From contig CAKSLQ010000003.1 of the NCBI GenBank assembly GCA_934467415.1, positions 77,957 through 141,956 of the forward strand: a stretch of DNA of 64,000 nt, in the 5' to 3' direction. Of this stretch, positions 1-64,000 are shown piece after piece. Positions within the stretch are counted from its first letter, which is position 1. Each line of letters starts with the position of its first letter. The notes under the pieces are model-generated. The model made no database searches. It worked only from the letters and a program-made list of their open reading frames with translations, and was not told where the DNA came from. The DNA comes from an uncultured Eubacteriales bacterium. Its GTDB lineage: Bacteria > Bacillota > Clostridia > Oscillospirales > CAG-272. The translations under genes were made by a program, and so were the position numbers.

Positions 1-1
1 G

Positions 2-289
2 CGCGTCTTCTTCCGGATCAAGCTGCCCTACATATCCTCGACCGTCCTGTTTGTGACGATCCTTTCGCTCATCAGCTCGTTCAAGATCTTCCGTGAGGTC
101 TACCTGATGACCGGGCGCTATCCCTACGAGCGGTTGTATATGCTGCAGCACTTCATGAACAACACCTTTGAATCGCTGGACTATCAGAAGCTGTCCGCCG
201 CCGCCATCATCATGTGCGCGGTGATGGTCGTTCTGATCGGTGCGCTCTTTCTCATCGACGACAAGCTGGGGAGGGATATCGAGTCGTGA
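2..289 (+). CDS. carbohydrate ABC transporter permease, C-terminal part (5' end outside window)
   Basis: Frame open from window edge (..RVFFRIKLPYISSTVLFVTILSLISSFKIF..). Hydrophobic C-terminal helices typical of MalF-type permeases. Stop overlaps next start in GTGA. Confidence 0.7.
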   Translation, partial: RVFFRIKLPYISSTVLFVTILSLISSFKIFREVYLMTGRYPYERLYMLQHFMNNTFESLDYQKLSAAAIIMCAVMVVLIGALFLIDDKLGRDIES

Positions 290-1197
290 ACGCGAAATTT
301 GTCAAGAAATTCGCCGCCGCACGGAAGACGACGGCGACGGCGCTCATCTTTATCTTCTTCCTCTTCATTTCGATCATCTTCGTCATGCCGACGGTGCTGA
401 CCTTCACCAACTCTCTGATGTCCAAGAGCGAGATCGCCGCCAACTACGGGCAGATCTTCTCGAGTGTGTCGGGCGACGCCAAGGTCTTCGTCTCCGCAAA
501 GTCCAATCTCAAGCTGATTCCCGACATGGTCACCTTTGACCAGTATACCAACGTGCTCATCAAGAACCCGCAGTACCTCATCAAGTTCTGGAACTCGGTG
601 ATCCTGACCGTGCCGATCGTGGCGGGGCAGATCATCGTGGCACTGCTCGCGGCTTACGGCTTTGCCCGCTTCGAGGGCAAGATCCGCAGCCTCATCTTCT
701 TTACCTATGTCATTCTGATGCTGATGCCCTATCAGGTCACGCTGGTGCCGAACCGGCTCGTGGCCGAATGGCTGAACCTCTACGACACGCGGTGGGCGAT
801 CATTCTGCCCGGTATTTTCTCCCCCTTTGCGGTCTTCATCCTGACCAAATTCATGCGCCGCATTCCGAACGCAATGATCGAGGCGGCAAAGCTGGACGGT
901 GCGGGCGAGGTGCAGGTGTTCTGCAAGATCTGCGTGCCGATGTCCAAGGGCATTATCTATTCGGTCGCCATCCTCGTCTTCATCGACTACTGGAACATGG
1001 TCGAGCAGCCGCTCGTGCTGCTCAAGACCTCGGATATGCACCCGCTCTCGGTCTTCCTCTCGGAGATCAACTCGGGAGACGCGGCGCTCGCGTTTGCGGT
1101 GGCAAGCATCTACATGGTCATACCGCTGCTGACCTTCCTATACAGTGAGGACTACATCGTCGAGGGCGTTGCCTACGCCGGCGGCGTCAAAGGCTAA
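286..1197 (+). CDS. carbohydrate ABC transporter permease (MalG-type)
   Basis: GTG at 286 overlaps the upstream stop. Multi-TM pattern with an EAA-loop-like segment IEAAKLDGAGEVQVFCKICVPMSKG. Confidence 0.8.
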   Translation: MNAKFVKKFAAARKTTATALIFIFFLFISIIFVMPTVLTFTNSLMSKSEIAANYGQIFSSVSGDAKVFVSAKSNLKLIPDMVTFDQYTNVLIKNPQYLIKFWNSVILTVPIVAGQIIVALLAAYGFARFEGKIRSLIFFTYVILMLMPYQVTLVPNRLVAEWLNLYDTRWAIILPGIFSPFAVFILTKFMRRIPNAMIEAAKLDGAGEVQVFCKICVPMSKGIIYSVAILVFIDYWNMVEQPLVLLKTSDMHPLSVFLSEINSGDAALAFAVASIYMVIPLLTFLYSEDYIVEGVAYAGGVKG

Positions 1198-1228
1198 GGC
1201 AAACATTTCGTCAAAACAGGAGATACAT

Positions 1229-3382
1229 ATGGAAACGAACAAGCGGGGCTGGATCAAGAATCTCATCATCATCTTTCTCGTGCTGATCCTGATTTTCACC
1301 CTTTTCTCAAACACGTTCATGAACCGCTCGCTGCCCGAGGTCGCCGTCTCCAATTCCGAGAGCGGCACGATCACCACGCAGGTGAAGCTGACCGGTACGG
1401 TCAATGCAAACTCGGTCAAGTCGGTCACGCTCGAGTACGCGCGCAAGATCAATGAAGTGTTCGTGCGCCGCGGTGACACGGTCACGCCGGGCACAGTGCT
1501 TGCCACGCTGGTGGCGGGCGAGAGCACCGAGATCGACAACCTCGAGATCGCGCTCAAGCAGCTCCAGATCGAATACAAGAAGATGCTGGTGGAGACCGAG
1601 GACTCGATCACCACGCTGCGCTATCAGCTGGAGGACGCCGAAAAGGAGCTCGCCGAGCTGAACGACTTTCTCGCCGCGTATCCGACGGCCGACGCGCAGA
1701 AGCAGGCCTACGCCGATCAGATCAAGGTGATGGAAACCCAGATCAAGGCGTATGAGGACAAGATCGAGGCGCGGAACGAGGAGATCGATGCAAAGAAGGA
1801 CGACCTCGACGCCAAGCAGGAGGTCATCGACGACCTGCAAAAGCAGATCAACAAGCTGCATGACGCCGGCATGACGCTGGAGAAGCTCGGCAAGGCCATC
1901 AAGGACGCCGAGCAGGACGTCAAGGACGCCGAAAAGGCGACCAGACGCGCAAAGACCGCGCTGACCTCGGCGGAGAGCGCTGCCAATACCGCATCGCTCC
2001 TGAGCGCAGACGCACTCAAGAAGCTGAACGAGGCCAACGCCGCACTGGAAAAGGCCGAAAAGACGCTGAGCGACCTGAACGCAAAGAAGAATTCGCTGGT
2101 GTCCGAGCGCGAGGCGCTGGATGCCCGCATTGCGGAGCTGGAGGCCAAGACCGACCGCACCGAGGCGGAGGAGGCCGAGCTCGCCGAGAAGAAGACCCGT
2201 CTTGCCGCCGTGCGCAGCGAGATCAGCGACACGAACGCCGCGATCGGGACGGCCGAGACTGCCGTGGCAGACGCCGAGAGCGTACAGACGGCAGCGGCCG
2301 CGGACAGTGAAAAGTATACCGGCCAGCTGCAAACGGCCAACAGCGCCCGCTCTGCGGCGGACGCCGAATACAAGAGCCGCCAGGCTGAGGAAAAGAGCGC
2401 GAAGACTACGCTGGACAACCTGAACGAGGGCTGGTCGCGCGCCCTGCTGGAGGACCGCCTTGCGGAGCGCCAGAGTGAATACGACGCGGTGGCCAAGGAA
2501 CAGAAGCTGCTCAACAAGGACGTCGAAAAGATGACCAAGGAGAAGGAGAAGCTGACCAAGGAGAAGACCGAGCTGGAAACCGACAGCACGACCTTCGAGG
2601 AGAAGACCAAGAAGCAGGTCGAGCTGACCCGCTCGGTGGCGGACTGCAAGACGAAGCTCCGCATTGCCGAGGCGAACGGCGCGATCGACGGCGAGACCGA
2701 GGCGCTCAACCTCTCGATTCAGCGCACGAAAATTGCGCAGAAGCAGCGCGAGATCGAAAAGATGCGCGAGAAGGCGGTCTCCACCGAGATCAAGTCTACG
2801 GTCAGCGGCACGATCAGCACGCTGAACATGACGGCGGGCGATGAGATCGCCGCAGGCACGACGGTGGCCGAGATTGCCACCTCGGACGGCTACACGATGG
2901 AGTGCAGCGTGCCGAACGCCCAGGCATCCCGCCTGCGCGTGGGGCTTGTCGGCGAAGTGCAGTACTATTACTGGGGCGATAAGCCGACCGTCACGATTCA
3001 GACCATCAAGAATGACCCGAACAACTCGGGCAAGAACAAGATTGTCACCCTCACGGTGGACGGCGACGTCGCCGACGGCACGTCGCTCACCGTCACCATC
3101 GGCTCGCAGGGCTCGAGCTACGACTGCATCGTGCCGAACAGCGCAATCCAGGAGGACTCGGACGGCAAGTTCATCCTCGTCGTCACCTCCAAGTCCTCGC
3201 CGCTCGGCAACCGCTACTATGCACAGCGCAAGAACGTCACCGTGCTTGCCTCCGAGGCAACGCGCAGCGCGATTGACGCCTCGCTCTCCTGGGGCGACTA
3301 TGTGATCACGGGCGCGACCGATGCGGACGGCAAGAAGATCCCGATCTCCGACGGTATGCAGGTCCGCATGGCGGAGAAATAA
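1229..3382 (+). CDS. HlyD-family membrane-fusion (periplasmic adaptor-like) protein with a very long coiled-coil insert
   Basis: ATG 1229 preceded by AGGAG. N-terminal TM (WIKNLIIIFLVLILIFTLF). Split lipoyl-like halves (VKSVTLEYARKINEVFVRRGDTVTPGTVLATL ... STVSGTISTLNMTAGDEIAAGTTVAEI) flank roughly 400 aa of E/K/A/L-rich heptad sequence. C-terminal beta-barrel-like region. Confidence 0.75.
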   Translation: METNKRGWIKNLIIIFLVLILIFTLFSNTFMNRSLPEVAVSNSESGTITTQVKLTGTVNANSVKSVTLEYARKINEVFVRRGDTVTPGTVLATLVAGESTEIDNLEIALKQLQIEYKKMLVETEDSITTLRYQLEDAEKELAELNDFLAAYPTADAQKQAYADQIKVMETQIKAYEDKIEARNEEIDAKKDDLDAKQEVIDDLQKQINKLHDAGMTLEKLGKAIKDAEQDVKDAEKATRRAKTALTSAESAANTASLLSADALKKLNEANAALEKAEKTLSDLNAKKNSLVSEREALDARIAELEAKTDRTEAEEAELAEKKTRLAAVRSEISDTNAAIGTAETAVADAESVQTAAAADSEKYTGQLQTANSARSAADAEYKSRQAEEKSAKTTLDNLNEGWSRALLEDRLAERQSEYDAVAKEQKLLNKDVEKMTKEKEKLTKEKTELETDSTTFEEKTKKQVELTRSVADCKTKLRIAEANGAIDGETEALNLSIQRTKIAQKQREIEKMREKAVSTEIKSTVSGTISTLNMTAGDEIAAGTTVAEIATSDGYTMECSVPNAQASRLRVGLVGEVQYYYWGDKPTVTIQTIKNDPNNSGKNKIVTLTVDGDVADGTSLTVTIGSQGSSYDCIVPNSAIQEDSDGKFILVVTSKSSPLGNRYYAQRKNVTVLASEATRSAIDASLSWGDYVITGATDADGKKIPISDGMQVRMAEK

Positions 3383-3394
3383 GGAGGACGACCT

Positions 3395-4426
3395 GTGAAG
3401 AAACGCTACATCGTTCTCGGCGCGCTCGTACTCGGCCTTGCGCTCATCGCGCTCGGCCTCGGCGCGGCGCGGCGCGGCGTCGTCGGTGACGACCGCAGGG
3501 ATTTTGCCGCCGAGACCTTCCGCGGCGCGGCGGAGACGCGGTATGTGCAGCTTTCGCTCTATCCGAAGGAGGAGAAGCATCTCACGCCGGACGGTATGAT
3601 GGCGGTGAAGAACGCGCTGGAGGCGTCGCTCACCGCGGACGGCATTTCGCCGCGCGGCAGCTATCTGCTGGTCGGCAGCGGCGAGACCGCCGTCACGCTG
3701 GCGCGCGAGTCCGCCATGGCGGACGGCATGACCTCGATCAACACCACCGATGCCACGGCAACCGTCTATTTCGGCAGCTGGTTCGGACTGCACCCCACGG
3801 TGCCGCAGAGCGGCGGCTTCGTGGACGCGGGCGAGACCGGCCAGGGCTACTGCGTGATCGACGAGTACACGGCGGCGCGCCTGTTCGGCTCGGTCGATGT
3901 GTGCGGGCTGGACATCACGGTCAACGGGTTTATGTACACCGTCACGGCGGTCGTCCCCGCCGACCGCGGCACCTACAGCGGCTATTACGGCTACACGCCG
4001 CGCGTCTGGCTCTTATACAATTCCCCCGCGATGCTTTCCGCGCGGCTGACCTTCACCTCGCTGGAGGCGGTGCTGCCGAGCACGACCACGGGGCGTGCGC
4101 GCAGCATCTTCCTCGAGGCGGCAAAGAGCTATTACGACGATGAGGGCGAGGTGGTGGAGAACACCGGCCGCTATACCCCCGCGCGGCTCTATCAAAAGGT
4201 GAAGGGCCTGACGAAAATGGCGGTCGCCGAGGGCGACACCTACCCCTACTACGAGAACATTTCGCGCATCCGGGAGACAAAATGCGCCATGATCCTCGTG
4301 TTTGAGGCGGTATGCTGGATGGGTGCGGCCGTCCTCCTTGGCGTACTGCTGTACATCTGGCTGCACCCACTCATCAAGCGGCACCGGGAACGCCGCGCTG
4401 CGAAAAAACTGCACGCCATCGTTTAA
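3395..4426 (+). CDS. bitopic membrane protein with a MacB-periplasmic-core-like extracytoplasmic domain (no FtsX 4-TM bundle)
   Basis: GTG start 12 nt after the adaptor gene. N-terminal TM and one C-terminal TM. Segment CVIDEYTAARLFGSVDVCGLDITVNGFMYTVTAVV resembles the MacB/FtsX extracytoplasmic domain. Confidence 0.5.
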   Translation: MKKRYIVLGALVLGLALIALGLGAARRGVVGDDRRDFAAETFRGAAETRYVQLSLYPKEEKHLTPDGMMAVKNALEASLTADGISPRGSYLLVGSGETAVTLARESAMADGMTSINTTDATATVYFGSWFGLHPTVPQSGGFVDAGETGQGYCVIDEYTAARLFGSVDVCGLDITVNGFMYTVTAVVPADRGTYSGYYGYTPRVWLLYNSPAMLSARLTFTSLEAVLPSTTTGRARSIFLEAAKSYYDDEGEVVENTGRYTPARLYQKVKGLTKMAVAEGDTYPYYENISRIRETKCAMILVFEAVCWMGAAVLLGVLLYIWLHPLIKRHRERRAAKKLHAIV

Positions 4427-4467
4427 CCGGGTGATCTGACCCGACAACAAGGAAAGGAAACGATATC

Positions 4468-6870
4468 ATGAAGAGATTTACGAGAATCCTTGCAGGCGCA
4501 TGCGCGCTGCTGCTGGCGACCGGTTCGCTTACCGGCTGCTTCGGCAGCAAAAAGAAGCTGCCCGATAAGCAGACCGTTGACCATGTCTACAAGTACGAGC
4601 AGCGGGAGCTGTACAAGGTCGCACGCCCGGACGATGACAAGGACGTCACCGAGCGCGAGGACATCTACAACACGCTTTCCGATGTCAACGGCTATATGTT
4701 CCTCGTCTGCCGGTCGGATAAGGACTACAACGAGCTCGGCTACACGCTGCACTACGGCAAGTTTGACGGCGAGGACAAGTCGATAGAGCTGCCCGTGGCC
4801 GAGGATGCGGACAGCTATATCTCCTACGGCAGTTTTGCGCGCTTTGAGGATGGCTTTGCCCTGGTCGAGCAGCGCAACATCCTCATCGACAAGGAAAACT
4901 ATGTGTACGACCAGCAGTCCAATTTGCAGATCTACGACGAGAACGGCGTCTTGCAGTCGACCGTCGATCTGCGGAAGGCGTTCGGCATTCCGGACGACGG
5001 CTACATCAACGTCGAACGGGTGCTGCGGCATGACGATACGCTGTACCTGAGCTGTTACGGCGAAAGCGGAATGACCCTGCAGACGATGAGCCTCGACGGC
5101 ACGCTCGGCAAGACCGTCCCGGTCTTCCCGGACGGCACGGACGGCTACATGAACAACATGTTCTTCACGGCGGACGGCAAGATGATCGTCTGCGCGGACA
5201 TTTACGGCACGGACAGCTCAAAGCAGCTGATTATCACGCTCGACCTTGCCACCGGCGCGCGCACCGAGCTGGATACGAAAAACGACTACCGGCTGGGCAA
5301 TTCGCTGTTTGCGGGCCCCGACGGCACCTTCTACTGCTCGGATCAGAACGGTATCTACACCGTTGACCCGACGACGCTTGCAAAGACCGAGATCCTCAAC
5401 TACATCAACTCGGACTACATCTATAAATACAGCAATTTTACGATGCTGCCCGACGGCAGGATCGCCACCTTCAGAGGCAACTACAACCCGGGCGCCATGG
5501 CCTCGACCTACGCCGTCACCATCTTTACCAAGGTGCCGGACAGTGAGATTACGCCGAAGTACATCATCACGGTGGCGTCGGCGGGCTATGCCTACAATCT
5601 GCAGGAGCAGATCGTCAAGTACAACCTGGCCTCCGAGGAATACCGCATCAAGTATGTGGACTATTCGCAGTACAACACCGATGAGGACTACACGCTGGGG
5701 CAGACCCGCCTCGGCGACGACATCCTTGCGGGCAATGTGCCGGATGTGCTGATCGCCGACCAGCAGTTCTCGGTCTCGAAATACGTCAGCAAGGGGCTGT
5801 TTGCCGACCTCTACACCTTCATCGATAAGGATGAGAGCATGAAGCGCGAGGAATTCCTCGAAAATATCCTTGCCGGCTGTGAGATCGACGGCAAGCTCTA
5901 TGAGATCCCGACCAACTTCTATATTCAGGGGCTGATCGGTCCGAAGGAGACGATCGACACCTTCCGGGACCTCACCATCCGGGAGTTTGTTGACAAGCTC
6001 TCCACCCTGCCCGAGGGCGTGACCTTCTTCCGCGACGGCGACATCACCCGCGAGACCCTGCTGCAGATGCTGTTCCTCACCAACTATCAGAACTTCATCG
6101 ACCGCAAGACCGGCAAGTGCAGCATCAACAACGACGAGTGCCGCGCGCTGCTCGAATTTGCCAAGATGATGCCCGAAAAGAGTCTTTGGGACAGAGAAGG
6201 CTTCGATTCCTCCACGTTTGACTGGGACGCGTACAATAACATGTTCCGCGACGGCAAGGCGCTGGCGCAGGGGGTCTCCATCGGCGACTTCTCCGGCATC
6301 CGGGATTATGCCTACAGCTACGGGAAGGATACGGAGCTTGACTTCATCGGCTTCCCCGCGCCCGACCGTGCCGGCATGAGCTTCACCACGGCAAACCTCA
6401 AGTTCCTCGTCAGCGCAAAGGGCGCGTTCCCGGATGCGTCATGGGAATTCGTCAAGATTTTCCTTGCGGATGATTACCAGACCAACCAGTCCTGGGGCTT
6501 CCCGGTCAAGAAGGCCGCGCTCGACGCAAAGAAGCAGGCGATGCTCGACCAGATCAAGGAGAATGAGAAAAACCGGGACGAAGACGGCGACACGACGGGC
6601 GACGGCAACATCATCGGCGTGGCACGGGCGACGATGATCGACGATGTTTACTATGACGATGTTTACTATCGCCGCGAGGTGACCGCCGCGGATGTCGAGA
6701 CGGTCTACGGCTATGCCTGCACCGCCAAAAAGCAGTTTGTCTATGACACCAGCCTGTTCGACATCATCAACGAGGAGGCTTCCGCCTACTTCGCGGGGAC
6801 GAAAACACTCGACGAGATTCTCCCGCTGATGGAGAGCCGCATCACCATCTTCCTCTCCGAGGGAAGATAA
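4468..6870 (+). CDS. large lipoprotein: beta-propeller-like N-terminal half plus extracellular solute-binding (SBP family 1-like) C-terminal half
   Basis: Signal peptide with lipobox LTGC. C-terminal half has SBP-like sequence (PKYIITVASAGYAYNLQEQ..GNVPDVLIAD..GKLYEIPTNFY). Lies downstream of the ABC permeases. Confidence 0.7.
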   Translation: MKRFTRILAGACALLLATGSLTGCFGSKKKLPDKQTVDHVYKYEQRELYKVARPDDDKDVTEREDIYNTLSDVNGYMFLVCRSDKDYNELGYTLHYGKFDGEDKSIELPVAEDADSYISYGSFARFEDGFALVEQRNILIDKENYVYDQQSNLQIYDENGVLQSTVDLRKAFGIPDDGYINVERVLRHDDTLYLSCYGESGMTLQTMSLDGTLGKTVPVFPDGTDGYMNNMFFTADGKMIVCADIYGTDSSKQLIITLDLATGARTELDTKNDYRLGNSLFAGPDGTFYCSDQNGIYTVDPTTLAKTEILNYINSDYIYKYSNFTMLPDGRIATFRGNYNPGAMASTYAVTIFTKVPDSEITPKYIITVASAGYAYNLQEQIVKYNLASEEYRIKYVDYSQYNTDEDYTLGQTRLGDDILAGNVPDVLIADQQFSVSKYVSKGLFADLYTFIDKDESMKREEFLENILAGCEIDGKLYEIPTNFYIQGLIGPKETIDTFRDLTIREFVDKLSTLPEGVTFFRDGDITRETLLQMLFLTNYQNFIDRKTGKCSINNDECRALLEFAKMMPEKSLWDREGFDSSTFDWDAYNNMFRDGKALAQGVSIGDFSGIRDYAYSYGKDTELDFIGFPAPDRAGMSFTTANLKFLVSAKGAFPDASWEFVKIFLADDYQTNQSWGFPVKKAALDAKKQAMLDQIKENEKNRDEDGDTTGDGNIIGVARATMIDDVYYDDVYYRREVTAADVETVYGYACTAKKQFVYDTSLFDIINEEASAYFAGTKTLDEILPLMESRITIFLSEGR

Positions 6871-6883
6871 AAGGAAATACAGT

Positions 6884-6990
6884 AAAAAATACGGCTGCGC
6901 CGGATTTTTCACACCGATAAGGGCGCGAGCGGTGCGCGAGACGCGAGTGAACGCCCTTGCCCCACTTCAAACGCTCGCCGTTTGAAGTGA
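6884..6990 (+). repeat. intergenic repeat HP-III (terminator-like hairpin + AAGGGCG..CGCCCTT hairpin + variable hairpin), copy 1
   Basis: AAAAAATACGGCTGCGCCGGATTTTT, then AAGGGCG..ACGCGAGTGAACGCCCTTGC, then an 11-bp hairpin 6963-6989. Second copy at 21935-22040. Confidence 0.75.
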
Positions 6991-6996
6991 CTGTTT

Positions 6997-7026
6997 GTAC
7001 GATGCCGCAACGCGGCATCGTACTTT
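6997..7026 (+). terminator. strong hairpin with a short T-tract (probable terminator)
   Basis: Perfect 12-bp stem GTACGATGCCGC / GCGGCATCGTAC with a 3-nt loop, followed by TTTGGTTT. Confidence 0.5.
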
Positions 7027-7083
7027 GGTTTCGGGGGTACTTTAAGATTTTATTAAATTCAAAACATATAAAGGAGAACACAC

Positions 7084-9534
7084 ATGAACAGACGTATACG
7101 GATGCTTGCAGGCGCGCTCGCGGCGGTGCTTGCCGCCGGCAGCCTTGCCGCCTGCGGCGAAAAGAAGCGGAAGCTGCCCGAAAAGCAGGTGCTTGACCAT
7201 GTCTACAAGTATGAGACGAAGACGCTTGCCACTTACGACGAGGTGAAGTGGGACGATGATGCCCAGAGAGATTTCAAGGGCTATACGGAGGTGCAGGACA
7301 CGGTGATCTCACCGGCGGGCTATGCCTACCGCACCGTCACCGTGGACAAGGATTACAACACCACGGCGCAGTCCGTCTCCTTCGGCCGATTTGACGGCAG
7401 CGATCCGGTGACGGTGGACAGCGTCCTGCCGACCGGCAACGGCGACTCGGTCTACTTTTCCGTCACGGCGGTCGTGCCGGAGGGGCTCGCCGCTGTCATG
7501 GACGAAAACCGCGTGGTCGGCGAGCAGAAGGTTGACGGCGAAACGGTTCCGATCTACGAGCGAAAAACCTATCTGCGCATCTTCGGCTTTGACGGCGAAA
7601 AGCTGTCCGAGACCGAGATCACCCCGGCGCTGTTCGGGCTGGCCGACCCGGGCGCAAACGGCTATTTCGGCGTGGGAAACCTCATCACCGACGGCAAGGA
7701 TCTGTACATGACCCTGCGCAGCGACAACACCGAGGCGACGGGCAAGCTCTTTCATCTCGGCGCGGACGGCAGCCCGAAGGAGCCGATCACTCTCGCGGAC
7801 GGCGGGGACTATTACTTCCAGTCGCTCTATTTCTTCGGCGAGGGCAAGCTGTTTGCGTCCTACTATGACCAGAGCGGCGGCGGCTCGGCGGCGTTTATCC
7901 TGGATATCGCGACCGGCAAGAAGACCAAGGTGGAAAGAGACAGCTTCCCCGGCGGCTATGCGGTGCTCTACAACTCCTTCGGCGGTCCGGACGGCATGTA
8001 TCTGTTTGACAGCACCGTCGGCGTGTACAAGCTGGATACCGACGCGATGACGCAGGAGATGGTCTGCAACTTCCTCAATTCGGATTTCATCTTCTCTTCG
8101 GGCAGCATGTCCTATTCCAATCTGCCGCTCGCGTCGCTCGGCGACGGCAGGTTTGCGGCACTGCGCAGCTCGACGAAAAAGGGAAAGACCTCGACACAGC
8201 TCAGCGTGCTGGAGCCTGCCGACCCCGCCGCGCTTCAGCCGAAGTACATCATCACGGTGGCGTCCGCGGGCTATGCGTACAATTTTGAGGAGCAGGTGGT
8301 CAATTTCAATCTCTCCTCGGACGAGTATCGTATCAAGTATGTCAATTACGGCACCTATAATACGACGGAGGATTACACGCTCGGCGTAAAGCAGCTCAAG
8401 GCGGACATCCTGGCCGGCAACGTGCCGGACATCCTGATCGCGGACGAGAGCTTCTCGGCGGCGGATTACATGAACAAGGGCGTCTTCGCCGATCTCTACA
8501 CCTATATCGACAAGGACGAGACCCTGACGCGGGACAAATTCCTGCCCAACATCCTTTCGGCGAGCGAGCTGAACGGTAAGCTCTATGAGCTGCCCACTTC
8601 CGTCTACATCTTCGGCATGATGGGCGAGAAGTCACGGGTCGCCGAATTCGGCGGGCTGACGATGCGTGAGTTTGCCGACAAGGTCGCGGCGCTCCCCGAC
8701 GGCGTGAAGTTCGTGCGCGATGGCGACAACACGCGCGACCAGATGCTGCGGATGCTGTTCTTCATCAACTATGCGGACTTTATCAACCGTGCCGACGCGA
8801 CCTGCGATTTCGACAACGACGATTTCCGTGCGCTGCTCGAATTTGTGAAGACCGTGCCCGAAAAGTTCATGCAGGACGACCCGAATTTCAATTCGGATAC
8901 CTTCGACTGGGACGCGTACAACAACATGTACAAGGAAGGCAAGGCGATCGCCCAGATCTCGGGTCTGACCGATTTCTTCGGCTTCGAGAACATGTCATAC
9001 ACCTTCGGCACGCTGGAGACCGACCTTGTCGGGCTGCCGTCGCGGGACAGAAACGGCTACGCCTTCAGCGCAACCCAGCTCAAATTCCTGCTCAGCGCCA
9101 AGAGCCCGTTTGCGGAGGAGGGCTGGAAGTTTATCCGGCAGTTCTTCACGGACGATGTGCAGACCTCGCTCGAATACGGCTTCCCGGTCACCGTGTCCGC
9201 GCTGAACGCGGCAAAGCAGGCGGCGCTCGACAAGATTGAGAAGCGCGCTGCCGAGCAGAAGGAAGGAACCGGCAAGGTCAACGGCTACATGGTCGGCGAC
9301 AACGGCGTGACCATCCCGATCTACGATCAGGGCACGCGGTATGAGACCGCCGCGGATGTGGAGCACATCTACGACATTGTGATGTCCGCAAAAAAGCCGC
9401 TCGGCTATGATGAAAGCATCTACAATGTCATCATGGAGGAGGCATCGGCGTATTTCTCCGGCGAGAAGAGCGTGGAGGAGGTCACCAAGCTGATTAACAA
9501 CCGGGTGGGGATCATCCTGACCGAAAACCGGTGA
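7084..9534 (+). CDS. large lipoprotein, paralogue of 4468-6870 (propeller-like N-half + SBP-like C-half)
   Basis: AAGGAG SD. Lipobox LAAC. Colinear with the upstream paralogue (KLPEKQVLDHVYKYE; PKYIITVASAGYAYNFEEQ; GNVPDILIAD; GKLYELPTSVY). Confidence 0.7.
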   Translation: MNRRIRMLAGALAAVLAAGSLAACGEKKRKLPEKQVLDHVYKYETKTLATYDEVKWDDDAQRDFKGYTEVQDTVISPAGYAYRTVTVDKDYNTTAQSVSFGRFDGSDPVTVDSVLPTGNGDSVYFSVTAVVPEGLAAVMDENRVVGEQKVDGETVPIYERKTYLRIFGFDGEKLSETEITPALFGLADPGANGYFGVGNLITDGKDLYMTLRSDNTEATGKLFHLGADGSPKEPITLADGGDYYFQSLYFFGEGKLFASYYDQSGGGSAAFILDIATGKKTKVERDSFPGGYAVLYNSFGGPDGMYLFDSTVGVYKLDTDAMTQEMVCNFLNSDFIFSSGSMSYSNLPLASLGDGRFAALRSSTKKGKTSTQLSVLEPADPAALQPKYIITVASAGYAYNFEEQVVNFNLSSDEYRIKYVNYGTYNTTEDYTLGVKQLKADILAGNVPDILIADESFSAADYMNKGVFADLYTYIDKDETLTRDKFLPNILSASELNGKLYELPTSVYIFGMMGEKSRVAEFGGLTMREFADKVAALPDGVKFVRDGDNTRDQMLRMLFFINYADFINRADATCDFDNDDFRALLEFVKTVPEKFMQDDPNFNSDTFDWDAYNNMYKEGKAIAQISGLTDFFGFENMSYTFGTLETDLVGLPSRDRNGYAFSATQLKFLLSAKSPFAEEGWKFIRQFFTDDVQTSLEYGFPVTVSALNAAKQAALDKIEKRAAEQKEGTGKVNGYMVGDNGVTIPIYDQGTRYETAADVEHIYDIVMSAKKPLGYDESIYNVIMEEASAYFSGEKSVEEVTKLINNRVGIILTENR

Positions 9535-9612
9535 CATTTGACCGGCGCAGACTGAATGGCGAAAGGGAAGTGGAATAAGGTTTTGCTGTCTGCATAGCTT
9601 CAAATATAAGTG

Positions 9613-9640
9613 GAAAAGCACCCGTAACGGGTGCTTTTCT
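9613..9640 (+). terminator. rho-independent terminator
   Basis: AGCACCCG-TAA-CGGGTGCT stem-loop followed by TTTTCT. Confidence 0.8.
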
Positions 9641-9730
9641 CCATATTGGAGTTGTTTTTCGCGGATTCTGCATCCGCCTGCGCCGGTCAAGGCGGCGGGG
9701 GTAGGCGATGTTTGCGCAAAAGGAAACAAA

Positions 9731-9778
9731 GCCTTCCCCAGTGGGGGAAGGTGTCGGCGGAGCCGACGGATGAGGTGT
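9731..9778 (-). repeat. solo HP-I arm (3'-arm type)
   Basis: GCCTTCCCC-AGTG-GGGGAAGG-T-GTCGGC-GGA-GCCGAC-GGATGAGGTGT. Nearly identical to the arm at 28513-28560. Confidence 0.8.
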
Positions 9779-9843
9779 TTCTCCTGCGCCGGGCAGACGG
9801 CGGGGTGGGGATTTTTTGCGGAAAGAAACGGGGACGCACATTT

Positions 9844-9985
9844 CCGGTAGGGGTCGGCGCCCTCGACGACCCGCGCTCACCTTAGTGCAGGCGGGTGATT
9901 CGTGAATCGCCCCTACGGGATTGCAAAGGTTTTCGCGCACCGCACACCATTTTCACCGTAGGGCGGGGGCTTGCTCCCGCCGCAA
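9844..9985. repeat. mosaic of shared intergenic modules
   Basis: CCGGTAGGGGTCGGCGCCCTCGACGACCCGC (9844-9874) is the reverse complement of pieces at 55485-55499, 55587-55598 and 61565-61582. GTAGGGCGGGGGCTTGCTCCCGCCGCA (9958-9985) recurs at 55622-55648. Confidence 0.75.
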
Positions 9986-10007
9986 ATGTACGCGGACAAC
10001 TCTTTTT

Positions 10008-10118
10008 ACCTCCCTCGGTGAGGGAGGTGGCACGGCAACGCCGTGACGGAAGGAGTCTTGCTCTCTGCAAAACTCCCCCAGTCACCTATCGGTGACAGCC
10101 CCCTCAGCGAGGGGGCTG
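10008..10118 (-). repeat. HP-II five-hairpin element, copy 1 (inverted relative to the other two)
   Basis: Reverse complement aligns end to end with 50671-50778 and 61613-61718. Five consecutive stem-loops. Confidence 0.85.
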
Positions 10119-10156
10119 AAAATATAACAACCATAGAGCGCCGTCTGCGCCCCTCC

Positions 10157-10185
10157 TTGACAACGGCATACGGATGCGGTACAAT
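10157..10185 (+). promoter_or_regulatory. sigma-A type promoter
   Basis: TTGACA, 17-nt spacer, TACAAT. Lies about 30 nt upstream of the ATG at 10216. Confidence 0.55.
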
Positions 10186-10215
10186 AGGGACATCAACAAA
10201 AAGAGAGGTGCGCGT

Positions 10216-10962
10216 ATGCAGGGGCAGGACAACGACAAGCTGACGCCGACGGCCGAGCCGGGCGGGAAATTCTTTCGCCGGCTCGACAACTTCTGGTATC
10301 ACAACAAGTGGAAGACCATCATCGTGAGCTTTCTGCTTCTGACGCTCATCGTCTGCGCCGTGCAGTTTGCGGGGCGCGAGGACGCGGACATCTACATCCT
10401 CTATGCCGGGCCGTACAAGTTCGGGCAGACCGACACGCAGAGCCTTGAGAGCGCGTTTTCCGCCGTGGCGGGCGACCGCGACGGCAACGGAAAGGTGCGC
10501 GTGGAGCTGATCGACCTCTATCTGATGTCGGACGAGCAGATTGAGGGCGCGGTCTCGTCCGCGCAGGTCGGCGGAGAGGGCGCGGTGGTCGTCAACTACG
10601 AGATGTTCAGGAGCAACCGCACCGCGTTTGACCAGCAGATTCTCGCGGGCGACGTGGTGATCTGCCTGCTCGACCCGTGGCTGTATGCCGATGTGCGGGC
10701 GGCGGACGGCTTTCTGCCGCTGGCCGACGCGCTGGGCTACACGCCGGAGAACGCCGTGGACGAATACGCCGTCCGCATCGGCGACACGCCGCTCGGCAGC
10801 TATTTTTCGGTGCTGCGCGGGCTGGATCGCGACACGCTGCTCTGCGTGCGCCGCATGAGCAGCTTCTCCTTCCTCAAGGGGCAGACCCGCACCGAGAAAT
10901 ATTACAGCTACTGCCTCGACACCTTTAAGAAGATTTTTACCTTCGAAGCGCCGACGGAATAA
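10216..10962 (+). CDS. hypothetical membrane-anchored protein
   Basis: ATG 10216 (MQGQDNDK..). Single TM (TIIVSFLLLTLIVCAVQF) followed by an extracytoplasmic domain. No family recognised. Confidence 0.6.
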   Translation: MQGQDNDKLTPTAEPGGKFFRRLDNFWYHNKWKTIIVSFLLLTLIVCAVQFAGREDADIYILYAGPYKFGQTDTQSLESAFSAVAGDRDGNGKVRVELIDLYLMSDEQIEGAVSSAQVGGEGAVVVNYEMFRSNRTAFDQQILAGDVVICLLDPWLYADVRAADGFLPLADALGYTPENAVDEYAVRIGDTPLGSYFSVLRGLDRDTLLCVRRMSSFSFLKGQTRTEKYYSYCLDTFKKIFTFEAPTE

Positions 10963-11068
10963 GCCTCCCTTGTGTAAAGGGAGTGTGTCCCGAAACGCAA
11001 GCGTTCCTAATGAGTTTCCCTTGCGGGAAACATCATCGCCGACGGAGGGATTGTTTTGTATGGAACAA

Positions 11069-11116
11069 CCCCTCAGTCACCTGACGGTGACAGCTCCCCT
11101 TGCACAGGGGAGCCTG
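11069..11116 (-). repeat. half HP-II element (hairpins 1-2 plus CTGAGGGG)
   Basis: CCCCTCAG-TCACC-TGAC-GGTGA-CAGCTCCCC-TTGCAC-AGGGGAGC. Reverse complement matches the left half of HP-II and the GGCTCCCCTGTGCAAGGGG module. Confidence 0.7.
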
Positions 11117-11142
11117 CATAGCAGGTTTACTCAAAGCCCCCG

Positions 11143-11172
11143 TTTTCGGGGGCTTTTCTCTTGCAAGGCGGG
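11143..11172 (+). terminator. rho-independent terminator
   Basis: AAAGCCCCC / GGGGGCTTT 9-bp stem with a 6-nt loop and a T-rich tail. Confidence 0.7.
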
Positions 11173-11189
11173 GCGAAACGTGTTATACT
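11161..11189 (+). promoter_or_regulatory. sigma-A type promoter
   Basis: TTGCAA, 17-nt spacer, TATACT. Upstream of the ABC exporter pair. Confidence 0.5.
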
Positions 11190-11222
11190 ATTGAAGTTAA
11201 ATTCATCAAACGGAGATTTCGG

Positions 11223-12944
11223 ATGAAACGGGTTTTCGGCTACCTTGCCAAATTCAAAAAAGAAGCGATTCCGGCGCCGCTCTTCAAAATGCTGGAGGCG
11301 ACCTTTGAGCTGCTTGTGCCGCTCGTCGTCAAGAGCCTGGTCGATGTCGGCATCAGAAATGCGGATAAGCCGTACATCTTTGGGATGTGTGGGCTCCTCG
11401 TGCTGTTTTGCATCATCGGCTTTGTCAGCGCGGCGACGGCGCAGTATTTCTCGGCCAAGGCGGCGGTCGGCGTCACCACGGAGCTGCGGCACGACATGTT
11501 CGAAAAGGTGCAGCGCTTCTGCCATGCGGAGCTGGATACCGTGGGCATCTCCAATACGCTCACCCGCATGACGAGCGACCTTTCTCAGGTGCAGACCGGC
11601 ATCAACATGACGCTCCGTCTGCTCCTGCGCTCGCCGTTCATCGTCTTCGGCGCGATGATCCTCGCGTTCACGATCGACGTGCGCTGCGCGCTCATCTTCG
11701 CCGTGGGCATTCCGCTGCTGCTGGCGGTGGTATTTGCGGTCACGCTCGTCACCGTCCCGATGTTCCGCCGCGTGCAGAGCAAGCTCGGCGACGTACTCAA
11801 GTCCACGCGCGGCAGCCTCGTCGGCGCGCGCGTGATCCGCGCCTTCTGCGCAGAGGACCTCATGACGCGCGAGTTTGACGATGAGAACGACCTGCTCACG
11901 TCCATGCAGAAGAAGGCGGCACGCATCTCGGTGCTCTTAAATCCGCTGACCTACCTCATCATCAACGCGGCGGTCATCGTGCTGATCTGGACGGGCGCCG
12001 TCCGCATGGAGGCGGGGCTGCTCACGCAGGGCGCGCTGCTCGCGCTCTACGACTATATGTCGCAGATCCTGATAGAGCTGATCAAATTTGCCAACTTCAT
12101 CGTCACGGTCACAAAGTCGGTGGCCTCCGCTGAGCGCATCGACGAGTTCATGGCGTCGGGCGACCCGCGCACCGTGCCGGATGCGCCGCGCGACGCGGAC
12201 AAGCCGTATATCTCCTTTGACCATGTGTCCTTCCACTATCCGCGCGGCGGCGACGTGCTGCATGACATCAGCTTCACCGCAAACCGCGGCGAGACGGTCG
12301 GCATCATCGGCGGCACGGGCAGCGGCAAGACGACGCTGGTCAATCTGATCCCGCGCTACTATGACGCGACGGGCGGCGAGGTCGCCGTGGACGGCCTGGA
12401 CGTGCGCGCCTATCCGGGCGACGACCTGCAAAGAAAGGTCGGCTATGTTCCGCAGAAGGCCGTGCTGTTCCGCGGCAGCATCCGCGACAATATGCGCTGG
12501 GGCAAGGCCGACGCGACCGACGCAGAGATCGTCGATGCAATCACCCGCGCGCAGGGCGAAGACATTCTGCGCGCCAAGGGGTCGCTGGACGCCGCCGTCG
12601 TCGAGGGCGGCAAGAACTTCTCGGGCGGCCAGCGCCAGCGCCTCACGATTGCGCGCGCGCTCGTGCGCAAGCCGGAGATTCTGATCCTGGATGACAGCGC
12701 GTCCGCGCTGGACTATGCGACCGACGCGCGTCTGCGCGCAACGATCCGTGCCGCCGAGAATCCGCCGACCACCTTTATCGTGTCGCAGCGTGCCGCCTCG
12801 GTGATGCACGCCGACAAGATCATCGTGCTGGACGACGGCGCGGCGGTCGGTATCGGCAGGCACGAAGAGCTGCTCGAGACCTGCCCGGTCTACCGCGAGA
12901 TCTACGATTCCCAGTTCAGGAAAGGAGACGCCGCCGATGACTGA
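11223..12944 (+). CDS. ABC transporter ATP-binding/permease (type I exporter half-transporter, multidrug-type)
   Basis: 6-TM domain followed by an NBD with Walker A GGTGSGKTT, signature FSGGQRQR and Walker B ILILDD. Confidence 0.9.
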   Translation: MKRVFGYLAKFKKEAIPAPLFKMLEATFELLVPLVVKSLVDVGIRNADKPYIFGMCGLLVLFCIIGFVSAATAQYFSAKAAVGVTTELRHDMFEKVQRFCHAELDTVGISNTLTRMTSDLSQVQTGINMTLRLLLRSPFIVFGAMILAFTIDVRCALIFAVGIPLLLAVVFAVTLVTVPMFRRVQSKLGDVLKSTRGSLVGARVIRAFCAEDLMTREFDDENDLLTSMQKKAARISVLLNPLTYLIINAAVIVLIWTGAVRMEAGLLTQGALLALYDYMSQILIELIKFANFIVTVTKSVASAERIDEFMASGDPRTVPDAPRDADKPYISFDHVSFHYPRGGDVLHDISFTANRGETVGIIGGTGSGKTTLVNLIPRYYDATGGEVAVDGLDVRAYPGDDLQRKVGYVPQKAVLFRGSIRDNMRWGKADATDAEIVDAITRAQGEDILRAKGSLDAAVVEGGKNFSGGQRQRLTIARALVRKPEILILDDSASALDYATDARLRATIRAAENPPTTFIVSQRAASVMHADKIIVLDDGAAVGIGRHEELLETCPVYREIYDSQFRKGDAADD

Positions 12945-14676
12945 CAAGAAGACGCTCCGCCGTGTGCTTGCGTATATCCGCGGCAGTCTCGGCAAGATCA
13001 TTCTGACCCTGATCCTCGCGCTCGCCATCGTCGGCATGACGCTCTATGTGCCGATCCTCATCGGCGACGCGATCGACCTCTGCGTGGAGGGCGGCGGCAT
13101 CGACTTTGCCGCGATCCTTGCGCTGCTTGCGCGCGCGGGCGCGCTGATTGCGCTCACGGCATTGCTCCAGTGGGTGATGAGCGTGCTGAACTCCAACATC
13201 ACCTACAACGTCGTGCATGACATCCGGCGCGACGCCATCCGCAAGATCCAGGCACTTCCGCTCTCGTATATCGACGCGCATCCCGCGGGCGAGACGGTCA
13301 ACCGCGTGATTTCGGACGTGGACACCTTCTCGGACGGCCTCCTCATGGGCTTCACGCAGTTTTTCACCGGCGTCATCACGATCCTCGGCACGCTCGCGTT
13401 CATGATTGTGCTCGACTGGCGCATCGCGCTGCTCGTCGTGGTGCTCACGCCGCTGTCGCTCTTTGTGGCGAAGTTCATCGCCGAGCATACGCACGCGATG
13501 TTCCTGGAGCAGAGCAGAACCAAGGCGGAGCAGTCGGCGCTGATCGACGAGATTGTCACCAATCAGAAGATTTCCATCGCCTTTTCGCACGGCGACGCAA
13601 ACCTGGAGAAGTTTGACGAGGTGAACGACCGCCTCGCCAAATGCTCGGTGCGCGCGCTGTTCTATTCCGCACTGGTCAACCCGTCCACGCGCGTCGTCAC
13701 CAACCTGGTCTACGGCGGCACGGCGCTGCTCGGCGGCCTGTTCTGCATCGGCGCGGGCGCGACCATGACGGTCGGCAGCCTCGCGGTGTTCCTGCGCTAC
13801 GCCAACCAGTATACCAAGCCGTTCAACGAGATCTCCGGCGTCATCACCGAGCTGCAAAACGCCTTCGCCTGCGCGTCGCGCGTGTTTGAGCTGCTCGACG
13901 CCGAGGAGATGCCGCCCGAGACGGGCGCCGTCGATATGGGGACGGCGGAGGGCCGCATCGACTTCGAGGACGTTTCGTTCTCCTATGTACCCGAGCGGAA
14001 GCTGATCGAACACTTCAACTTCGCGGCGAAGCCGGGGCAGCGTGTGGCCATCGTCGGCCCGACCGGCTGCGGCAAAACGACGCTGATCAACCTCTTGATG
14101 CGCTTCTACGACGTCACGGACGGCAAAATCGCGGTGGACGGCAGGCCGACGGCCGAGATCACCCGCGCCTCGCTGCGCAAAAACTTCGGCATGGTGCTCC
14201 AGGAGACCTGGCTTCGTGAGGGGACGATCCGCGACAACATCGTGATGGGAAAGCCGGACGCGACCGACGAGGAGGTTGTCGCCGCCGCCGGGGCATCCCA
14301 TGCGCACAGCTTCATTTCCGCCCTGCCGCAGGGCTATGACACCTACATCGGCGAGGACGGCGGCGCGCTCAGCGCCGGGCAGAAGCAGCTGCTCTGCATC
14401 ACGCGCATCATGCTCTGCCTGCCGCCGATGCTGATCCTCGACGAGGCGACCTCGTCCATCGACACCCGCACCGAGATGAAGATTCAGCACGCGTTTGCCA
14501 CGCTGATGCGCGGCCGCACCAGCTTCATCGTGGCGCACCGCCTGTCCACCATCCGCGAGGCGGACGTCATCCTCGTCATGCGGGACGGCAACATCGTGGA
14601 GCAGGGCACGCATGACGAACTGCTGGCCGAAAACGGCTTCTACGCGACGCTCTGGAATGCTCAGTTTGCAAATTAA
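12937..14676 (+). CDS. ABC transporter ATP-binding/permease (partner half-transporter)
   Basis: 8-nt overlap with the upstream gene. Walker A GPTGCGKTT, signature LSAGQKQL, Walker B MLILDEATS. Confidence 0.9.
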   Translation: MTDKKTLRRVLAYIRGSLGKIILTLILALAIVGMTLYVPILIGDAIDLCVEGGGIDFAAILALLARAGALIALTALLQWVMSVLNSNITYNVVHDIRRDAIRKIQALPLSYIDAHPAGETVNRVISDVDTFSDGLLMGFTQFFTGVITILGTLAFMIVLDWRIALLVVVLTPLSLFVAKFIAEHTHAMFLEQSRTKAEQSALIDEIVTNQKISIAFSHGDANLEKFDEVNDRLAKCSVRALFYSALVNPSTRVVTNLVYGGTALLGGLFCIGAGATMTVGSLAVFLRYANQYTKPFNEISGVITELQNAFACASRVFELLDAEEMPPETGAVDMGTAEGRIDFEDVSFSYVPERKLIEHFNFAAKPGQRVAIVGPTGCGKTTLINLLMRFYDVTDGKIAVDGRPTAEITRASLRKNFGMVLQETWLREGTIRDNIVMGKPDATDEEVVAAAGASHAHSFISALPQGYDTYIGEDGGALSAGQKQLLCITRIMLCLPPMLILDEATSSIDTRTEMKIQHAFATLMRGRTSFIVAHRLSTIREADVILVMRDGNIVEQGTHDELLAENGFYATLWNAQFAN

Positions 14677-14688
14677 CGGAGGAAAAAT

Positions 14689-15372
14689 ATGATCGGCATT
14701 ATCTGCGCCATGAAAATCGAGGCGGACGCGATCCGCGAGACGCTGACCTCACCTGTCTGCGAGACGGTGAGCGGCATTGAATTTACCCGCGGCAGCCTCC
14801 ACGGCAAGGAGGTTGTGATGGCGGTCTGCGGCATCGGCAAGGTCTTTGCCGCCATCTGCACCGAGGCGATGATTCTGCGCTATGCCCCGTCGCTCGTGCT
14901 CAACAGCGGCGTCGGCGGCACGCTCACGCCCGCGCTGTCCATCGGCGACATCGCGGTGGCGACCTCGCTCGTGCAGCACGATATGGACACCAGCGCCCTC
15001 GGCGACCCCGTGGGGTTGATCTCCGGCATCAACAAGATCTATTTTGAGGCGGACAAGGACGCGGTCGCGCGCCTCTGCGCCGCCGCCGACAAGGTCGGCG
15101 CAAGGACGCTCTGCGGCACCATCGCCTCGGGCGACCGGTTCCTCGCCGACGCGGCGCACAAGCGTTTTGTCGCCGACACCTTCGGGGCGGTCGCCTGCGA
15201 GATGGAGGGCGCCGCCGTGGCGCAGGTCGCCTACGTCAATCACACGCCCTTTGCCGTGATGCGCGCCATTTCGGACAGCGCCTCCGGCGACGCGACGATG
15301 GAGTATCCGAAGTTCCTCGCGATGGCGGCGGCAAGGTCGCACGCCATTCTCGATGCGTTTCTCAAGGACTGA
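14689..15372 (+). CDS. mtnN: 5'-methylthioadenosine/S-adenosylhomocysteine nucleosidase
   Basis: MIGIICAMKIEA.., GIGKV, and a CEMEGAAVAQV motif typical of Pfs/MtnN. Confidence 0.85.
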   Translation: MIGIICAMKIEADAIRETLTSPVCETVSGIEFTRGSLHGKEVVMAVCGIGKVFAAICTEAMILRYAPSLVLNSGVGGTLTPALSIGDIAVATSLVQHDMDTSALGDPVGLISGINKIYFEADKDAVARLCAAADKVGARTLCGTIASGDRFLADAAHKRFVADTFGAVACEMEGAAVAQVAYVNHTPFAVMRAISDSASGDATMEYPKFLAMAAARSHAILDAFLKD

Positions 15373-15379
15373 ACCGAAA

Positions 15380-15417
15380 GAAAAAAACACGGACGGCTTG
15401 CCGTCCGTGTTTTTTTG
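15380..15417. terminator. bidirectional rho-independent terminator
   Basis: A-run, ACACGGACGG-CTTG-CCGTCCGTGT, T-run, between convergent genes. Confidence 0.9.
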
Positions 15418-16452
15418 TCAGAATAGCGTGATCGTCTCGGCGGTGACGGTGTAGTCAGCGGGCTTGCCGCTGCCGTCTCCGATGATGATCCTGCCGTCCT
15501 CGATGCGGTAGCGCTCGAGGAAGACGTGGCGCTTGGCGCCCTTTTCGCGCGAGAGGTAGGCGTGGTAGCAGATGAAGCGGTCGCCCGCCGCGTCCTTGAA
15601 GAAGGAGGCGTGGCCGCAGCCGAACACCTTGTCCGACATCGAGAAGATGGGCTCCTTTTCCTTCTTCCAGTCCTCGATCTTTTCGGGATCGCCATGAAGC
15701 GTCAGCTGCCCGAGCGCGTAGTAGGGCGTCCAGTAGCCGCTGCCCGAATAGGTGAGGTAGACCTCGCCGTTGTCGCCGTAAATCGCCGTGCCGCCCTCGA
15801 CCACGCGCGGGCGGATCTTGCCGTCCTTGCCCATGCCGAAGCCGTGCATCTCCCAGTCCTCGGTGGGGCGGATGATGACGCGCGCCGTCCCGGCGGTGTA
15901 GGGGTTTGTGAGCTTTGCAAGGCGGACGCGCTGGTGGAAGTCCTCGGTCTGCCTGCCCACCTCGTCCACCCACATGGCGTAGACATTGCCGCAGGCGCGC
16001 AGAATCGTCTGCCCGCAGCACCATGCGGTGTTAAAATCGGGGTCAACGGGCGATGCAAATTTTTCGGGGACGTTCCGCGCGCCGGTGACGGGGTTGCCGT
16101 AGTGGGCGAACGGGGAATGCGGGTCCTCGCTTTTCAGCACATACATGCGGTGGTTGACGTTCTGCCCGTCGTCGCAGGCGATGAAGAGATACCAGCCCGC
16201 GTGCGCTTCGCCGAAGTCCTCGGGCGCGAAATAGTGAATTTCGGGCGACCAGAGGTCAAGCGACCATTCGTGCCCCGCCTCGGGTTCAAAGGCGACGATG
16301 CTTTCCTCGCTCTGAATCTTCGTCGGGTCGGCGGCGCGCCACAGCGTGATGCGGTGCCCCGCCGTGCAGCAGAGATAGAACTTCCCCTCAAACGGGAACA
16401 TCCACGGGTCTGCGCCGCGGCAGATCGGGTTGTGAAAGGATATGGTTTTCAT
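15418..16452 (-). CDS. glycoside hydrolase family 43-like protein (cytoplasmic, no signal peptide)
   Basis: NPICRGADPWMFPFEGKFYL.., WSPEIHYF, EGGTAIYG: five-bladed-propeller GH43-type motifs. Confidence 0.75.
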   Translation of the reverse strand: MKTISFHNPICRGADPWMFPFEGKFYLCCTAGHRITLWRAADPTKIQSEESIVAFEPEAGHEWSLDLWSPEIHYFAPEDFGEAHAGWYLFIACDDGQNVNHRMYVLKSEDPHSPFAHYGNPVTGARNVPEKFASPVDPDFNTAWCCGQTILRACGNVYAMWVDEVGRQTEDFHQRVRLAKLTNPYTAGTARVIIRPTEDWEMHGFGMGKDGKIRPRVVEGGTAIYGDNGEVYLTYSGSGYWTPYYALGQLTLHGDPEKIEDWKKEKEPIFSMSDKVFGCGHASFFKDAAGDRFICYHAYLSREKGAKRHVFLERYRIEDGRIIIGDGSGKPADYTVTAETITLF

Positions 16453-16476
16453 GTCGGTCTCCTGATGGAAGAATCG

Positions 16477-19400
16477 TCAGTCGGCGAGGAAGCGCAGCAG
16501 GTTCAGTATATCGGCAAGTGTGCCGCCCTTACCGTTCAGCACGTTTTGCAGGGAAAGGAGGGCATCCCGGATATCGCAGACGCCGTCGCCGTTGGTGTCG
16601 TAAGCCTTGTCATAATGCGCGCCGATGCGCAGGGTCTGCGTCACGCTGTCAAAGACGCGGCCGTCCTCGTCGAGAACATCCAGGCGGAAGACATATTTGC
16701 CGTCTCCCCACGGATTTGCAAACTGTGACGTGCCGACGAGATTGCCGGAAAGGTAGGGGGAACCGTCCCGATAGAGCTTGTAGGAAGCCGCACCCGAGAC
16801 CTCCGAAATGGTCAGTGTGATCGTACCGTTTTTCTCCGAGATGCGCAGGGACGCCTTCGGTTCTGCGGCTGTGCAGAAGGCGGAAATCCGATAGACGGAT
16901 TCTCCGTTTTCATAGGCGGTAATGAGATAATTATAATGTGTTCCCGGCACGACATCGGTGTCGAGGCAGGTTTTGTCCGTTGTGTTTGCCAGCACCTTGC
17001 CGTCATCATAGCGCTTGAACTCGTAAGAGTCGGCACTTCCGCTGTCGGTGATCGTCAGCAGGATGCCGCCGCCGACCGCGGTCTTGGCGGTTGCCGTCAT
17101 GCGCGGAATCGGCACATAAAGGCGCCGCTCCGCGCTCGGCGCACTTTCAAAGCCGTCTTTGACAGCGGTCGCCGAATAGACATAGGTGTGTTCAAGCTCG
17201 ATCTCGGTGTCAACCCACGAGGTGCGGTTTGCCTTGATCTCGGCAAGCAGCGTCTTTGTCGCCGCACCCTCCGCAGCATCGTATTTGTAGATACGATAGA
17301 GGGAAAAGCTCGTTGTGTCGGGGTGCGACAGAAGCAGAATCGCCACTTTTGAATCAGTGGTAATATCGACTTCCAGCGTCGGCGGCTCCAGCCGGACTTC
17401 TGCGGTCGCCTCGTCGGACGGCGCGCCGTAGTAGCGCGTGCCGCCGTGTTCCATGTAGGGAAGCGCGATGTAGGCGTATGCGGTGTTGGCCTCGGTCGCC
17501 GTGTCGGTATACGCTCGGTCGCCGCCGGTCAGATCCGTGAGCTTGACGAACGCGCCGCCGTCAACCTTGCGGCGGATCTCGCAGCCCTCGATCCCGTCCG
17601 CCTTGTAGGAGGCGCGCAGCAGGACACCGCCGTCGACCGGCTCGGCCGAGAGGGAGGCTGCGGCGTCGAGCGTGACGGCGGCATCAAAGCTGTCGTCAAA
17701 CAGATCGAGCAGCGAGGACGCGGACAGCCGCGTGGTGAAGCTGACTTTCATCGAGGTATTGGCGGGCTTTTTGCCGTTTGCAAAGGTCAGCACGCCGTAG
17801 TTTGCACCGTTGAACTTGGTGTAGTCGATGGAGCAGGGCTCGATGTAGGCATTGCGGGCGGACGCCTTGTTTGAGCCGTTCGCATCGGACGGGTAGGCAT
17901 GATAGACGGCGTAGAGCTTGTCCTCCGCGTCGCGCACGAAGAAGGCGTGTCCCGCGCCCTGCATCATGACGCCGGAATAGTGGTTTCCGTTTTTGTCATT
18001 GGCGCCGAAGACCGGGTTGTCGGTGTATTTGACCCAAGAGGAAGCGGATTGCGGGTCGCCGCCGTTCCAGGTGATCTGCCCGAGGCCGTAGTTCGTCCAG
18101 TAGCCGCTGCCGCAGTAGATGACGTAGACCTGTCCGTCCTTGCCGTAGAGCGCGGTCGCGCCCTCGACGACGGCGGGATAGTATTTGCCCTGCCAGTAGC
18201 CCGCGTCGATCTTTTCCCAGTACTGTGAGGGGTAGAGGATCGCCGTCGGCTCGCTTGCGAGCTGCCACGGGGACTTCAGTCTGGCGATCATGATCTTCTG
18301 GCGGAATGCGGCCGTGCCGCGGTTCTCCTCGGCGACCCACATCGCATAGATGCCCTTGTAGGCGCCGCTTTCAATGCGGAGAATGCTCATGCCGCAGGCC
18401 CACTCGGTGATGATGCTGCCGCTTCTGTCGAGGATGGGCTGCGACTTGTAGGTCGTGCCGTCCGTCGGATGACGGTACGGGCCTTCCGGCGTCTCGCCGT
18501 ACTTCGATTTCAGCGCGACCATGCGGATGTTGGAGGAGTCGTCCCCCTTCTTGCGCAGAGCAAGGAACATATACCAACCGGCATAGTCCGCGCCGAAGTC
18601 GTCTGCATCAAAATAATGAAGCTCGGGCGACCAGGTGCCGCTCAGCTCCGTGTAGCCGAAGGTGTCCGTCGCCGTCGCGTCCTGCGCGCCGCGGTAGACG
18701 AGGTTCTGCGAGAGCGTCAGCGAGCCGAGGCCGTCAAGCGACGTGGAGCGAAGCAGCGCGATGTTGGACGAGCCGGTCATGGTGAGGTAATACAGGCCGT
18801 TTGCGTAGAGGAGGCAGGGGTCTGCCACGCCCGTGCGGAGCAGCGTGCCGGAAAGCGTGTCGGTGATGCGGTTCTCGATCACGCCGGTGAGCGACGGAGA
18901 CAGGACGAGGCTCGTCCTGAGGCTGCCGCTGCCCGCGTATCCGTAGATGCCGGTGAGGCCGGAGAAGTCGCCGCCGAGCAGGCGGATCGTGCTCTCGCCG
19001 CGCAGCGTACCGCTGTCGAAGATCGACAGGCGGATCGTGCCGCCGATCCTGCCGCCGTTCACCGTCAGCGTGCTGTCGGCCGTGGATGCGGCCGAGCCGG
19101 ACACCGAGAAGAAGCGGATGTTTGTGATGCTGCCGCCGTTTATCGTGACGTCAAACCGCGAGCCGGGCGCGCTTGCGCCCGCACCGCAGATCTGCAAAAA
19201 TTCGGTGATGCTGCCGCCGTTTATCACGACGCTGCCGCTTTGCAGGACAGAACCCGTACCCGCGTTGCCGCCGCGTATGCGCTGCCAGGTGCCGCCGTCA
19301 ACGGTCAGCCTGCCGCCCGTAAAGGCGGCGGAGGCGGTGTAGCCCGCCATGATGCTGGGGTAATAGTCGCCGGACTTCCCACAGGTGACCGTGTCGTAGA

Positions 19401-19758
19401 AATGCACGTCATGTCCGCCGCAGGGAATGGAGCGGTAAGTGCCGATGTTGTAGAAGCAGATGTTCTTGACGTCCATATCACCGTTCAGCGCCAGGTTGCC
19501 GTTCATCCGGAGCGTGTATCCGCCGCCGTCGATCGTGATGCGGGCGCTGTTTTGGGGGAGCGAAAGCGAAGAAGTCAGCGAAATGTCACCCGAAAACCGG
19601 ATGGTGCCGCCGGTCGCGGCCAGGGTTGAAACCGCGCTTTCAAGCTCGGCCGGGGTGGAGACGGTGATGACGTCTGCCGCCGCGGTGAGCAGCGTGCAGA
19701 AGATGCAGAGAAATGCAAGGATGGCGAGGGCAGGAAGGACTTTTCTGACCTGATTCAT
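16477..19758 (-). CDS. large secreted multidomain protein: beta-helix-like repeats, GH43-like domain, Ig/Fn3-like repeats, C-terminal dockerin-like segment
   Basis: Signal peptide. Repeated ..NGGSIT.. units. GH43-like core (ADPCLLYANGLYYL, WSPELHYF, EGATALYG). C-terminus DTNGDGVCDIRDALLSLQNVLNG. GAGGAG SD. Confidence 0.7.
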   Translation of the reverse strand: MNQVRKVLPALAILAFLCIFCTLLTAAADVITVSTPAELESAVSTLAATGGTIRFSGDISLTSSLSLPQNSARITIDGGGYTLRMNGNLALNGDMDVKNICFYNIGTYRSIPCGGHDVHFYDTVTCGKSGDYYPSIMAGYTASAAFTGGRLTVDGGTWQRIRGGNAGTGSVLQSGSVVINGGSITEFLQICGAGASAPGSRFDVTINGGSITNIRFFSVSGSAASTADSTLTVNGGRIGGTIRLSIFDSGTLRGESTIRLLGGDFSGLTGIYGYAGSGSLRTSLVLSPSLTGVIENRITDTLSGTLLRTGVADPCLLYANGLYYLTMTGSSNIALLRSTSLDGLGSLTLSQNLVYRGAQDATATDTFGYTELSGTWSPELHYFDADDFGADYAGWYMFLALRKKGDDSSNIRMVALKSKYGETPEGPYRHPTDGTTYKSQPILDRSGSIITEWACGMSILRIESGAYKGIYAMWVAEENRGTAAFRQKIMIARLKSPWQLASEPTAILYPSQYWEKIDAGYWQGKYYPAVVEGATALYGKDGQVYVIYCGSGYWTNYGLGQITWNGGDPQSASSWVKYTDNPVFGANDKNGNHYSGVMMQGAGHAFFVRDAEDKLYAVYHAYPSDANGSNKASARNAYIEPCSIDYTKFNGANYGVLTFANGKKPANTSMKVSFTTRLSASSLLDLFDDSFDAAVTLDAAASLSAEPVDGGVLLRASYKADGIEGCEIRRKVDGGAFVKLTDLTGGDRAYTDTATEANTAYAYIALPYMEHGGTRYYGAPSDEATAEVRLEPPTLEVDITTDSKVAILLLSHPDTTSFSLYRIYKYDAAEGAATKTLLAEIKANRTSWVDTEIELEHTYVYSATAVKDGFESAPSAERRLYVPIPRMTATAKTAVGGGILLTITDSGSADSYEFKRYDDGKVLANTTDKTCLDTDVVPGTHYNYLITAYENGESVYRISAFCTAAEPKASLRISEKNGTITLTISEVSGAASYKLYRDGSPYLSGNLVGTSQFANPWGDGKYVFRLDVLDEDGRVFDSVTQTLRIGAHYDKAYDTNGDGVCDIRDALLSLQNVLNGKGGTLADILNLLRFLAD

Positions 19759-19796
19759 GGTTTTCTCCTCAAAATTCGGTTTTAATCATTCTGCTT

Positions 19797-21629
19797 TTAT
19801 TCTACGGTGACGCTCTTGGCAAGGTTGCGGGGCTTGTCGATGTCGCAGCCGCGCGCCGCCGCGACATGGTAGGCCAGCAGCTGGAGCACGGTGGCAAGCG
19901 GGATCGCCGCAAAGAGCGGGTCGCAGTCCGGGATGCAGAGCACACGCTCCGCCTCGTCCGCGGCGTGTTCGGCGTCGCGGCGGGTAATCAGCAGTACCCG
20001 GGCGCCGCGCGCCTTGACCTCGCGGATGTTGCTGATCATCTTTTCGTAGAGCGCCTCGTCGGTCGCAAGTGCGATGACCGGCATCTGATCGGTGATCAGC
20101 GAGATCGTGCCGTGCTTGAGTTCGCCTGCGGCGTAGGCCTCGCTGTGGATGTAGGAGATCTCCTTCAGCTTGAGCGAGCCCTCCATCGAGAGATAGTAGT
20201 CGAGGCCGCGGCCGATGAAGAAGAGGTCCTCGTAGTGTGCAAAGTCGGCGGCCGCCGCCTTGATTGCATCCTCGGTTTTCAGCGTCTCCTCGATGACGCG
20301 GGGCATGTCGCGGTAGAGCTTCTCGGTGTAGGCGCGCGCCTCCGCCTCGCTGAGGCGGCCGCAGAGCAGCGCCATGCGGATGGTGAGCAGATAGATCAGC
20401 GAGATCTGCACGGTGTAGGCCTTGGTGGAGGCGACCGAGATCTCGGGGCCTGCCCAGGTGTAAATCACATTGTCCGCCTCGCGCGCGATGGACGAGCCGA
20501 TGACGTTGACGATGCCGAGCGTGTAGGCGCCGCGGGATTTTGCCAGGCGGAGCGCCGCCAGCGAGTCGGCGGTCTCGCCCGACTGGGAGATGATGATGAC
20601 GAGGTCGTCGGGCGTGAGGATCGGGTCGTTGTAGCGGAACTCGGACGCGATCTCCACCTTGACGGGGATGCGGCAGAGGCGCTCGATCGCCGCCTTGCCG
20701 ACGAGACCGGCGTGCATCGCCGTGCCGCAGGCGACAAACGTCACGCTCTTGGCGCGGCGCAGCCGCTCGTCCGAGAGATGCTCACCCTCAAAGTCGGGCA
20801 GCATCCCCGCGATGCGCGGGTGCAGCGTCTTTTCGACGGCGGCGGGTTCTTCGTTGATCTCTTTGATCATGAAGTGCGGGTAGCCGCCGCGCTCCGCCGC
20901 CTCGACCGACCAGTCGGCGGTCATCATCTCGGGGTGCAGGGGGCGCTTGTCGATGTCCATGATCTCGATGCTGTGTGCCGTGACGACCGCCATTTGCAGG
21001 TCGCCGAGCGGATAGTAGTTTTTCGTGTGGCGCAGCACCGCCGCGATGTCCGAGGCGATGAAGTTTTCGCCCTCGCCGACGCCGACGATCAGCGGATTGT
21101 CTTTTTTGATGGCGTAGAGCCGGTCGGGCGTGTCGGCAAACAGCACGGCGATGGCGTAGGAGCCGACCATCTCGCGCATGACGGCGGAGAGGGCGCTCAG
21201 GTGGTCGCCGCATTCGCGGTAGCGCAGGTCAATCAGCTTTGCCGCGACCTCGGTGTCGGTCTCCGAGGAGAAAGTATAGCCTTTTTCAAGGAGCATTTTG
21301 CGGAGCGCGGCATAGTTTTCAATGATGCCGTTGTGGACGATCTGCACCCGTTCGTTGCCGTGGGGATGTGAGTTTGCGTCCGAGGGCGCGCCGTGTGTTG
21401 CCCAACGGGTGTGCCCGATGCCGACCTGCGCGCCGGCAAAATTGCCGACGGCGGCGAGCTTTGCCTCGAGCGCGGCGACCTTGCCGACCGCCTTGGTGAC
21501 CTCAATGCCGCCGTCTTTGTAAACCGCGATGCCCGCGGAGTCGTAGCCGCGGTATTCGAGCGCGTGCAGCCCCTCCAGAATAATCTTCGCTGCTTCCTTC
21601 TGACCGATGTAACCGGTGATTCCGCACAT
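19797..21629 (-). CDS. glmS: glutamine--fructose-6-phosphate aminotransferase
   Basis: Starts MCGITGYIG (catalytic Cys2). SIS domains. Ends ..AKSVTVE. The ORF-track start at 21641 is rejected in favour of the ATG at 21629. Confidence 0.95.
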   Translation of the reverse strand: MCGITGYIGQKEAAKIILEGLHALEYRGYDSAGIAVYKDGGIEVTKAVGKVAALEAKLAAVGNFAGAQVGIGHTRWATHGAPSDANSHPHGNERVQIVHNGIIENYAALRKMLLEKGYTFSSETDTEVAAKLIDLRYRECGDHLSALSAVMREMVGSYAIAVLFADTPDRLYAIKKDNPLIVGVGEGENFIASDIAAVLRHTKNYYPLGDLQMAVVTAHSIEIMDIDKRPLHPEMMTADWSVEAAERGGYPHFMIKEINEEPAAVEKTLHPRIAGMLPDFEGEHLSDERLRRAKSVTFVACGTAMHAGLVGKAAIERLCRIPVKVEIASEFRYNDPILTPDDLVIIISQSGETADSLAALRLAKSRGAYTLGIVNVIGSSIAREADNVIYTWAGPEISVASTKAYTVQISLIYLLTIRMALLCGRLSEAEARAYTEKLYRDMPRVIEETLKTEDAIKAAAADFAHYEDLFFIGRGLDYYLSMEGSLKLKEISYIHSEAYAAGELKHGTISLITDQMPVIALATDEALYEKMISNIREVKARGARVLLITRRDAEHAADEAERVLCIPDCDPLFAAIPLATVLQLLAYHVAAARGCDIDKPRNLAKSVTVE

Positions 21630-21685
21630 GGTATGACACAATACGGCATACGGGCGCTCATCCCCCGCTGCCGTCTCAATTCTTA

Positions 21686-21852
21686 AAGTATTCTGCGTAT
21701 CCTCCGTGTTGTCGGACGGTTACCCGTCGGTTTTGCCGGAAGATGCGGCGGCAGTCCGCCGTCGGAGCATCCGCCGAATGGGCAGGCGAGCCTGCCGCTC
21801 TCGATAACTCCGATCCTCGTTAACCGCGCGGTGCGCGGTCTGGCGCTAAAGG
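21686..21852 (-). ncRNA. glmS: glmS ribozyme (GlcN6P-activated)
   Basis: The minus strand reads ..UUU-AGCGCCAGACCGCG..GGUUAACGAGGAUCGGAGUUAUCGAGAGCGG..UUCGGCGGAUGCUCC.., matching the conserved glmS core and cleavage-site context. Lies directly 5' of glmS. Confidence 0.9.
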
Positions 21853-21934
21853 CGCGGCACATGTGCCGACGCCCTTTTCATGAGCGTATATTTTCTGCGG
21901 CTCCGCCGCGGAAAAACAAAATATGAAATCCCGT

Positions 21935-22040
21935 AAAAAAGACGGCTGTGCCGGCTTTTTTACTCCTTAAAGGGCGGCGCGGCTGAGCGCACGCGAGTGA
22001 ACGCCCTTGCACCAGTCGAAAACCTCGGTTTTCGACTGAA
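21935..22040 (+). repeat. intergenic repeat HP-III, copy 2 (includes the bidirectional terminator of glmM)
   Basis: AAAAAAGACGGCTGTGCCGGCTTTTT, AAGGGCG..ACGCGAGTGAACGCCCTTGC, hairpin AGTCGAAAACC/GGTTTTCGACT. Colinear with 6884-6990. Confidence 0.75.
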
Positions 22041-22043
22041 TCG

Positions 22044-23408
22044 TCAGTATACCTTCAGCTTCTCCTCGATCCGCTCGGCGACCTGCCGTGCGATCGCCTC
22101 GGTGAAGGCCTCGTCCTCGCCCTCCGCCATGATGCGGATCAGCGGTTCGGTGCCGGACGGGCGCACGACCAACCTGCCGCGGTTCCCGAGCTTTTCCTTG
22201 CCCTCGTCGAGGATGGCGCGCACATCGTCGTCGGTGTAGAACGCGAGCTTTGCCGCGTCGCTGGTGCGGATGTTGACGATGAGCTGCGGGTACTTGGTCA
22301 TGACCGTCTTCAGCTCGGAAAGCTTCTTGCCGCTGCGGTGGATGTGTGCCAGCAGCTGCACGGCCGAGAGCTGACCGTCGCCCGTGGTGGCGAAGTCCTT
22401 GAAAATGATATGCCCCGACTGCTCACCGCCGAAGACATAGTCCTCCAGCAGCATCTCCTCCAGCACATAGCGGTCGCCGACCTTGGTCGCCGAGAAGCGG
22501 ATGTCGTTGGCCTCGCAGAAGCGGATGAACCCGAGGTTGGACATGATCGTGCCCACCACGGTGTTGTTCTTCAGTCTGCCGCGCGCCTTCATGTCCAGCG
22601 CGAGGATCGCCATAATCATGTCGCCGTCCACGACCTCGCCGTTTCCGTCCACGCAGAGCACGCGGTCCGCGTCACCGTCAAAGGCAATGCCGATGTCCAG
22701 CTTCTTCTCCTTGACGCAGGCAATCAGGTTTTCGAGGTGGGTCGAGCCGCAGGCGGCGTTGATGTTGGTGCCGTCCGGCTTGTCGGAGAGCATCACGCAG
22801 TTGACGCCGAGCGAGGTGAACAGCTTTTCCGCCGTGCGGGAGGCCGAGCCGTTCGCGCAGTCGAACGCGACGGTCAGCCCGTCGAGCCGCTCGTCCGTCG
22901 TCGATGCGACAAACCTGATGTACTCGTCGATCGCCTCGGGCTTGTGGATGATCTTGCCGATCTTCGCGCCGGTCGCCGGCTTCGGCATCGGCACTTCGCC
23001 GAGCACCATCGACTCGATGTTCTCCTCCAGCTCGTCGGCGAGCTTGAAGCCGTCGGCGTTGAAGACCTTGATGCCGTTGAACTCAAACGGGTTGTGCGAC
23101 GCCGAGATCATGATGCCCGCGCGCGCCTTGCAGCGGCGGGTGAGATAGGCGACGGCGGGGGTCGGGACGACGCCGAGGTTGATGACGTCGTAGCCGACCG
23201 AGAGAATGCCTGCGGTCAGCGCAGAGGCGAGCATATCCGAAGAAATGCGGGTGTCCATGCCGAGCAGGATGGTCTTTTTGGTATTGCTTTTGCTTTTTGC
23301 CATGCCGATGGATGCGGCAACGGCGCGTCCGGTGGCGACGGCCAGCTCAACCGTGAGCTTTTCGTTGGCAACGCCGCGGATGCCGTCTGTTCCGAAGAGT
23401 CTTCCCAT
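22044..23408 (-). CDS. glmM: phosphoglucosamine mutase
   Basis: MGRLFGTDGIRG.., active-site SASHNP, GDGDADR. Confidence 0.95.
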   Translation of the reverse strand: MGRLFGTDGIRGVANEKLTVELAVATGRAVAASIGMAKSKSNTKKTILLGMDTRISSDMLASALTAGILSVGYDVINLGVVPTPAVAYLTRRCKARAGIMISASHNPFEFNGIKVFNADGFKLADELEENIESMVLGEVPMPKPATGAKIGKIIHKPEAIDEYIRFVASTTDERLDGLTVAFDCANGSASRTAEKLFTSLGVNCVMLSDKPDGTNINAACGSTHLENLIACVKEKKLDIGIAFDGDADRVLCVDGNGEVVDGDMIMAILALDMKARGRLKNNTVVGTIMSNLGFIRFCEANDIRFSATKVGDRYVLEEMLLEDYVFGGEQSGHIIFKDFATTGDGQLSAVQLLAHIHRSGKKLSELKTVMTKYPQLIVNIRTSDAAKLAFYTDDDVRAILDEGKEKLGNRGRLVVRPSGTEPLIRIMAEGEDEAFTEAIARQVAERIEEKLKVY

Positions 23409-23432
23409 GGGGATCTTCCTTTCGTTTAACTG

Positions 23433-24107
23433 TTAACTGTTTTCTTTGAGGACAATGTTGTCGGCGGCCTTGTAGATGCTGTCCGCCATGATGACGCCGC
23501 GGACGCGCGAGAGCGGATAGATGTTGGTGTGCTTGCCGATGATCGTGCCGGGGTTCAGCACGCTGTTGCAGCCGACCTCGACAAAGTCGCCGAGCATGGC
23601 GCCGATCTTGTAGGCGCCGGTCGCGGCGGTCTCCTTGCCGCAGCGGATGACGATGTTTGTCCGGTCGCTCTTGACGTTGGAGGTGATCGAACCGGCGCCC
23701 ATGTGCGAATGCCAGCCGAGGATGGAGTCGCCGACGTAGTTGTAGTGCGGGGTCTGCGCATCGTCGAAGATGATGGAGTTTTTGATCTCGCAGGAGTTGC
23801 CGAAGACCGCGTTCTTCCCGATGATGGCGCTGCCGCGGATGAACGCGCAGTGGCGGATCTCCGCGCCGTGGTCGATGATGCAGGGCGCGCCGATGTACGC
23901 GCTCGGGAAGACCTTGGCGTCCTTCGCGATCCAGACGCCCTCCTCGGGGTGGTCGTACTCGTCGGCGGGCAGGGTCGCGCCGAGCTCGAGAATAAAGGCT
24001 TTCAGCTCCTTCAGCACTTCCCACGGGTAGGTGTGGCGCAGAAGCAGATCCTTGGCGATGGTGTGGTCGAGGTCGTACAGCTCGCTGATCGAAGGAATGT
24101 TGCTCAT
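23433..24107 (-). CDS. left-handed beta-helix (hexapeptide) acyltransferase, GlmU C-terminal-domain-like
   Basis: Hexapeptide repeats. CEIKNSIIFDDAQTPHYNYVGDSILGWHSHMGAGSITSN resembles the GlmU acetyltransferase region. Lies next to glmM/glmS. Confidence 0.6.
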   Translation of the reverse strand: MSNIPSISELYDLDHTIAKDLLLRHTYPWEVLKELKAFILELGATLPADEYDHPEEGVWIAKDAKVFPSAYIGAPCIIDHGAEIRHCAFIRGSAIIGKNAVFGNSCEIKNSIIFDDAQTPHYNYVGDSILGWHSHMGAGSITSNVKSDRTNIVIRCGKETAATGAYKIGAMLGDFVEVGCNSVLNPGTIIGKHTNIYPLSRVRGVIMADSIYKAADNIVLKENS

Positions 24108-24565
24108 CTGCGTTCCTCCTCCTCAATCGCCGCGATCATGTCCACGCGGGTCTGGTGGCGGCCGCCCTCAAAGGCTGCGCCGAGAAAGGCGTCCACGAGG
24201 TCGCAGGCCAGGCCGTAGCCGACGACGCGCGCGCCGAAGCAGAGAATGTTCGCGTCGTTGTGCGCGCGGGTCATGCGCGCCGAGAAGGTGTCCGAGCAGC
24301 AGGCCGCGCGGATGCCCTTAAACTTGTTGGCGACCATGCTCATGCCCACGCCCGTGCCGCAGACGAGAATGCCGCAGGTGTCGGCGTCCGCGTCGCGCAC
24401 CGCTTTGGCGACCGCCGCGCCGTAGACCGGGTAGTGGCAGGAGGCGTCCGAGTCGGTGCCGCAGTCGGTCACGTCGTAGCCGTCCGCGATGAGTTTTTCC
24501 TTGATCTGTTCCTTGAGGTGGTAGCCGGCGCTGTCCGCGCCGATGATGATGTGCTTGAAGATCAT
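24104..24565 (-). CDS. rpiB: ribose-5-phosphate isomerase B / RpiB-LacAB family sugar-phosphate isomerase
   Basis: GILVCGTGVGMSMVANKFKGIRAA.., ARMTRAHNDANILCFGARV. Confidence 0.85.
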   Translation of the reverse strand: MIFKHIIIGADSAGYHLKEQIKEKLIADGYDVTDCGTDSDASCHYPVYGAAVAKAVRDADADTCGILVCGTGVGMSMVANKFKGIRAACCSDTFSARMTRAHNDANILCFGARVVGYGLACDLVDAFLGAAFEGGRHQTRVDMIAAIEEEERR

Positions 24566-24598
24566 GTGTGCAAACCTTTCCTAAAATTTATACAGCAT

Positions 24599-25315
24599 TC
24601 ATTTGCACGGCGCCGTTTCGTGCGCCGCTTTTTCCTTTTCCAGCCGCTCGCGCTCCGCCTGCGGCAGCCGCAGGTAGACCGGGGCAAATTCCGCGTCGGT
24701 CACGGTCTCTCCCGCGCGGTACATCGCGTAGGCGACAAGCCCCACGCTCTCGCCGTCGGCAAGGCGGCGGTCTTCGGGGCAGAGCTCGACCGGCAGCCCG
24801 TCGAAAAAGGGCAGGGCTGCCGCCGCGCCGTCGCCCACCAGGGTGACGTGCGGATAGGCGGCAAGCGATGCCGCGATCTCCTCGCCGCTCTTGGCTTCGT
24901 CCGGGGTGAGGCGGGTGACCCTGCCGCCTTCCACGGCGAACGTTGCGGTGTAGAACTGCCCGCGCCGCGCGTCCATCAGGGCGCAGACGGTGCCGTCCGC
25001 CGCGCGCAGGTTATAGGCCAGCGCTTCGAGCGCGCTGACGGCGCAGCAGGGCTTGTTTCTGCCGAAGGCGATGCCTTTGAGCGTGGCCGCGCCGATGCGC
25101 ACGCCGGTGAACGAGCCGGGGCCCGCCGAGGCGGCAAACAGGTCGATGTCGGCAAAGGTCAGCCCGGCCTTTTTCAGCAGCTGCTCGATGGCGGGCAGCA
25201 GGGTGGACGAATGGGTCATGGCGTCGTCCGCCGCCGCTTTGCAGAGCAGACGGTCGTCGTCGAGCAGGGCGGCCGCGGCGACCTTGGCCGCGGAATCCAG
25301 GGCGAGTATTTTCAT
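24599..25315 (-). CDS. tsaB: tRNA t6A37 biosynthesis protein TsaB
   Basis: MKILALDSAA.. with a GPGSFTGVRIG motif. Confidence 0.85.
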   Translation of the reverse strand: MKILALDSAAKVAAAALLDDDRLLCKAAADDAMTHSSTLLPAIEQLLKKAGLTFADIDLFAASAGPGSFTGVRIGAATLKGIAFGRNKPCCAVSALEALAYNLRAADGTVCALMDARRGQFYTATFAVEGGRVTRLTPDEAKSGEEIAASLAAYPHVTLVGDGAAAALPFFDGLPVELCPEDRRLADGESVGLVAYAMYRAGETVTDAEFAPVYLRLPQAERERLEKEKAAHETAPCK

Positions 25316-25357
25316 GATATGCAAAAGTCCTTTCGCGTGTGCGGTTCGCGTGTGCGG

Positions 25358-25813
25358 TCAGAGCGCCGCGCCGTCCGGCAGGGTGAGGGTGATGCGCCGC
25401 CCGTCCGCGCCGTCGGTCTTCGCGATTTCGACGGTGATGCGGTCATCCGGCAGCGCAAACGGGATCTTCTCACTCCATTCGCAGAGCAGGTAGCCCGCGT
25501 CGAGGTAGTCGTAGTAGCCGGTGGAATAGAGGTCGTCCTCCCCCTCGATGCGATAGACGTCGAAGTGGAAGACCGGGATGCGCCCGCCGCGATATTCGTT
25601 GACGATGGTGTAGGTCGGGCTTTTCACGCGGGCGTCCGGCGCGAGCGCCGAGACAAAGCCGCGGACAAAGGCGGTCTTGCCGACGCCGAGGTCGCCGGAG
25701 AGGGCGACGAACGCGGTCGGCTTTCCGGCCGTCAGCAGCCGCTCACAGAGTGCGCGGCCGGCGGACTCGGTTTCCGCCGCTGAGGCGGTGGTATAGACGG
25801 TGGTCTGCGCCAT
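25358..25813 (-). CDS. tsaE: tRNA t6A37 biosynthesis ATPase TsaE
   Basis: [17 protein letters not shown]-loop and [10 protein letters not shown] motif. Confidence 0.85.
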
Positions 25814-25984
25814 GCGCGCTCCTTTCCGCGGCAGTTCCGCAAAGGTATACTCATACTACATTATGATAGCATATCCGGCGGGAAAAAGAAAGCACTTTTC
25901 ACACTTTTGCTGTGTTTTTTATACCATAAATTTAAATGCATCCGCAAAAAAATGAAAAACACGCCGCAAAAATCGCAAAAGTTC

Positions 25985-26013
25985 TTGACAGACGCGGCGG
26001 GGCTTGCTATAAT
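25985..26013 (+). promoter_or_regulatory. consensus sigma-A promoter for rpmG-secE-nusG
   Basis: TTGACA, 17-nt spacer, TATAAT. Confidence 0.7.
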
Positions 26014-26161
26014 AATTTTACCTCTGTCAAGGAGGGCTTTTTCGTCGTGCTCTTGCACGCGCGCTTATTCCTTCGGCGCAAAAGCCCCCGTTTGGAGAGG
26101 GAGGTACGGCGGCTATGCCGCAGACGGGCGCATGCCCGAAAAACAAACAGGAGGTGCCGAT

Positions 26162-26311
26162 ATGAGAGTAAAAATTACCCTGGCGTGCAGCGAGTGCAAG
26201 CAGAGAAACTACGAGACCAAGAAGAACAAGAAAAACGATCCCGACAGACTTGAGATGAACAAGTACTGCCGTTTCTGCAACAAGCACACGCTCCACAGAG
26301 AGACGAAGTAA
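26162..26311 (+). CDS. rpmG: 50S ribosomal protein L33
   Basis: [56 protein letters not shown]. Confidence 0.95.
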
Positions 26312-26327
26312 TCGGGAGGACGACAAA

Positions 26328-26543
26328 ATGGCAGAAGCTACGAAAGAAAAGAAGCCCGGCCGCGTTGCGAAATTCTTCCGCGACTACAGGAGCGAACTGA
26401 AGAAGATCACCTGGTGCCCGTTCAAGTCTGTGAAGACCAGCACCGCGATCGTTGTCGCTTTCACCGTCATTCTGGCGGCGATCATCGCCGTTCTTGACCT
26501 CGGATTTTCTTCCGGCGTCATCGCACTCGGACGTCTGTTCTGA
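26328..26543 (+). CDS. secE: preprotein translocase subunit SecE
   Basis: KFFRDYRSELKKITWCP followed by a single TM. Conserved position before nusG. Confidence 0.9.
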   Translation: MAEATKEKKPGRVAKFFRDYRSELKKITWCPFKSVKTSTAIVVAFTVILAAIIAVLDLGFSSGVIALGRLF

Positions 26544-26557
26544 GCGGAGAGACAAGC

Positions 26558-27100
26558 ATGAGCGATTTCGATGAGATGAATCTCGGCCCGAGGTGGTACG
26601 TTGCGCATACCTACTCCGGATACGAGAACAAGGTGAAGACCAATCTCGAAAAAATTATCGAAAACAGAAATCTCGGTCACCTGATCTATGAGATCAGGAT
26701 CCCGACGGAGACGGTCATTGCGACCACCGACGCCGGTGTGGAGAAGGAAACCGAGCAGAAGCTGTTGCCCGGCTACGTTTTCATCAAAATGACGATGACG
26801 GACGAAAGCTGGCATGTTGTGCGCAATGTTCGCGGCGTTACGGGCTTTGTAGGCCCCGGCTCGCGTCCCGTTCCGCTGACGGACGACGAGCTTGCCATCA
26901 TGCAGGGTGGCGAGGCGCATCGCGAAAATACCTTCAAGGTCGGCGACATGATTAAGATCGTGCGCGGCTCGTTTGAAGGCTTCAGCGGCAAGATCTATGA
27001 TGTTTCCGAGGACGGCGCAAGCGTCACCGTGCTGGTCAACACCGGCAAGCGCGACATGCCCGTCAAGATCGACGTCGGCGACATTAAGCTCGCAGACTGA
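26558..27100 (+). CDS. nusG: transcription termination/antitermination factor NusG
   Basis: WYVAHTYSGYENKV.. NGN domain and a C-terminal KOW (GDMIKIVRGSFEGFSGKI). Confidence 0.95.
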   Translation: MSDFDEMNLGPRWYVAHTYSGYENKVKTNLEKIIENRNLGHLIYEIRIPTETVIATTDAGVEKETEQKLLPGYVFIKMTMTDESWHVVRNVRGVTGFVGPGSRPVPLTDDELAIMQGGEAHRENTFKVGDMIKIVRGSFEGFSGKIYDVSEDGASVTVLVNTGKRDMPVKIDVGDIKLAD

Positions 27101-27190
27101 ACATCAGGATGTTTCGCCCTTTGTCAAAGGGCAGGTGGGAGAGGAAAAATTCTTGATTTCCTCGAGTAACCACATTTGGAGGTAGTTAAA

Positions 27191-27616
27191 ATGGCAAAGA
27201 AGATTTCCGGTTACATTAAACTGCAGATCCCGGCCGGCAAGGCAACGCCTCAGCCGCCTATCGGTCCTGCACTCGGTCAGTACGGTGTTTCGATCCCGAA
27301 CTTCACCAAGGAGTTCAACGAGAGAACCAAGAACGACATGGGTCTGATTATCCCCGTTGTCATCACGGTTTACGCTGACCGTTCGTTCACGTTTATCACC
27401 AAGACCCCTCCCGCAGCCGTTCTGATCAAGAAGGCTTGCGGCATTGAGACCGCTTCGGGCACGCCGAACAAGACCAAGGTCGCGTCCCTCACCAAGGAGC
27501 AGGTCAGAAAGATCGCAGAGACCAAGATGCCCGATCTCAACGCAGGCTCGATCGAGAGCGCGATGAGCATGGTGGCAGGTACCGCTCGCAGCATGGGCGT
27601 TACGGTTGAAGACTGA
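27191..27616 (+). CDS. rplK: 50S ribosomal protein L11
   Basis: [30 protein letters not shown].. Confidence 0.95.
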
Positions 27617-27630
27617 GGAGGGTATCGACG

Positions 27631-28320
27631 ATGACTGGAAAGAAGTATATTGAAAGCTCGAAGCTGATCGACAAGAGCAAGCTTTACGACGCATCCGAGG
27701 CTGTTGCACTCGTATGCCAGACCGCGAAGGCAAAGTTCGACGAGACCGTCGAGCTGCACGTCCGTCTCGGCGTTGACTCCCGTCACGCAGACCAGCAGGT
27801 CCGCGGCGCGATCGTTCTCCCCAACGGTACCGGTAAGACCGTCCGCACCCTCGTTTTTGCAAAGGGTGACAAGGCGACTGCCGCAACCGAGGCCGGTGCC
27901 GACTATGTCGGCGCTGAGGACATGGTCCAGAAGATCACGACCGAGAACTGGTTCGACTTTGACGTCGTTATCGCAACGCCCGACATGATGGGTGTGATCG
28001 GCCGTCTCGGTAAGGTGCTCGGTCCTAAGGGCCTGATGCCGAACCCGAAGGCAGGCACGGTCACGATGGACGTTGCCAAGGCCGTCAAGGAAGCAAAGGC
28101 CGGTAAGATCGAGTATCGTCTCGACAAGACCAACATCATCCACTGCCCGATCGGCAAGGCGTCTTTCGGTGCAGAGAAGATCGGCGAGAACTTTGACGCG
28201 ATCATGACCGCGATCATCAAGGCGAAGCCGGCAGCAGCAAAGGGTCAGTACATCAAGAGCTGCGTAATCGCAACCACGATGGGCCCGGGTGTAAAGGTCA
28301 ACTACGCAAAGCTGGGCTGA
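27631..28320 (+). CDS. rplA: 50S ribosomal protein L1
   Basis: ..[38 protein letters not shown].. Confidence 0.95.
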
Positions 28321-28349
28321 GTTACAACTTGAATCTTTTGCACAGAACA

Positions 28350-28383
28350 AAAACCACGGAGAGGTTTCTCCGTGGTTTTTTCT
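28350..28383 (+). terminator. rho-independent terminator after rplA
   Basis: CCACGGAG / CTCCGTGG stem followed by a T7 tract. Confidence 0.85.
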
Positions 28384-28512
28384 TGCCGCAAGCCGACTTG
28401 CTTGATAATCATAAAGCGGCGCCGTCTTGCGGCAAGTCTGTACAAAATCTGCTGTGCCGTGGACGCAGCCATTGACAAAGTGTATATGTGAAGTGTAATG
28501 CTTGCGCTTATA

Positions 28513-28985
28513 GCCTTCTCCAGTGGGAGAAGGTGGCGGCGCAGCCGTCGGATGAGGTGTTTACGACAGCTGCAAGCTGTCGTAATCCAAGCACAGCTTG
28601 TCCAGTATATCTGCGGTTACAGAACCGAAGTTTTTGCGGATACTATCATTGGAATAACGAAGCACAGTAATCCCCCACAGGGCAAGCTTCTCATCTCTTT
28701 GTGCATCAGTTTGTACATGTGCATCGGACAGATGCTGTTTTCCGTCTACTTCAATCGCTATTTTTTTCTCTGCAATATAAAAGTCCAGAATATAGTTTTC
28801 AATATTGTGTTGACGCCTCACATTGCAGGGAAGTTTTTTCAGAAAGTCATACCAAAGATGCTTTTCTTCCGGTGTCATATTTTTACGAAGCGTTCGCGCG
28901 TTTTGGACAAGCTTTTTATTATATGGCAGCATGGCTACTCCTCATCCACCGCTGACGCGGTCCCCCTTCTCCCGCAGGAGAAGGC
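28513..28985 (-). mobile_element. candidate selfish element: DUF559 endonuclease ORF bracketed by double-hairpin inverted arms (HP-I, full-length form)
   Basis: Arms at 28513-28560 and 28938-28985. Each reads GCCTTCTCC-N4-GGAGAAGG, then a second hairpin, then GGATGAGG, in inverted orientation. The interior is visibly AT-rich compared with the flanks. The same arms occur without an ORF elsewhere in the window. Confidence 0.55.
28561..28932 (-). CDS. DUF559 domain endonuclease (Vsr-like PD-(D/E)XK fold)
   Basis: ..NYILDFYIAEKKIAIEVDGKQH..RDEKLALWGITVLRYSN.. is the typical DUF559 core. SD GAGGAG lies 5 nt before the ATG. Confidence 0.8.
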   Translation of the reverse strand: MLPYNKKLVQNARTLRKNMTPEEKHLWYDFLKKLPCNVRRQHNIENYILDFYIAEKKIAIEVDGKQHLSDAHVQTDAQRDEKLALWGITVLRYSNDSIRKNFGSVTADILDKLCLDYDSLQLS

Positions 28986-29018
28986 TTTTTTAGTTGTTCG
29001 GCAAAGCTTGTTCGCCCC

Positions 29019-30023
29019 TTACATCATACTGCCGAGGATGAACGTGGCCGCGGCGGCGACGACGATGTAGATCATCATGCCGACGTTGACAAAGGCGGCA
29101 GCCCCCTCGGTATCGGGCGGAAGCTGCTCGGCCGCGGACTTGAAGAAGACTTTTTTGCGGTATTGAACGAGCAGTATACAGCCGCCGATGAGCAGGCCGA
29201 GGCAGAGGAAAGCGTATACAAAGAAGATGCCGATGCCGACGGGGTTGGCTTCAAGGACGGCGATCTGTTCATCGACCGTTTCTGCCTCGAGGAGGGACAA
29301 GACGTCGCTGACGCGCAGGACTTCGGCCGAGATGAGGCCGCCGAAAAGGTTGAAGACGGCATGCATGAGCGCAGTGACGGCCATTTTGCCGGTGCGCAGG
29401 TAGACATAGCCGAAGACAAGGCCGATGAAAAAGGTATAGAAAAACTGATAGATGTTGGTGTGATAGAAGGCGAACAGCAGCGCGGAGACCAGCACGGCGA
29501 GCTTCTCCCCATAGACGCGCGTGCGGTCGATGAGCAGCTTGCGGAAGAACCATTCCTCGCAGATCGGCGCAAGAATCACGGCGACGAAGAACAGCATGAG
29601 CATGTTGTTCTCCATCAGGGCATATACGCCGTCGGTCATTTGCAGGTTGAATGCCTCGGCGGCAAGCTCACCGGCAAGGTTGCCGAGCAGCGCGCCGACA
29701 TAGCTGCACAGATAGAGAATCGGCAGAAAAGCGAAAAAGTGACGCGCGCTGATCTTCCCCTTTTCGGGCGCGGCGGCCGGAAGACGGCGCAGCGGCAGGG
29801 CCGCCATCGGGAAGGCGATGCCGTAGACGCCGACATAGGCGGCGAGCAGCGTCAGCCAGGCGGGCGCGTCGCCTGCCGGGAAGCACAGCCCGATGCAGGC
29901 GCCGACAAGCGTACCGACGAGCAGCTGGCCGACAAGCAGCAGAAGCGCGGAAAAGCCGAGGACAGAAAAGGTGTGCCGCGCGGCCTTCAGCTTGTCGCTG
30001 GGTTTTTGCATTTCACTTTGCAT
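29019..30023 (-). CDS. CPBP family intramembrane glutamic endopeptidase (CAAX protease/Abi-like)
   Basis: Multi-TM. Motifs EEWFFRKLL, FAFYH and HAVFNL. Confidence 0.8.
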   Translation of the reverse strand: MQSEMQKPSDKLKAARHTFSVLGFSALLLLVGQLLVGTLVGACIGLCFPAGDAPAWLTLLAAYVGVYGIAFPMAALPLRRLPAAAPEKGKISARHFFAFLPILYLCSYVGALLGNLAGELAAEAFNLQMTDGVYALMENNMLMLFFVAVILAPICEEWFFRKLLIDRTRVYGEKLAVLVSALLFAFYHTNIYQFFYTFFIGLVFGYVYLRTGKMAVTALMHAVFNLFGGLISAEVLRVSDVLSLLEAETVDEQIAVLEANPVGIGIFFVYAFLCLGLLIGGCILLVQYRKKVFFKSAAEQLPPDTEGAAAFVNVGMMIYIVVAAAATFILGSMM

Positions 30024-30201
30024 GGTACGCCTCCGAAACAGTTACTGCGTTTATTTTAGCATATCGGGGCGCAGAAGTCAAACCCCGCGGCAGATTTCGG
30101 CTGATTTCTATGGGAAATGTCTATTGATTTTGCGCGCGGTTTCCTGTATAATCTTCCCTGTAGGCGCGGCGCGATGCCGCGGCGATGAAAGGAAACAGGA
30201 T

Positions 30202-31197
30202 ATGAAGGAACGCAAGGGTTTTTTTCAGCGCTATTTCATTGATGCGCTCGGCGCGATGGCGCAGGGGCTTTTCGCCTCGCTGATCATCGGCACCATCTTC
30301 GGCCAGCTCGCGAAGATCCCCTACATGGGCTTTCTCACCAACTTCACCGTGCACATCGGCGACGCCAAGTCGCCGGTCATCGGCTGCGCCATCGGCGTGG
30401 CGATCGCCTATGCGCTCGGCGCGCAGAAGCTGACGCTGTTCACCAGCGCCGTCACCGGCGCGCTCGGCTATGCGCTCGGCGGCCCGGTCGGCGCGTATAT
30501 TGCGGCGGTCGTCGGCGCGGAGGTCGGCTCACTCGTCGCGGGCAAGACCAAGCTCGACATCATTCTCACGCCCGCCACGGTCATTCTCTCGGGCGGCGCA
30601 GTCGGCATTCTCGTCGGGCCGTACATCAACCGCTTCATGGTCTTCCTCGGCGAATATATCAACACGGCGACCGAGTATGCGCCGATTCCGATGGGCATTG
30701 TCATCGCGGTCATCGTGGGTCTCGCGCTCACCGCGCCGATCTCCTCGGCGGCCATCTGCATCTCCATCGGCATTGACGGTATCGCCGCGGGCGCGGCGGT
30801 GGTCGGCTGCTGCTGCCAGATGATCGGCTTTGCCGTCGCGGGCTACCGCGACACCAAGCTCGGCGGCGCGATCTCGGTCGGCGTCGGCACCTCGATGCTG
30901 CAGATTCCGAACATCATGAAGCACCCGCAGATCCTGATCGCGCCCACGCTGGCGTCCGCCATTCTCGGGCCGATCTCCACAAAAGTGCTTGCCATGACCA
31001 ACACCAAGGTCGGCGCCGGCATGGGCACCTCCGGCTTTGTCGGGCAGTTCGGCGCATTCGAGGCGATGGGCTTCACGGCGAAGTCGGTCATCGAGGTGCT
31101 GCTCATGCACTTCGTTCTCCCGGCGCTGCTCACGCTGCTGTTCGACCTCATCCTGCGTAAGATGAAGTGGGTCAAGCCCGGCTACATGACGCTGTGA
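30202..31197 (+). CDS. PTS EIIC-like integral membrane protein (PTS_EIIC_2-type), orphan
   Basis: MKERKGFFQRYFIDALGAMAQGLFASLIIGTIFGQL.. Polytopic and Gly/Ala-rich. No EIIA/EIIB nearby. Confidence 0.55.
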   Translation: MKERKGFFQRYFIDALGAMAQGLFASLIIGTIFGQLAKIPYMGFLTNFTVHIGDAKSPVIGCAIGVAIAYALGAQKLTLFTSAVTGALGYALGGPVGAYIAAVVGAEVGSLVAGKTKLDIILTPATVILSGGAVGILVGPYINRFMVFLGEYINTATEYAPIPMGIVIAVIVGLALTAPISSAAICISIGIDGIAAGAAVVGCCCQMIGFAVAGYRDTKLGGAISVGVGTSMLQIPNIMKHPQILIAPTLASAILGPISTKVLAMTNTKVGAGMGTSGFVGQFGAFEAMGFTAKSVIEVLLMHFVLPALLTLLFDLILRKMKWVKPGYMTL

Positions 31198-31208
31198 CGG
31201 AGGCTTCG

Positions 31209-32483
31209 ATGGAGAATACGGCTCTGTTTGATTTTATCGCGCACTGTCCGACGGCGTTTCACACGGCGGCGACCGTGTGCGAGGCGCTGACGGCGGCGGG
31301 ATACACGCGGCTTGCCGAGTCCGACGCATGGACGCTCGAGGCGGGCAGGGGCTATTTTGTCAGCCGCGGCGCGTCCTCGGTGATCGCGTTCCGCGCGCCG
31401 GAAGCGTTCGGCGGCTTCGTGATCGCGGCGGCGCACGGCGACAGCCCCGCGCCGAAAATCAAGGAAAACGCCGATCTGAAGTCGGAGGACTACACCGAGC
31501 TTTCGGTCGAACCCTACGGCGGGATGATCTTCTCGACCTGGTTTGACCGCCCGCTGTCGGTGGCAGGGCGCGTGATCGTCCGCACCGAGGGCGGCATTGC
31601 CGCGCGGCTCTGCGATCTGGGCGCGCCGACGGCGGTGATCCCGAATGTGGCCATCCACATGAACCGCACGATGAACGACGGCACAAAGCTGAACGCGGCG
31701 GTCGATCTGCTTCCGCTGTACGGCGGCGCAGACGCCGAACCGCTCCGCGCGCGGGTTGCGGCGTCGCTCGGCGTCGCCGCGGACGACATCCTTTCGGCCG
31801 ATCTGTTTGTCTACAATCCGCAGGCGGGCGTGGAATGGAACGGCTATATTTCCGCACCGCGCCTCGACGATCTGCAATGCGTCTATGCGGCGCTGCACGG
31901 CTTTCTCGATGCCGGGTTCGGCGCGGCGGCCAAGGTGCTGGCGGTGTTCGACAACGAGGAGGTCGGCAGCCGGACGCAGCAGGGCGCGGCGTCCACCTTC
32001 CTCTGCGATGTGCTGCGCCGCGTCTCGGCGGCGTTCGGCCGGGATTACGATGCGGCGGTGGCGGGCAGCCTGATGCTTTCCTGCGACAATGCACATGCAA
32101 TCCATCCGAATCATCCCGAGTATGCGGACAAGAACCACCATGTGCGCATGAACGGCGGCGTGGTGGTCAAATACAATGCAAACCGGAGCTACGCGACCGA
32201 TGCATGGTCGGCGGCGCTCTTCCGCGTGATCTGTGAGCGGGCGGGCGTCCCGGTGCAGCTGTATGCCAACCGCGCCGACATGCCCGGCGGCTCCACGCTC
32301 GGCAACATCGCCAACACGCAGGTTTCGCTGCCCACCGTGGACATCGGCGCGGCACAGCTGGCGATGCATTCCGCCTATGAGACGGCGGGCGCGGCCGACA
32401 CGGCGTACCTCTACCGCGCGATCAAGCAGGCGTTTGAGACCACGCTCACCGCGGTTTCGGACGGTGCGGCGGAGATTGTGTAA
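31209..32483 (+). CDS. M18 family aminopeptidase
   Basis: MENTALFDFIAHCPTAFH.., AAHGDSP, FDNEEVGS, LSCDNAHAIHPN. Confidence 0.8.
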   Translation: MENTALFDFIAHCPTAFHTAATVCEALTAAGYTRLAESDAWTLEAGRGYFVSRGASSVIAFRAPEAFGGFVIAAAHGDSPAPKIKENADLKSEDYTELSVEPYGGMIFSTWFDRPLSVAGRVIVRTEGGIAARLCDLGAPTAVIPNVAIHMNRTMNDGTKLNAAVDLLPLYGGADAEPLRARVAASLGVAADDILSADLFVYNPQAGVEWNGYISAPRLDDLQCVYAALHGFLDAGFGAAAKVLAVFDNEEVGSRTQQGAASTFLCDVLRRVSAAFGRDYDAAVAGSLMLSCDNAHAIHPNHPEYADKNHHVRMNGGVVVKYNANRSYATDAWSAALFRVICERAGVPVQLYANRADMPGGSTLGNIANTQVSLPTVDIGAAQLAMHSAYETAGAADTAYLYRAIKQAFETTLTAVSDGAAEIV

Positions 32484-32555
32484 ATGAAATAAAAGGGGGA
32501 AACTTTCGTGTACGAAAGTTCCCCCCGCGCCCCCTTCAAAGGACTTTGAAAAAAG

Positions 32556-32600
32556 GAAAAGCAGCTTATCCGGGCAAGGATAGACTGCTTTTCTTCTTTT
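32556..32600 (+). terminator. probable terminator of the aminopeptidase gene
   Basis: GAAAAGCAG..CTGCTTTTC outer stem with an inner TTATCC/GGATA stem, then TTCTTCTTTT. Confidence 0.55.
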
Positions 32601-32621
32601 ATGAAGTTTTTTGGAGGGTTT

Positions 32622-32653
32622 CAGGGGACCTTTTGTTCACAAAAGGTCCCCTG
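32622..32653. other. perfect 13-bp hairpin downstream of folC
   Basis: CAGGGGACCTTTT-GTTCAC-AAAAGGTCCCCTG. No U-tract on the folC strand. Confidence 0.5.
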
Positions 32654-32667
32654 GCGCATCCTCAAAC

Positions 32668-33930
32668 TTACTGAAACAACCGATACACGTCCTTGTAGGT
32701 GTAGAGCGAGCCGAGGATGATGAGCGGCTCGCCTTTTTCTTCGGCGGCGCGCACGCCTGCACGGACTGCGGCGGCGATGGTGTCCCGCGCCTCTGCGGGG
32801 ATGCCGTGCGCGCGGAAGACTTCGGCATATTCTGCCGCGGGGAGTGCGCGCGGATTGTCGGGCGTGAGCGTGACGGCGCAGTCGGCAATCTCGGCGAGGA
32901 TGGAGACCATCTTTTCGTAGGCCTTGTCGCGCATCACGCCGGAGACCAGCACCACCTTGCCGCCGAAGATCGCCTTCACGGTGTCGGCGGCGGCGCGCAC
33001 GCCCTCCTCGTTGTGTCCGCCGTCGTAGATGACGACCGGGTCGCGCGAGAGCAGCTCAAAGCGCGCCTGCCAGCGCGTTTCGGCAATGCCGCGGCGCACG
33101 GCCGCCTCGGGGATGGCGATGCCGATGCCGCGCAGGACGTCCACCGTCTCGCAGACCAGCGCGATGTTGCGCGGCTGGTACAGGCCGATGAGCGAGGTTG
33201 TGAGGCGGGTCCGCCCCTTGTAGTCGAGGACGATGCCGTCGAGGCTCTGCGACACCACCCGGATGGCGGCCGGATCAACGACCGTGCGCGGCGCGCGGCG
33301 CATGGCGGCCTCGTCGGCGATCACGCGCTCCGCTTCGGGCGCGAGCGCCGCGGTCACGACCGGGCAGCCTTCTTTGATGATGCCCGCCTTTTCCCACGCG
33401 ATCTTCGCGAGCGTGTCGCCCAGCAGCTGCATGTGATCCATCGCGATGCCGGTGATGACCGAGCAGAGCGGCTTGGTGACGACATTGGTCGAGTCAAACC
33501 GTCCGCCGAGCCCGACCTCCAGCACGACGATGTCGCATTTCTTGCGGCGGAAGATCTCAAAGCCGATGGCGGTGATCAGTTCAAACTCGGTCGGCTTGTC
33601 CTCCAGCCCCTCGGCGTAGGCGCGCACGGTTTCGGTGGCGCTCGCCAGCATGTAGTTGCTCACGGGCTTTCCGTCCACGGCGATGCGCTCGTTGAACGTG
33701 CGGACATAGGGAGAGGTGAAGCTGCCCACGCGATAGCCCGCCGCGCGCAGGATCGACGAGAGATACGCCACGGTCGAGCCCTTGCCGTTTGTCCCCGCGA
33801 CGTGGACGACGCGCAGCTCCCGCTCGGGGTTGCCCATCGCGTCGCAGAGCGCCTGAATGCGCGACAGCCCCGGCACGCTGCCGCGCCAGGAAACCGAATG
33901 AATATATTGCAGAGCCTCGGTGTAAGTCAT
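32668..33930 (-). CDS. folC: bifunctional folylpolyglutamate synthase / dihydrofolate synthase
   Basis: MTYTEALQYIHS..VHVAGTNGKGST.. The ORF-track N-terminal extension is rejected. ATGA overlap with folT. Confidence 0.9.
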   Translation of the reverse strand: MTYTEALQYIHSVSWRGSVPGLSRIQALCDAMGNPERELRVVHVAGTNGKGSTVAYLSSILRAAGYRVGSFTSPYVRTFNERIAVDGKPVSNYMLASATETVRAYAEGLEDKPTEFELITAIGFEIFRRKKCDIVVLEVGLGGRFDSTNVVTKPLCSVITGIAMDHMQLLGDTLAKIAWEKAGIIKEGCPVVTAALAPEAERVIADEAAMRRAPRTVVDPAAIRVVSQSLDGIVLDYKGRTRLTTSLIGLYQPRNIALVCETVDVLRGIGIAIPEAAVRRGIAETRWQARFELLSRDPVVIYDGGHNEEGVRAAADTVKAIFGGKVVLVSGVMRDKAYEKMVSILAEIADCAVTLTPDNPRALPAAEYAEVFRAHGIPAEARDTIAAAVRAGVRAAEEKGEPLIILGSLYTYKDVYRLFQ

Positions 33931-34448
33931 ACTTTCTCCAAAAGCGCACGCAGCGCTTTGTTTTTCAAGAGCAGGGTCAGGAGGATGAACTCCGCCGTGC
34001 CGGTGAGGATGTAGGTCGGGACGCGCAGCGCAAGTCCGGGCAGCGGCGTTGCGAAATAGAGCCAGATGCCGAACGACTTGACGATGAGCGAGCCGACGAC
34101 GTGCGCCGCGACGACCGACAGCCAGAGCCGCGGCTTTGCGGTGACGCCGCGCCTGCCGAACAGGCCGGCCATCACGCCGACAAGACCTGCGCCGAGCGTG
34201 ATAATCGGGTTGACGGCATAGCCGCGCAAAAGGCAGCCGACAAGGTCGGCGCACACGCCGACGACGGCGCCTGCGACCGGGCCGAAGAGGTAACCGGCAA
34301 GCAGAATCGGCAGATTCTCGAAGCTGATGCGCAGAAAGTCGTTGCCGACCGGGACCTGCGCCAGCTTGAGGACGGCGCTGAGCGCGGCGAGCAGGGCAAG
34401 CCGCACGAGCAGAAGCGGGGGAATGCGATGGGTTTTGGTGTCTGACAT
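33927..34448 (-). CDS. folT: folate-family ECF transporter S component
   Basis: 173-aa polytopic protein (MSDTKTHRIPPLLLVRLALLAAL..). Preceded by a THF riboswitch and followed by folC. Confidence 0.75.
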   Translation of the reverse strand: MSDTKTHRIPPLLLVRLALLAALSAVLKLAQVPVGNDFLRISFENLPILLAGYLFGPVAGAVVGVCADLVGCLLRGYAVNPIITLGAGLVGVMAGLFGRRGVTAKPRLWLSVVAAHVVGSLIVKSFGIWLYFATPLPGLALRVPTYILTGTAEFILLTLLLKNKALRALLEKV

Positions 34449-34550
34449 GGAAATACCTCCGTTATGAGCGTATCCCACGCATAACGGAGGTATTGCGGTC
34501 TTTGGGTGCGGTGCGGCAAAGCCGCCCCACATCCGGGTATCCGAAAAAGT

Positions 34551-34652
34551 CCGTACAGCGGGATGCGGAATACGCACCGCAGGGCAAAGCCCTTTCGTCC
34601 GCTCCGCAACTCCCCGTCGGGGCGGCACTGTACGCGCGCATTCCTACTCTGT
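34551..34652 (-). promoter_or_regulatory. THF (tetrahydrofolate) riboswitch aptamer
   Basis: The minus strand reads ACAGAGUAGGAAUGCGCGCGU..GGGGAGUUGCGGAGCGGACGAAAG..CUGCGGUGCGUAUUCCGCAUCCCGCUGU. This matches the conserved AGAGUAG / GCGU / CGCGGUG / GCAUCCGCU elements of the THF-I class. Located 5' of folT. Confidence 0.8.
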
Positions 34653-34716
34653 AATTTAATCAGTTGAAAAATTCTGTTCTTCAACTGCCGACTCTATTAT
34701 AGTCGCTTTCTGCGGC

Positions 34717-36657
34717 TTATGCAAGAGTTTTCTTGAGATTTTCCAGCTCGTCGAGATAGGATTTTGCCGATGCGTCGGACGGCATACGGAAGTCGCTGCG
34801 CGGCGAGAGCGTCACCGAGCCGACCTTCGGGCCGTCGGGCAGGCAGGTGCGCTTGAACTGCTGTGCAAAGAAGCGGCGCACGAACATGCGGAGCCAGGAG
34901 AGAATTGTTTCGGCGTCATATTCGCCCGCAAAGGCACAGCACGCGAGGCGGAAAATCTTCGCCGGGCGGCAGCCCATGCGCACCATGTGGTAGAGGAAGA
35001 AGTCGTGCAGCTCGTAAGGGCCGACGATCTGCTCGGTCACCTGCGAGATCACGCCGTCCTTCGGCGGCAGCAGCTCGGGGCTGACCGGCGTTGCGAGGAT
35101 GTCGAAAAGGGCGTCGGCAAGCGCGGTTTTGCCCGCGTCGCGGCAGGTCTCGGCGCGGCGGCGCACGATGTGGCGCACCAGCGTCTTCGGCACCGAGGCG
35201 TTGACGCCGTACATCGACATGTGGTCGCCGTTGTAGGTGGCAAAGCCGAGCGCCAGCTCGGAGAGATCGCCCGTGCCGACCACGATGCCGCCCTCCTTGT
35301 TGGCGAGATCCATCAGGATCTGCGTGCGCTCACGCGCCTGGCAGTTTTCATAGGTCACGTCGTGCGTTTCGGGGTCCTGTCCGATGTCGCGGAAGTGGAT
35401 GTCCACCGCGTCCTTGATGTCGATGTCCGAGAAGGTCGTGCCGAGCGCGGCGGCCAGCGTCTCCGCGTTGGATTTGGTGCGCTTCGTCGTGCCGAAGCAG
35501 GGCATCGTCACGGCGTGGATGTCGGACATGGGGCGGCCCGCAATTTCGCAGGCGCGCACCGCGACCAGCAGGGCGAGGCAGGAGTCGAGGCCGCCGGAAA
35601 GCCCGATTACGAGCGTCTTTGCGCAGGCGGCCTCCATGCGGCGGGCAAGCCCGCGCGCCTGAATTTCGAGGATGCGGTCGCAGCGGTCGTTCTTCTCGCC
35701 GTCGTCCGACGGGACGAAGGGATGCTTGTCCACAAAGCGGGTCAGCACCGTCTCGGCAAGCCCGCCCGCGGAGAACGGGATGCGGACATAGCCGTCGTCG
35801 GCAAAGGCGGCGAAGGTGTTCATCTTCACGCGCTCCATCACGAGCTTTTCGCAGTCGATCTCGCTTGCCGCAAAGCTGTCGGCCGCAAAGGGCGCGGCTT
35901 CGGCCAGCAGACTGCCGTTTTCGGCGATGAGGTTGTGCGCCGAGAAGACCAGGTCGGTCGAGGATTCGCCCTCGCCCGCGTCGGCGTAAATATAGGCGCA
36001 GAGCGCGCGGGCGCTGCTCGTCGAGACCAGCATCCGGCGGTAGGCGTCCTTGCCGACCAGCTCGTCCGAGGCGGAGAGGTTGGCGATGACGGTCGCGCCC
36101 GCGGCGGCATGGCGCAGCGACGGCGGCGCGGCCACCCACAGATCCTCGCAGATCTCGACGGCGAGCGTGAAGGCGGGGACTTCGTCCATTGTAAAGAGCT
36201 GCTTTGTGCCGAGCAGTACGTCAAAGCCGCAGAACGTCACCGGGACGTTCTCGGCGATGGCGGGCGCGAAATGGCGGCTCTCGTAAAATTCGCGGTAGTC
36301 GGGGATGTTGCTTTTCGGCACGAGGCCGAGCAGCCTGCCGTCCGTGACCACGGCGGCGCAGTTGTAGAGGCGGTTGCCGTAGACAACGGGCAGGCCGACG
36401 AGCGTCAGCATATGCAGGCCGCGCGAGGCTTCGATCACGCGGGCAAGCGCCGCTTCGGCGTCGGAGAGCAGCTTGGTCTGGAAGAACAGGTCGGCGCAGG
36501 TGTAGCCGGTGAGAAACAGCTCGGGCAGGACGAGCAGCTTTGCGCCCGCCGCGTCGGCGCGGTGCATCGCGGCGATCACGGTCTCGGCATTCTGCATCGG
36601 CGTGCCGAGCGCCACGCGCGGACTGTACGCCGCGACCTTGACAAATCCGTCTTTCAT
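34717..36657 (-). CDS. nadE: glutamine-dependent NAD+ synthetase
   Basis: N-terminal CN-hydrolase domain (MKDGFVKVAAYSP..LVLPELFLTGY) plus a NAD synthase domain (GLSGGLDS). Start moved to 36657 because the upstream part of the ORF lies in repeats. Confidence 0.9.
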   Translation of the reverse strand: MKDGFVKVAAYSPRVALGTPMQNAETVIAAMHRADAAGAKLLVLPELFLTGYTCADLFFQTKLLSDAEAALARVIEASRGLHMLTLVGLPVVYGNRLYNCAAVVTDGRLLGLVPKSNIPDYREFYESRHFAPAIAENVPVTFCGFDVLLGTKQLFTMDEVPAFTLAVEICEDLWVAAPPSLRHAAAGATVIANLSASDELVGKDAYRRMLVSTSSARALCAYIYADAGEGESSTDLVFSAHNLIAENGSLLAEAAPFAADSFAASEIDCEKLVMERVKMNTFAAFADDGYVRIPFSAGGLAETVLTRFVDKHPFVPSDDGEKNDRCDRILEIQARGLARRMEAACAKTLVIGLSGGLDSCLALLVAVRACEIAGRPMSDIHAVTMPCFGTTKRTKSNAETLAAALGTTFSDIDIKDAVDIHFRDIGQDPETHDVTYENCQARERTQILMDLANKEGGIVVGTGDLSELALGFATYNGDHMSMYGVNASVPKTLVRHIVRRRAETCRDAGKTALADALFDILATPVSPELLPPKDGVISQVTEQIVGPYELHDFFLYHMVRMGCRPAKIFRLACCAFAGEYDAETILSWLRMFVRRFFAQQFKRTCLPDGPKVGSVTLSPRSDFRMPSDASAKSYLDELENLKKTLA

Positions 36658-36683
36658 AGTGGTTTCCTCTGTATCAAAATTCA

Positions 36684-36812
36684 GGCTCCCCTGTGCAAGG
36701 GGGTGAGTTGTACGAGACACAAAAGCGTCTCGCGGAGTTTTTCTTCGTCGGCTAAACACCGACGATTTCGCGAGCGAAACCGAAAAACATCCTGACGCAG
36801 TTGACTGAGGGG
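36684..36812 (-). repeat. intergenic module mosaic (GGCTCCCCTGTGCAAGGGG module, ~60-nt shared module, half HP-II)
   Basis: The reverse complement of ~36735-36798 matches 55499-55557 almost base for base. GGCTCCCCTGTGCAAGGGG recurs at 50608 and, inverted, at 11091. Confidence 0.75.
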
Positions 36813-36816
36813 TTGT

Positions 36817-37782
36817 TCACCGCAGGGCTATTTTTTCCTTGCGGACGTCCTCGCCGCAGAAGACGAGGGGGGTATATTCGCCGAACAGGCGGGAGGCGAT
36901 GCGCTCGCCGTAGCGGTCGGTCAGCTCTTTCGCCGACAGGTTGGTGCTCATGACGGTCGGCAGACCGCGCACGAGGCGCGTGTTGATGATGTCGTAGAGG
37001 CAGGCGGTGGTGAACGTGCCGCCGAGCTCTGTGCCGAGATCGTCGAGGATCAGCAGCTCGACCGTAAGATAGCGGTCGGTATCGTCCGCGCCGTCGTGAA
37101 ACCGTGCGTTTTCAAACGCGGAGAAGACATGCATCGCCGAGTCGTACAGCACGTCAAAGCCGCGGTCGATGACCGTCTTGGCGATCGCGCTGGACAGATG
37201 CGTCTTGCCGAGCCCCGTACCGCCGAGAAAGAGCAGCGACGGGCCGTTTTTCGGTGAAAAGTCCTGCGCGAAGCTTTGCGCCGCCTCGAAATTGTGCTTC
37301 ATGCGGGAGTAGGCCTCCGGGTCGCGCTTGTAGTAATCGAGCGAAAACGTGCCGAAGGACTGCGTGGCGATCAGCCGCGCGACGCCCGCCGACTCGTAAC
37401 CGCGCAGGGTGAGCGCCCGGCGGAAGCAGGCGCACATTTTTGTGCCGACAAAGCCGGTATCGCCGCAGGCGGTGCATTCGTAGTGCACATCGGCGTAGTC
37501 GGCGGGGTAACCGGCATTCTTCAAAAGCTCGACCATGGCCAGCCGCATGTCCACGGTCTCCTGCTTGATCTTGGCGATGCGTTCATCCAGTCCCTCGCGC
37601 CCCTCCAGCGCCGCGCCCATGATGCGGCTTGCCGTCGTGGCGAGTGCCGCGTCAAGCTCGGCGTAGCCGGGCAGCTTTCGCCGCAGCTCTTCCTTGCGGG
37701 CATCGGCCTTTTCGATGGCGCGGAGCGGCTTTTCGGCATACTCTTCGCGGAGCTTATAGTAATTCTCGTTGTTGTAGCTCAT
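36817..37782 (-). CDS. DnaC/DnaI-like helicase loader ATPase
   Basis: Zn-ribbon-like CTACGDTGF..CACF and Walker A GGTGLGKTHL. Paired with a DnaD-domain gene. Confidence 0.75.
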   Translation of the reverse strand: MSYNNENYYKLREEYAEKPLRAIEKADARKEELRRKLPGYAELDAALATTASRIMGAALEGREGLDERIAKIKQETVDMRLAMVELLKNAGYPADYADVHYECTACGDTGFVGTKMCACFRRALTLRGYESAGVARLIATQSFGTFSLDYYKRDPEAYSRMKHNFEAAQSFAQDFSPKNGPSLLFLGGTGLGKTHLSSAIAKTVIDRGFDVLYDSAMHVFSAFENARFHDGADDTDRYLTVELLILDDLGTELGGTFTTACLYDIINTRLVRGLPTVMSTNLSAKELTDRYGERIASRLFGEYTPLVFCGEDVRKEKIALR

Positions 37783-38774
37783 GATTTGCCCCCCGCCTCA
37801 CCGTAGGAACGGCGAATTGCTTTTTCAAAAAAGTCTTCGGTGTCAAAGCTCTGCGGCTGCTTGCCGCTCTTTGCGGCGGGCTTGGCCCGCTTTGCCCCCT
37901 TTGCAGCCTCGACGTCAGCGGGCGTCTTGTACCCCGCCTCATGCCAGGCGCGCAGGATGGAGGCGGCATAGGCGATCGAGGCCTTGCCGATCGTGTTGAC
38001 GGTCTTCTCGTAGGCGGCTCTGACCATGTCCTCGCCGTAGCCGAGGAGGCCGAACCAGCTGTCCACGGCGGCGCGCTCCTTCTCGGTCAGCGTGCGCTGT
38101 CCGAGGCCGAACAGGCGGCGGACGATGCCCTCGTGCGTCTCGCTTTCCTCGCGGCGGCGCAGCCATTCTTCCAGCGCCGCGGGGGTGGTGATCCCCTTGT
38201 CGCAGAGGTCGTAGGCGACCTTCTCGACGTAGCGGAGCGGCATCTCCTTTTTGCAGACGTAGTAGCCGATCAGATTGAGGATGAATTCGCCGGGCAGATG
38301 CAGCGAGGCGTAGAGCGAGGCGACGATGCCGATCTCGCTTTCGTTGAAGATCCAGCCCGCCGTCTGCTGTGCGGCGTGCAGCAGGCTCGAAAAGTCTGCG
38401 TTCTCTTTGGCCACGCGGCAGAGCTCCGCGCCGCTCAGCTGCATCGGCGCTTTGTTCCGCAGGGGCTTGTCCGCGGGGGCGGGAACGTCCGCCGCGGCCG
38501 CCGGCACAGCTGCGTCCGCCTTTTCCGCCGCGGGGCGGCGGGATACGCCGAGCAGCCCCGCGCCGCGCCAGAACTTGACCGAGGAGCGCACCTCGCTCTC
38601 GGTGAGCGCGAGCGCTTCGGCGGCGTCCTTCGGCTCGAAATCTTCGCCGTCCGCGTCGCGGAGCGCGGCGTAGATCAGCACGCGCAGGTCGGCGGCGTCC
38701 GCGTCGGCCAGCAGAGGCTCGACGGCGCGCGGGAGGATGGGATTATTCTGTTTTCCGTCGATCTTCAGCTTCAT
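37779..38774 (-). CDS. DnaD/DnaB_2-domain replication initiation/restart protein
   Basis: C-terminal ..IAYAASILRAWHEAGYKTPADVE.. is typical of the DnaD domain. 4-nt overlap with the loader gene. Confidence 0.65.
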   Translation of the reverse strand: MKLKIDGKQNNPILPRAVEPLLADADAADLRVLIYAALRDADGEDFEPKDAAEALALTESEVRSSVKFWRGAGLLGVSRRPAAEKADAAVPAAAADVPAPADKPLRNKAPMQLSGAELCRVAKENADFSSLLHAAQQTAGWIFNESEIGIVASLYASLHLPGEFILNLIGYYVCKKEMPLRYVEKVAYDLCDKGITTPAALEEWLRRREESETHEGIVRRLFGLGQRTLTEKERAAVDSWFGLLGYGEDMVRAAYEKTVNTIGKASIAYAASILRAWHEAGYKTPADVEAAKGAKRAKPAAKSGKQPQSFDTEDFFEKAIRRSYGEAGGKS

Positions 38775-38795
38775 TTTGCCTTTGCCCCCGGAGGT

Positions 38796-39479
38796 CTATT
38801 CTTCGTCTTCGTCCTTGGACGCGCCTGCGCGCATCTTGTAGGTCAGCTGCATCAGCGAGTCGCCGATGTGAACGTTCTGCACGGCGGTGTTCGTGTGTGC
38901 GAGGTCAAGCTCCACATTGGTGAAGTTGAGGATGCCCTTGACGCCGAGCGCCGCCAGCTTTTCCGCCGTTTCCTTGGCGTAGGTGCGCGGCAGGGTCAGG
39001 ACGGCGAGGTCCACGTCGTTCTGGCGCACATATTCGGCCAGGCGATCCACATGGTACACGCGCAGCACGCCGTATTCCGCGCCGACGATGGCGGGCGAAA
39101 CGTCAAACAGCGCCGTCAGCGTGATGCCGCGCTTGTGAAACATCGGGCTGCCGACCAGCGCAAGGCCGAGGTGACCCGCGCCGATGATGATCGCGCGATA
39201 GCCCTCGTCCACGCCGAGAATTTCGCTGATCTTGCTGTAGAGGTACTTCACGTTGTAGCCGTATCCCTGCTGGCCGAAGCCGCCGAAGCAGTTGAGGTCC
39301 TGCCGAATCTGCGAGGCGGTGACGTTCATCATCTTGGACAGCTCCCCCGAGCTGATGCGCATACGTCCCGCCTCTTTCAGCTCGCGCAGATACCGGAAAT
39401 AGCGCGGCAGACGCTTGATGACGGCGGGGGAAATGCGGTAGCCCGCGGATCTAACCTTATCCTGATTGATTTCTTCCAT
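38796..39479 (-). CDS. rex: redox-sensing transcriptional repressor Rex
   Basis: ..VIKRLPRYFRYLREL..SQIRQDLNCFGGFGQQGYGYNV.., then Rossmann IIGAGHLG. Confidence 0.9.
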   Translation of the reverse strand: MEEINQDKVRSAGYRISPAVIKRLPRYFRYLRELKEAGRMRISSGELSKMMNVTASQIRQDLNCFGGFGQQGYGYNVKYLYSKISEILGVDEGYRAIIIGAGHLGLALVGSPMFHKRGITLTALFDVSPAIVGAEYGVLRVYHVDRLAEYVRQNDVDLAVLTLPRTYAKETAEKLAALGVKGILNFTNVELDLAHTNTAVQNVHIGDSLMQLTYKMRAGASKDEDEE

Positions 39480-39508
39480 GATTTCAGCCCTTTCGAGAAA
39501 GTTACGCC

Positions 39509-40510
39509 TCAGACGGCAGAGGCGTTGAGGTCGGAAGCGGCGCGTGCGCCGCATTTGTATTCATAGTAGCCCTGGAGCGCGACCATCGCCGCGTTGTCGC
39601 CGCACAGGTTCAGCGGCGGCAGACAGAGGCGCGCCCCATGCTTTTTGCAGACCTTGTCCGCGGCGGCGCGCAGGTGCGAGTTGGCGGAGACGCCGCCCGC
39701 CACGACCACGGTGGAAAGCCCGGTCGCGTCCAGCGCCATGCCGAGCTTTTTGGCAAAGCCGTCGGCAACGGTGGCGGTGAAGGAGGCGGCAAGGTCGGCG
39801 CGGTCCACTTCTTCGCCGCGTGCCTCGGCGTTGTGGATGAGGTTGAGCGCGGCGGTCTTGAGCCCCGAGAACGAGAAGTCCAGCGTATCGCCCGCGAGCG
39901 CGGGAGAGGGCAGCTTGTAGGCGTGCGGATCGCCCTCGCAGGCGAGGCGGTCCATCGCCGCGCCGCCGGGGTAGGGCATCCCGATCACGCGCCCGATCTT
40001 GTCAAAGGCTTCACCCGCCGCGTCGTCGCGGGTCGAGCCGATCTCGTGGAAGGACGCATAGCCGCCCACGATGTAAAACGAGGTGTGCCCGCCCGAGAGC
40101 ACTACGCCGAGAAAGGGCGGCGCAAGGTCGGGGTAGGCCGCATAGGCGGCGGCGATGTGCGCGCGCACATGATCCACGCCGACGAGCGGAATGCCGTTTG
40201 CCACGGCGAGTGACTTTGCAAAGTTGACGCCGACGAGCAGCGCGCCGATGAGGCCCGGATGGGAGGTGACGGCCACCAGCCCGACGTCGCCGAGCGTGAT
40301 CTTCGCTTCGTCGAGCGCCTCGTGCGTGATGCGCGTGACCGCCTCGATGTGGGCACGCCCCGCGATCTCGGGGACGACGCCGCCGTAGAGGCGATGAATG
40401 TCGATCTGCGACGCCACAATGTCGGCGGCGATGCGGCGGCCGTTGTCGTCCGCCTCGACCACCGCTGCGCTGGTCTCGTCGCAGGAGCTTTCGATTCCTA
40501 AAATGTACAT
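39509..40510 (-). CDS. tsaD: tRNA N6-adenosine threonylcarbamoyltransferase TsaD
   Basis: MYILGIESSCDETSAAVV.. Length is 334 codons. The long upstream extension in the ORF track (to 41344) is rejected. Confidence 0.95.
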   Translation of the reverse strand: MYILGIESSCDETSAAVVEADDNGRRIAADIVASQIDIHRLYGGVVPEIAGRAHIEAVTRITHEALDEAKITLGDVGLVAVTSHPGLIGALLVGVNFAKSLAVANGIPLVGVDHVRAHIAAAYAAYPDLAPPFLGVVLSGGHTSFYIVGGYASFHEIGSTRDDAAGEAFDKIGRVIGMPYPGGAAMDRLACEGDPHAYKLPSPALAGDTLDFSFSGLKTAALNLIHNAEARGEEVDRADLAASFTATVADGFAKKLGMALDATGLSTVVVAGGVSANSHLRAAADKVCKKHGARLCLPPLNLCGDNAAMVALQGYYEYKCGARAASDLNASAV

Positions 40511-40563
40511 AGTGTTCCCTGTGAAAGAAATTTTTGCTTCGGATTGCCGTCCGGCATGCCCGG

Positions 40564-41010
40564 TCAGCCGCTTTCGGCTGCCGCGTCCCGGCGGCAGAGC
40601 ACCGCGTCCTCGCGGGGGCTTTCGTAGTAGTTTTTGCGTATGCCGCATTCGGAAAAGCCGAGCGCGGCGTAGAGCGCGCGGGCGGGGGCATTGCTCCGCC
40701 GCACCTCGAGGTAGACCGTGCCGCCGACCTTGCCGAGCAGGGCGCGCACCAGTGCGCGTCCCGCGCCGCACCCGCGCAGGGCGGGCGGGACGGCGACCGT
40801 TATGATGTCGGTCTCGTCCAGCACGGTGCAGGCGGCGATGTAGCCTGAAAAAGCGCCGTCCGCCTCGGCGACAAGCAGCGTGCGCGCGGGGTCGGTCAGC
40901 ATGTCCGCAAAGTCCTCCGCACGCCACGGGCGGGAGAAGCAGAGCGCCTCCAGCGCCGCCACGGCGGGGATGTCGGCCGCGCAGGCCGCGCGCACCGTCA
41001 CCGCCGTCAT
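40564..41010 (-). CDS. rimI: ribosomal-protein-alanine N-acetyltransferase (GNAT)
   Basis: GNAT fold (..RGCGAGRALVRALL..), adjacent to tsaD. Confidence 0.75.
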   Translation of the reverse strand: MTAVTVRAACAADIPAVAALEALCFSRPWRAEDFADMLTDPARTLLVAEADGAFSGYIAACTVLDETDIITVAVPPALRGCGAGRALVRALLGKVGGTVYLEVRRSNAPARALYAALGFSECGIRKNYYESPREDAVLCRRDAAAESG

Positions 41011-41507
41011 ACGCCGCCCTCCGCAAACAGCATCGGAAAGGCGTCCGCCATCGCGCGGCGGATGTCGGCAAGGCAGGCCCGGTAGCAGGCGAGGTCGCCG
41101 CCGTGCGGGTTCGGGATCTCGCCGAGCACGCGGATCTGCGAGGCATGCTCGGGATAGGCGCCGAGCAGCGCCTCGGCGTGGGCGGCCGACAGGCAGAACA
41201 CGCCGTCGCAGCGGTCAAAATCCGCCGCGGTGAACCGCACGGAGCGGTGGCTGCGGTAGTCGTTGCGCCCCCGGCTCTCGATGCCCGCTTCTTCCAGCGC
41301 CCGCGCCGCGTTCTCGCTGATAGGCGAGCCGTCTTTGGCCGCAATGCCGCGGCTGAATGCGAGGTAACCGCGTCCCGCGCCGGCGGCGGTCAGCAGAGCC
41401 GCCGCCATCGGTGAGCGGCAGGTGTTGCCGGTGCAGACAAAGCAGTAGACGCGGATATCCTTCGTGCGGATGTCCTTGACGGCAAATTTCGGTGCAGCCG
41501 TCTGCAT
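41007..41507 (-). CDS. low-molecular-weight protein tyrosine/arginine phosphatase
   Basis: P-loop VCTGNTCRSPMA. Confidence 0.8.
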   Translation of the reverse strand: MQTAAPKFAVKDIRTKDIRVYCFVCTGNTCRSPMAAALLTAAGAGRGYLAFSRGIAAKDGSPISENAARALEEAGIESRGRNDYRSHRSVRFTAADFDRCDGVFCLSAAHAEALLGAYPEHASQIRVLGEIPNPHGGDLACYRACLADIRRAMADAFPMLFAEGGV

Positions 41508-41508
41508 G

Positions 41509-42000
41509 TCAATAGCCGAGCGCCGTGCCGAGGCTGTCGTCGTTCTCCAGCCAGTCCTCCACGGCGATCTTGCGGTAGGTATCCTTCGTGTCGCGGATGA
41601 CGACCCATTCGATGCCCGCGTTGATAATCATGCGCTTGCACATCATGCAGTTGGACGTGTCCGGCATGACGGCGCCGTCGTGCGGCGAGGTGCAGCACAT
41701 ATAGAGCGTCGCGCCGAGCATCTCGGTGCGGGGTGCGGCGATGATGGCGTTGGCCTCGGAATGCACCGAGCGGCAGAGCTCATAGCGTTCGCCGCGCGGG
41801 ATGTTCATCTCCTCACGCTTGCAGGACGCGAGGTCGCTGCAATTTTTGCGCCCGCGGGGCGCGCCGTTGTAGCCGGTGGCGACGATGCTGTCGTTTTTCA
41901 CGATGATCGAGCCGAAGCGGCGGCGCAGACAGGTGCTGCGCTCCGAGACGATCTCGGCAATGTCAAGATAGTAGTTTTCTTTCGATACTCTGTCCATCAC
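41509..42000 (-). CDS. deoxycytidylate (dCMP) deaminase
   Basis: HSEANAI .. PCMMCKRMI zinc-binding motifs. Confidence 0.85.
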   Translation of the reverse strand: MMDRVSKENYYLDIAEIVSERSTCLRRRFGSIIVKNDSIVATGYNGAPRGRKNCSDLASCKREEMNIPRGERYELCRSVHSEANAIIAAPRTEMLGATLYMCCTSPHDGAVMPDTSNCMMCKRMIINAGIEWVVIRDTKDTYRKIAVEDWLENDDSLGTALGY

Positions 42001-42012
42001 GGCATCCTTTCT

Positions 42013-42885
42013 TCAGAAGCGGTAGTTTTTCACAAATTCGGCAAATGCCGCCGCCGTCTCCGGGTGCTCGAGCGCCTTGACGAAATTCGCCTCGGCGAAG
42101 CCGAGCTTCGACCCGATGTCGTAGCGGTCGCCCTCGAAAATCTTCGCGGTCACGCCGTGCGCGCGGGCATAGGCCGCCATCGCGTCGGTCAGCTGCACCT
42201 CGCCGCCCGCGCCGGGCGCGGTGTGTTCGAGAATCGTGAAGATCTCGGGCGTGAGCAGGACGCGGCCGAGGATTGCCAGATTGGAGAATTCCTCGCCCGG
42301 CTTCGGCTTTTCAATCATGTCGTCCACAAAAAATTCGGTGTCCGAGCCCTCGATGGGCGCGGCCTTCATCGAGCAGTATTTGGAGAGCAGCTCGTGCGGC
42401 ACCTCCTTGACGCCGACGGCGGCGCGGCCGTAGGCCTCGTAGGTGTCCATCAGCTGGCGGGTGACCGGCTTTTCGCTGAAAATGATGTCGTCGCCGTACA
42501 GCACGGCAAACGGCTCGTCGCCGATGAAGTTCTTCGCGCGCAGCACGGCGTGGCCGAGCCCGCGCGGCTCCTTCTGCCGCAGAAAATAGACGTTGGCAAG
42601 GTCGCACGCCGCGCGGAGCGCATCGCGGTCGGCCTCGCGCCCCTTCTTTGCAAGGGCGGCGTCATATTCGGGCGAGTAGTCGAAAAAGTCCTCCATCGGG
42701 GCCTTGTCGCGCCCCGTGATGATGAGCACGTCGGTGATGCCGCTGTCGGCGGCCTCCTTGACCAGATAATAGATGGCGGGATAGTCCATGATGGGGAGCA
42801 TTTCCTTGGGGACGGCACGGGAGATCGGCAGCATGCGCGTGCCGAGACCTGCCGCGGGGATGATCGCTTTTGTGACCTTTTTCAT
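42013..42885 (-). CDS. galU: UTP--glucose-1-phosphate uridylyltransferase
   Basis: MKKVTKAIIPAAGLGTRMLPISRAVPKEMLPI.. Confidence 0.9.
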   Translation of the reverse strand: MKKVTKAIIPAAGLGTRMLPISRAVPKEMLPIMDYPAIYYLVKEAADSGITDVLIITGRDKAPMEDFFDYSPEYDAALAKKGREADRDALRAACDLANVYFLRQKEPRGLGHAVLRAKNFIGDEPFAVLYGDDIIFSEKPVTRQLMDTYEAYGRAAVGVKEVPHELLSKYCSMKAAPIEGSDTEFFVDDMIEKPKPGEEFSNLAILGRVLLTPEIFTILEHTAPGAGGEVQLTDAMAAYARAHGVTAKIFEGDRYDIGSKLGFAEANFVKALEHPETAAAFAEFVKNYRF

Positions 42886-43013
42886 TCGTTCCTCCGTTTG
42901 GGGCTCGCGCCCGTGGGCAGACGAACCCAAGATACATTAACAAGACCATTATAGTACAAGATTGTGAAAAAAGCAACGTTTTTGCGGCTTTTCCTCTTAT
43001 TTAATGAAATATA

Positions 43014-43042
43014 TTGAATCATCCGCGCCGTTGTGGTACAAT
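43014..43042 (+). promoter_or_regulatory. sigma-A type promoter upstream of rbfA
   Basis: TTGAAT, 17-nt spacer, TACAAT (preceded by TGG). Confidence 0.5.
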
Positions 43043-43090
43043 ATTGGGAAGAACAAGACGCGGGAATTTCCCGCGAGATAGAGGTAACAC

Positions 43091-43453
43091 ATGGCAAATT
43101 ACAGAAGAGGACGCATCAACGACGAGATGCAGAAGGAACTGTCGGCGCTGCTGCGCGAGATCAAGGATCCGCGCGTTTCGGGCGCGATGGTCAGCATCAC
43201 GGCGGCGCAGGTCACGCCGGATATGAAGTATGCCACCGTGTATTTTTCGGTTCTCGGCGGCGACCCGAAGGAGACGAAAAAGGGGCTGGACAGCGCGAAG
43301 GGCTTCATCCGCCGCGAGATCGCGGCGCGGCTCAATCTGCGCAATACGCCCGAGTTCAACTTTGTGTTTGACGATTCCATCCGCTACGGCGCGCATATCT
43401 CCAAGCTGATCGAGGATATCAAAACGGCGGACGGCGGAAAGGAAAACAAATGA
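43091..43453 (+). CDS. rbfA: ribosome-binding factor A
   Basis: MANYRRGRINDEMQKELSALLREIKDPRV.. Confidence 0.9.
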   Translation: MANYRRGRINDEMQKELSALLREIKDPRVSGAMVSITAAQVTPDMKYATVYFSVLGGDPKETKKGLDSAKGFIRREIAARLNLRNTPEFNFVFDDSIRYGAHISKLIEDIKTADGGKENK

Positions 43454-44415
43454 GCGTGGACATTTCCGCCCTGCGCGCCGCGCTTGACGATGTGCGGGAT
43501 GCCCTCATCGTGGGGCACAGTCACCCGGATGGGGACTGCGCGGGCAGCGCGGCGTCGCTTGCCGCCTATCTTGCGGCAGACGGAGCGCGTGCGCGCGTGC
43601 TGTTTCCCGAGCCGCTGCCGCTGCGCCTGCGCTTTCTCTGCGACGGCGTTGAGCTGCTCGAGACCCTGCCGGACGATCTCGACGGCGTGACCGTGATCTG
43701 CACGGACGTTGCGTCGGCGGTGCAGCTCGGCAGTCTGCGCGAGGCGCTGGAGGGGCGGGTGGCGATCCGCATTGACCATCACGGGGTCGGCGCGTCCTAT
43801 GCGGCACGCGAATTTGTCGATCCCGCCGCGGCGGCGACCGGCGAGATCCTGTTTGACCTGTATACCGAGACCGGGCTTTCCCGCCTGCCGATGACGGCAA
43901 AGGCGGCGGTCTTCGGCGCGATCGCGTCGGACACCGGCTGCTTCAAGTATGCCAATGTCACGCCGTCCACGCATCTGCGCGCGGCGGCGCTGCTTGCCGC
44001 AGGCGTGGACGGCGCGCGGGTGAATCGGCTGCTGTTTGACACCAAGGACAGGACGCAGATCCGCGCCGAGGGTCTGGCACAGAGCCGCCTGCGGCTCTTT
44101 GACGGCGGGCGTGTGGCGGCGATCGTGATCGAAAACGCCGATTACACGGACGGCCTTGCCATGTCGGACTTTGAGACGGCGGTGGACATCGCGCGCAGTG
44201 TGCGCGGCGTGCAGATCGCGATCGTCATCAAGGGGGCGCCGAAGGCGGGCGTCTATCGCGTGTCTCTGCGCGGCAATGAAGGCACCCCGGTCAGCGGCAT
44301 TGCCGCCGCGTTCGGCGGCGGCGGGCATCTCCTGGCCGCGGGCTGCACCGTTGAGGCGGAAAGCGGCGAAGCTGCCTTGCAGATGCTGCTGGATGAAGTT
44401 GAAAAAGAGAAGTGA
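43450..44415 (+). CDS. DHH-family phosphoesterase (NrnA-like oligoribonuclease/pAp phosphatase)
   Basis: GHSHPDGDCAGS DHH motif and C-terminal DHHA1 GGGGH. Conserved position after rbfA. Confidence 0.8.
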   Translation: MSVDISALRAALDDVRDALIVGHSHPDGDCAGSAASLAAYLAADGARARVLFPEPLPLRLRFLCDGVELLETLPDDLDGVTVICTDVASAVQLGSLREALEGRVAIRIDHHGVGASYAAREFVDPAAAATGEILFDLYTETGLSRLPMTAKAAVFGAIASDTGCFKYANVTPSTHLRAAALLAAGVDGARVNRLLFDTKDRTQIRAEGLAQSRLRLFDGGRVAAIVIENADYTDGLAMSDFETAVDIARSVRGVQIAIVIKGAPKAGVYRVSLRGNEGTPVSGIAAAFGGGGHLLAAGCTVEAESGEAALQMLLDEVEKEK

Positions 44416-44446
44416 AAAAGGAACGGCGAAAGCCGTTCCTTTTTTC
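44415..44446 (+). terminator. rho-independent terminator
   Basis: AAAGGAACGGC-GAAA-GCCGTTCCTTT followed by a T-tract. Confidence 0.85.
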
Positions 44447-44639
44447 AAGGCCGGGGAGAATGTCGGTCGTTTGGCGAGCGTTGGCACGGCACGATGCCGC
44501 GCTTCTTAGGCTTCCCCGGCGGGGAAGGCTTTAGCGGCGGGAGACAGATGTTGCCCTACAGATTTGAGCGTTTTCCGTACATTCCGACGCGCGCATTTCG
44601 CCCTCGGTTCTGAACCCGCACGGGTTCTTTTTTCTTTGC

Positions 44640-45449
44640 CTATTCCGCAATGCCGAAGACGCGGCGGGCGTTGTCGGCGAGGATGGCTTTGTTCTCTGCC
44701 GGGGTCAGCCCGAGCGAGAAGAAGGACGCAAGCTCGCCCTCCGGCGTCCAGAGCGGGTAATCCGTGCCGAACAGGACGCGCGCGGCGCCGTAGCGGCGGA
44801 TGATCTCGACGACGGTCTCGTGCGGCAGGTAGGGCAGGGTGGACGAGCAGTCCACCGTGAGGTTTTCAATGTCGCAGAGCTTGCGGCCGGCCTCCTCCCA
44901 CATCGTGTAGCCGCCCATGTGCGCGGCAATCAGCTTCAGCCCGGTGTAGATGCGCAGGATCGGGACGAGGCGGTTCGGGTTGGAGTAGTCGTAGCGGCTG
45001 TCGCCGGTGTGCATGAGGATCGGCAGCCCGTCCGCCTCGCACATCTCGTAGATTTTGAGGCAGCGGAAATCGTCGATCTTGAAGCCCTGAATGTCGGGGT
45101 GCAGCTTGACACCGTGCAGGCCCAGCTCCCGCAGATGATGGTAGTCACCGACAAGGTCGGGACTGTCGGGGTAGAGCGTGCCGAGGCCGAAGAAGCGGCC
45201 GCCCGCCGCAGCGACCTCGGCGGCGATAAACTCGTTGATGTCCCGCACCTGATGCGCCGAGGTGGCGACCGATTCCACGATGAAGCGGTCGATGCCGCAG
45301 GCGTCTGCGCGGCGGAGCAGTTCTTCCGCCGTGCCGCCGCAGGCGGATTTGGTTCGGTAAAATGTGCCGATGCCCGCCGCGGCGCGTGCGGCGATCTTCG
45401 CGGGGTAGATGTGGCAGTGTGCGTCTATGATAAAGTATCCGTTGTTCAT
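44640..45449 (-). CDS. amidohydrolase-2 family metal-dependent hydrolase (TIM barrel)
   Basis: IIDAHCHIYP.. and later H/D metal ligands. Family-level call only. Confidence 0.65.
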   Translation of the reverse strand: MNNGYFIIDAHCHIYPAKIAARAAAGIGTFYRTKSACGGTAEELLRRADACGIDRFIVESVATSAHQVRDINEFIAAEVAAAGGRFFGLGTLYPDSPDLVGDYHHLRELGLHGVKLHPDIQGFKIDDFRCLKIYEMCEADGLPILMHTGDSRYDYSNPNRLVPILRIYTGLKLIAAHMGGYTMWEEAGRKLCDIENLTVDCSSTLPYLPHETVVEIIRRYGAARVLFGTDYPLWTPEGELASFFSLGLTPAENKAILADNARRVFGIAE

Positions 45450-45465
45450 GATGTTTCCTGAAAAT

Positions 45466-45501
45466 CAAAATAGTTCCGTGCGGCTGCACGGAACTATTTT
45501 A
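45466..45501 (-). terminator. rho-independent terminator after the ATPase gene (A/T tracts on both sides)
   Basis: 14-bp stem AAATAGTTCCGTGC / GCACGGAACTATTT. Confidence 0.8.
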
Positions 45502-45520
45502 GCGCCGATTATTTCCCGCG

Positions 45521-47629
45521 TCAAGCGTTTTCCGCATTCGGCGCGCCCTCCGCGTCATACAGGAGCGGCGTCATGCTGCGCAGGCTGATTGCCAGCGTCG
45601 ATGCGTTGTGCAGGAGCGCCGAGAAGGTCGGCTGGATCGTCCCGGTGACGCCGAGCAGGATGAGCAGCGAGTTGAACGAAACGATCGTGCGGTAGTTGCG
45701 CCCGATGCGGGCTTGCAGCGCCGCTGCGATGCGGCGCAGGGTGACGAGCGCGTCGAGATCGTCCGAGAGTACGGTCACGTCCGCCACCTCGCGGGCAATC
45801 GCCGCGCCGGTGCTGACCGCGATGCCGACGTTTGCCTCGGAGAGGGCGGGCGTGTCATTCACGCCGTCGCCGACCATGATGACCGTGCGCCCGGCCTCGC
45901 GCTCGGCGCGGACAAAGTTTGCCTTGTCCTCCGGCAGCACTTCGGCGCGGAAGTCGTCCACGCCGACGGCGGCGGCCACGCGCGCCGCGGTCTTCTCGTT
46001 GTCGCCGGTCATCATCACGATGCGGCCGACGCCGCAGGCGTGCAGGGCGCGGATCGCCTCTTTCGCGCCCGCCTTGATGGGGTCGTCGATGCAGAGGATG
46101 GCCGCAAGCTCGCCGCCGATGGCGAGATACAGGTAGGAATATTCGCCGTGCAGCGCGGCGAGCTTGTCCTCTTCGCCCGCCGGTACGCGGCAGGCCTCAT
46201 CCTCAAAGATGAAGTGTGCGCTGCCGATGCACACGCGCTCGCCGTCCACCGCGCTGGCGATGCCGTGCGCCACGACGTACTGCACCTCGGCGTGCCGCTC
46301 CTCGTGTCCGAGACCGCGCGCCGTCGCCTCGGCGACGACCGCATTGGCGATCGAGTGCGGGTAATGCTCCTCGAGGCAGGCGGCGAGGCGGAGCATTTCG
46401 CTCTCCGTATGTCCGCCGAAGGTGACGATGTCGGCGACGCGCGGCGTGGCATAGGTCAGCGTGCCGGTCTTGTCGAAGACAACGGTGTCTGCCTTGGCGA
46501 CGGTTTCAAGATAGTGGCCGCCCTTGACCGTGATGCCGTGCAGGCTGCATTCGCGCATTGCGGAGATCACCGCGATCGGGATCGCGAGCTTCAGCGCGCA
46601 GGAGAAGTCCACCATCAGCACCGCCAGCGTCTTCGTGATGTTGCGGGTGAGCAGCCAGGTCAGCACCGTGCCGCCGAGCGTATAGGGGACGAGACAATCC
46701 GCAATGCTCGTCGCGCGGGTCTCGGAGGCGGATTTCATCCGCTCGGAGTCCTCGATCATTTTGACGATGCGGTCATAGCGTCCGCCGCCCGCCACCTTTT
46801 CCACCTCGACGACGATACTGCCGTCCTCCACGACCGTACCTGCGTAGACAAAGCCGCCCGCGCTCTTTTGTACGGGGAGAGATTCGCCGGTCATCGACGC
46901 CTGGTTGACGGCGGCTTCACCCGAGACGACCTTGCCGTCGAGCGGGATGAGGTTGCCGGTGCGCACCGCGATGCGGTCGTGCGCGGCGATCTCGCCGATC
47001 GGCACGAGAACCTCGCCGCCGTCCTCGATGCGCCAGACCTTGTCCACATGGAGCGACATGGCGTCGGCCAGATCGGCCAGCGACTTCTTGCGCGTCCACT
47101 CCTCGAGTATTTCGCCCAACTTCAGCATGAACATGACGGATGCCGCCGTCTTGAAGTCGCCGCGCAGCAGCGAAACGCTGACGGCAGTGGCGTCCAGCAC
47201 CTCGACGGTCAGCTTGCCGCGCCGCAGGGCGGAAAGCCCCTTCCGGACGTAGCGGATGCCCTTGAGCGCCGCCAGCACGGCGCGCAGCGGGGCGGGGAAG
47301 AACAGCTTGGATGCAAAGCGGCGCACCGTCACGCCGATGAGGCTGTCTTCAAAGTCGCGGTTCAACGCCCGCGTCGAATGCGCGGGCAGATAGGCGTCGA
47401 GCGCTTCGTCGGCCTTGTTGTAGCGCGCAAACGCGCCGATGACGGCGGCGCGGTTGCCCGCGTAGCAGACGACGGCGTCGGCCGTGCGGTCGTAGACCTT
47501 TGCGTGCGTCACGCCGGGAACGGCCGCGAGATACCCCTCCAGCTTGTCCGCGTCGCTCAGCGACAGGCGGCAGCCGACAAGGTGAACGCGCAGTCTGCCG
47601 CGCGTTTCATGCAGGACTTTGCATTTCAT
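45521..47629 (-). CDS. P1B-type heavy-metal-translocating ATPase with non-canonical SCA TM motif
   Basis: TGES, DKTGTLT, GDGVNDTPAL. The transmembrane metal motif reads FSCALKLAIP instead of CPC. The N-terminal HMA-like domain lacks CxxC. Confidence 0.85.
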   Translation of the reverse strand: MKCKVLHETRGRLRVHLVGCRLSLSDADKLEGYLAAVPGVTHAKVYDRTADAVVCYAGNRAAVIGAFARYNKADEALDAYLPAHSTRALNRDFEDSLIGVTVRRFASKLFFPAPLRAVLAALKGIRYVRKGLSALRRGKLTVEVLDATAVSVSLLRGDFKTAASVMFMLKLGEILEEWTRKKSLADLADAMSLHVDKVWRIEDGGEVLVPIGEIAAHDRIAVRTGNLIPLDGKVVSGEAAVNQASMTGESLPVQKSAGGFVYAGTVVEDGSIVVEVEKVAGGGRYDRIVKMIEDSERMKSASETRATSIADCLVPYTLGGTVLTWLLTRNITKTLAVLMVDFSCALKLAIPIAVISAMRECSLHGITVKGGHYLETVAKADTVVFDKTGTLTYATPRVADIVTFGGHTESEMLRLAACLEEHYPHSIANAVVAEATARGLGHEERHAEVQYVVAHGIASAVDGERVCIGSAHFIFEDEACRVPAGEEDKLAALHGEYSYLYLAIGGELAAILCIDDPIKAGAKEAIRALHACGVGRIVMMTGDNEKTAARVAAAVGVDDFRAEVLPEDKANFVRAEREAGRTVIMVGDGVNDTPALSEANVGIAVSTGAAIAREVADVTVLSDDLDALVTLRRIAAALQARIGRNYRTIVSFNSLLILLGVTGTIQPTFSALLHNASTLAISLRSMTPLLYDAEGAPNAENA

Positions 47630-47671
47630 GGTGGTTTCTGTCCTCCGATGGAAAAAACAAAAGATGAATCC

Positions 47672-47698
47672 AAAAAAGCCGCGCTCGGCGGCTTTTTC
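47672..47698 (-). terminator. terminator/attenuator between the small protein gene and the ATPase gene
   Basis: GCCGC..GCGGC stem extended by A/T runs. T6 follows on the minus strand. Confidence 0.55.
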
Positions 47699-47727
47699 GG
47701 CGACCGAGTTTCCTCAGTCCGGATGGC

Positions 47728-48024
47728 TTATTCGGCAGCGGGCGCGACTGCGGTCTCGGCTGCGGCTTCCGCCTCGGCATCCTCGATGACCTGCGCTTCC
47801 TCGGCGGCCGCACGATCCTCGTTGATCGCCTTTGCGTCGGCGAGAATGTCCTCCGCATTTTCCTTGACCGTCGTGTAGGTCTTCATCACGCTTTCCTTGG
47901 CGCGCAGAGCCGCCGCGGTCGTGTGCGTGTAGACCTTCTTTGCGTCCTTGCTCGACAGAAGCTTGACGCCTGCCGTGCCGAACAGTACGCCGGCTGCGAA
48001 TACCGCAAGTTTTTCAAAGCTCAT
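47728..48024 (-). CDS. small protein with a hydrophobic N-terminus and an Ala/Glu-rich helical tail (possibly YtxH/DUF6110-like, uncertain)
   Basis: ATG 48024 with a GGAGG SD. MSFEKLAVFAAGVLFGTAGVKLL.. Directly upstream of the ATPase. Confidence 0.55.
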   Translation of the reverse strand: MSFEKLAVFAAGVLFGTAGVKLLSSKDAKKVYTHTTAAALRAKESVMKTYTTVKENAEDILADAKAINEDRAAAEEAQVIEDAEAEAAAETAVAPAAE

Positions 48025-48260
48025 TGTCAATACCTCCGTGTTTATCGCCCGATGGGCGTTTGTTGCATATGCGGGCAGCCTCGGGCTGCTCTACGCTTAT
48101 ATTAGCACAGGCTAACTGAAAATACAAGCCTCAATTTCGAAAAAATTCGCGCGCGTTCACCCGCTTTTTTATGCAAAAGAGCGAAAAAGGCGTTTCTGCG
48201 CCGAAAAAAGTCATTCCGACAGAAGATGAAAAACTGTCGGAATTTTCTTTGCAAATCCCA

Positions 48261-48289
48261 TTGACAAACGCCATCGGATGTGCTATTAT
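48261..48289 (+). promoter_or_regulatory. sigma-A type promoter for the MarR gene
   Basis: TTGACA, 17-nt spacer, TATTAT. Confidence 0.55.
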
Positions 48290-48336
48290 AGTTGCGCTTA
48301 GAATTGTTCTGTTTAGAACTGTTTTGAAAAGGAGGT

Positions 48337-48855
48337 ATGACGGTGGAGAAAGAAAGCAAGCCGCGTTTCAAACCGTATGAGGTGTTCACAAAGCTGATGA
48401 GCCTCGGCAAGTCGATGCGCACGCATTGTCACCGCGCCATCGAGGCGGACGGCTTTACGCTCAACGAGACCGATGTACTGCTGGCGCTGACGGCCTCGCC
48501 CGAGAACAACACGGTGGGCGCGATCAGCGAAGCCTCCAATATTTCCAAGGGGAATATCAGCCAGGCGGTGGAATCCTTAAAGCAGAAGGGGTATCTCGTC
48601 ACCGAGCAGAGCAGCGACGACCGACGGTATTTCGCGGTGCGGCTGACGGCGGCGGCGGACCCCGTGATCGAAAAGCTGAAGGCGGCGGAGGACGAGTATT
48701 TCGCCGGATTCATGGGCGCGCTGCCGAGCAGCGAGGAGGCATCGCTTGTCACCCGCATCTTCGACGCCGCGCAGAAATTTTCACCGACCGCGTTTTTGGG
48801 CAAGCTCTCCGGTAAGGGCAAAAAAACCGATAAAGATGCCGCAGACAAGGACTGA
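48337..48855 (+). CDS. MarR family transcriptional regulator
   Basis: Winged-helix region ..NTVGAISEASNISKGNISQAVESLKQKGYL..DDRRY.. The start may be GTG 48343, which is better spaced from GGAGG. Confidence 0.8.
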   Translation: MTVEKESKPRFKPYEVFTKLMSLGKSMRTHCHRAIEADGFTLNETDVLLALTASPENNTVGAISEASNISKGNISQAVESLKQKGYLVTEQSSDDRRYFAVRLTAAADPVIEKLKAAEDEYFAGFMGALPSSEEASLVTRIFDAAQKFSPTAFLGKLSGKGKKTDKDAADKD

Positions 48856-48871
48856 GAGGAACATCAAAGCG

Positions 48872-50548
48872 ATGAAAAAGACGAAACGCATTTATACACC
48901 GATCACCAATATCAAGCACATGGTCTCCATCTTCGAGAGCCGCGGCGAGCGCACCATGTTCGATTATTTTGACGCCGACGGCAACATCCGCAGGATCACC
49001 TACCGTGCGCTGGCCGCGCGCGTGACGGCGTTCGGCTCGGGGCTGTACCGCCTCGGCCGCATCAAGGGGAAGCGCACGGCCGTCATCGGCGAGACCTCGC
49101 CCTCCTGGTACGTCGCCTACCTCGCGACCGTGATGTTCGGCGGCACGGCGATCCCGATGGACAAGGAGCTGGCGACCGCCGAGATCGAGAATTTCCTCTG
49201 CCGCGCGGAGGCCGACAATGTGGTCTTCTCCCCGCTGTTCAACGAGAAGTTCCGCGAGATGGCGGCGCGCCATCCCGAGATCGCGTTCATCCCGATGGCG
49301 GGTGCTTCGGACGCGCCTTATTACAAATCCATGGATGAGATCGAGTCGATCGGCATCGGCCGCCCGCACGATCCCTCGTCGCCCGCCGACATGAATCGCC
49401 TCGCCGTGATGCTGTTCACCTCGGGCACGACCGGCACGAGCAAGTGCGTCATGCTCTCCGAGAAGAACATCTGCGCCGCCATCAATTCGGCCTGCGAAGC
49501 GGTCGATTTCTTCCCGCGCGACGTGCTGGTCTCGGTGCTGCCCATCCACCACACCTATGAGCTTTGCTGCTCCCTCGCCGCCGCCAACTACGGCTGCGAG
49601 ATCGCCATCAACGACTCTCTGCGCCACTGCATGCGCAATTTTCAGACCTTCCGCCCCACGGCGCTCGTGCTCGTGCCGCTGTTCCTCACCACGATGGACA
49701 AGAAGATCTGGGACGAGATCCGCAAAAAGGGCGTGGAATCCGCCGTGCGCGGGCTGATGAAGCTGTCCGACGGCACGCGGAAGATCGGGCTTGACCCGCG
49801 CCGCCTCCTGTTCCGCGATATTCTCGCGGCGTTCGGCGGCAGACTTGAGAAGATCATCTGCGGCGGCGCGCCGCTCGACCCGAAGATCGCCGCCGACTTC
49901 CGCTCGCTCGGCATTGATGTCTGGGAGGGCTACGGCATCACCGAGTGCTCGCCCCTGATCGCGGTGGATGTGTACTATCATTCCAAGCCCGGCTCGGTCG
50001 GCCCCGCGGTCACGTCCTGCATGGTGCGCATCGAGGACGCCGTGGCCGATGAGAACGGACACGAGATCGGCGAGATCTGTGTCAAGGGCAAGAACGTCAT
50101 GCTCGGCTACTACAAGGATGAGGCGGCCACCGCCGACGCCTTTACCGCCGACGGCTGGTTCCGCACGGGCGACCTCGGCTATCTCGACGGCGAGGGCTAC
50201 ATCTACATCACCGGCCGCAAAAAGTCGGTCATCGTCCTCGAAAACGGCAAGAACGTCTTCCCCGAGGAGATCGAGGAATACCTCGCGTCGGTGGATAAGA
50301 TCGCCGAGTGCGTCGTCGTCGGCCGCAAGAGCGGCAGAGAGACGGTGCTGACCGCCGTGGTCTACCCGAACATGGAGAAGTTTGCGCCCGACATGCCGGA
50401 GAGCGAGATGCTTGCGGCCATCCGCACGGACGTCAACAAGCTCAACCGCCGCCTTGTCGGCTATAAGCAGGTGCGGAACGTGGAGCTTCGTACAACCCCG
50501 TTTGAGAAGACGACCTCGATGAAGATCAAGCGCCATCTGGTGAAATAA
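48872..50548 (+). CDS. AMP-forming long-chain acyl-CoA ligase
   Basis: TSGTTGTSK AMP-binding motif and WFRTGDLGYLDGEGYIYITGRKK. Confidence 0.85.
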   Translation: MKKTKRIYTPITNIKHMVSIFESRGERTMFDYFDADGNIRRITYRALAARVTAFGSGLYRLGRIKGKRTAVIGETSPSWYVAYLATVMFGGTAIPMDKELATAEIENFLCRAEADNVVFSPLFNEKFREMAARHPEIAFIPMAGASDAPYYKSMDEIESIGIGRPHDPSSPADMNRLAVMLFTSGTTGTSKCVMLSEKNICAAINSACEAVDFFPRDVLVSVLPIHHTYELCCSLAAANYGCEIAINDSLRHCMRNFQTFRPTALVLVPLFLTTMDKKIWDEIRKKGVESAVRGLMKLSDGTRKIGLDPRRLLFRDILAAFGGRLEKIICGGAPLDPKIAADFRSLGIDVWEGYGITECSPLIAVDVYYHSKPGSVGPAVTSCMVRIEDAVADENGHEIGEICVKGKNVMLGYYKDEAATADAFTADGWFRTGDLGYLDGEGYIYITGRKKSVIVLENGKNVFPEEIEEYLASVDKIAECVVVGRKSGRETVLTAVVYPNMEKFAPDMPESEMLAAIRTDVNKLNRRLVGYKQVRNVELRTTPFEKTTSMKIKRHLVK

Positions 50549-50557
50549 AGGAAAATG

Positions 50558-50592
50558 AAAAGGGAACGAACGGAAAGTTCGTTCCCTTTTGT
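50558..50592 (+). terminator. rho-independent terminator
   Basis: 13-bp stem AAAGGGAACGAAC / GTTCGTTCCCTTT followed by a T-tract. Confidence 0.85.
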
Positions 50593-50670
50593 GTTGATGT
50601 GTTTTTCGGCTCCCCTGTGCAAGGGAGGCAAAGAGAGATTGCGCACGGTGCGAGAAATCGGTTCATCTTT

Positions 50671-50778
50671 CAGCCCCCTCGGTGAGGGGGCTGTCACCGA
50701 TAGGTGACTGGGGGAGTTTTGCAGAGAGCAAGACTCCTTCCGTCGCCGTTCGGCGACACCTCCCTCACCGAGGGAGGT
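50671..50778 (+). repeat. HP-II five-hairpin element, copy 2
   Basis: CAGCCCCCT..AGGGGGCTG, TCACC-GATA-GGTGA, GGAGTTTTGC..GCAAGACTCC, GTCGCC-GTTC-GGCGAC, CCTCCCT..AGGGAGG. Confidence 0.85.
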
Positions 50779-50861
50779 AAAAAGAGTAGTTCGTGCAAAG
50801 ATTGCGGCGGGAGAGAGCCACCCCTCCATGCGGTTAAAGTCTTTTCTGTCTTCCTGAATCC

Positions 50862-53192
50862 TCACTGCACATAATCGAGCGCGGTGTCGTCGGCAGGGAC
50901 AAACGCAATCCACGCGATGTCAATGCCGTCGCCCACCTTTGCCTGCAAGCCGTCGTAGGGGTCGATGCGCAGGGTCTTCAGCTTGCCGAAGAAGCCGTCC
51001 GCCGCCGAGAAGTCCACGAGCGCGACATGCCATTCTCCGTCGGTTGCAAGCGCGCCCATCGTCAGATGCGCCGCCGTGTAGGCATAGGCTTCGTCATCGC
51101 CCGCGCAGTAGTACAGCCCGAGTCTGCTGCTCTCTCCGTGGTTGCGGTAGCAGATCAGCATCTGCTTGTTTGCATCTGCGTCGGTCTCGCCGAGCACCAG
51201 CGAAACATAGGGGTCGTAATTGTCGGTGATGCGCAGGGCAGCGTAGCCGTCCTCCGCCGTGACGGCAAGGCCGTTTGCGCCGTCAAATACCGTCCCGACA
51301 AGCGTCTTGTCCGCAAAGTCGAAGAAGGTCTGCGGCGCGTTTTCGCGCACAGGCGGCTTTGCATCGACGACCGAGGCGGGCGCACCGTCCGCAAGCGGGG
51401 GCTTTTCGCCGCTTGCAAAAGTGACATCCAGCCACGTGTTCGCGTCATAGAGGTCGGCGGCGTCGATGCTGTCGCGCGTCAGCGCATCGGCGTCGCCGTC
51501 GGCGTTGTAAAGGACATAGTTGACCTTCAGACTGCCGCGGTTTTCAAGCCCGATGGACGCAAGGTCCACGGCGATTTCGGTGACGATGCCCTCCGTGAGG
51601 ACAGTGGACGCCGCCGTGAATTTACCCTCCGCCGCCGCAAAGGCCGCGCCGATGCCGGACTCCATCGTGACCTCACCCGCCGCGTCCACGACAAGACGGT
51701 AGGCCTTGCCCGCCGTGTCCGCGAGGTAAACGGCGGTGCGGTCGTGCGCGGTCAGGCTGTCATCCCGCCGCTCGATGAGGAGGTAGAGCGTGTTTTTGTC
51801 CTTCGCGTAGCGGAAGGTTGCCTGCGCCTGCGAGGCGCTGCCGATGAAGTGCGCGTCGGTCACGCCTGCCCAGTCGTCGCTGTTTTTGCCGTCGGTGCAG
51901 ACGGCGCGGTCGGCGGCGGGAATGGCGTGGTTGAGATAGAAGTTTTCAATCAGGATCGCGTTGCCGTCCTGGCTGGAGATGGCGGGGTAGACTGCGGTCA
52001 GGCGATTTGCGCCCGTGACCTCGATCGAGCCCCAGTAGCCCGATTTGCCGAAGGCGAGAATCGGCTCGCCGATATTGCGCGCGCTGCCGTCGGCAACACG
52101 CAGGCAGTAGTCATTGCTTCTGCCGTAGCCGATGATGACCTCGCCGCTCGGCATCTTGCGGATGTAGGGCGCCGCGCCGACAAAAAGATTGCTCTGCCGG
52201 TCGGCAGGACCGGTCTTGTCATAGTCCGGCGCATCCGACCACGCCGCGTCCGAATAGATAATCGAGATGTGGAACTTTTTGTCCGCGTCCTTGGATTCGC
52301 AGACGGCGGCAAGCGACCCGTCGTACAGCTCGGTGACGACGCTCATCTGGTCGGTGAAGCTGGGCGAGCCCTCCACGTCGAGGACGTACTGCTGGAAGGC
52401 GATCTTCGCCTGCCACGGCGCTTCGGTGACGTTCGGCGTCCAGGTATAGCCGCCGTCGGTCGAGGAAATCATCGCCGTGCCCGTCGAGTTGCGGTCCTCC
52501 TTCAGCCCCCAGCGCGCGATGCCGGGCGAAACCTGCGAGAAGAAAATCTGGATCTCGCCGCTTGACAGCTCGATGATGGAAGGCTCCCAGTTGACGCCCT
52601 TGTAGATCGAGGTCTCGGTGCTCCAGGTGCGGCCGCCGTCGGTCGAACGGCGCAGATAGATGCCCGCGAGCTCCGGATAGTCACGGTACTTCTCCTTGTT
52701 GCGGTAGGAGGTGACGGCGAGGATGTCGCCGTTTTGCAGCACGACGGCGTCACAGTTGACAAAGTAGGTCACGCCCGCGCCGTTTGGCAGGCGCTCGTCC
52801 TTGTAGCGGTAGAGCTCCGCGTTGTAAAGCACCTCGGGCGCTTCCCAGTGCACAAGATCTTTGCTGTGTGCATAGTAGATATGCGGACCGTAGGTGGCAT
52901 ACTGGAAGAAGAGGATGTAGCTGCCGTCTGCCTTCTTCTTGAGGCGGGGATACTGCGCCTTGATATAGCGCGGCTCGCCCGTGGTGTCGTCGGACAGCTC
53001 GATATAGCTGCGCGCGTCGCCTTCAAGATAGGCGAGCGTCTCGGCTTCGGCATAGGCATTCTCGGCGACGGCGTTCAGGTCGTCGGCTGAGGTCAGCAGG
53101 GCTTCGCCGCTCGACGGCACGGTTTTGCCGCAGGCGGCAAGTGCCAGCGCAAGCGCTGCGGCGGCAAGCAGGGAAAGGGCGATTTTTTTCAT
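50862..53192 (-). CDS. BNR/Asp-box repeat (sialidase-fold) lipoprotein with C-terminal accessory domains
   Basis: Lipobox LAAC. Asp-boxes STDGGRTWS and STDGGYTWT. GGAGGA SD. Confidence 0.7.
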   Translation of the reverse strand: MKKIALSLLAAAALALALAACGKTVPSSGEALLTSADDLNAVAENAYAEAETLAYLEGDARSYIELSDDTTGEPRYIKAQYPRLKKKADGSYILFFQYATYGPHIYYAHSKDLVHWEAPEVLYNAELYRYKDERLPNGAGVTYFVNCDAVVLQNGDILAVTSYRNKEKYRDYPELAGIYLRRSTDGGRTWSTETSIYKGVNWEPSIIELSSGEIQIFFSQVSPGIARWGLKEDRNSTGTAMISSTDGGYTWTPNVTEAPWQAKIAFQQYVLDVEGSPSFTDQMSVVTELYDGSLAAVCESKDADKKFHISIIYSDAAWSDAPDYDKTGPADRQSNLFVGAAPYIRKMPSGEVIIGYGRSNDYCLRVADGSARNIGEPILAFGKSGYWGSIEVTGANRLTAVYPAISSQDGNAILIENFYLNHAIPAADRAVCTDGKNSDDWAGVTDAHFIGSASQAQATFRYAKDKNTLYLLIERRDDSLTAHDRTAVYLADTAGKAYRLVVDAAGEVTMESGIGAAFAAAEGKFTAASTVLTEGIVTEIAVDLASIGLENRGSLKVNYVLYNADGDADALTRDSIDAADLYDANTWLDVTFASGEKPPLADGAPASVVDAKPPVRENAPQTFFDFADKTLVGTVFDGANGLAVTAEDGYAALRITDNYDPYVSLVLGETDADANKQMLICYRNHGESSRLGLYYCAGDDEAYAYTAAHLTMGALATDGEWHVALVDFSAADGFFGKLKTLRIDPYDGLQAKVGDGIDIAWIAFVPADDTALDYVQ

Positions 53193-53262
53193 GGCTTCCT
53201 CCGTTTTTTCGCGGGAATATCATCTGCCTCCATTATGCAGGAAGAAAAACGGCTTTGCAATA

Positions 53263-53295
53263 CAAAAAACCGCATCCGTTTTGGATGCGGTTTTG
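53263..53295 (-). terminator. rho-independent terminator after rpsR (bidirectional)
   Basis: ACCGCATCC / GGATGCGGT stem. T6 follows on the minus strand. Confidence 0.85.
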
Positions 53296-53310
53296 CGCTT
53301 TTTGCAAAAA

Positions 53311-53628
53311 TCAGTCGCTGACGTAAGGGATCAGAGCCATCTGTCTTGCTCTCTTGACGGCAACGGTAAGCTGACGCTGGTGAACGGCGCAGGTGCCCGA
53401 GATTCTTCTGGGAAGAATCTTGGAGCGCTCGCTGACGAGCTTCTTCAGTCTTACGGTATCCTTATAATCGATGTAGTCGATCTTGTCTGCGCAGAAAATG
53501 CAGACCTTCTTCTTCTTCCGCATGGGGCGGAAGGGGCGCTGCTGAGGCGCTGCTGCGGCCGCGGGTGCGGGTGCAGCTGCGGGAGCCTCTGCTGCGGGCG
53601 TTACGTTTTCGGTAACATTCGTATCCAT
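53311..53628 (-). CDS. rpsR: 30S ribosomal protein S18 (with a possible Ala/Pro-rich N-terminal extension)
   Basis: ..[66 protein letters not shown]. Start uncertain: 53628 or the internal ATG at 53523. Confidence 0.85.
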
Positions 53629-53701
53629 GATTATGCCCTACTGTAAAGTACAGATTCCTTTCTATAAATTCTTTGCGCCGTGGCGCATCCGACCGCGTGG
53701 G

Positions 53702-54160
53702 TCAGAACGGGAGATCATCCTCGTCGGAGACGGGTTCGAACTTCGGCTCGGCCGCATTCGTGTTGGAATACGACGGCGCCGCGTTGTAAGCGTCGGGCGT
53801 GTATGGGGAAGCGCCGGCGGACTCGGACTTGCTTTCGACAAATCCGACCTCATCGGCCACGACCTCGGTAACATAACGCTTATTGCCCTGATTGTCGGTG
53901 TACGATCTCGACTGGATCGAGCCGCATACGAGAATCGGCTTGCCCTTCTTGAAGAAGCGCGAGACAAACTCCGCCGACTGTCTCCATGCAACGATGTTGA
54001 TGAAGTCCGCCGTCTGCTGTCCCTCGGGCGCGTTCTTGCTCTGGTAGCGGCGGTTGATCGCGATCGTAAAGGATACGACCGAGATGCCGGACTGCGTCTG
54101 CTTGAGCTCGGGGTCTGCCGTCAGATTGCCGATCAGGATTACCTTATTCAAACTTGCCAT
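53702..54160 (-). CDS. ssb: single-stranded DNA-binding protein
   Basis: MASLNKVILIGNLTADPELKQT.. OB fold with an acidic tail ..DEDDLPF. Confidence 0.95.
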   Translation of the reverse strand: MASLNKVILIGNLTADPELKQTQSGISVVSFTIAINRRYQSKNAPEGQQTADFINIVAWRQSAEFVSRFFKKGKPILVCGSIQSRSYTDNQGNKRYVTEVVADEVGFVESKSESAGASPYTPDAYNAAPSYSNTNAAEPKFEPVSDEDDLPF

Positions 54161-54180
54161 AACTACGCTCCTTGTCTCAA

Positions 54181-54492
54181 TTACGACTTGGCCTTTTTCT
54201 CGTGGAGTCTGATTACAAGACCGCGCATGATGTTTTCATCAATGTTGTAGCGGCGCTCCAGCTCTGCGGGGAATGCGGGCTCGCTCGTAAAGTTTACGAG
54301 GACATAGTAGCCTTCGGGAATGTCCTCGATCGGGTATGCCAGCTTGCGCTTGCCCCACTCGTTGACTTCGCCGAGGGTACCGTTCTCCGCGATCAACGCG
54401 ATGAACTTCTCCGCCGTTGCCTTGACCTCGTCATCACCGATCGTGGGATTGACGATGAACAGCGTTTCGTAAGAATTTACTACCTTTTCCAT
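54181..54492 (-). CDS. rpsF: 30S ribosomal protein S6
   Basis: ..YETLFIVNP..WGKRKLAYPI.. AAGGAGG SD. Confidence 0.9.
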   Translation of the reverse strand: MEKVVNSYETLFIVNPTIGDDEVKATAEKFIALIAENGTLGEVNEWGKRKLAYPIEDIPEGYYVLVNFTSEPAFPAELERRYNIDENIMRGLVIRLHEKKAKS

Positions 54493-54710
54493 CTGTGTTA
54501 CACCTCCTTATGGACTGATGGCCATGCACGAACACATGGCAAGGGGGTAGGGTCAACTTCGGTCAACCTATACCGAATCAATATTCTACCATGCAAAAAA
54601 GGCTTTGTCAAGAAAAATCATCAATATTTTTTACGGAACGTGCCGAAAAAACTGCGCACACGGGCGGATTTTGTGCTAAAATAAAGGCAGTTATGGTTTC
54701 GGAGGCAGTT

Positions 54711-55361
54711 ATGACGGTCATGTATTTGGTGCGCCACGGGCAGAGCGAGGGCAATGTACGCGGCGGATTTGCGGGGCGCGTGGACTACGCGCTCTCCGAA
54801 AAAGGCGCGCGGCAGGCGCGCCTCACGGCGGATTTTCTCGGCGGCGTGCATCTCGACGCCGTCTGCGCAAGCCCGCTGCGCCGCGCGCAGGAGACAGCCG
54901 CACCGATCGCGGCCGATCACGGGCTTGTGACAGAGACGCGCGCGGGGCTTGTCGAGTTCGATTTCGGCGACTGGGAGGGGCTCGCGCCCGACGTGCTGAA
55001 TGCCCGCTTCCCGGACGCCGTGCCGACCTGGAAGTATCACCTGCCCGACGTCGCCTGCCCGCACGGCGAGCGCATGGCGGACTGCTTTGCGCGGGCCGGG
55101 GCGGAATTTGCCGCGCTTGCGCGGGACTATGCCGGGCGCGACGTCTGCGTCGTGACGCACGGCGCGTTTCTCAAGTGCCTTTTCTGCGTGCTGCACGGTC
55201 TGCCGCTTCGTGAGATCGACCGCGTGCCGTGGGCGGACAACGCCTCGGTGACCAAGGTCGTCATCGGTGCGGACGGCGTCCCCGCGATCGAATACGAGAA
55301 TTACAGCGCCCATATGGGCGACCTCGTCACCGGCGTCTCCCGCACCCTCACCGAGAAGTAG
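54711..55361 (+). CDS. histidine phosphatase family protein (phosphoglycerate mutase-like)
   Basis: LVRHGQSEGN catalytic motif. ATG 54711 lies 6 nt after GGAGG. Confidence 0.8.
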   Translation: MTVMYLVRHGQSEGNVRGGFAGRVDYALSEKGARQARLTADFLGGVHLDAVCASPLRRAQETAAPIAADHGLVTETRAGLVEFDFGDWEGLAPDVLNARFPDAVPTWKYHLPDVACPHGERMADCFARAGAEFAALARDYAGRDVCVVTHGAFLKCLFCVLHGLPLREIDRVPWADNASVTKVVIGADGVPAIEYENYSAHMGDLVTGVSRTLTEK

Positions 55362-55365
55362 GGGC

Positions 55366-55781
55366 GGGAACGCGCAAACCGCACGGGGGCTTACTCCCGC
55401 CGTCCGAACCCAATCTGACTTTGGCTCCTCCTGACGGGGGAGCTGTCGCCGTAGGCGACTGAGGGAGAGATAACGCAAAGCAAGGCGGGTCGTCGAGGGA
55501 TGTTTTTCGGTTTCGCTTTGCGAAATCGTCGGTGTTCAGCCGACGAAGAAAAACTCCTTAGGAACACATCGTGTTCCGGGGGTCATGACCCCTACCGGAT
55601 TGTACAAAAGACGCACACACTGTAGGGCGGGGGCTTGCTCCCGCCGCACCTGCTCATACAAAACAATCATTCCCCGGTTGTTATTTTACTTTGCAAAAGA
55701 CACCTCATCCGTCGCCGTTCGGCGACACCTTCCCCCGCTGGGGAAGGCAAAGAACGCGGGTGACCGTACCGTTCTAACCAA
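55366..55781. repeat. dense mosaic of intergenic hairpin modules
   Basis: Contains a half HP-II (55423-55468), the ~60-nt shared module (55499-55557), GTAGGGCGGGGGCTTGCTCCCGCCGCA (55622-55648) and a solo HP-I 3' arm (55700-55748). Confidence 0.8.
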
Positions 55782-55944
55782 GCCTTCCCCCTTGGGGGAA
55801 GGTGGCGTGTAATACGCCGGATGAGGGGTAGCCATTCGTCAGAATGGCGTCTCACAGCACAGAACGAGACTGCGCAGACGGATGCTTACGCATCCTACCC
55901 CTCATCAGTCAACTCCGTTGACAGCTTCCCCCAAGGGGGAAGCC
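55782..55944. repeat. HP-I miniature (gene-less, symmetric arms)
   Basis: A and B hairpins, then GGATGAGGGGTA, then three small hairpins, then TACCCCTCATC followed by B' and A' hairpins. Confidence 0.85.
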
Positions 55945-56117
55945 AAAAGACGCTTTGCGTCTCGTACGGCTCTCCCCACCGGGGAAGCCTAAGGGCGAAG
56001 AGCGCTTTCTTCTCCGCTTCCCGCAAACAACCCGCCGGAAACGGCGTATTTTTTGTATTTACTTGCCGGGCGGCGGATGCTATGATTGAAATAGGAAAAA
56101 ACGCGGAGGAAACCGAC

Positions 56118-58598
56118 ATGAAACTGGTTGCAAAACTTCTGTGCGCGGCGGCGCTCACGCTTTTGCTGTGCTTTGCGGCTTCGGCCAAAGAGGTCGTCAT
56201 CTACGAGAACAGCTTCGACGGCGCGTCCGCCCTCTCCGACTTTACCGTGCGCGGCAACTGGTCGGTGAAAAACGGCGCCGCAAATCTCGCGGCGGGCAAA
56301 TCCTCGTCGGGCTGCCTGACCTACAAAATGCCGCAAAAATACCGCGGCAAAAAGTACAAACTTGAGGTGGACTACCTCGGGCAGAGCGGCATGGGCGGCC
56401 TGCTGATCGGCGCGGACGGCGCGGGTCTCTCGTCGACGCCGTCCTACTTCTTCGGCTATACCGCATCGGTCGCGGCAAGCGGCACGAAGGGCATGTTTGC
56501 CTATTTCAACGAAGAAGGCGGCTGGGGCGACACGCTGCGCACCGGGCTTGACACCTTTGACGAGAAGGACGTCCGCCTCACGGCCGTGGTCGATCCCGCA
56601 AAGCGCGAGATCCTGTTCACGATCAAGCCGCAGGGCGGCTCGCGCGAGCTGTTTGCCATGACCTACTGCCTGCAGACGACCGAAAACGAGATGATCTACA
56701 CGTCGTTTTCGGACACGGTCGGCCTGCGCCGCGCTTACACGGCAAAGGGCAGCTTCGACAATTTCCGCGTCAGCGTCTACGAGGACGATGTCATGCCCGC
56801 GATGGGCGGCAGCGTCACGCTGTCGGGGCTTGCGTTTGCCGCCTCGGCGGACGCGGCCGTGACCGACGGCACGCTCACGGCTGGGACGGTCCTCTCGGCC
56901 GCAGACTTCGGCAGTGCCGCCGACTTTGCGGCGGACATCCGCTGCGAGCGCCGTATGCTCTTTTATTTCGGTATGCGCGATGCGAAAAACGGCTTTGCCG
57001 CCGAAATAAACCGCGCCGAGGAGACCGTGGTGCTGTATGCCGTCCGGGACGGCGCGTTTGTCTGGCTCGGCGAGCGGCATGTGCCGGTCACGGACGATTT
57101 CTGCCGCCTGCGCGCCCGTGTGCGCGATGAAGTTGTCTCGGTCTGGTACGACTGCTACGGGGAGAGCGACGACCTCTATCCGCTGATTGAGCTTGCGCAG
57201 GATGGCGCGGCCGCCGGGCGGTTCGGCGTCCTCTGCGAGGGCGGCGAAGCGAAGAACTTCACCGTGACCGGTGCGGGTGAGGCATATGCGGGCAAAACCT
57301 TTGTCAACCCGGTCTGCTACGGCGCAGACCCGGATGTGCTTTACCACGACGGCGTGTATTACCTCTACATCCGCAAGGTCGTCGGCGACGATCCGTTCAC
57401 GGTGTACACCTCGACCGATATGGTCAACTGGACGGAGCGGGGCGGGGTCTACAAGTGGCAGAAGGGCTGGAGCAGCAAGTACCACTTCATGAGTCCGAAC
57501 GTCTTTTACTGCGACGGTATGTTCTATCTGCTGTTCCAGGCGTGGAACAACGACACCGACAAGAGCGCGCGGCTGTTCTATGCCAGCGCAAAGTCGCCGC
57601 TCGGACCGTTTGAGGGCTGCACGATGCTGCACGATGTCCACGAGATCGGCGGACATCCGTTTGTGGACGACGACGGCAAGGTCTATATCACGCTCTGCCG
57701 CTTTGACTTCGGCTCAAACCTGTATATCGAGGAGGTCACGGTGAAGGACGGCGTCATCACGCCGAAGCCCGAGACCTGCAAGCTGATCCTCTATCCGCAG
57801 ACTGCCTATGAGGTCAACGGCCGCGGCCGCACGGTGGAGGGCGGCGTGCCGTGGAAGCACGGCGGCTATTATTACATGTTTTATGCCGTTGGCAGCTACA
57901 AGCTGCATTACGGGCAGAGCTATGCGGTGTCGAAGAACATCTACGGCCCGTACGAGAAGTACGAGTACAATCCGTTCCTCGTCTACAATGCGGCGGTGGA
58001 CGGCCCGGGCGACGCGGTCATCCTGCCCTCGCCGGACGGAGAGGAGCTGTATCTCGTCTACCATCAGCACAATGCGATCGGCACGGTCTCGCCGCGCATG
58101 ACCTGCATTGACCGGCTGAAATTTGTCCCGAATCCGGACGGCGGCCCCGATGTGCCGGTGACGGCGGGGCCGTCCTCCACGCCGCAGCCCGTGCCGTCCG
58201 GCGCGGCGGAGACCCCTGCGGCGGCCGAAACCAAAGTGACGCTGACGCTCGGCAGCCGGGCGGCGACGCGGAATGATACCGCCGTGACGCTGGATGCCGC
58301 GCCGCTCTCCCGCGGCGGGCGCATGATGCTGCCCATCCGCTTTGTGGCCGAGGCGTTCGGCGCGGCGGTCGGCTGGGACGGCGACACCGCCACGGCGACC
58401 GTGGCGGCCGGGGACACGGTTATCACCGTGCGGATCGGCGAAAAGCAGATCTTTGTGAACGGCAATGCCGTGCCGCTCGACACCGCCGCCTTCATCGAGG
58501 GCGGGCGCACCTATCTGCCGGTGCGCGCCGTTGCCGACGCGCTCGGCGCGGCGGTCGGCTGGGACGGCGACACCGCCACGGCGACTCTGACGAAGTGA
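56118..58598 (+). CDS. secreted GH43-like glycoside hydrolase with an N-terminal lectin-like domain and two C-terminal copper-amine-oxidase-N-like (stalk) repeats
   Basis: ATG 56118 after GGAGGA. Signal peptide. GH43-like NPVCYGADPDVLYHDGVYYLY. Duplicated ..AVGWDGDTATAT.. C-terminal repeats. Confidence 0.75.
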   Translation: MKLVAKLLCAAALTLLLCFAASAKEVVIYENSFDGASALSDFTVRGNWSVKNGAANLAAGKSSSGCLTYKMPQKYRGKKYKLEVDYLGQSGMGGLLIGADGAGLSSTPSYFFGYTASVAASGTKGMFAYFNEEGGWGDTLRTGLDTFDEKDVRLTAVVDPAKREILFTIKPQGGSRELFAMTYCLQTTENEMIYTSFSDTVGLRRAYTAKGSFDNFRVSVYEDDVMPAMGGSVTLSGLAFAASADAAVTDGTLTAGTVLSAADFGSAADFAADIRCERRMLFYFGMRDAKNGFAAEINRAEETVVLYAVRDGAFVWLGERHVPVTDDFCRLRARVRDEVVSVWYDCYGESDDLYPLIELAQDGAAAGRFGVLCEGGEAKNFTVTGAGEAYAGKTFVNPVCYGADPDVLYHDGVYYLYIRKVVGDDPFTVYTSTDMVNWTERGGVYKWQKGWSSKYHFMSPNVFYCDGMFYLLFQAWNNDTDKSARLFYASAKSPLGPFEGCTMLHDVHEIGGHPFVDDDGKVYITLCRFDFGSNLYIEEVTVKDGVITPKPETCKLILYPQTAYEVNGRGRTVEGGVPWKHGGYYYMFYAVGSYKLHYGQSYAVSKNIYGPYEKYEYNPFLVYNAAVDGPGDAVILPSPDGEELYLVYHQHNAIGTVSPRMTCIDRLKFVPNPDGGPDVPVTAGPSSTPQPVPSGAAETPAAAETKVTLTLGSRAATRNDTAVTLDAAPLSRGGRMMLPIRFVAEAFGAAVGWDGDTATATVAAGDTVITVRIGEKQIFVNGNAVPLDTAAFIEGGRTYLPVRAVADALGAAVGWDGDTATATLTK

Positions 58599-58621
58599 GC
58601 GCGGGATGCGCGGGTGCAAAG

Positions 58622-58656
58622 AAAAAAGCGGGGCGACGGTGCTCCGCTTTTTTTCG
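58622..58656 (+). terminator. rho-independent terminator
   Basis: AGCGGGG..CTCCGCT stem followed by a T7 tract. Confidence 0.75.
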
Positions 58657-58664
58657 CTTTGACG

Positions 58665-58693
58665 TTGACATCTTCTATATAGGGTGCTATAAT
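58665..58693 (+). promoter_or_regulatory. consensus sigma-A promoter for alaS
   Basis: TTGACA, 17-nt spacer, TATAAT. Confidence 0.7.
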
Positions 58694-58752
58694 ATTTTGG
58701 ATCATTTTTTGTGATAATGAATTTTATACAGATAAAAGGACAGGAAACCGCC

Positions 58753-61380
<2,628 letters not shown>

Positions 61381-61420
61381 AGGTAATAAGGTAGGAAATG
61401 CAGGGCGGCGCGTTCTCCAA

Positions 61421-61559
61421 GCCTTCCCCTTGGGGGAAGGGGGACCGCACCCGCGGTGGATGAGGGATTGCAGGCAGCAGGCACAGCATTGTGTGATGCT
61501 TTGCTTGCATCAATCCCTCATCAGTCGCCTACGGCGACAGCTTCCCCAATGGGGAAGCC
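61421..61559 (+). repeat. HP-I miniature (gene-less, with 5'-arm and 3'-arm polarity like the DUF559 copy)
   Basis: Left arm ..GGGGAAGG-GGG-ACCGC-ACCC-GCGGT-GGATGAGGGATT. Right arm AATCCCTCATC-A-GTCGCC-TAC-GGCGAC-A-GCTTCCCC-AAT-GGGGAAGC. Confidence 0.85.
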
Positions 61560-61612
61560 TAAGAGGCGCCGACCCCTACCGGGTTTGTGGAGAATCTGCA
61601 CAATCTGTCTTT

Positions 61613-61718
61613 CAGCTCCCTCGGTGAGGGAGCTGTCGCCGAAGGCGACTGAGGGAGTTTTGCTCTGAGCGAAACTCCTTCCACCGCTGGCGCGGTCCCC
61701 CTCCCTCAATGAGGGAGG
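61613..61718 (+). repeat. HP-II five-hairpin element, copy 3
   Basis: Colinear with 50671-50778. Stems differ by paired substitutions. Confidence 0.85.
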
Positions 61719-61761
61719 TATAATTACTGTCCATCCCATCGAATTAAATTTCAAAAAACAC

Positions 61762-61790
61762 TTGACAAGCTATATCCGATTTCGTATAAT
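61762..61790 (+). promoter_or_regulatory. consensus sigma-A promoter for rpmH
   Basis: TTGACA, 17-nt spacer, TATAAT. Confidence 0.7.
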
Positions 61791-61857
61791 ATAGATTGTC
61801 TTATTGTGAATACACGCGAAGTTTCCGCTTCCGAAATACTGCAAGGAGGTGCAACCA

Positions 61858-61992
61858 ATGCTCAGAACTTACCAGCCTAAAAAGCGTCAGAGAAAAAAAG
61901 AACACGGCTTCAGAAAGAGAATGAGAACTGCCGACGGCAGAAAGGTTCTCAAGAGACGCCGCGCTAAGGGCAGAGCAAGACTCACCTATTGA
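61858..61992 (+). CDS. rpmH: 50S ribosomal protein L34
   Basis: Not in the ORF track (44 aa). [53 protein letters not shown]. Confidence 0.95.
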
Positions 61993-62034
61993 TGAGCCGC
62001 TTTCTGCCTCGCTCCCCACGGGAGTTTCAAATCT

Positions 62035-62068
62035 CCGATAACTCTTTGTGAGGTTATCGGGGTTTTTG
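62035..62068 (+). terminator. intercistronic terminator/attenuator between rpmH and rnpA
   Basis: CCGATAAC / GTTATCGG stem followed by GGTTTTTG. Confidence 0.55.
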
Positions 62069-62123
62069 ATTATTCGGCCCGTTTTGAAGATCCCGGCGAA
62101 AACCAATCGGAAGGGGTAGACCC

Positions 62124-62495
62124 GTGAAATACCGCGCTATCTGCGAAAACCATCTGTATTCCAAGGCATATAAAAAAGGGGCACGGGCGGTCACATCGAC
62201 CGTTGCCGTCTATGTCCTGCCCGACTACAAAAAACACGCGCTGATGAAGGCAAATCCCGAAAAGAAGTATATCAACCGCGTGGGCCTCACGGTCGGCAAA
62301 CGCATCGGCGGCGCCGTCGCGCGCAGCCGCGCAAAACGCATCATCCGGCACGCATACCGGAACATTGATACAGCTACGCCCGTGAAAACGGGGCATCTCG
62401 TCGTGATCGTCGCGCGCGAGGGCATTACCGGGAAAAAAACGCAGGACATCGAGCGCGATCTCCGATACGCGCTCCGCAAAACCGGGCTTCTATGA
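62124..62495 (+). CDS. rnpA: ribonuclease P protein component
   Basis: GTG start. ..[28 protein letters not shown].. (RNR motif region). Confidence 0.9.
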
Positions 62496-62767
62496 AGCAT
62501 CTCTGCATTTTTCTCATCGAGCTGTATCGGAAGTATATTTCCCCGCATAAGAGGAGTTGTTGCAGGTTCAGTCCGACCTGTTCTGCCTACGCCCTCGAGG
62601 CGTTTCAAAAACGCGGCTTTTTCTGCGGGCTGATTCTCACCGTGTACCGCATCCTCCGCTGCAATCCGTTTTGCCGCGGCGGCTATGACCCGGTGCCGGA
62701 CAAAGGATTTCGCCCCTACACCAAACAACCGGACGGGGAAACCGACGAAGACAAGGACAAGCAATGA
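62492..62767 (+). CDS. yidD: membrane protein insertion efficiency factor YidD
   Basis: [40 protein letters not shown]. Confidence 0.9.
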
Positions 62768-62796
62768 AAGGACGCCGCTTGTGCGGCGGTTGAAAC

Positions 62797-63963
62797 ATGG
62801 AATTTATCAACATCCCATTTGCGTATATCATGCGCTGGTTTGACGGCTTCACGCATTCCTATGCGCTGTCGCTCCTGCTGTTTGCGATCCTGATCAAGGT
62901 GATCTTCATCCCGGTCGGCATCAAGCAGCAGAAGAACCAGATCAAGATGGCATCGCTCCGTCCGAAGGAGGCGGTCATCAAAAAGAAATATGCCGGGCGC
63001 ACCGACCGTGCCACCCAGCAGAAGATGCAGCAGGAGCTGATGGAGCTTCAGCAGAAGGAGAACGCAAGCCCGCTTGGCGGCTGCCTGCCGCTTCTCATCC
63101 AGATGGTCTTCATCATCATTCTGTATCAGATCATCCGCAACCCGCTGACCTACATCTGCCAGATGAGCAAGGACGCGATCGTCGAGCTGGCAGAGCAGAT
63201 CGGCTATACCGTCGGCGGCAGCGCCGTGACGCTGGAGAACATCGGCAAGATCGACCAGATCAGCATGATCGCACAGATCCCGGCCGACCTCAAGGCATCT
63301 ATGCCCGCGCTCGTCAACCTGCCGAACTTCAATTTCCTCGGTCTTGACCTGTCGATGACCCCGATGCTTGTCTGGAACAGCTTCATCGGCAAGTCGGCCA
63401 TGACGATCTTCGGCGACGCTGCGCCCACGATCGTCAACGTCATTCTCTATGCGCTCATTCCGCTCATCTGCTTTTTGTCGCAGGTGCTCACGATGAAGCT
63501 GACCCGCAAGTTCACCTATCAGTCGCAGGCCATGCAGACCGAACAGGGGGCAAACGGATGCAGCACGCAGATGATGGACTGGTCCATGCCGCTGCTCTCG
63601 CTGTTCTTCTGCTTCACGTTCCCGCTTGCGATCGGCCTGTACTGGATCTATCAGAACATCCTTTCCTTCGCGCAGACCGTTATCCTCGCCAAGACCATGC
63701 CCATTCCGGTGCTGACCGACGAGGACTACAAGCGCGCCGAGAAGGAAATGAAGGCCAAGGGCTATGACACGAAGCGTGCCGACCTGCCCCGCGTCCGTTC
63801 GCTCCACCACATTGACGACGATGACTACGAGGATCTGCCCGACGCGCCGAAGGACGGCGCAAAGGGGACGTCGCAGCCGCTGCTGAACGGCGAGAAAGTC
63901 CCCGTCAAGGATGAGAGCGACAAAAAAGCGCCGAAGCTGAAGGACGAAAGCGACAAAAAGTAA
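62797..63963 (+). CDS. yidC: YidC/Oxa1 family membrane protein insertase
   Basis: ..KMQQELMELQQKENASPLGGCLPLLIQMVF.. Polytopic, with a basic/acidic C-terminal tail. Confidence 0.9.
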   Translation: MEFINIPFAYIMRWFDGFTHSYALSLLLFAILIKVIFIPVGIKQQKNQIKMASLRPKEAVIKKKYAGRTDRATQQKMQQELMELQQKENASPLGGCLPLLIQMVFIIILYQIIRNPLTYICQMSKDAIVELAEQIGYTVGGSAVTLENIGKIDQISMIAQIPADLKASMPALVNLPNFNFLGLDLSMTPMLVWNSFIGKSAMTIFGDAAPTIVNVILYALIPLICFLSQVLTMKLTRKFTYQSQAMQTEQGANGCSTQMMDWSMPLLSLFFCFTFPLAIGLYWIYQNILSFAQTVILAKTMPIPVLTDEDYKRAEKEMKAKGYDTKRADLPRVRSLHHIDDDDYEDLPDAPKDGAKGTSQPLLNGEKVPVKDESDKKAPKLKDESDKK

Positions 63964-64000
63964 TACGAGAAAGGCGGACGGAAGCGTCCGGATATGAAAT

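Follow-up and report, generated by a model that had tools for sequence, protein, structure and literature searches.

What is a densely palindromic, gene-less stretch of DNA doing between two genes of an uncultured member of the Clostridia, and what put it there? Within the window, by which we mean the whole 64,000-nt stretch analysed here, positions 55782–55944 hold a 163-nt intergenic sequence with a G+C content of 61%. A preliminary description, made from the letters of the sequence, had picked it out as a symmetric miniature, and every motif quoted there is present. On the + strand, the sequence opens with a left outer hairpin, G-CCTTCCCCC-TT-GGGGGAAGG (55782–55802), whose pyrimidine block spans 55783–55791 and whose purine block spans 55794–55802. 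A single T (55803) separates it from the left inner hairpin GGCGT-GTAAT-ACGCC (55804–55818), of the type that we call beta, which is followed by the purine box GGATGAGGGGTA (55819–55830). Next come a centre of three hairpins (55831–55848, 55849–55879 and 55880–55895), the anti-box TACCCCTCATC (55896–55906), the right inner hairpin GTCAAC-TCC-GTTGAC (55908–55922) between single A spacers at 55907 and 55923, and the right outer hairpin GCTTCCCCC-AA-GGGGGAAGC-C (55924–55944). The right inner hairpin fits the pattern CCTCATCAGTCNNC..GNNGACAGCTTC of what we call gamma arms.

Box and anti-box are complementary over 11 bp (55820–55830 with 55896–55906). In the predicted minimum-energy structure, the stem that they form encloses the three central hairpins, the two inner hairpins become side branches, and the outer hairpin sequences pair with each other to give a rod, in agreement with the multi-branched rod proposed earlier. 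Because each outer sequence is itself palindromic, local outer hairpins are equally consistent with this rod. As RNA, the element folds at −100.5 kcal/mol, compared with −53.6 ± 4.7 for shuffled versions (z = −10.0), and none of 200 shuffles folds as well; as single-stranded DNA, the + strand reaches −58.3 kcal/mol (z = −10.3) and the − strand −60.1 kcal/mol (z = −11.3). The notion that these are chance palindromes in a G+C-rich spacer has only the 61% G+C content in its favour. With such folding scores, and with homologous copies in hundreds of contigs, we regard it as already refuted.

Other copies with homologous arms, whose absence the preliminary description had named as the finding that would speak against it, do exist. 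An HMM of the arm finds eight arms within the window (9730–9778, 28512–28560, 28937–28986, 55700–55748, 55781–55828, 55898–55942, 61420–61465 and 61516–61559), the two that belong to the element scoring E-values of 8e-8 and 4e-5. Directly upstream of the element, a solo arm of the same family stands without a partner on the − strand (55700–55750; CCTCATCC-GTCGCC..GGCGAC-A-CCTTCCCC..GGGGAAGG), and a solo beta arm lies on the + strand at 9730–9778. A second gene-less miniature (61420–61561, + strand) joins an alpha left arm to a gamma right arm across a 50-nt centre. The window also contains a full-length element on the − strand (28512–28986), in which an alpha 5′ arm (28937–28986) and a beta 3′ arm (28512–28560) enclose a DUF559 gene of 123 aa (28561–28932, − strand; Pfam DUF559 E = 5e-27). 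The 163-nt sequence has only a 65-nt non-coding centre (55831–55895) in place of the DUF559 open reading frame, which supports the earlier view of it as a gene-less miniature of a hairpin-armed unit like the one around this gene.

Which unit it derives from is a separate matter. The preliminary description had likened both arms, with their single-nucleotide spacers, to the 3′ arm of the DUF559 copy in the window, and had read the element as a palindromic 3′-arm/3′-arm derivative of that copy. The likeness holds for the left arm, which is beta, but fails for the right arm, which is a distinct gamma arm with GCTTC..GAAGC rather than CCTTC..GAAGG and TGATGAGG rather than GGATGAGG. Because beta on the left and gamma on the right make up the normal arm pair of another DUF559 subfamily, found as 5′ and 3′ arms of the full-length copies at loci L191 and L232, the element is an ordinary miniature and not a 3′/3′ chimera. 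Judged by its sequence, it is a 5′-arm/3′-arm miniature of a sister DUF559 subfamily.

The arms belong to a family that encloses DUF559 genes in a fixed layout. A full-length copy consists of an outer hairpin, an inner hairpin, a purine box also used as ribosome-binding site, a DUF559 gene of about 124 aa, an anti-box, an inner hairpin and an outer hairpin. We define the arm by its outer hairpin CCTTCYCC/GGRGAAGG (or GCTTC../..GAAGC), its inner hairpin and the box G/T-GATGAGG. The two arms of the element align over their full length with 105 arms from DUF559 loci (alignment A1, in which the left outer hairpin stands against 106 other arms) and also with 24 beta/gamma miniatures (alignment A3). 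Of 80 DUF559 loci from Clostridia in GTDB genomes, nearly all have such arms, as do further loci from rumen and gut metagenomes; among the DUF559 loci, 75 arm pairs are spaced 350–600 nt apart and 8 pairs are gene-less. One full-length copy combines alpha and gamma arms (L240), and other DUF559 genes are flanked by other arm families (L233, L241 and L247). The 5′ arms are 94–96% identical, unpaired spacers included, where the DNA of the open reading frames is 64–74% identical. Gamma arms occur on more than 120 metagenome contigs, and more than 70 distinct gene-less beta/gamma copies occur in gut metagenomes; in this gamma-arm sample, about 70 distinct gene-less copies stand against one full-length copy. 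Our literature searches, which covered DUF559 with hairpins or mobile elements, REPIN/RAYT systems in Firmicutes, Faecalibacterium MITEs and REP-like repeats of Clostridia, returned no description of the family, which is widespread and apparently undescribed.

The protein encoded in the window is a single-domain, intergenic member of Pfam DUF559 / MTES_1575. Asp50, Glu61, Asp63, Gln66 and His67 are invariant across 39 homologues, and on these residues the nuclease is intact. A predicted model matches 3HRL, the catalytic domain of the homing endonuclease I-Bth0305I, and Vsr, which places DUF559 in the Vsr-like PD-(D/E)XK nuclease fold at the level of modelled structure; the fold also resembles RNA-binding RAP-like mitoribosomal proteins. 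A defence-system annotation was considered and set aside, as the only PADLOC matches were weak and partial (DpdF, mREase_II and HEase) and NCBIfam gave only the YcjD model, below cut-off. We also set aside the idea of a phage- or plasmid-borne element: we found no plasmid match for the element, phage matches were at arm level only and in unannotated fecal-virome fragments, and DUF559 relatives are rare in IMG/VR.

The reading that we prefer, and to which we would give an even chance of being right, is that the element is a non-autonomous DNA-level element, resembling REPINs or MITEs, that is served by a DUF559 nuclease. One could instead suppose a structural DNA repeat that forms triplexes or cruciforms, spreads by replication errors and has nothing to do with a nuclease, DUF559 genes merely lying in unstable spots. 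The model for such a repeat is the BoxC/PIT/TMECO family of intrastrand-triplex repeats in E. coli and other bacteria, which follows the pattern CCCTCNCCC-N3-6-GGGNGAGGG-N3-GGGNGAGGG and whose type of motif has been linked to locus instability (Holder et al. 2015, PMC4666352). Our arms share that mirror-repeat architecture, with pyrimidine and purine blocks on either side of a loop and, beyond a spacer, another purine block in mirror order to the previous one; they too are multicopy, rich in G+C and located between genes, and the loci that carry them are likewise unstable, being rearranged among close strains. There are also differences. The arm of the element, CCTTCCCCC-TT-GGGGGAAGG-(17 nt with hairpin)-GGATGAGGGG, fails the BoxC pattern; the second 'loop' is here a hairpin of 15–20 nt, the blocks are CCTTCYCC, GGRGAAGG and GGATGAGG, and the elements come in inverted pairs, with either a gene or a centre in between. 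The likeness is one of architecture, and the triplex is putative.

Two further observations make independence from the nuclease very unlikely in our view. The arms are placed precisely with respect to the DUF559 gene, at 5–8 nt ahead of the ATG on one side and at the stop codon on the other, and this holds for several arm families unrelated in sequence and in different phyla-level contexts. The gamma arm, moreover, itself encodes the conserved C-terminal PHQSA of the gamma-armed DUF559 subfamily. Given this precise flanking and the shared coding, chance adjacency to DUF559 cannot account for the association.

Whether the arms act as DNA or as RNA is the next question, and here their pairing is informative. 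The inner hairpin sequence varies freely among arms and yet is always a Watson–Crick hairpin: G-T pairs make up 3 of 532, despite at least 12 different stem sequences. Arm stems as a whole are almost purely Watson–Crick, with G-U at about 0.5%, and the helix of the left outer hairpin is 99.6% paired across the family, with compensatory changes at three pairs. A test for G-U asymmetry, which could have pointed to an RNA strand, had too few non-Watson–Crick pairs to work with and says only 'almost none'.

A second regularity involves the box. Whatever the arm family, it repeats in mirror order the purine half of the outer hairpin in its own arm; in the left arm of the element, box 55819–55830 mirrors the purine block 55794–55802 in this way. 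We scored this rule by setting the third block antiparallel to the purine strand of the hairpin and counting the triads G.G-C, A.A-T and T.A-T. In 100 of 100 arms, the hairpin found its best antiparallel mirror match in its own box, which scored 8/8 in 60 of them and 7/8 in 31. Own hairpin and own box averaged 7.4/8, against 5.0/8 for cross-family combinations and 4.0/8 in direct register, and the observed assignment of boxes to hairpins was the unique best of 120 permutations. The C variant, to which the element belongs, scores 7/8: because the box is invariant and the partner pair varies, its putative triplex has one mismatched triad, which counts against our preferred reading. Purine-motif triplexes form with DNA and not with RNA (PMC4666352).

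These regularities bear on an RNA-level alternative, which we consider unlikely. It holds that the arms are structures of the DUF559 mRNA, in which box and anti-box would sequester the ribosome-binding site once the 3′ end is transcribed and the outer hairpins would act as stabilisers or terminators; gene-less copies would then be 3′-UTR stabilisers, terminators, insulators or a small RNA. Much in the full-length copies fits this. The box, to which box 55819–55830 is homologous, is Shine–Dalgarno-like and lies 5–8 nt ahead of the ATG in all of them, the anti-box follows the stop codon, promoters precede the 5′ arm at L031, L035, L191 and L235, and the GAATGAGG box of the E. coli DUF559 gene ycjD is also hidden in a hairpin. 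The resemblance of the fold to RNA-binding RAP-like proteins points the same way. Among beta/gamma miniatures, 73% start AAA-GCC and end GAAGCC-TTT(T), which is terminator-like on both strands. The 163-nt element itself is probably transcribed, since it is located between a stop codon and a terminator: every repeat in its intergenic region falls in the interval from the stop codon of His_Phos_1 (55361) to an intrinsic-terminator-like site, CGCCGGAAACGGCG with a T run after it (56033–56055, + strand), which we give as context only and which is kept in all orthologous regions compared. There is also a weak strand bias in fold energy, the beta-to-gamma strand folding slightly better in 48 of 69 miniatures and the other strand in 21 (mean 2.6 kcal/mol), in sequences that are related to one another.

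Against an RNA role stand the rarity of G-U pairs across so many different stems and the mirror-repeat relation, which has no RNA rationale (PMC4666352), as well as the conservation of unpaired spacers and loops as reverse complements between the two arms. Orientation relative to neighbouring genes shows no clear polarity in 26 usable cases, as assigned by a crude heuristic for open reading frames. In the 163-nt copy, what comes after the outer hairpins is CAAAAG on the + strand and TTGGTTAG on the − strand, neither of them a T run, and a terminator scan found no intrinsic terminator within the element, its only hit being the site at 56033–56055. Identity with a known RNA family was rejected after no Rfam covariance model matched at gathering score, matches within 55350–56130 being at chance level only (E ≥ 0.09). 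An RNA role alone leaves the origin of hundreds of gene-less copies unexplained. Stems that are near-exclusively Watson–Crick, DNA strands that fold equally well, the lack of gene polarity and the mirror rule together argue for action at the DNA level.

If the element acts as DNA, is it still moved by the nuclease, or is it a remnant? Comparison of related strains, suggested in the preliminary description, reveals orthologous intergenic regions that hold differing sets of elements. The spacer between the His_Phos_1 and GH43 genes measures 132, 236, 442, 756 or 1415 bp in related strains, with differing element content, and the alaS–rpmH spacer, compared across six relatives in which its flanks are identical, has a set of elements that differs from one relative to the next. 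The orthologous regions compared yielded neither a transposition event nor a clean empty site. Flanks of beta/gamma miniatures read AAA|GCC...GCC|TTT in 73% and AAA...AAA in 20%; the former is an inverted extension, not a direct repeat, and no target-site duplication was identified in these flanks.

One could imagine that only full-length DUF559 units ever spread, by copying of the homing-endonuclease type or by recombination between arms, and that miniatures are their decay products, with the reading frame deleted or replaced, maintained and shuffled only by general recombination, by slippage and by gene conversion among palindromic arms, without any mobilisation in trans. The orthologous copy at L099, where the arms are remodelled and the centre is retained, is what such a history might leave behind, and so is the short 'empty' allele at L097, which retains a hybrid single hairpin and may be a deletion product. 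Truncated and tandemly duplicated 5′ segments of DUF559 at L235–L239, a pseudogenised copy at L024 and L077, the partial 3′ duplicate that adjoins ycjD and the predicted similarity of the fold to a homing endonuclease are also in keeping with it. What makes such a relic improbable in our judgement is the centres and the numbers. The centre of the element contains no DUF559 coding remnant that we could find, nor do those of other miniatures; GTAGCCAT after the box (ATG to ATT) was rejected as a remnant of the reading frame for being too short. The typical beta/gamma centre is 50 nt long, with a conserved stem and an apical CCCG-TAAA-CGGG loop, and recurs in dozens of copies in different contexts, which points to a miniature that is copied as a unit. 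The ratio of about 70 gene-less gamma-armed copies to each full-length one is likewise hard to square with decay.

The centre of the element itself is 94% identical to that of the L099 orthologue, which was its only match in 1.72 Mb of related DNA. Miniatures do form subfamilies by centre, a point that the preliminary description had proposed to check: the centre of the copy at 61420 matches that of L096, from a related strain in which the copy occupies another locus, and ACAGCA with its neighbouring bases is common to these two centres and that of the element.

Known systems offer partial parallels. Among them are the REP/REPIN elements and RAYT transposases of Proteobacteria, reportedly described by Nunvar in 2010, Bertels and Rainey in 2011 and Ton-Hoang in 2012. 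In both systems, a short palindromic repeat, present in inverted orientation on either side of a low-copy and mostly vertically inherited gene, also occurs as numerous gene-less inverted doublets scattered through intergenic regions, and the hairpins are presumably read in single-stranded DNA; the likeness holds in an architectural sense only. The partner here is a DUF559 PD-(D/E)XK (Vsr-like) nuclease rather than a Y1 HUH transposase, the arms are composite (two hairpins and a purine box), the doublets enclose a structured centre, and the hosts are Clostridia and other non-proteobacterial lineages. MITEs such as ERIC and the Correia elements of Neisseria are similarly non-coding, multicopy and intergenic, with 100–200 bp, terminal inverted repeats and a long stem-loop; their presence varies between strains and some act as terminators. 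However, no DDE-transposase parent is known here, and the parent unit encodes only a 124-aa nuclease. IS200/IS605 elements and PATEs also have subterminal hairpins recognised in single-stranded DNA and gene-less derivatives, but our elements lack TnpA and TnpB, and their ends are inverted copies where those of IS200/IS605 are asymmetric. I-Bth0305I (PMC3239194; PDB 3R3P) shares the catalytic fold (TM 0.62/0.77 with the predicted model) and is likewise a selfish nuclease gene within a structured nucleic-acid element. It is, however, a multidomain protein in a group I intron of phage recA, whereas DUF559 is here a bare 124-aa domain with no intron or intein, and similarity to Vsr-like (EDxHD) homing endonucleases in general is limited to the catalytic domain.

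On our preferred reading of a non-autonomous DNA element, the 65-nt centre would have replaced the gene, so that box and anti-box close the 11-bp stem. When the DNA is single-stranded or supercoiled, hairpins would form from the arms, and possibly a purine-motif intrastrand triplex in which the inner hairpin is the connecting loop. The folded arms would then be recognised and nicked by a DUF559 nuclease whose gene lies elsewhere in the genome, and gene-less copies would be spread, exchanged and removed in trans, in a dependence comparable to that of REPINs on RAYT transposases or of MITEs on their parent transposons. The present copy would encode nothing, would lie in the 3′ untranslated region of the histidine-phosphatase gene, and would affect its host mainly by making the intergenic region prone to recombination. 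Several observations count against this reading. The arms of the DUF559 copy in the window are alpha and beta, of the T variant, with no exact match to the 163-nt element, and the window holds no DUF559 gene of beta/gamma type. Related strains and species keep their DUF559 genes in synteny, which implies that the full-length unit is mostly inherited vertically. To our knowledge, no strand-transfer activity is known for the 124-aa nuclease.

A broader proposal, which we put forward tentatively and with real doubt, is that stand-alone DUF559 nucleases are the missing protein partners of structured DNA repeats across phyla, of which BoxC/PIT and the present element would be branches. The nuclease would recognise folded, hairpin-plus-triplex arms and drive their spread, exchange and homogenisation, with no transposase needed. 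The origin and role of the BoxC/PIT repeats of E. coli have been an open question since the 1990s. Only about 170 nt separate the founding BoxC copy from ycjD, and the two share one variable segment; ycjD is present in 3,378 of 5,426 E. coli genomes and BoxC in all 5,426. The mirror-repeat rule connects the arms described here with triplex repeats that adjoin the DUF559 gene of E. coli.

DUF559 is among the oldest and most widespread nuclease families of 'unknown function', with thousands of stand-alone copies of about 120 aa. Its partnership with the arms, together with the swarms of gene-less copies, points to a testable function, that of a structure-specific nuclease serving a family of palindromic repeats. 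If true, this would explain why assemblies of gut Clostridia break at DUF559 genes, many homologues of which are on contigs of 0.5–1.5 kb, and why, in some intergenic regions, close strains are completely different. For annotation, masking is advisable, as these elements generate spurious small open reading frames. More broadly, the element may help to explain the role of DUF559 nucleases and of the similar BoxC repeats.

The 163-nt element at 55782-55944 agrees motif by motif with the preliminary description. In its left arm, a single T separates the outer hairpin (CCTTCCCCC-TT-GGGGGAAGG) from the inner one (GGCGT-GTAAT-ACGCC), and a purine box (GGATGAGGGGTA) comes next; a 65-nt centre of three hairpins follows, and then the complementary anti-box (TACCCCTCATC), an A spacer, the right inner hairpin (GTCAAC-TCC-GTTGAC), a second A spacer and the right outer hairpin (GCTTCCCCC-AA-GGGGGAAGC). 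The predicted fold reproduces the proposed 11-bp central stem enclosing three hairpins, with the two inner hairpins branching off and the outer sequences pairing either locally or with each other. Folding energies were -100.5 kcal/mol as RNA (z = -10.0; none of 200 shuffles was as good) and, as single-stranded DNA, -58.3 kcal/mol (z = -10.3) for the plus strand and -60.1 kcal/mol (z = -11.3) for the minus strand, confirming structure far above chance expectation.

The 756-bp spacer that contains the element separates a histidine-phosphatase gene (ending at 55361) from a gene for a secreted GH43/Cu_amine_oxidN1 protein (starting at 56118). An intrinsic-terminator-like site (56033-56055) and a promoter-like site (56058-56086) follow the element, which therefore probably belongs to a transcribed 3' untranslated region. 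Elsewhere in the window (61% G+C) are two ordinary cis-regulators on the minus strand that also serve as hints to taxonomy, a glmS ribozyme (21689-21858, 63.9 bits) and a THF riboswitch (34554-34653, 94 bits), and diverged direct repeats of 69-84% identity that look like paralogous gene segments (4467-6270 with 7083-8955, 15721-16252 with 18088-18634, and 58281-58406 with 58467-58592); the last pair seems to correspond to the GH43 protein's pair of Cu_amine_oxidN1 domains.

A hidden Markov model built from aligned arms found eight arms in the window: one full-length unit (28512-28986), in which inverted arms surround a 123-aa minus-strand ORF (Pfam DUF559, E = 5e-27), two gene-less units (our element and 61420-61561) and two solo arms (9730-9778 and 55700-55750). 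The same layout recurs at nearly every DUF559 gene examined: at the orthologous positions in related strains, in 80 GTDB-genome loci and in a low-G+C rumen organism in which DUF559 occupies a different locus. The 5' side reads (A)AAGCCTTCTCC-TGYG-GGAGAAGG-GGGA-CCGCG..CGCGG-T-GGATGAGGAG, 5-8 nt, ATG, and the 3' side reads stop, ACA-CCTCATCC, inner hairpin, CCTTCTCC-CACT-GGAGAAGGC. We call arms with GGGA and T spacers alpha and those with single-nucleotide spacers beta. Among DUF559 loci, 75 arm pairs were spaced 350-600 nt apart and eight were gene-less. The 5' arms were 94-96% identical between loci whose ORFs had a DNA identity of just 64-74%; thus, the arms, unpaired spacers included, are more constrained than the coding sequence. 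Human and animal gut metagenomes and Clostridia MAGs are the sources of the related contigs. We regard it as secure that the element belongs, as a gene-less member, to a family of hairpin-armed palindromes associated with DUF559, and that this family is widespread in gut Clostridia and beyond. Neither Rfam nor the searchable literature yielded a description of it.

Several of these loci had further features. A conserved segment (..ATAAAATAAAAATTCCCACAAACCGTTTGATTGGTC) lies ~60-110 nt past the 3' arm of many DUF559 elements (L017-L043), including ones that differ in upstream context; it resembles a convergent gene's terminator, or it may mark a preferred neighbourhood. Between the DUF559 3' arm and rplA (L001-L004, 1873-2360), the spacer measures 240, 317 or 483 bp in related strains because of duplicated blocks, each ending in a terminator-like hairpin. 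In a Ruminococcaceae MAG (SVLM01000002.1; L233, 1-2950), gyrB has on either side a DUF559 gene with a separate set of hairpin arms, in the order SMC_N/AAA-domain gene (possibly recF), DUF559, gyrB, DUF559, gyrA.

The left arm of the element is beta. Its right arm represents a third type, which we call gamma and which has the pattern CCTCATC-A-GTCNNC..GNNGAC-A-GCTTCYCC..GGRGAAGC; compared with other arms, GCTTC/GAAGC replaces CCTTC/GAAGG and TGATGAGG replaces GGATGAGG. A pattern scan found gamma arms in at least 120 metagenome contigs, and ~70 distinct gene-less elements with beta on the left and gamma on the right were among the matches listed. Beta 5' and gamma 3' arms also occur together in full-length elements (L191, with a DUF559 protein 42% identical to that of the window; L232, on a 1.6-Mb contig; and the L235-L239 group), and the PHQSA conserved at the C terminus of this DUF559 subfamily is encoded by the gamma arm; another full-length element, L240, pairs alpha with gamma. 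Therefore, the element is an ordinary 5'-arm/3'-arm miniature of a sister subfamily. The preliminary description thus stands as to structure, but part of its account of origin does not: the proposed 3'-arm/3'-arm derivation was not borne out. Most beta/gamma miniatures have a centre of ~50 nt with a long stem capped by CCCG-TAAA-CGGG. The centre of our element is longer and unlike it; in 1.72 Mb of related DNA it matched only its orthologue in L099 and showed no similarity to a DUF559 gene.

Some contigs of this subfamily carried duplications. L191 (1145 bp) has the DUF559 3' end and gamma arm twice, 793 bp apart, one at each contig end, which could mean that the molecule is circular, that the segment was duplicated in tandem or that the assembly is at fault. 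In L235-L239 (for example, L236 1500-2500), a ~185-bp unit that contains a promoter (TTGATATAAT) and the beta 5' arm together with ~30 initial DUF559 codons occurs in two to five tandem copies, varying among contigs of the same sample, upstream of an intact DUF559 gene and beside a tRNA-like 3' end. In many metagenome miniatures, AGTCTCCGCGCTAAGAGCCGCC..GGCGGTTGCGCTCC substitutes in matching orientation for half of an outer hairpin, at the right end (L122, L126, L136, L145, L152, L167, L183, L189, L201 and L205) or the left (L130, L133, L156, L157 and L168); this could be a further repeat or a sequence inserted into the loop of the hairpin.

Across 107 arms, the outer helix was 99.6% paired, with compensatory changes at three pairs, and no shuffle matched the observed pairing or covariation score. 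The inner hairpins comprise at least 12 unrelated stem sequences, yet only 3 of 532 pairs were G-T; an RNA read from one strand is expected to tolerate many G-U pairs. The element folds equally well on both DNA strands, and no clear polarity relative to neighbouring genes emerged among 26 elements with crude gene calls. The structure is under selection and looks like one that acts as DNA. A role in RNA, with translation governed by box/anti-box pairing and the outer hairpins serving as terminators, is compatible with part of the data: the beta-to-gamma strand of 69 miniatures folded better by 2.6 kcal/mol on average, a weak counter-signal, and typical flanks (AAA/GCC...GCC/TTT) extend the palindrome, so most copies are terminator-like on both strands; the right flank of our element is CAAAAG. 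RNA-level regulation by the box in full-length copies and DNA-level propagation could also operate together.

In every arm family, the purine box mirrors the purine half of its own outer hairpin: GGAGAAGG with box GGATGAGG in alpha, AAGGGGGG with GGGGGGAT in L233, GGGAGG with GGAGGG in locus L275, and GAGGGGG with GGGGGAG and GAGGGAG with GAGGGAG in HP-II, a second miniature family of the window. Scored by purine-motif triads (G.G-C, A.A-T and T.A-T), the antiparallel match that scored best downstream of the hairpin was the box in all 100 arms (8/8 in 60, 7/8 in 31), and direct-register scores were at most 6 in nearly all. Across nine arm types, hairpins scored 7.4/8 with their own box, 5.0/8 with those of other families and 4.0/8 in direct register; among five independent families, the true assignment was the single best of 120 permutations. 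Two coordinated three-way changes obey the rule (CCTTCCCT/AGGGAAGG with GGATGAGT; GCTTC/GAAGC with TGATGAGG). The exception is an invariant box A opposite a pair alternating between T-A and C-G, and the arm type of our element therefore scores 7/8.

HP-II shares the architecture (10008-10117, 50672-50778 and 61614-61719; partial arm 55422-55472), with outer hairpins AGCCCCCTC..GAGGGGGCT and ACCTCCCTC..GAGGGAGGT, inner hairpins and boxes CTGGGGGAG and GGAAGGAG. Because every box is the mirror of the hairpin it belongs to, its pairing with the anti-box is possible only through G-T wobbles. HP-II-like arms surround DUF559 genes in L233, L241 and L247.

A pyrimidine block, a purine block and a mirrored purine block also define the BoxC/PIT/TMECO 'potential intrastrand triplex' repeats, which form purine-motif triplexes in vitro; such triplexes do not form in RNA, and loci with these repeats are unstable (PMC4666352). 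In the arms of the present family, an intrastrand triplex is putative. The element itself was rejected as a TMECO member, as its sequence and spacing differ from the pattern. In E. coli, the DUF559 gene ycjD (L273, K-12, 3530-4340) has its start within a perfect hairpin of 16 bp, where its ribosome-binding box (GAATGAGG) is hidden, and its 3' end merges into a BoxC-like block. A partial duplicate of that end lies downstream, and a full BoxC/PIT copy is located ~170 nt downstream of the gene. The adjacent BoxC sequence has a median of 19 copies per E. coli genome. ycjD occurs in 3378 of 5426 complete genomes (62%); in strains lacking it, eefRABCD takes the place of the whole segment, BoxC included (PMC12817139). 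We treat this parallel as a lead, not a proof.

Orthologous spacers differ in what they carry: 132 bp without a hairpin element (L109 and L110), 236 bp with a single hybrid hairpin (L097 and others), 442 bp with the orthologue of our element (L099), 756 bp with the element and its neighbours (the window) and 1415 bp with a miniature similar in its centre to the 61420 copy, plus two additional genes (L096 and L098). The L099 orthologue has a 94% identical centre, a two-hairpin insert replacing the left inner hairpin and a truncated right arm. In six relatives, the alaS-rpmH spacer has identical flanks and a different element set in each. Elements are therefore gained, lost and exchanged at the DNA level. 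Neither a clean empty site nor a target-site duplication was found. The view that miniatures are decay products that merely recombine is also compatible with part of the data. The genes inserted in L096/L098 (3651-5067), adjoining the miniature, encode an HTH-type regulator and a 157-aa protein without Pfam matches. Two identical copies of a 24-nt sequence (GTAGGGCGGGGGCTTGCTCCCGCC), which is a different kind of hairpin, occur at 9958-9981 and 55622-55645, in the same repeat-rich spacers, with a diverged copy in orthologous spacers L097 and L099.

Homologues of the DUF559 protein number in the thousands and measure 122-126 aa, with many on ~1-kb contigs, as is usual for repeats; relatives are rare in viral contigs, and we found no plasmid match for the element. 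In 39 homologues spanning both subfamilies, D50, E61, D63, Q66 and H67 never vary. The best PDB matches of the AlphaFold model (mean pLDDT 79) were 3HRL (a DUF559 protein), the catalytic domain of homing endonuclease I-Bth0305I (TM 0.62/0.77) and Vsr; PADLOC and NCBIfam searches returned nothing specific. The fold search also matched Toxoplasma and Tetrahymena mitoribosome proteins (TM ~0.55-0.60), which we take to be RAP-like domains binding rRNA fragments, an analogy suggesting that the fold may also be capable of RNA binding.

The reading that we find most likely, at a roughly even chance, is that of a non-autonomous DNA-level element, comparable to REPINs or MITEs, dependent on a DUF559 nuclease that would recognise the folded arms. 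Structural repeats independent of the nuclease would likewise be compatible with part of the data. Overall, the family offers a role for DUF559 that can be put to the test and connects these elements with the BoxC/PIT repeats, which are themselves unexplained.

Follow-up and report, generated by a model that had tools for sequence, protein, structure and literature searches.

BoxC/PIT/TMECO repeats are abundant, conserved and tied to genome instability, and CGTC-headed palindromes, for which we know of no dedicated enzyme, are similarly abundant. BoxC/PIT (potential intrastrand triplex) repeats were reportedly treated by Hoyne, Maher and colleagues in 2000. They are present in other bacteria as well as in E. 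coli (Holder et al. 2015, PMC4666352), and the TMECO consensus is CCCTCNCCC-N3-6-GGGNGAGGG-N3-GGGNGAGGG. E. coli holds 23 TMECO copies, with 5 inverted A+B doublets, at hypervariable loci; the repeats were shown to form triplexes in vitro, and no transposase was detected (PMC4666352). Earlier work cited there had found that E. coli PIT elements stop elongation by DNA polymerase in vitro, and in vivo studies saw no effect. REP/BIME and REPIN-RAYT systems consist of short palindromic units, single or in inverted doublets that form long hairpins (Bertels and Rainey 2011, PMC3116915; Di Nocera et al. 2013, PMC3733652), and Di Nocera and colleagues found no mobility function near CGTC-headed palindromes (PMC3733652). 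In the literature that we searched, no enzyme was linked to BoxC/PIT/TMECO or CGTC-headed palindromes, later work on BoxC/PIT contained no link to a nuclease, and the literature on DUF559 contained no link to repeats. DUF559, a large family whose members are small nucleases, has to our knowledge almost no assigned role and is not known as a transposase.

Here, we analyzed a 64,000-nt stretch of a gut clostridial genome (the window) and a 140-base sequence within it, located between alaS and rpmH, which is a genuine, strain-variable copy of a widespread hairpin-rich DNA repeat. We put at about one half (roughly 0.5) the probability that this is a non-autonomous structured DNA repeat doublet that turns over by recombination, possibly depending on DUF559 in trans in a REPIN-RAYT-like manner.

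The closest resemblance in layout was to BoxC/PIT/TMECO, in that both have a pyrimidine block, a loop, a purine block, a second loop, and a purine-rich mirror block with a T opposite one A (GGGTGAGGG in E. coli, GGATGAGG in the clostridial arms). Both are also multicopy, intergenic, without a transposase, and at loci that are hypervariable between strains, and each is found singly or as inverted doublets that combine two unlike types (A+B in E. coli, GGG+T/Tm here). The host here, however, is a gut clostridial genome, its blocks are 8 nt long and richer in A/T, and the second loop is 15-20 nt with a conserved hairpin (GGG or T plus a hairpin of 12-17 nt), as opposed to 3 nt in E. coli. The clostridial arms do not follow the TMECO consensus: their blocks differ in sequence, with no identity to it. 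The doublet has the "intrastrand triplex" layout with the second loop enlarged by a hairpin, and its arms may form a triplex.

The resemblance to REPIN-RAYT lies in the short palindromic units, single or paired as inverted doublets with a long hairpin, in the many gene-less copies, far in excess of the one vertically inherited gene that is bracketed by the same units, and in the syntenic, single context of the DUF559 locus, as with RAYTs. Mosaic, fast-changing intergenic clusters are shared with REP/BIME, and T-type arms start with CGTC, as do "CGTC REPs" (Di Nocera et al. 2013, PMC3733652). Unlike in REPIN-RAYT, the bracketed gene encodes a nuclease of the PD-(D/E)XK (Vsr-like) kind in place of a Y1 (IS200/IS605-type) transposase, and the arms are compound (two hairpins plus a third block) and lack the GTAG head. 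Finally, the doublet is similar to MITEs such as Correia, RUP and Nezha in its size (~140 nt), imperfect terminal inverted repeats, long hairpin, non-coding nature, and likeness to the ends of a gene-carrying relative, but it has neither a target-site duplication nor a parent insertion sequence with a transposase, its interior is not derived from a parent, and its arms are also abundant as solo units.

Fold and mirror symmetry of the doublet

The first-pass annotation had described a gene-less miniature at 61421-61559, and its reading of the letters matches the sequence element by element (Table 1), including the imperfect palindrome in place of an ORF; the palindrome is 48 nt long. That interval holds the hairpins, but strain comparison placed the edges of the variable unit slightly further out. 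The long central stem arises because the third blocks of the facing GGG-type and Tm-type arms are complementary. The predicted fold of 61422-61558 consists of five hairpins in a row, exactly those listed, with a DNA folding energy of -49.4 kcal/mol (z = -8.6). Shuffled sequences averaged -24.7, and 0 of 200 folded as well; z was -7.1 for folding as RNA. Terminal inverted repeats, as used to define MITEs, are present, with arms that are 71-81% complementary.

Table 1. Positions of the doublet, its parts, and other repeats and landmarks in the window
Feature	Position	Strand	Remarks
Full-length element: 5' arm, DUF559 ORF, 3' arm	28514..28984	-	ORF 28561-28932, 123 aa, Pfam DUF559 E = 5e-27
Strain-variable segment with the doublet	61409..61562	+	Left edge CGCGTTCTCCAAG; right edge just before GAGGCGCC; alignment of 11 strains with identical RnpA
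hpA	61422..61440	+	Pyrimidine block CCTTCCCC, loop TTG, purine block GGGGAAGG
GGG spacer and hp2 (ACCGC-accc-GCGGT)	61441..61457 (hp2 61444-61457)	+	Expanded second loop of the arm
Third block (left block), GGATGAGGG = GGATGAGG(G)	61458..61466	+	Pairs with 61515-61522; reversed, it mirrors the hpA purine block
Centre, 48-nt imperfect palindrome	61467..61514	+	Lengthens the central stem; inverted repeat with 21-nt arms, 81% complementary
Right block CCCTCATC-A	61515..61523	+	Complement of the right arm's third block TGATGAGGG
hp3, GTCGCC-tac-GGCGAC	61524..61538	+	Followed by a single-A spacer
hpB, GCTTCCCC-aat-GGGGAAGC	61540..61558	+	"Tm" arm hairpin; outermost pair inverted
Remnant of GTAG-headed REP (CCGGTAGGGGTCGGCGCCTC)	61563..61582	-	Different repeat family; REP doublet complete in strain L174
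Neighbouring type-II doublet	61613..61718	-	CCTCCCTCA..TGAGGGAGG-GGG-ACCGC..GCGGT-GGAAGGAG..CTCCCTCAG-TCGCC..GGCGA-CAGCTCCCTC..GAGGGAGCTG; same architecture as the alaS-rpmH doublet
rpmH promoter TTGACA-17-TATAAT, perfect	61762..61790	+	Conserved in all strains; context only
Second type-I gene-less doublet, T/Tm	55783..55943	+	
Solo T-type arm	55703..55747	+	ACACCTCATCC-GTCGCC..GGCGAC-A-CCTTCCCC..GGGGAAGG
Second solo arm	9732-9775		
Type-II doublet	10008..10118	+	
Type-II doublet	50671-50778	-	
Solo type-II arm	55424-55467		

In each arm, a pyrimidine block and its complementary purine block enclose a short loop; a spacer with a small hairpin comes next, followed by a third, purine-rich block, the mirror of the purine block. 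In the antiparallel register, 92.7% of 1390 triads were G*G, A*A or T*A, as compared with 33-66% in other registers, and purine-motif triads occupied 8/8 positions in DUF559 arms and 7/8 in both arms of the alaS-rpmH doublet. Three-way covariation was seen at two arm positions. Specifically, a T at the end of the third block accompanies a loop-proximal T-A pair in 16/21 arms, and is otherwise seen in 1/224 (p = 7e-20, 8 loci, with no correction of the covariation counts for shared ancestry), and in three elements this covariation is found in one arm only. The inverted outermost pair accompanied a first base T in 7/7 unbiased arms, and triad position 6 (G with A) had no covariation in 55 arms. 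In hp3, two free stem positions were complementary in 49/50 unique copies, with 7 different dinucleotide pairs, among copies collected by a pattern that did not demand pairing at these positions. Arm stems and blocks had zero substitutions between orthologues with ORF dS of 0.23-3.7, all differences being in loops, and conservation across phyla extends to sequence, not structure alone. The arms are constrained both structurally and in sequence.

The RNA fold (z = -7.1) and the compensatory changes in hp3 would also suit a structured non-coding RNA gene, yet the doublet matched no Rfam family at gathering thresholds or at E up to 10 (generic microRNA-like hairpins scored far below threshold), arm copies were found in both orientations, as halves, and within ORFs, and sister strains lack the doublet. 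The mirror relation also points to DNA, and we consider an RNA gene extremely improbable. A purine-motif triplex is not possible in RNA, and the arms would fold while the DNA is single-stranded.

Turnover of the alaS-rpmH spacer

The spacer has five alleles among the 11 aligned strains with identical RnpA, in which the doublet is intact, interrupted, truncated or absent, and some of which hold unrelated repeats in its place. According to the strain alignment, a segment of ~154 nt stands in for 63 nt of the allele with a GTAG-REP doublet, and one allele is a recombinant with its crossover in CATCnGTCGCC, a string also present in a REP. The GTAG REPs of the window form a family separate from the arms, which they adjoin. 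No duplicated flank was detected at the doublet in this alignment, and none of the strains offered a clean empty site from which insertion boundaries could be read; the alleles differ by replacement, not by simple insertion. Between near-identical strains, the alaS-rpmH copy is gained, lost, truncated and interrupted via replacement and recombination, not by cut-and-paste with target duplication. Its left flank motif, CGyGTTCTmmCCAAGCC, is common to the copy at 55770.

These alleles bear on whether the doublet could be an immobile element selected by the host, serving as a 3' end, an insulator or mRNA-stabilizing hairpins that separate alaS from the rpmH promoter. The doublet lies 40 nt past the alaS stop and its hairpins are very stable, and alaS, as had been noted from the letters, lacks a canonical terminator: no hairpin with a T-run was found between alaS and rpmH, nor any GC-rich hairpin followed by a T-run within 61300-61900. 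Many T-type arms elsewhere end in GGGGAAGGCTTTTTT, a canonical intrinsic terminator, and solo arms in phage contigs tended to follow genes, with the core side toward the gene (10 versus 4, a suggestive count from crude ORF calls in which half of the arms lay inside long ORFs, possibly spurious in GC-rich DNA). However, a T-run is missing from the alaS-rpmH copy, among strains with identical RnpA some do not have this copy and others have unrelated repeats there, conservation goes beyond structure to sequence and across phyla, and a simple RNA hairpin offers no role for the mirror covariation. Moreover, E. coli PIT elements have neither promoter nor terminator activity (PMC4666352). Such a host-selected role thus seems to us quite improbable.

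Arm types, the gene-carrying element, and the gene-less population

The full-length element in the window reads, on the gene strand, CCTTCTCC-tgcg-GGAGAAGG-GGG-ACCGC-gtca-GCGGT-GGATGAGG-agtagcc-ATG...TAA-aca-CCTCATCC-GACGGC-tgc-GCCGCC-A-CCTTCTCC-cact-GGAGAAGG, with the ribosome binding site of the DUF559 gene supplied by the 5' arm. Using an arm detector restricted to a list of core variants, we found both arms at fixed distances in 51 of about 80 homologous DUF559 loci. The polarity of the arms that had been claimed from the window alone was real (GGG/GGG 27, GGG/T 21, T/T 3, T/GGG 0), and the GGG-ACCGC arm is the 5' type, being at the 5' end of 48/51 full-length elements. T-spacer arms were at the 3' end in 24/51, and T/GGG was absent (0/51) because T arms are at the 5' end only where the 3' arm is also T.

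The proposal that the alaS-rpmH copy is an internal-deletion derivative amounts to a MITE in the strict sense, in which the ORF disappeared from a full-length DUF559 element and the arm pair that was left became mobilized by the parent's protein or stayed as a scar. Part of this stood up, since family and architecture are shared with the DUF559 element, the left arm matches its 5' arm at 27/30 bases (including GGG and the ACCGC..GCGGT string), and the GGG/T polarity is that of full-length elements (21 versus 0). The right arm, which had been assigned to the 3' type, does have A spacers, but it belongs to a distinct subclass, Tm (GCTTCyCC..GGrGAAGC-T-GTCnnC..GnnGAC-T-GATGAGG), that was present at 0/102 arm positions in full-length DUF559 elements. 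Both type-I doublets in the window, and two in L067, have a Tm right arm; solo Tm arms are common in phage contigs, 55 of which carried Tm and none DUF559.

A look for intermediates with DUF559 remnants had been suggested, and one true deletion intermediate was found, at L016 2313-2411, which keeps the 5' UTR AGTCCAAAAGAA and ~40 nt of the 3' end of the ORF; the L067 doublets retain AGTAAAA...ACA junction bases. Apart from L016, no doublet centre held a DUF559 remnant, and the centre of the alaS-rpmH copy gave a best E of 0.6. Its hpA pyrimidine block is CCTTCCCC, versus CCTTCTCC in the resident DUF559 element. An 8-base match, GTAGCCAT, between the doublet at 55783 and the DUF559 5' UTR was considered as a remnant and rejected, as related phage doublets share just GCCATT.

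Among 97 GGG arms from metagenomes, 5 adjoined a DUF559 ORF, 26 were in doublets and 68 were solo, and the partner of the GGG arm in the 20 classifiable gene-less doublets was T in 13, Tm in 6 and GGG in 1, in samples that, like the viral ones, are biased because they were anchored on arm patterns. GGG-anchored gene-less doublets were hetero in 19/20 cases. T/Tm doublets (e.g. 55783-55943) were about equal in frequency to GGG/Tm doublets, and therefore the GGG arm does not define the miniatures. Copies with a gene are far fewer than gene-less doublets and solo arms, and the gene-less units are a repeat population of their own, rather than scars of a single resident gene.

Weighing against a deletion are thus the absence of Tm next to DUF559, the centre without an ORF remnant, the unlike hpA, the lack of a target-site duplication, and a protein family not known as a transposase. 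The same Tm arm is also kept across unrelated genomes and phage contigs, so that a deletion, if there was one, would date far back, with the arms spreading independently since. Derivation by internal deletion consequently appears unlikely to us, and we infer that the doublet represents a lineage of the repeat family that is old and evolves independently, as opposed to a recent deletion product of the resident DUF559 copy.

Gene-less doublets could also be pictured as empty homing sites, cut by a DUF559 homing endonuclease, after which a copy of its gene enters the centre. The homing endonuclease I-Bth0305I has the Vsr-like fold (PMC3424549), the ORF occurs in either orientation relative to the arm markers (31 forward, 3 reversed), and the gene is also found inside operons (BREX and hpa). 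The doublet centres, however, are unrelated to one another and conserved in neither sequence nor length (17-118 nt), and therefore contain no recognizable homing target, whereas gene-carrying copies keep the conserved arms intact and would thus still be open to cutting. In addition, Tm doublets never carry the gene, which is single-copy and syntenic within species. We regard homing as very improbable.

DUF559 and hairpin repeats across lineages

The nucleases nearest to the DUF559 protein of the window are of the Vsr/EDxHD type (E. coli Vsr, I-Bth0305I, Caulobacter VsrA, and NGO0050, PDB 3HRL), and the protein aligned with 3HRL (E = 7.5e-8) over the conserved D...E-x-D-G-x-x-H stretch. It differs from them in having no linked methyltransferase gene, and its role at repeats is hypothetical. 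DUF559 ORFs had dN/dS of 0.03-0.13. The gene is encoded once in the host genome, between two arms; the exact protein was found in one context only, a 90%-identical orthologue was at the same Rce1-like/rplA locus, and some MAGs had paralogues with 91-93% identity at other loci. Distant homologues did not share the Rce1-like/rplA locus (82 loci, 58 contexts). In Caulobacter, a DUF559 protein damages DNA in vivo (PMC12907096).

DUF559 is likewise flanked by Y/R hairpins that have a third block in Neisseria, Deinococcus, Synechocystis, Picosynechococcus, Pseudanabaena, Azospirillum, Photobacterium, Novosphingobium and Sinorhizobium. In E. coli, TMECO no. 9 sits 168 nt from the DUF559 gene ycjD, a copy located from the sequence and borne out by Table 1 of PMC4666352; the E. 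coli K-12 annotation has no REP feature at ycjD. Across 143 kb from four replicons, 7/11 such hairpin sites were located ≤200 nt from the DUF559 gene. The physical link between DUF559 and such repeats is consistent in six bacterial lineages. The third block adjoins the ORF in Clostridia and is distal in Deinococcus, Synechocystis and E. coli, and the units that flank DUF559 in Neisseria are direct repeats.

With regard to mechanism, the gene-less repeats may depend on DUF559 in trans. A Vsr-like DUF559 nuclease would nick or cut the folded arms, and repair from another copy (gene conversion or template switching) would spread, reshuffle or delete units, such that DUF559 would be to these repeats what RAYT is to REP/REPIN. 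A PD-(D/E)XK hydrolase cannot join strands, and any spread would therefore proceed via host repair. The association could instead reflect repeats acting as recombination hot spots that collect small genes. Separately, three observations run counter to this reading, namely that the Tm arm of the alaS-rpmH copy is never beside this gene, that phage contigs have Tm without it, and that arm geometry varies between phyla.

Given the likeness to BoxC/"triplex" repeats, the nuclease may be the enzyme that those repeats have long lacked. The broader proposal, that DUF559 (Vsr-like PD-(D/E)XK) nucleases are dedicated partners of BoxC/PIT repeats across phyla and recognize the arms as a folded hairpin or triplex, is tentative, and we lean toward doubting it. 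If true, the partnership would supply a mechanism for repeats that have been without one since the 1990s and a function for a very large DUF. The physical link in six lineages, the three-way covariation, and arms unchanged at synonymous saturation make an old puzzle experimentally addressable. For annotation, these repeats account for a large class of hairpin-rich intergenic sequence and spurious ORFs in gut Clostridia and their phages.

Some relatives have GGCTTTTTT after hpB. Lastly, in a check for type-II arms around a second DUF559 clade, a paralogue with 47% identity in L043 was not bracketed and ran into a type-II doublet at its 3' end.

Architecture and covariation of the hairpin arms

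The first-pass annotation had described, at 61421-61559, a gene-less HP-I hairpin doublet between alaS and rpmH, and its account of the sequence proved accurate when 61422-61558 was re-read: both DNA and RNA folding returned exactly the five hairpins listed in the table. The DNA fold reached -49.4 kcal/mol, whereas shuffled sequences averaged -24.7 (z = -8.6), the RNA fold had z = -7.1, and none of 200 shuffles folded as well. The annotation was also right that the rpmH promoter is perfect (61762-61790) and that alaS lacks a canonical terminator, none having been found downstream. The repeats matched no Rfam family, and we consider it highly improbable that the doublet is a small RNA.

Hairpin repeats in the window
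Feature	Position	Strand	Description
hpA	first part of 61422-61558	+	CCTTCCCC-ttg-GGGGAAGG
GGG spacer	after hpA		
hp2	after GGG spacer		ACCGC-accc-GCGGT
Left block	after hp2		GGATGAGGG
Centre	between left and right blocks		imperfect palindrome, 48 nt
Right block	after centre		CCCTCATC-A
hp3	after right block		GTCGCC-tac-GGCGAC
Single-A spacer	between hp3 and hpB		
hpB	last part of 61422-61558		GCTTCCCC-aat-GGGGAAGC
Full-length relative	28514-28984	-	ORF 28561-28932, 123 aa
Second gene-less type-I doublet	55783-55943		
Solo type-I arm	9732-9775		
Solo type-I arm	55703-55747		
Type-II copy	10008-10118		
Type-II copy	50671-50778		
Type-II copy	61613-61718		inverted, directly adjoining the alaS-rpmH doublet
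Solo type-II arm	55424-55467		
GTAG-headed REP palindromes (classical)	9845-9880, 9958-9990, 55370-55400, 55585-55650, 61563-61582		interleaved with HP-I elements

Besides the doublet and the full-length element, the window held three more copies of type I (the GGATGAGG family). Type II shared this architecture but not the block sequences, its hairpins being CCTCCCTC/GAGGGAGG and its centre GGAAGGAG...CTCCCTCAG. The REP palindromes are exemplified by GTAGGGCGGGGGCTTGCTCCCGCC and CCGGTAGGGGTCGGCGCC.

Each arm comprises a pyrimidine block, a loop, a purine block, a spacer with a small hairpin, and a third block. Read backwards, the third block GGATGAGG matched the hpA purine strand GGAGAAGG with G*G, A*A and T*A only, the base triads from which a purine-motif triple helix is built. 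This mirror register fitted 92.7% of 1390 positions in 174 unique arms, other registers 33-66%, and covariation was three-way at two arm positions. Specifically, where the loop-proximal hpA pair was T-A instead of C-G, the third block ended in T in 16 of 21 arms, as against 1 of 224 otherwise (p = 7e-20, 8 loci; counts ignore kinship), and in three elements the T-A change was present in one arm only, there breaking the central stem. An inverted outermost pair, found in the Tm arm type, was accompanied by T as the first third-block base in all seven unbiased cases (kinship again ignored). Such a mirror relation cannot originate by duplication or inversion and is not accounted for by ordinary base pairing. 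Moreover, hp3 is independently constrained: at the two stem positions left free in the pattern search, 49 of 50 stems were complementary, with seven dinucleotide pairs.

The closest architectural counterpart is the E. coli repeat named BoxC, later PIT and then TMECO, with the consensus CCCTCNCCC-N3-6-GGGNGAGGG-N3-GGGNGAGGG and 23 copies in K-12, five of them in inverted doublets, in every case of one A type and one B type (PMC4666352). The TMECO motif forms a triplex in vitro, purine-motif triplexes do not occur in RNA, TMECO loci are hypervariable, and the authors report never finding a mobility function nearby (PMC4666352). The clostridial arm follows the same order, from pyrimidine block and loop through purine block and second loop to the mirrored third block, but has 8-nt blocks, another sequence, and a hairpin that enlarges the second loop; it is thus an architectural variant of BoxC/PIT/TMECO without sequence-level membership.

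DUF559 genes bracketed by arms

The ORF of the full-length element matched Pfam DUF559 (E = 5e-27), and its protein aligned with the solved DUF559 protein 3HRL. On the gene strand, its 5' arm read CCTTCTCC-tgcg-GGAGAAGG-GGG-ACCGC-gtca-GCGGT-GGATGAGG-agtagcc-ATG and its 3' arm TAA-aca-CCTCATCC-GACGGC-tgc-GCCGCC-A-CCTTCTCC-cact-GGAGAAGG. A search using one genome per species gave 498 protein relatives, the best 80 of which were analysed; these were 53-78% identical, all from gut or rumen Clostridia MAGs, which may include mis-binned contigs, and 51 carried the two arms, each at a set distance from the ORF, the 5' arm providing the ribosome-binding site (GGATGAGGAGT, 4-6 nt, ATG). The 5'/3' arm types were GGG/GGG in 27 of the 51, GGG/T in 21, T/T in three and T/GGG in none, making the GGG-ACCGC arm a good 5'-side marker. 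With a GGG-type 3' arm, both arms of an element are true terminal inverted repeats.

Strong purifying selection acts on the DUF559 protein (dN/dS 0.03-0.13), and between orthologues with synonymous divergence of 0.23-3.7 the arm stems and blocks were unchanged, all differences lying in loops. In the metagenome collection, the index placed the identical protein in 109 blocks; 23 contigs taken from these, all human gut, shared one context, Rce1-like / DUF559 / rplA, and a 90%-identical orthologue occupied the same locus. At longer distances, we counted 58 contexts among 82 DUF559 loci, and some MAGs had paralogues 91-93% identical at other loci, with similarity stopping at the outer hairpin. A single context within the species, with varied contexts at longer distances and paralogues at other loci in some MAGs, indicates mostly vertical inheritance with occasional movement. 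In three elements (L028, L034 and L054, from other genomes) the ORF was reversed relative to the arm polarity markers (first base of the hpA loop, T vs A; inner AGT vs TGT), so gene cassette and arm scaffold are separable. Additionally, a paralogue 47% identical to the window protein in another genome (L043 6440-6910, -) had its own promoter-like sequence, and its reading frame ran into a type-II doublet at the 3' end, from which type-II arms may have their own DUF559 clade.

DUF559 genes also adjoined such repeats in other phyla. In E. coli K-12 (L156 5160-5420, downstream of the DUF559 gene ycjD), an imperfect BoxC-like motif/hairpin at the ycjD stop codon is followed by a duplicate of about 45 nt of the ycjD 3' end and then by TMECO no. 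9, 168 nt downstream of the gene, an arrangement apparently left by recombination or insertion. Neisseria DUF559 genes lay among the repeats CTCTCTCCC-cgt-GGGAGAGAG-t-AGAGAGAGGG and CCCTCCCCC-ac-GGGGGAGGG. Pyrimidine/purine hairpins adjoined the gene in all eight loci sampled from plasmid records (Azospirillum, Deinococcus, Synechocystis, Picosynechococcus, Photobacterium, Pseudanabaena, Novosphingobium and Sinorhizobium), most with a clear third block after the hairpin, and the Novosphingobium arm GGGGAG-G-TGGCAGTCCgaaGGACTGACG-GAGGGGT aligned base for base with the clostridial T-type arm. Four replicons, 143 kb in all, had 11 sites with such hairpins, of which 7 were within 200 nt of the DUF559 gene. 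Inverted pyrimidine/purine hairpins bracketed the DUF559 genes inside the hpa catabolic cluster of Deinococcus proteolyticus pDEIPR03 (L186 36990-37150, 38734-39140), where a gene-less doublet was 1.7 kb away, and inside a BREX operon on a Synechocystis plasmid (L188 15215-15661). The geometry is not uniform between lineages: the third block adjoins the ORF in Clostridia and is distal in Deinococcus, Synechocystis and E. coli, and the Neisseria flanking units are direct repeats. In the literature searched, we found nothing tying DUF559 to such repeats; a Caulobacter DUF559 protein causes DNA damage in vivo (PMC12907096).

Gene-less doublets and the deletion-derivative reading

The doublet had been proposed to be an internal-deletion derivative of the DUF559 element. 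Its polarity does match that of full-length elements, and the search for copies with DUF559 remnants exposed one genuine intermediate, a doublet in another genome (L016 2313-2411) in which the 5' UTR survives along with about 40 nt from the 3' end of the ORF. In a metagenome scan anchored on the GGG arm only, the partner arm in 20 classifiable gene-less GGG doublets was T in 13, Tm in six and GGG in one, compared with GGG/GGG in 27 of the 48 full-length elements with a GGG 5' arm, a difference in favour of the reading. Against derivation of this copy, its right arm is of the Tm subclass (GCTTCyCC..GGrGAAGC, T, the hairpin GTCnnC..GnnGAC with perfect pairing, T, GATGAGG), which filled 0 of the 102 arm positions of full-length elements, although it is also the right arm of the other type-I doublet in the window and of two in another genome (L067). 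Likewise against it, the centre of this copy resembled no DUF559 interior (best E = 0.6), its hpA is unlike that of the resident element, T-left/Tm-right doublets were about as common as GGG/Tm doublets, Tm arms occurred, mostly solo, in 55 phage contigs, and a DUF559 ORF adjoined 5 of 97 GGG arms in metagenomes, 68 being solo. An ancient deletion followed by independent spread is rather unlikely, and the gene-less units are a repeat population of their own. An empty homing site is very unlikely, as doublet centres are unrelated to one another.

A host terminator or insulator is compatible with the other readings, since some relatives have a T-run after hpB: in five metagenome doublets (L207, L222, L232, L258 and L281) the T-type right arm ended in GGGGAAGGCTTTTTT, which gives hpB a second role there as a canonical intrinsic terminator. 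This T-run is missing from the window copy, and we hold such a function to be unlikely.

Arm patterns served as anchors for sampling viral and metagenome sequences, and the arm detector accepted a fixed list of core variants. In the gut phage contigs (L101-L155, IMG/VR), solo Tm arms were common, often directly after stop codons or apparently within long ORFs, as judged from crude ORF calls; one contig (L138 1511-1659) had two tandem Tm arms 105 nt apart in apparently coding sequence.

Turnover between alaS and rpmH and a proposed mechanism

Among ten contigs with RnpA identical to that of the window, we found five alleles of the alaS-rpmH spacer. Allele A (the window and three others) has the doublet and type-II element, to which allele B (L170, within 188-737) adds a 50-nt two-hairpin insertion in hp3. 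In allele C (L173, L176 and L177), the left arm and centre, with CCCTCATCAGTCGCC, are fused to REP sequence. Without the doublet, allele D has a complete GTAG-REP doublet instead and allele E has REP and a third kind of compound element. Compared with the window and L174, the allele C crossover fell in CATCnGTCGCC, a string that the GTAG REP, in its loop and stem, has in common with the right arm of the doublet, which indicates that the HP-I and REP families exchange sequence via microhomology.

The doublet allele has about 154 nt (61409-61562) in place of 63 nt, half of the complete REP doublet of other strains being replaced by the HP-I doublet. The strain comparison revealed no duplicated flank, and each alaS-end haplotype was found with several spacer alleles. 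Cut-and-paste transposition was rejected on these grounds; the turnover is an exchange of cassettes by recombination within a mosaic region.

The arms are constrained in structure and sequence, gene-less units are far more numerous than gene-carrying ones, units at alaS-rpmH turn over via replacement and microhomology recombination, and a single-copy, selected nuclease gene is bracketed by arms of the same kind. We propose that the arms would fold in single-stranded DNA, that DUF559 might nick or cut the folded arms in trans, and that host repair from other copies could then spread, reshuffle or remove units. Such a system would resemble REPIN-RAYT in logic but use a hydrolytic nuclease, an enzyme that cannot itself join strands. 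We give roughly even odds (about 0.5) to this reading as a whole, that is, constrained arms, replacement turnover, and DUF559 acting in trans with host repair; that DUF559 is the partner enzyme of these repeats is a tentative and somewhat doubtful proposal.

The allele B module, with hairpins GTTTTCCC..GGGAAAAC and CGAGACGC..GCGTCTCG, looks like a third modular repeat family, its hairpins recurring in alaS-rpmH spacers of other species (L094) and beside the 55783 doublet (window 55945-55990). Finally, the window contains a THF riboswitch (34554-34653, -, 94 bits) and a glmS ribozyme (21689-21858, -, 63.9 bits), consistent with a Bacillota genome.

Follow-up and report, generated by a model that had tools for sequence, protein, structure and literature searches.

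The window (the whole stretch of DNA that was analysed, 64,000 nucleotides) contains, at five intergenic sites, 16 arms that obey one grammar when read with an explicit hairpin parser, plus extra elements (Table 1). One element, the DUF559 unit, bears a gene; the others are gene-less and comprise HP-II copies, short HP-I elements, solo arms and solo hybrid hairpins.

Table 1. Palindromic elements of the window and the parts of their arms; positions are those of the window.
Feature	Position	Strand	Description
HP-II copy 3	61613..61718	+	five-hairpin fold, -37.9 kcal/mol, z=-6.5
HP-II copy 3, left class-B arm	61613-61657		outer hairpin 61613-61635; inner hairpin GTCGCC-GAA-GGCGAC 61635-61649; box TGAGGGAG 61650-61657
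HP-II copy 3, central stem	about 61652-61682
HP-II copy 3, right class-A-like arm	61675-61696		box complement CTCCTTCC 61675-61682; alpha inner hairpin ACCGC-TGGC-GCGGT 61683-61696
HP-II copy 3, right outer hairpin	61700-61718		CCTCCCTC-AAT-GAGGGAGG
Short gene-less HP-I element	61420..61560	+	fold z=-7.85
Element 61420..61560, class-A left arm	61422-61465		outer hairpin 61422-61440; alpha inner hairpin 61444-61457; box GGATGAGG 61458-61465
Element 61420..61560, class-B right arm			inner hairpin GTCGCC-TAC-GGCGAC; outer hairpin GCTTCCCC-AAT-GGGGAAGC 61540-61558
Gene-bearing DUF559 unit	28512..28988	-	Pfam DUF559; PDB 3hrl; 451-bp absence in strains
DUF559 unit, 5' arm	28940-28984		outer hairpin 28965-28984; alpha inner hairpin 28948-28961; box 28940-28947
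DUF559 ORF	28561-28932	-	123 aa
DUF559 unit, 3' arm	28514-28557		box 28550-28557; beta inner hairpin 28535-28549; outer hairpin 28514-28533
HP-II copy 2	50671..50778	+	right-arm inner hairpin GTCGCCGTTCGGCGAC at 50742-50757
HP-II copy 1	10008..10118	-	as copy 2 but for one loop base and the right-arm inner hairpin
Class A + class B element	10962..11113	+	left-arm inner region expanded to 57 nt
Short gene-less HP-I element	55781..55945	+	class A + class B
Solo class-A arm	55703..55747	-	box; inner hairpin GTCGCCGTTCGGCGAC 55711-55726; outer hairpin 55728-55747
Solo class-A arm, 3'-arm type	9730..9775	+	loop AGTG; beta inner hairpin; box GGATGAGGTG
Class-B arm of a further, longer element	55423..55466	+	GGCTCCTCC-TGAC-GGGGGAGCT, GTCGCC-GTA-GGCGAC, TGAGGGAG
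Solo hybrid hairpin	44507..44530	+	GGCTTCCCC-GGC-GGGGAAGGCTT; left half class B, right half class A
Solo hybrid hairpin	50609..50630	+	GGCTCCCC-TGTGCA-AGGGAGGC; upstream of HP-II copy 2

The window also holds repeats of another family, unrelated to the HP elements, with a REP-like GTAG head (CCGTAGGGCGGGGGCTTGCTCCCGCCGCA; 9955-9985 and 55620-55650) and hairpins containing CCCTACCGG; further sites of these GTAG/CCCTACCGG repeats are located at 9846-9870, 55585-55600 and 61569-61585, and both kinds often adjoin HP elements. Elsewhere, Rfam identifies a THF riboswitch (34554-34653, minus strand, 94 bits) and a glmS ribozyme (21689-21858, minus strand, 63.9 bits), while positions 4468-9534 are occupied by two adjoining large paralogous genes, 69-84% identical in blocks 2685 nt apart.

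From the outside to the inside, an arm consists of an outer hairpin, one half of which is all-pyrimidine and the other all-purine, an inner hairpin, whose structure is conserved and whose sequence is free, and a purine box, in which the purine half of the outer stem is repeated in mirror order. An element consists of two such arms in inverted orientation around a central stem, with five hairpins in the order outer-inner-central-inner-outer; the three HP-II copies and HP-I have an identical five-hairpin fold, with z = -6.5 to -8. Class-A arms begin with the outer hairpin (A)GCCTTCYCC-loop-GGRGAAGG, the HP-II form being CCTCCCTC-loop-GAGGGAGG, continue with an alpha (GGG-ACC..GGT) or a beta (T-G.C....G.C) inner hairpin and end with GGATGAGG, or GGAAGGAG in HP-II, while class-B arms read GCTYCCC..GGGRAGC-T-GTC...GAC, followed by TGATGAGG, TGAGGGAG or TGGGGGAG. 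Since the alpha and beta inner hairpins are paired in different registers, the idea of one consensus structure covering both was abandoned. A class-A arm is paired with a class-B arm in all six complete gene-less elements of the window; both arms of the DUF559 unit are class A. The arms keep their structure as their sequence changes: both sides have changed in 7 of 8 outer-stem pairs, and 96% of the cells pair, in a set of arms preselected as perfect hairpins. The same grammar was found in more than 150 arms across 80 genomes. HP-I and HP-II, which the initial annotation had proposed to be related, indeed share both architecture and arm grammar, and represent two subfamilies of one large superfamily of modular palindromic intergenic repeats.

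The relationship had been proposed from the right end of HP-II copy 3 (61681-61718), and the strings on which it was based are present as described. The reverse complement of 61681-61699 is GGGACCGCGCCAGCGGTGG, which differs at one of 19 positions from GGGACCGCGTCAGCGGTGG, the reverse complement of 28946-28964 in the 5' arm of the DUF559 unit; a third copy of the 19-mer, with two mismatches, is located at 61441-61459. The outer hairpin was said to have kept its position with a changed sequence, and the changes proved to be compensatory (CCTCCCTC/GAGGGAGG in HP-II versus CCTTCTCC/GGAGAAGG in the DUF559 arm). Likewise, the minimum-energy fold agrees with the proposal that GGAAGGAG, which in HP-II takes the place of GGATGAGG, pairs into the central hairpin. 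The hairpin GTCGCCGTTCGGCGAC, reported as common to HP-II copy 2 and the solo HP-I arm, is identical in the two; since the GTCGCC/GGCGAC stem is frequent in the family (5 of about 13 comparable arms), this identity rests mainly on the 4-nt loop.

Inner hairpins behave as swappable modules. When HP-II copies 1 and 2 are compared, the left side shows a single mismatch over 70 nt and the right side is identical over 29 nt; the two right inner hairpins, however, bear no relation to each other (GTCACGGCGTTGCCGTGCC in copy 1, GTCGCCGTTCGGCGAC in copy 2). Similarly, the orthologous element of two related lineages (L084 and L089) differs only in the inner module, which is of 15 nt in one and of 57 nt in the other. 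HP-II is lineage-specific, and a metagenome scan for its centre returned two contigs only.

The box resembles the outer stem as a mirror copy more than as a direct one: in the commonest arm mirror identity is 0.87 and direct identity 0.75, a gap that is only moderate because the blocks are G/A-rich. Over 18 outer-stem types the mean mirror identity is 0.747, compared with 0.651 with permuted boxes, and none of 5000 permutations reached 0.747; outer-stem type and box type are tightly linked. The allowed triplets were G*G:C, A*A:T and T*A:T, and at most one mismatch per motif was accepted. The commonest arm type (n = 104) has 8 of 8 allowed purine-motif triplets, as does GGAGAAGG with GGATGAGG, and 7 of 8 are found for GAGGGAGG with GGAAGGAG in HP-II and for GAGGGGGC with TGGGGGAG; arms of the CCTTCCCC type retain the GGATGAGG box, which gives one mismatched triplet. 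The arm grammar is that of a potential intrastrand purine-motif triplex of the BoxC/PIT/TM kind whose second loop is a hairpin.

BoxC/PIT/TM repeats have been known since the 1990s. They were described, as BoxC/PIT/TM_ECO repeats, by Bachellier in the 1990s, by Hoyne & Maher (2000, 2002) and by Holder et al. (2015; PMC4666352). E. coli has 23 TM loci; Salmonella is reported to be free of TM_ECO. TM repeats are intergenic, their inverted pairs are always formed by a type A and a type B, deletions leave a stem-loop, and their loci are more variable between strains than controls; no function or associated gene is known for BoxC/PIT/TM, neither flanking genes nor mobile elements were associated with them, and the triplex was undetected in vivo (Holder et al., PMC4666352). 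The arms of the window resemble them in the succession of pyrimidine stem, loop, purine stem, loop and mirror purine block on one strand, with one T of the third block opposite an A, in being strictly intergenic and multi-copy, in the inverted pairs of two different types (A+B) and in the hypervariability of the loci between strains, where deletion leaves a simple stem-loop. However, the 3-nt second loop of TM_ECO gives way in the window to an inner hairpin that measures 14-19 nt and at most about 60 nt, so that neither ITxF (limited to 1-6 nt) nor the search of Hoyne (0-10 nt) would cover these arms. The sequences also differ, being CCTTCTCC/GGAGAAGG/GGATGAGG and not of the CCCTCNCCC kind: the TM_ECO consensus CCCTCNCCC-N3-6-GGGNGAGGG-N3-GGGNGAGGG is absent from the window arms, which are of the CCTTCYCC or CCTCCCTC types. 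Moreover, the window arms enclose a central stem or a gene, and BoxC/PIT/TM repeats were reported without an associated gene, whereas here, and beside E. coli ycjD, a DUF559 gene adjoins. The HP repeats are BoxC/PIT-type repeats in a new variant that has been expanded by a hairpin, and their DUF559 member bears a gene.

The ORF of this member matches Pfam DUF559 (E=5e-27; 94.3 bits, with a gathering cut-off of 20.6) and its protein matches PDB 3hrl (E=7.5e-8). DUF559 falls in the PD-(D/E)XK clade together with Vsr and the homing endonuclease I-Bth0305I (PMC3424549), and the 123-aa product is a predicted Vsr-like PD-(D/E)XK nuclease. A single-sequence AlphaFold model of the protein was discarded because of its pLDDT of 50. 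The box of the 5' arm doubles as the ribosome-binding site (Shine-Dalgarno) of the gene, and its complement is contained in the 3' arm. Just upstream of the unit, positions 28395-28510 consist of tandem units of about 60 nt (..ACAAGTCTGTACAAAATCTGCTG..TTGACAAAGTGTATAT..) with promoter-like TTGACA/TGTAAT, whose copy number differs between strains (L092-L098, 4780-5000).

A scan of species-representative genomes yielded at least 498 DUF559 relatives, from which 80 loci were kept, nearly all of metagenome-assembled gut Clostridia. Most of them are arranged as an arm, GGATGAGGAG 5-7 nt before the ATG, the ORF, ACACCTCATCC and a second arm. With the box alone as anchor, it was found within 40 nt upstream of the ATG in 54 of the 80 loci, and 44 of these 54 have a perfect 8-bp outer hairpin, against about none in shuffles; overall, about two thirds of the loci retain arms and about a third are without recognisable arms on one side. 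The ORF is intact in 67 of the 80, with the residues D..E.DG.QH conserved in the intact ones, and has a GC content of 0.36 versus 0.49 for the flanks (0.41 versus 0.61 in the window). Across genomes, the gene-adjacent arms are better conserved than the DUF559 protein itself, the outer stem, the GGGACC..GGTGG module and the box being near-invariant at 60-78% protein identity. In one genome, two paralogues (L018 and L024) have 91% identity that stops at the limits of the element, the flanks being unrelated. The DUF559 gene and its arms form one unit. Phage and plasmid collections contain only distant DUF559 homologues (<43% identity), thus the Clostridial unit is not a known phage or plasmid cargo. 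At L018, L024 and L044 the ORF runs the other way with respect to the arm types: the AGTG loop and the GGATGAGGTG box are in the 5' arm, and TGTG and GGATGAGGAG in the 3' arm, which suggests an inversion between the arms or a swapping of the arms.

Strains were compared at the spacer from rplA to the Rce1-like gene, where the L1 protein is identical and the flanks are 97-99% identical. The DUF559 unit is present in the window and in four strains (L091-L094); in four others (L095-L098) exactly 451 bp are missing and one perfect outer hairpin is kept at the same place, while in L099 and L100 the hairpin is missing too. The remaining hairpin is AGCCTTCTCC-CGCA-GGAGAAGGCT in L095, L096 and L097, and has the loop AGTG in L098, CGCA and AGTG being the loops of the right and left terminal hairpins, respectively. 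Between alleles with and without the unit no target-site duplication was found, the hairpin itself excepted, and no transposase hallmark was seen. The terminal hairpins are at once direct and inverted repeats, so recombination between them and insertion into a hairpin both fit; deletion between the outer hairpins could also occur by ordinary slippage or recombination, with no dedicated enzyme.

Other sites show a comparable turnover. In the spacer that follows the AMP-binding gene, HP-II copy 2 is found in the window and in L101; in L102 its place is taken by a short HP-I element and a solo hairpin, and in L103 by no more than a solo hybrid hairpin, its left half class B and its right half class A. 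The same hybrid form, present in L102, L103 and the window (44507..44530), is the one that collapse of an A+B element would leave. At another locus, L102 carries a class B + class A element of the same subfamily as 55781..55945, as judged by eye on unaligned sequences. Both edges of the alaS-rpmH spacer are conserved, with a different element in each lineage; in L084, L086 and L088 it holds the same subfamily as the window element 10962..11113. In L012, a gene-less derivative whose boxes are only 15 nt apart adjoins a gene copy. Three metagenome contigs (L104, L105 and L106) end, at 3280-3350, inside HP-II copy 2 or the corresponding HP-I element.

The association of DUF559 with such repeats extends beyond Clostridia. 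In E. coli, the DUF559 gene ycjD (NC_000913 1351407-1351760, minus strand) is followed, 168 nt after its stop codon, by TM_ECO number 9 of Holder et al. (1351204-1351239), which conforms to the TM_ECO consensus, and its start is overlapped by a perfect 17-bp hairpin containing GAATGAGGTG (E. coli K-12; L109 and L110, 4041-4761 = NC_000913 1351040-1351760). A 226-nt stretch downstream of ycjD is a dispersed repeat, found at a median of 15 places per genome, and is complete in only 3320 of 5426 genomes. Eleven further loci were examined, from Deinococcus (2), Sphingomonas, Novosphingobium, Azospirillum, Sinorhizobium, Neisseria, Photobacterium, Picosynechococcus, Pseudanabaena and Synechocystis (collectively labelled L112/L114, L119, L121, L124, L117, L118, L120, L113/L115, L122, L111 and L123). 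Motifs are present beside the DUF559 gene in 12 of the 12 non-Clostridial loci, of which 8 score under a strict count, those of E. coli, Picosynechococcus, Synechocystis and Novosphingobium being recognised by looser patterns or by eye only. At the further loci, the motifs are pyrimidine/purine hairpins with mirror blocks, often as inverted arms abutting the ORF, and in Novosphingobium outer hairpin, inner hairpin and mirror box are found as in Clostridia. Strict pyrimidine/purine hairpins number 19 in 6 kb of flanks and 26 in 135 kb elsewhere, with a Poisson P of about 4e-17 that ignores the clustering of repeats. Six groups are thus represented, i.e., gut Clostridia, Deinococcus, cyanobacteria and alpha-, beta- and gamma-proteobacteria, and the repeat sequences beside DUF559 differ greatly between them. 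Some units are located between genes of an operon (paaD/paaZ, sufB/sufC) or next to hpaB. On two cyanobacterial plasmids the DUF559 gene lies beside DUF1156 genes (L111/L116, 19331-21855; L115, 19953-23765), and in Synechocystis B12 it apparently splits a DUF1156 gene. In the literature available without subscription, no link of DUF559 or YcjD to these repeats, to BoxC or to the arm sequences was found.

The system has partial parallels among known mobile elements. As in REP/BIME sequences with their RAYTs (REPtrons; Nunvar et al. 2010, PMC2817692), abundant extragenic palindromes are combined in mosaic, alternately oriented composites, and one gene per family stands between inverted copies of the genome's own repeats (PMC2817692); however, RAYT is a Y1/HUH transposase, whereas the gene here codes for a predicted Vsr-like PD-(D/E)XK nuclease (Pfam DUF559), and unlike REPs, which are imperfect palindromes of 20-40 bp with a GTAG head, the arms are devoid of such a head and each consists of two hairpins and a box. 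With MITEs and insertion sequences, Correia and BOX they share terminal inverted repeats, strong folding, gene-less derivatives beside gene-bearing copies and a modular build (cf. BOX A-B-C). Unlike a MITE or insertion sequence, the unit encodes no DDE, serine or tyrosine transposase, DUF559 being its sole ORF, no target-site duplication is seen, and the site that lacks the unit keeps one terminal hairpin.

The observations to be explained are that the architecture is shared, that inner hairpins are replaced, that the gene unit has been duplicated within genomes and is carried by some strains of a species but absent from others, where one hairpin is left at the site, and that elements turn over at fixed intergenic sites. 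We infer a nuclease-associated selfish repeat system: a single repeat superfamily with BoxC/PIT/TM-like arms and a DUF559 unit, spread by nicking of the arms and subsequent repair, a reading to which we assign a probability of roughly 0.6. The DUF559 nuclease would recognise the folded arms in DNA and nick them; repair from other copies, by gene conversion or by template switching at the hairpins, would then spread the unit, and the same repair would shuffle modules between subfamilies and collapse elements to solo hairpins. The initial annotation had overlooked that the box mirrors the outer stem, that the whole unit is polymorphic and gene-bearing, and that the grammar is the one of the known BoxC/PIT/TM repeats.

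The main rival holds that the repeats belong to the host and are spread by general errors of replication and recombination at palindromes, while DUF559 is a selfish homing-type gene that uses them as landing sites and plays no part in the gene-less copies. Vsr-like (EDxHD) nucleases do include bona fide homing endonucleases, such as I-Bth0305I (PMC2677866, PMC3239194), from the same PD-(D/E)XK clade as DUF559 (PMC3424549), and the unit is like their genes in being a small, low-GC selfish ORF with presence/absence polymorphism at a fixed site and a retained predicted catalytic core (the conserved residues of the 67 intact ORFs in the 80 loci). The low-GC ORF also sits within what looks like a pre-existing repeat architecture, the gene is never flanked by class-B arms or HP-II, HP-II is confined to its lineage, and the solo hairpins resemble empty sites. 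The DUF559 gene, unlike those of Vsr-like homing endonucleases, lies outside any intron or intein, and in place of a unique gene sequence it occupies a dispersed palindromic repeat. The better conservation of the gene-adjacent arms than of the protein speaks against simple landing sites, and the recurrence of the association in six bacterial groups with very different repeats is easier to explain if protein and repeat co-evolve. For these reasons homing into host repeats appears unlikely, although it is the strongest of the competing explanations.

The initial annotation had concluded that the families exchange or share modules, and for the inner hairpins, which do swap, this stands; the near-identity of the 19-mer, on the other hand, does not serve as evidence of exchange within this genome. 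It might be explained if HP-II copy 3 had recently taken its right inner hairpin from an HP-I or DUF559 arm of the same genome: module flanks are alike between the families (TCC-hairpin-CCC or ACCT) and provide short homology for conversion. Yet such a transfer is rather improbable, since the loop is GCCA in HP-II versus GTCA in the DUF559 arm of this genome and ACCC in the short HP-I arm, and the GCCA version is the commonest in the DUF559 arms of other genomes. The HP-II core recurs without change in 8 of 94 comparable alpha arms of other genomes and with at most one mismatch in 14, and 11.6% of random pairs of such arms are no more than one base apart. The 19-mer is therefore a conserved consensus and no proof of recent exchange, GGGACC..GGTGG being a conserved module of DUF559 arms across many genomes; its identity would denote membership of a shared, constrained module, probably a functional one, rather than the trace of a single recent transfer.

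A role at the RNA level, with the elements conserved as terminators, attenuators, mRNA stabilisers or small RNAs, seems still less probable. All the elements of the window are strictly intergenic, often directly after stop codons, and fold strongly; at the DUF559 site T6 follows the solo hairpin, which gives it the look of an intrinsic terminator, and the box acts as the Shine-Dalgarno of DUF559 with its complement in the 3' arm. Against this, Rfam searches with the elements, run at the gathering score and at E<=5, gave no family, not one HP hairpin within 49.5-62.5 kb scored as a terminator, and the orientation of the elements relative to neighbouring genes is mixed. In E. coli, PIT elements were found to act neither as promoters nor as terminators, and RNA does not form purine-motif triplexes (PMC4666352). 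The symmetry between box and stem is devoid of an RNA rationale, and the mirror, if it matters, would have its role at the DNA level. Finally, a chance likeness of short, GC-rich palindromes, although the stems are indeed of that kind, can practically be dismissed, as the similarity exceeds the shuffled-sequence control named in the initial annotation (dinucleotide shuffles of the window give 0.13 expected matches to the 19-mer even at up to 3 mismatches, and for the 16-mer GTCGCCGTTCGGCGAC 0.33 are expected at up to 2), a palindrome-aware null of 16 random hairpins (5-bp stems, 4-nt loops) yields a pair no more than one base apart with P=0.0086, and the grammar recurs across the 80 genomes.

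We know of no mechanism by which BoxC/PIT/TM repeats spread, nor of a role for DUF559, a very widespread domain. The apparent link between the two across phyla is the most interesting lead of this analysis, and the DUF559 nuclease may be the enzyme partner that these repeats have lacked. More generally, and with somewhat less than even confidence, we propose that small DUF559 proteins, including YcjD, are dedicated nucleases of BoxC/PIT/TM-type repeats across bacteria, in a role like that of RAYTs for REPs. The dispersed gene-less repeats would then be targets of these proteins or derivatives that lack autonomy, the action of the nuclease at the folded motif would produce the strain-level instability, and HP-I and HP-II would represent the form taken by these repeats in Clostridia, with the second loop enlarged to a hairpin that can be swapped. 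The repeated association makes the function of both the repeats and DUF559 testable by simple experiments. The repeats may also break short-read assemblies, as three of the retrieved contigs end inside them. If true, nuclease action at the arms would account for the fast strain-to-strain turnover of intergenic regions in these gut Clostridia.
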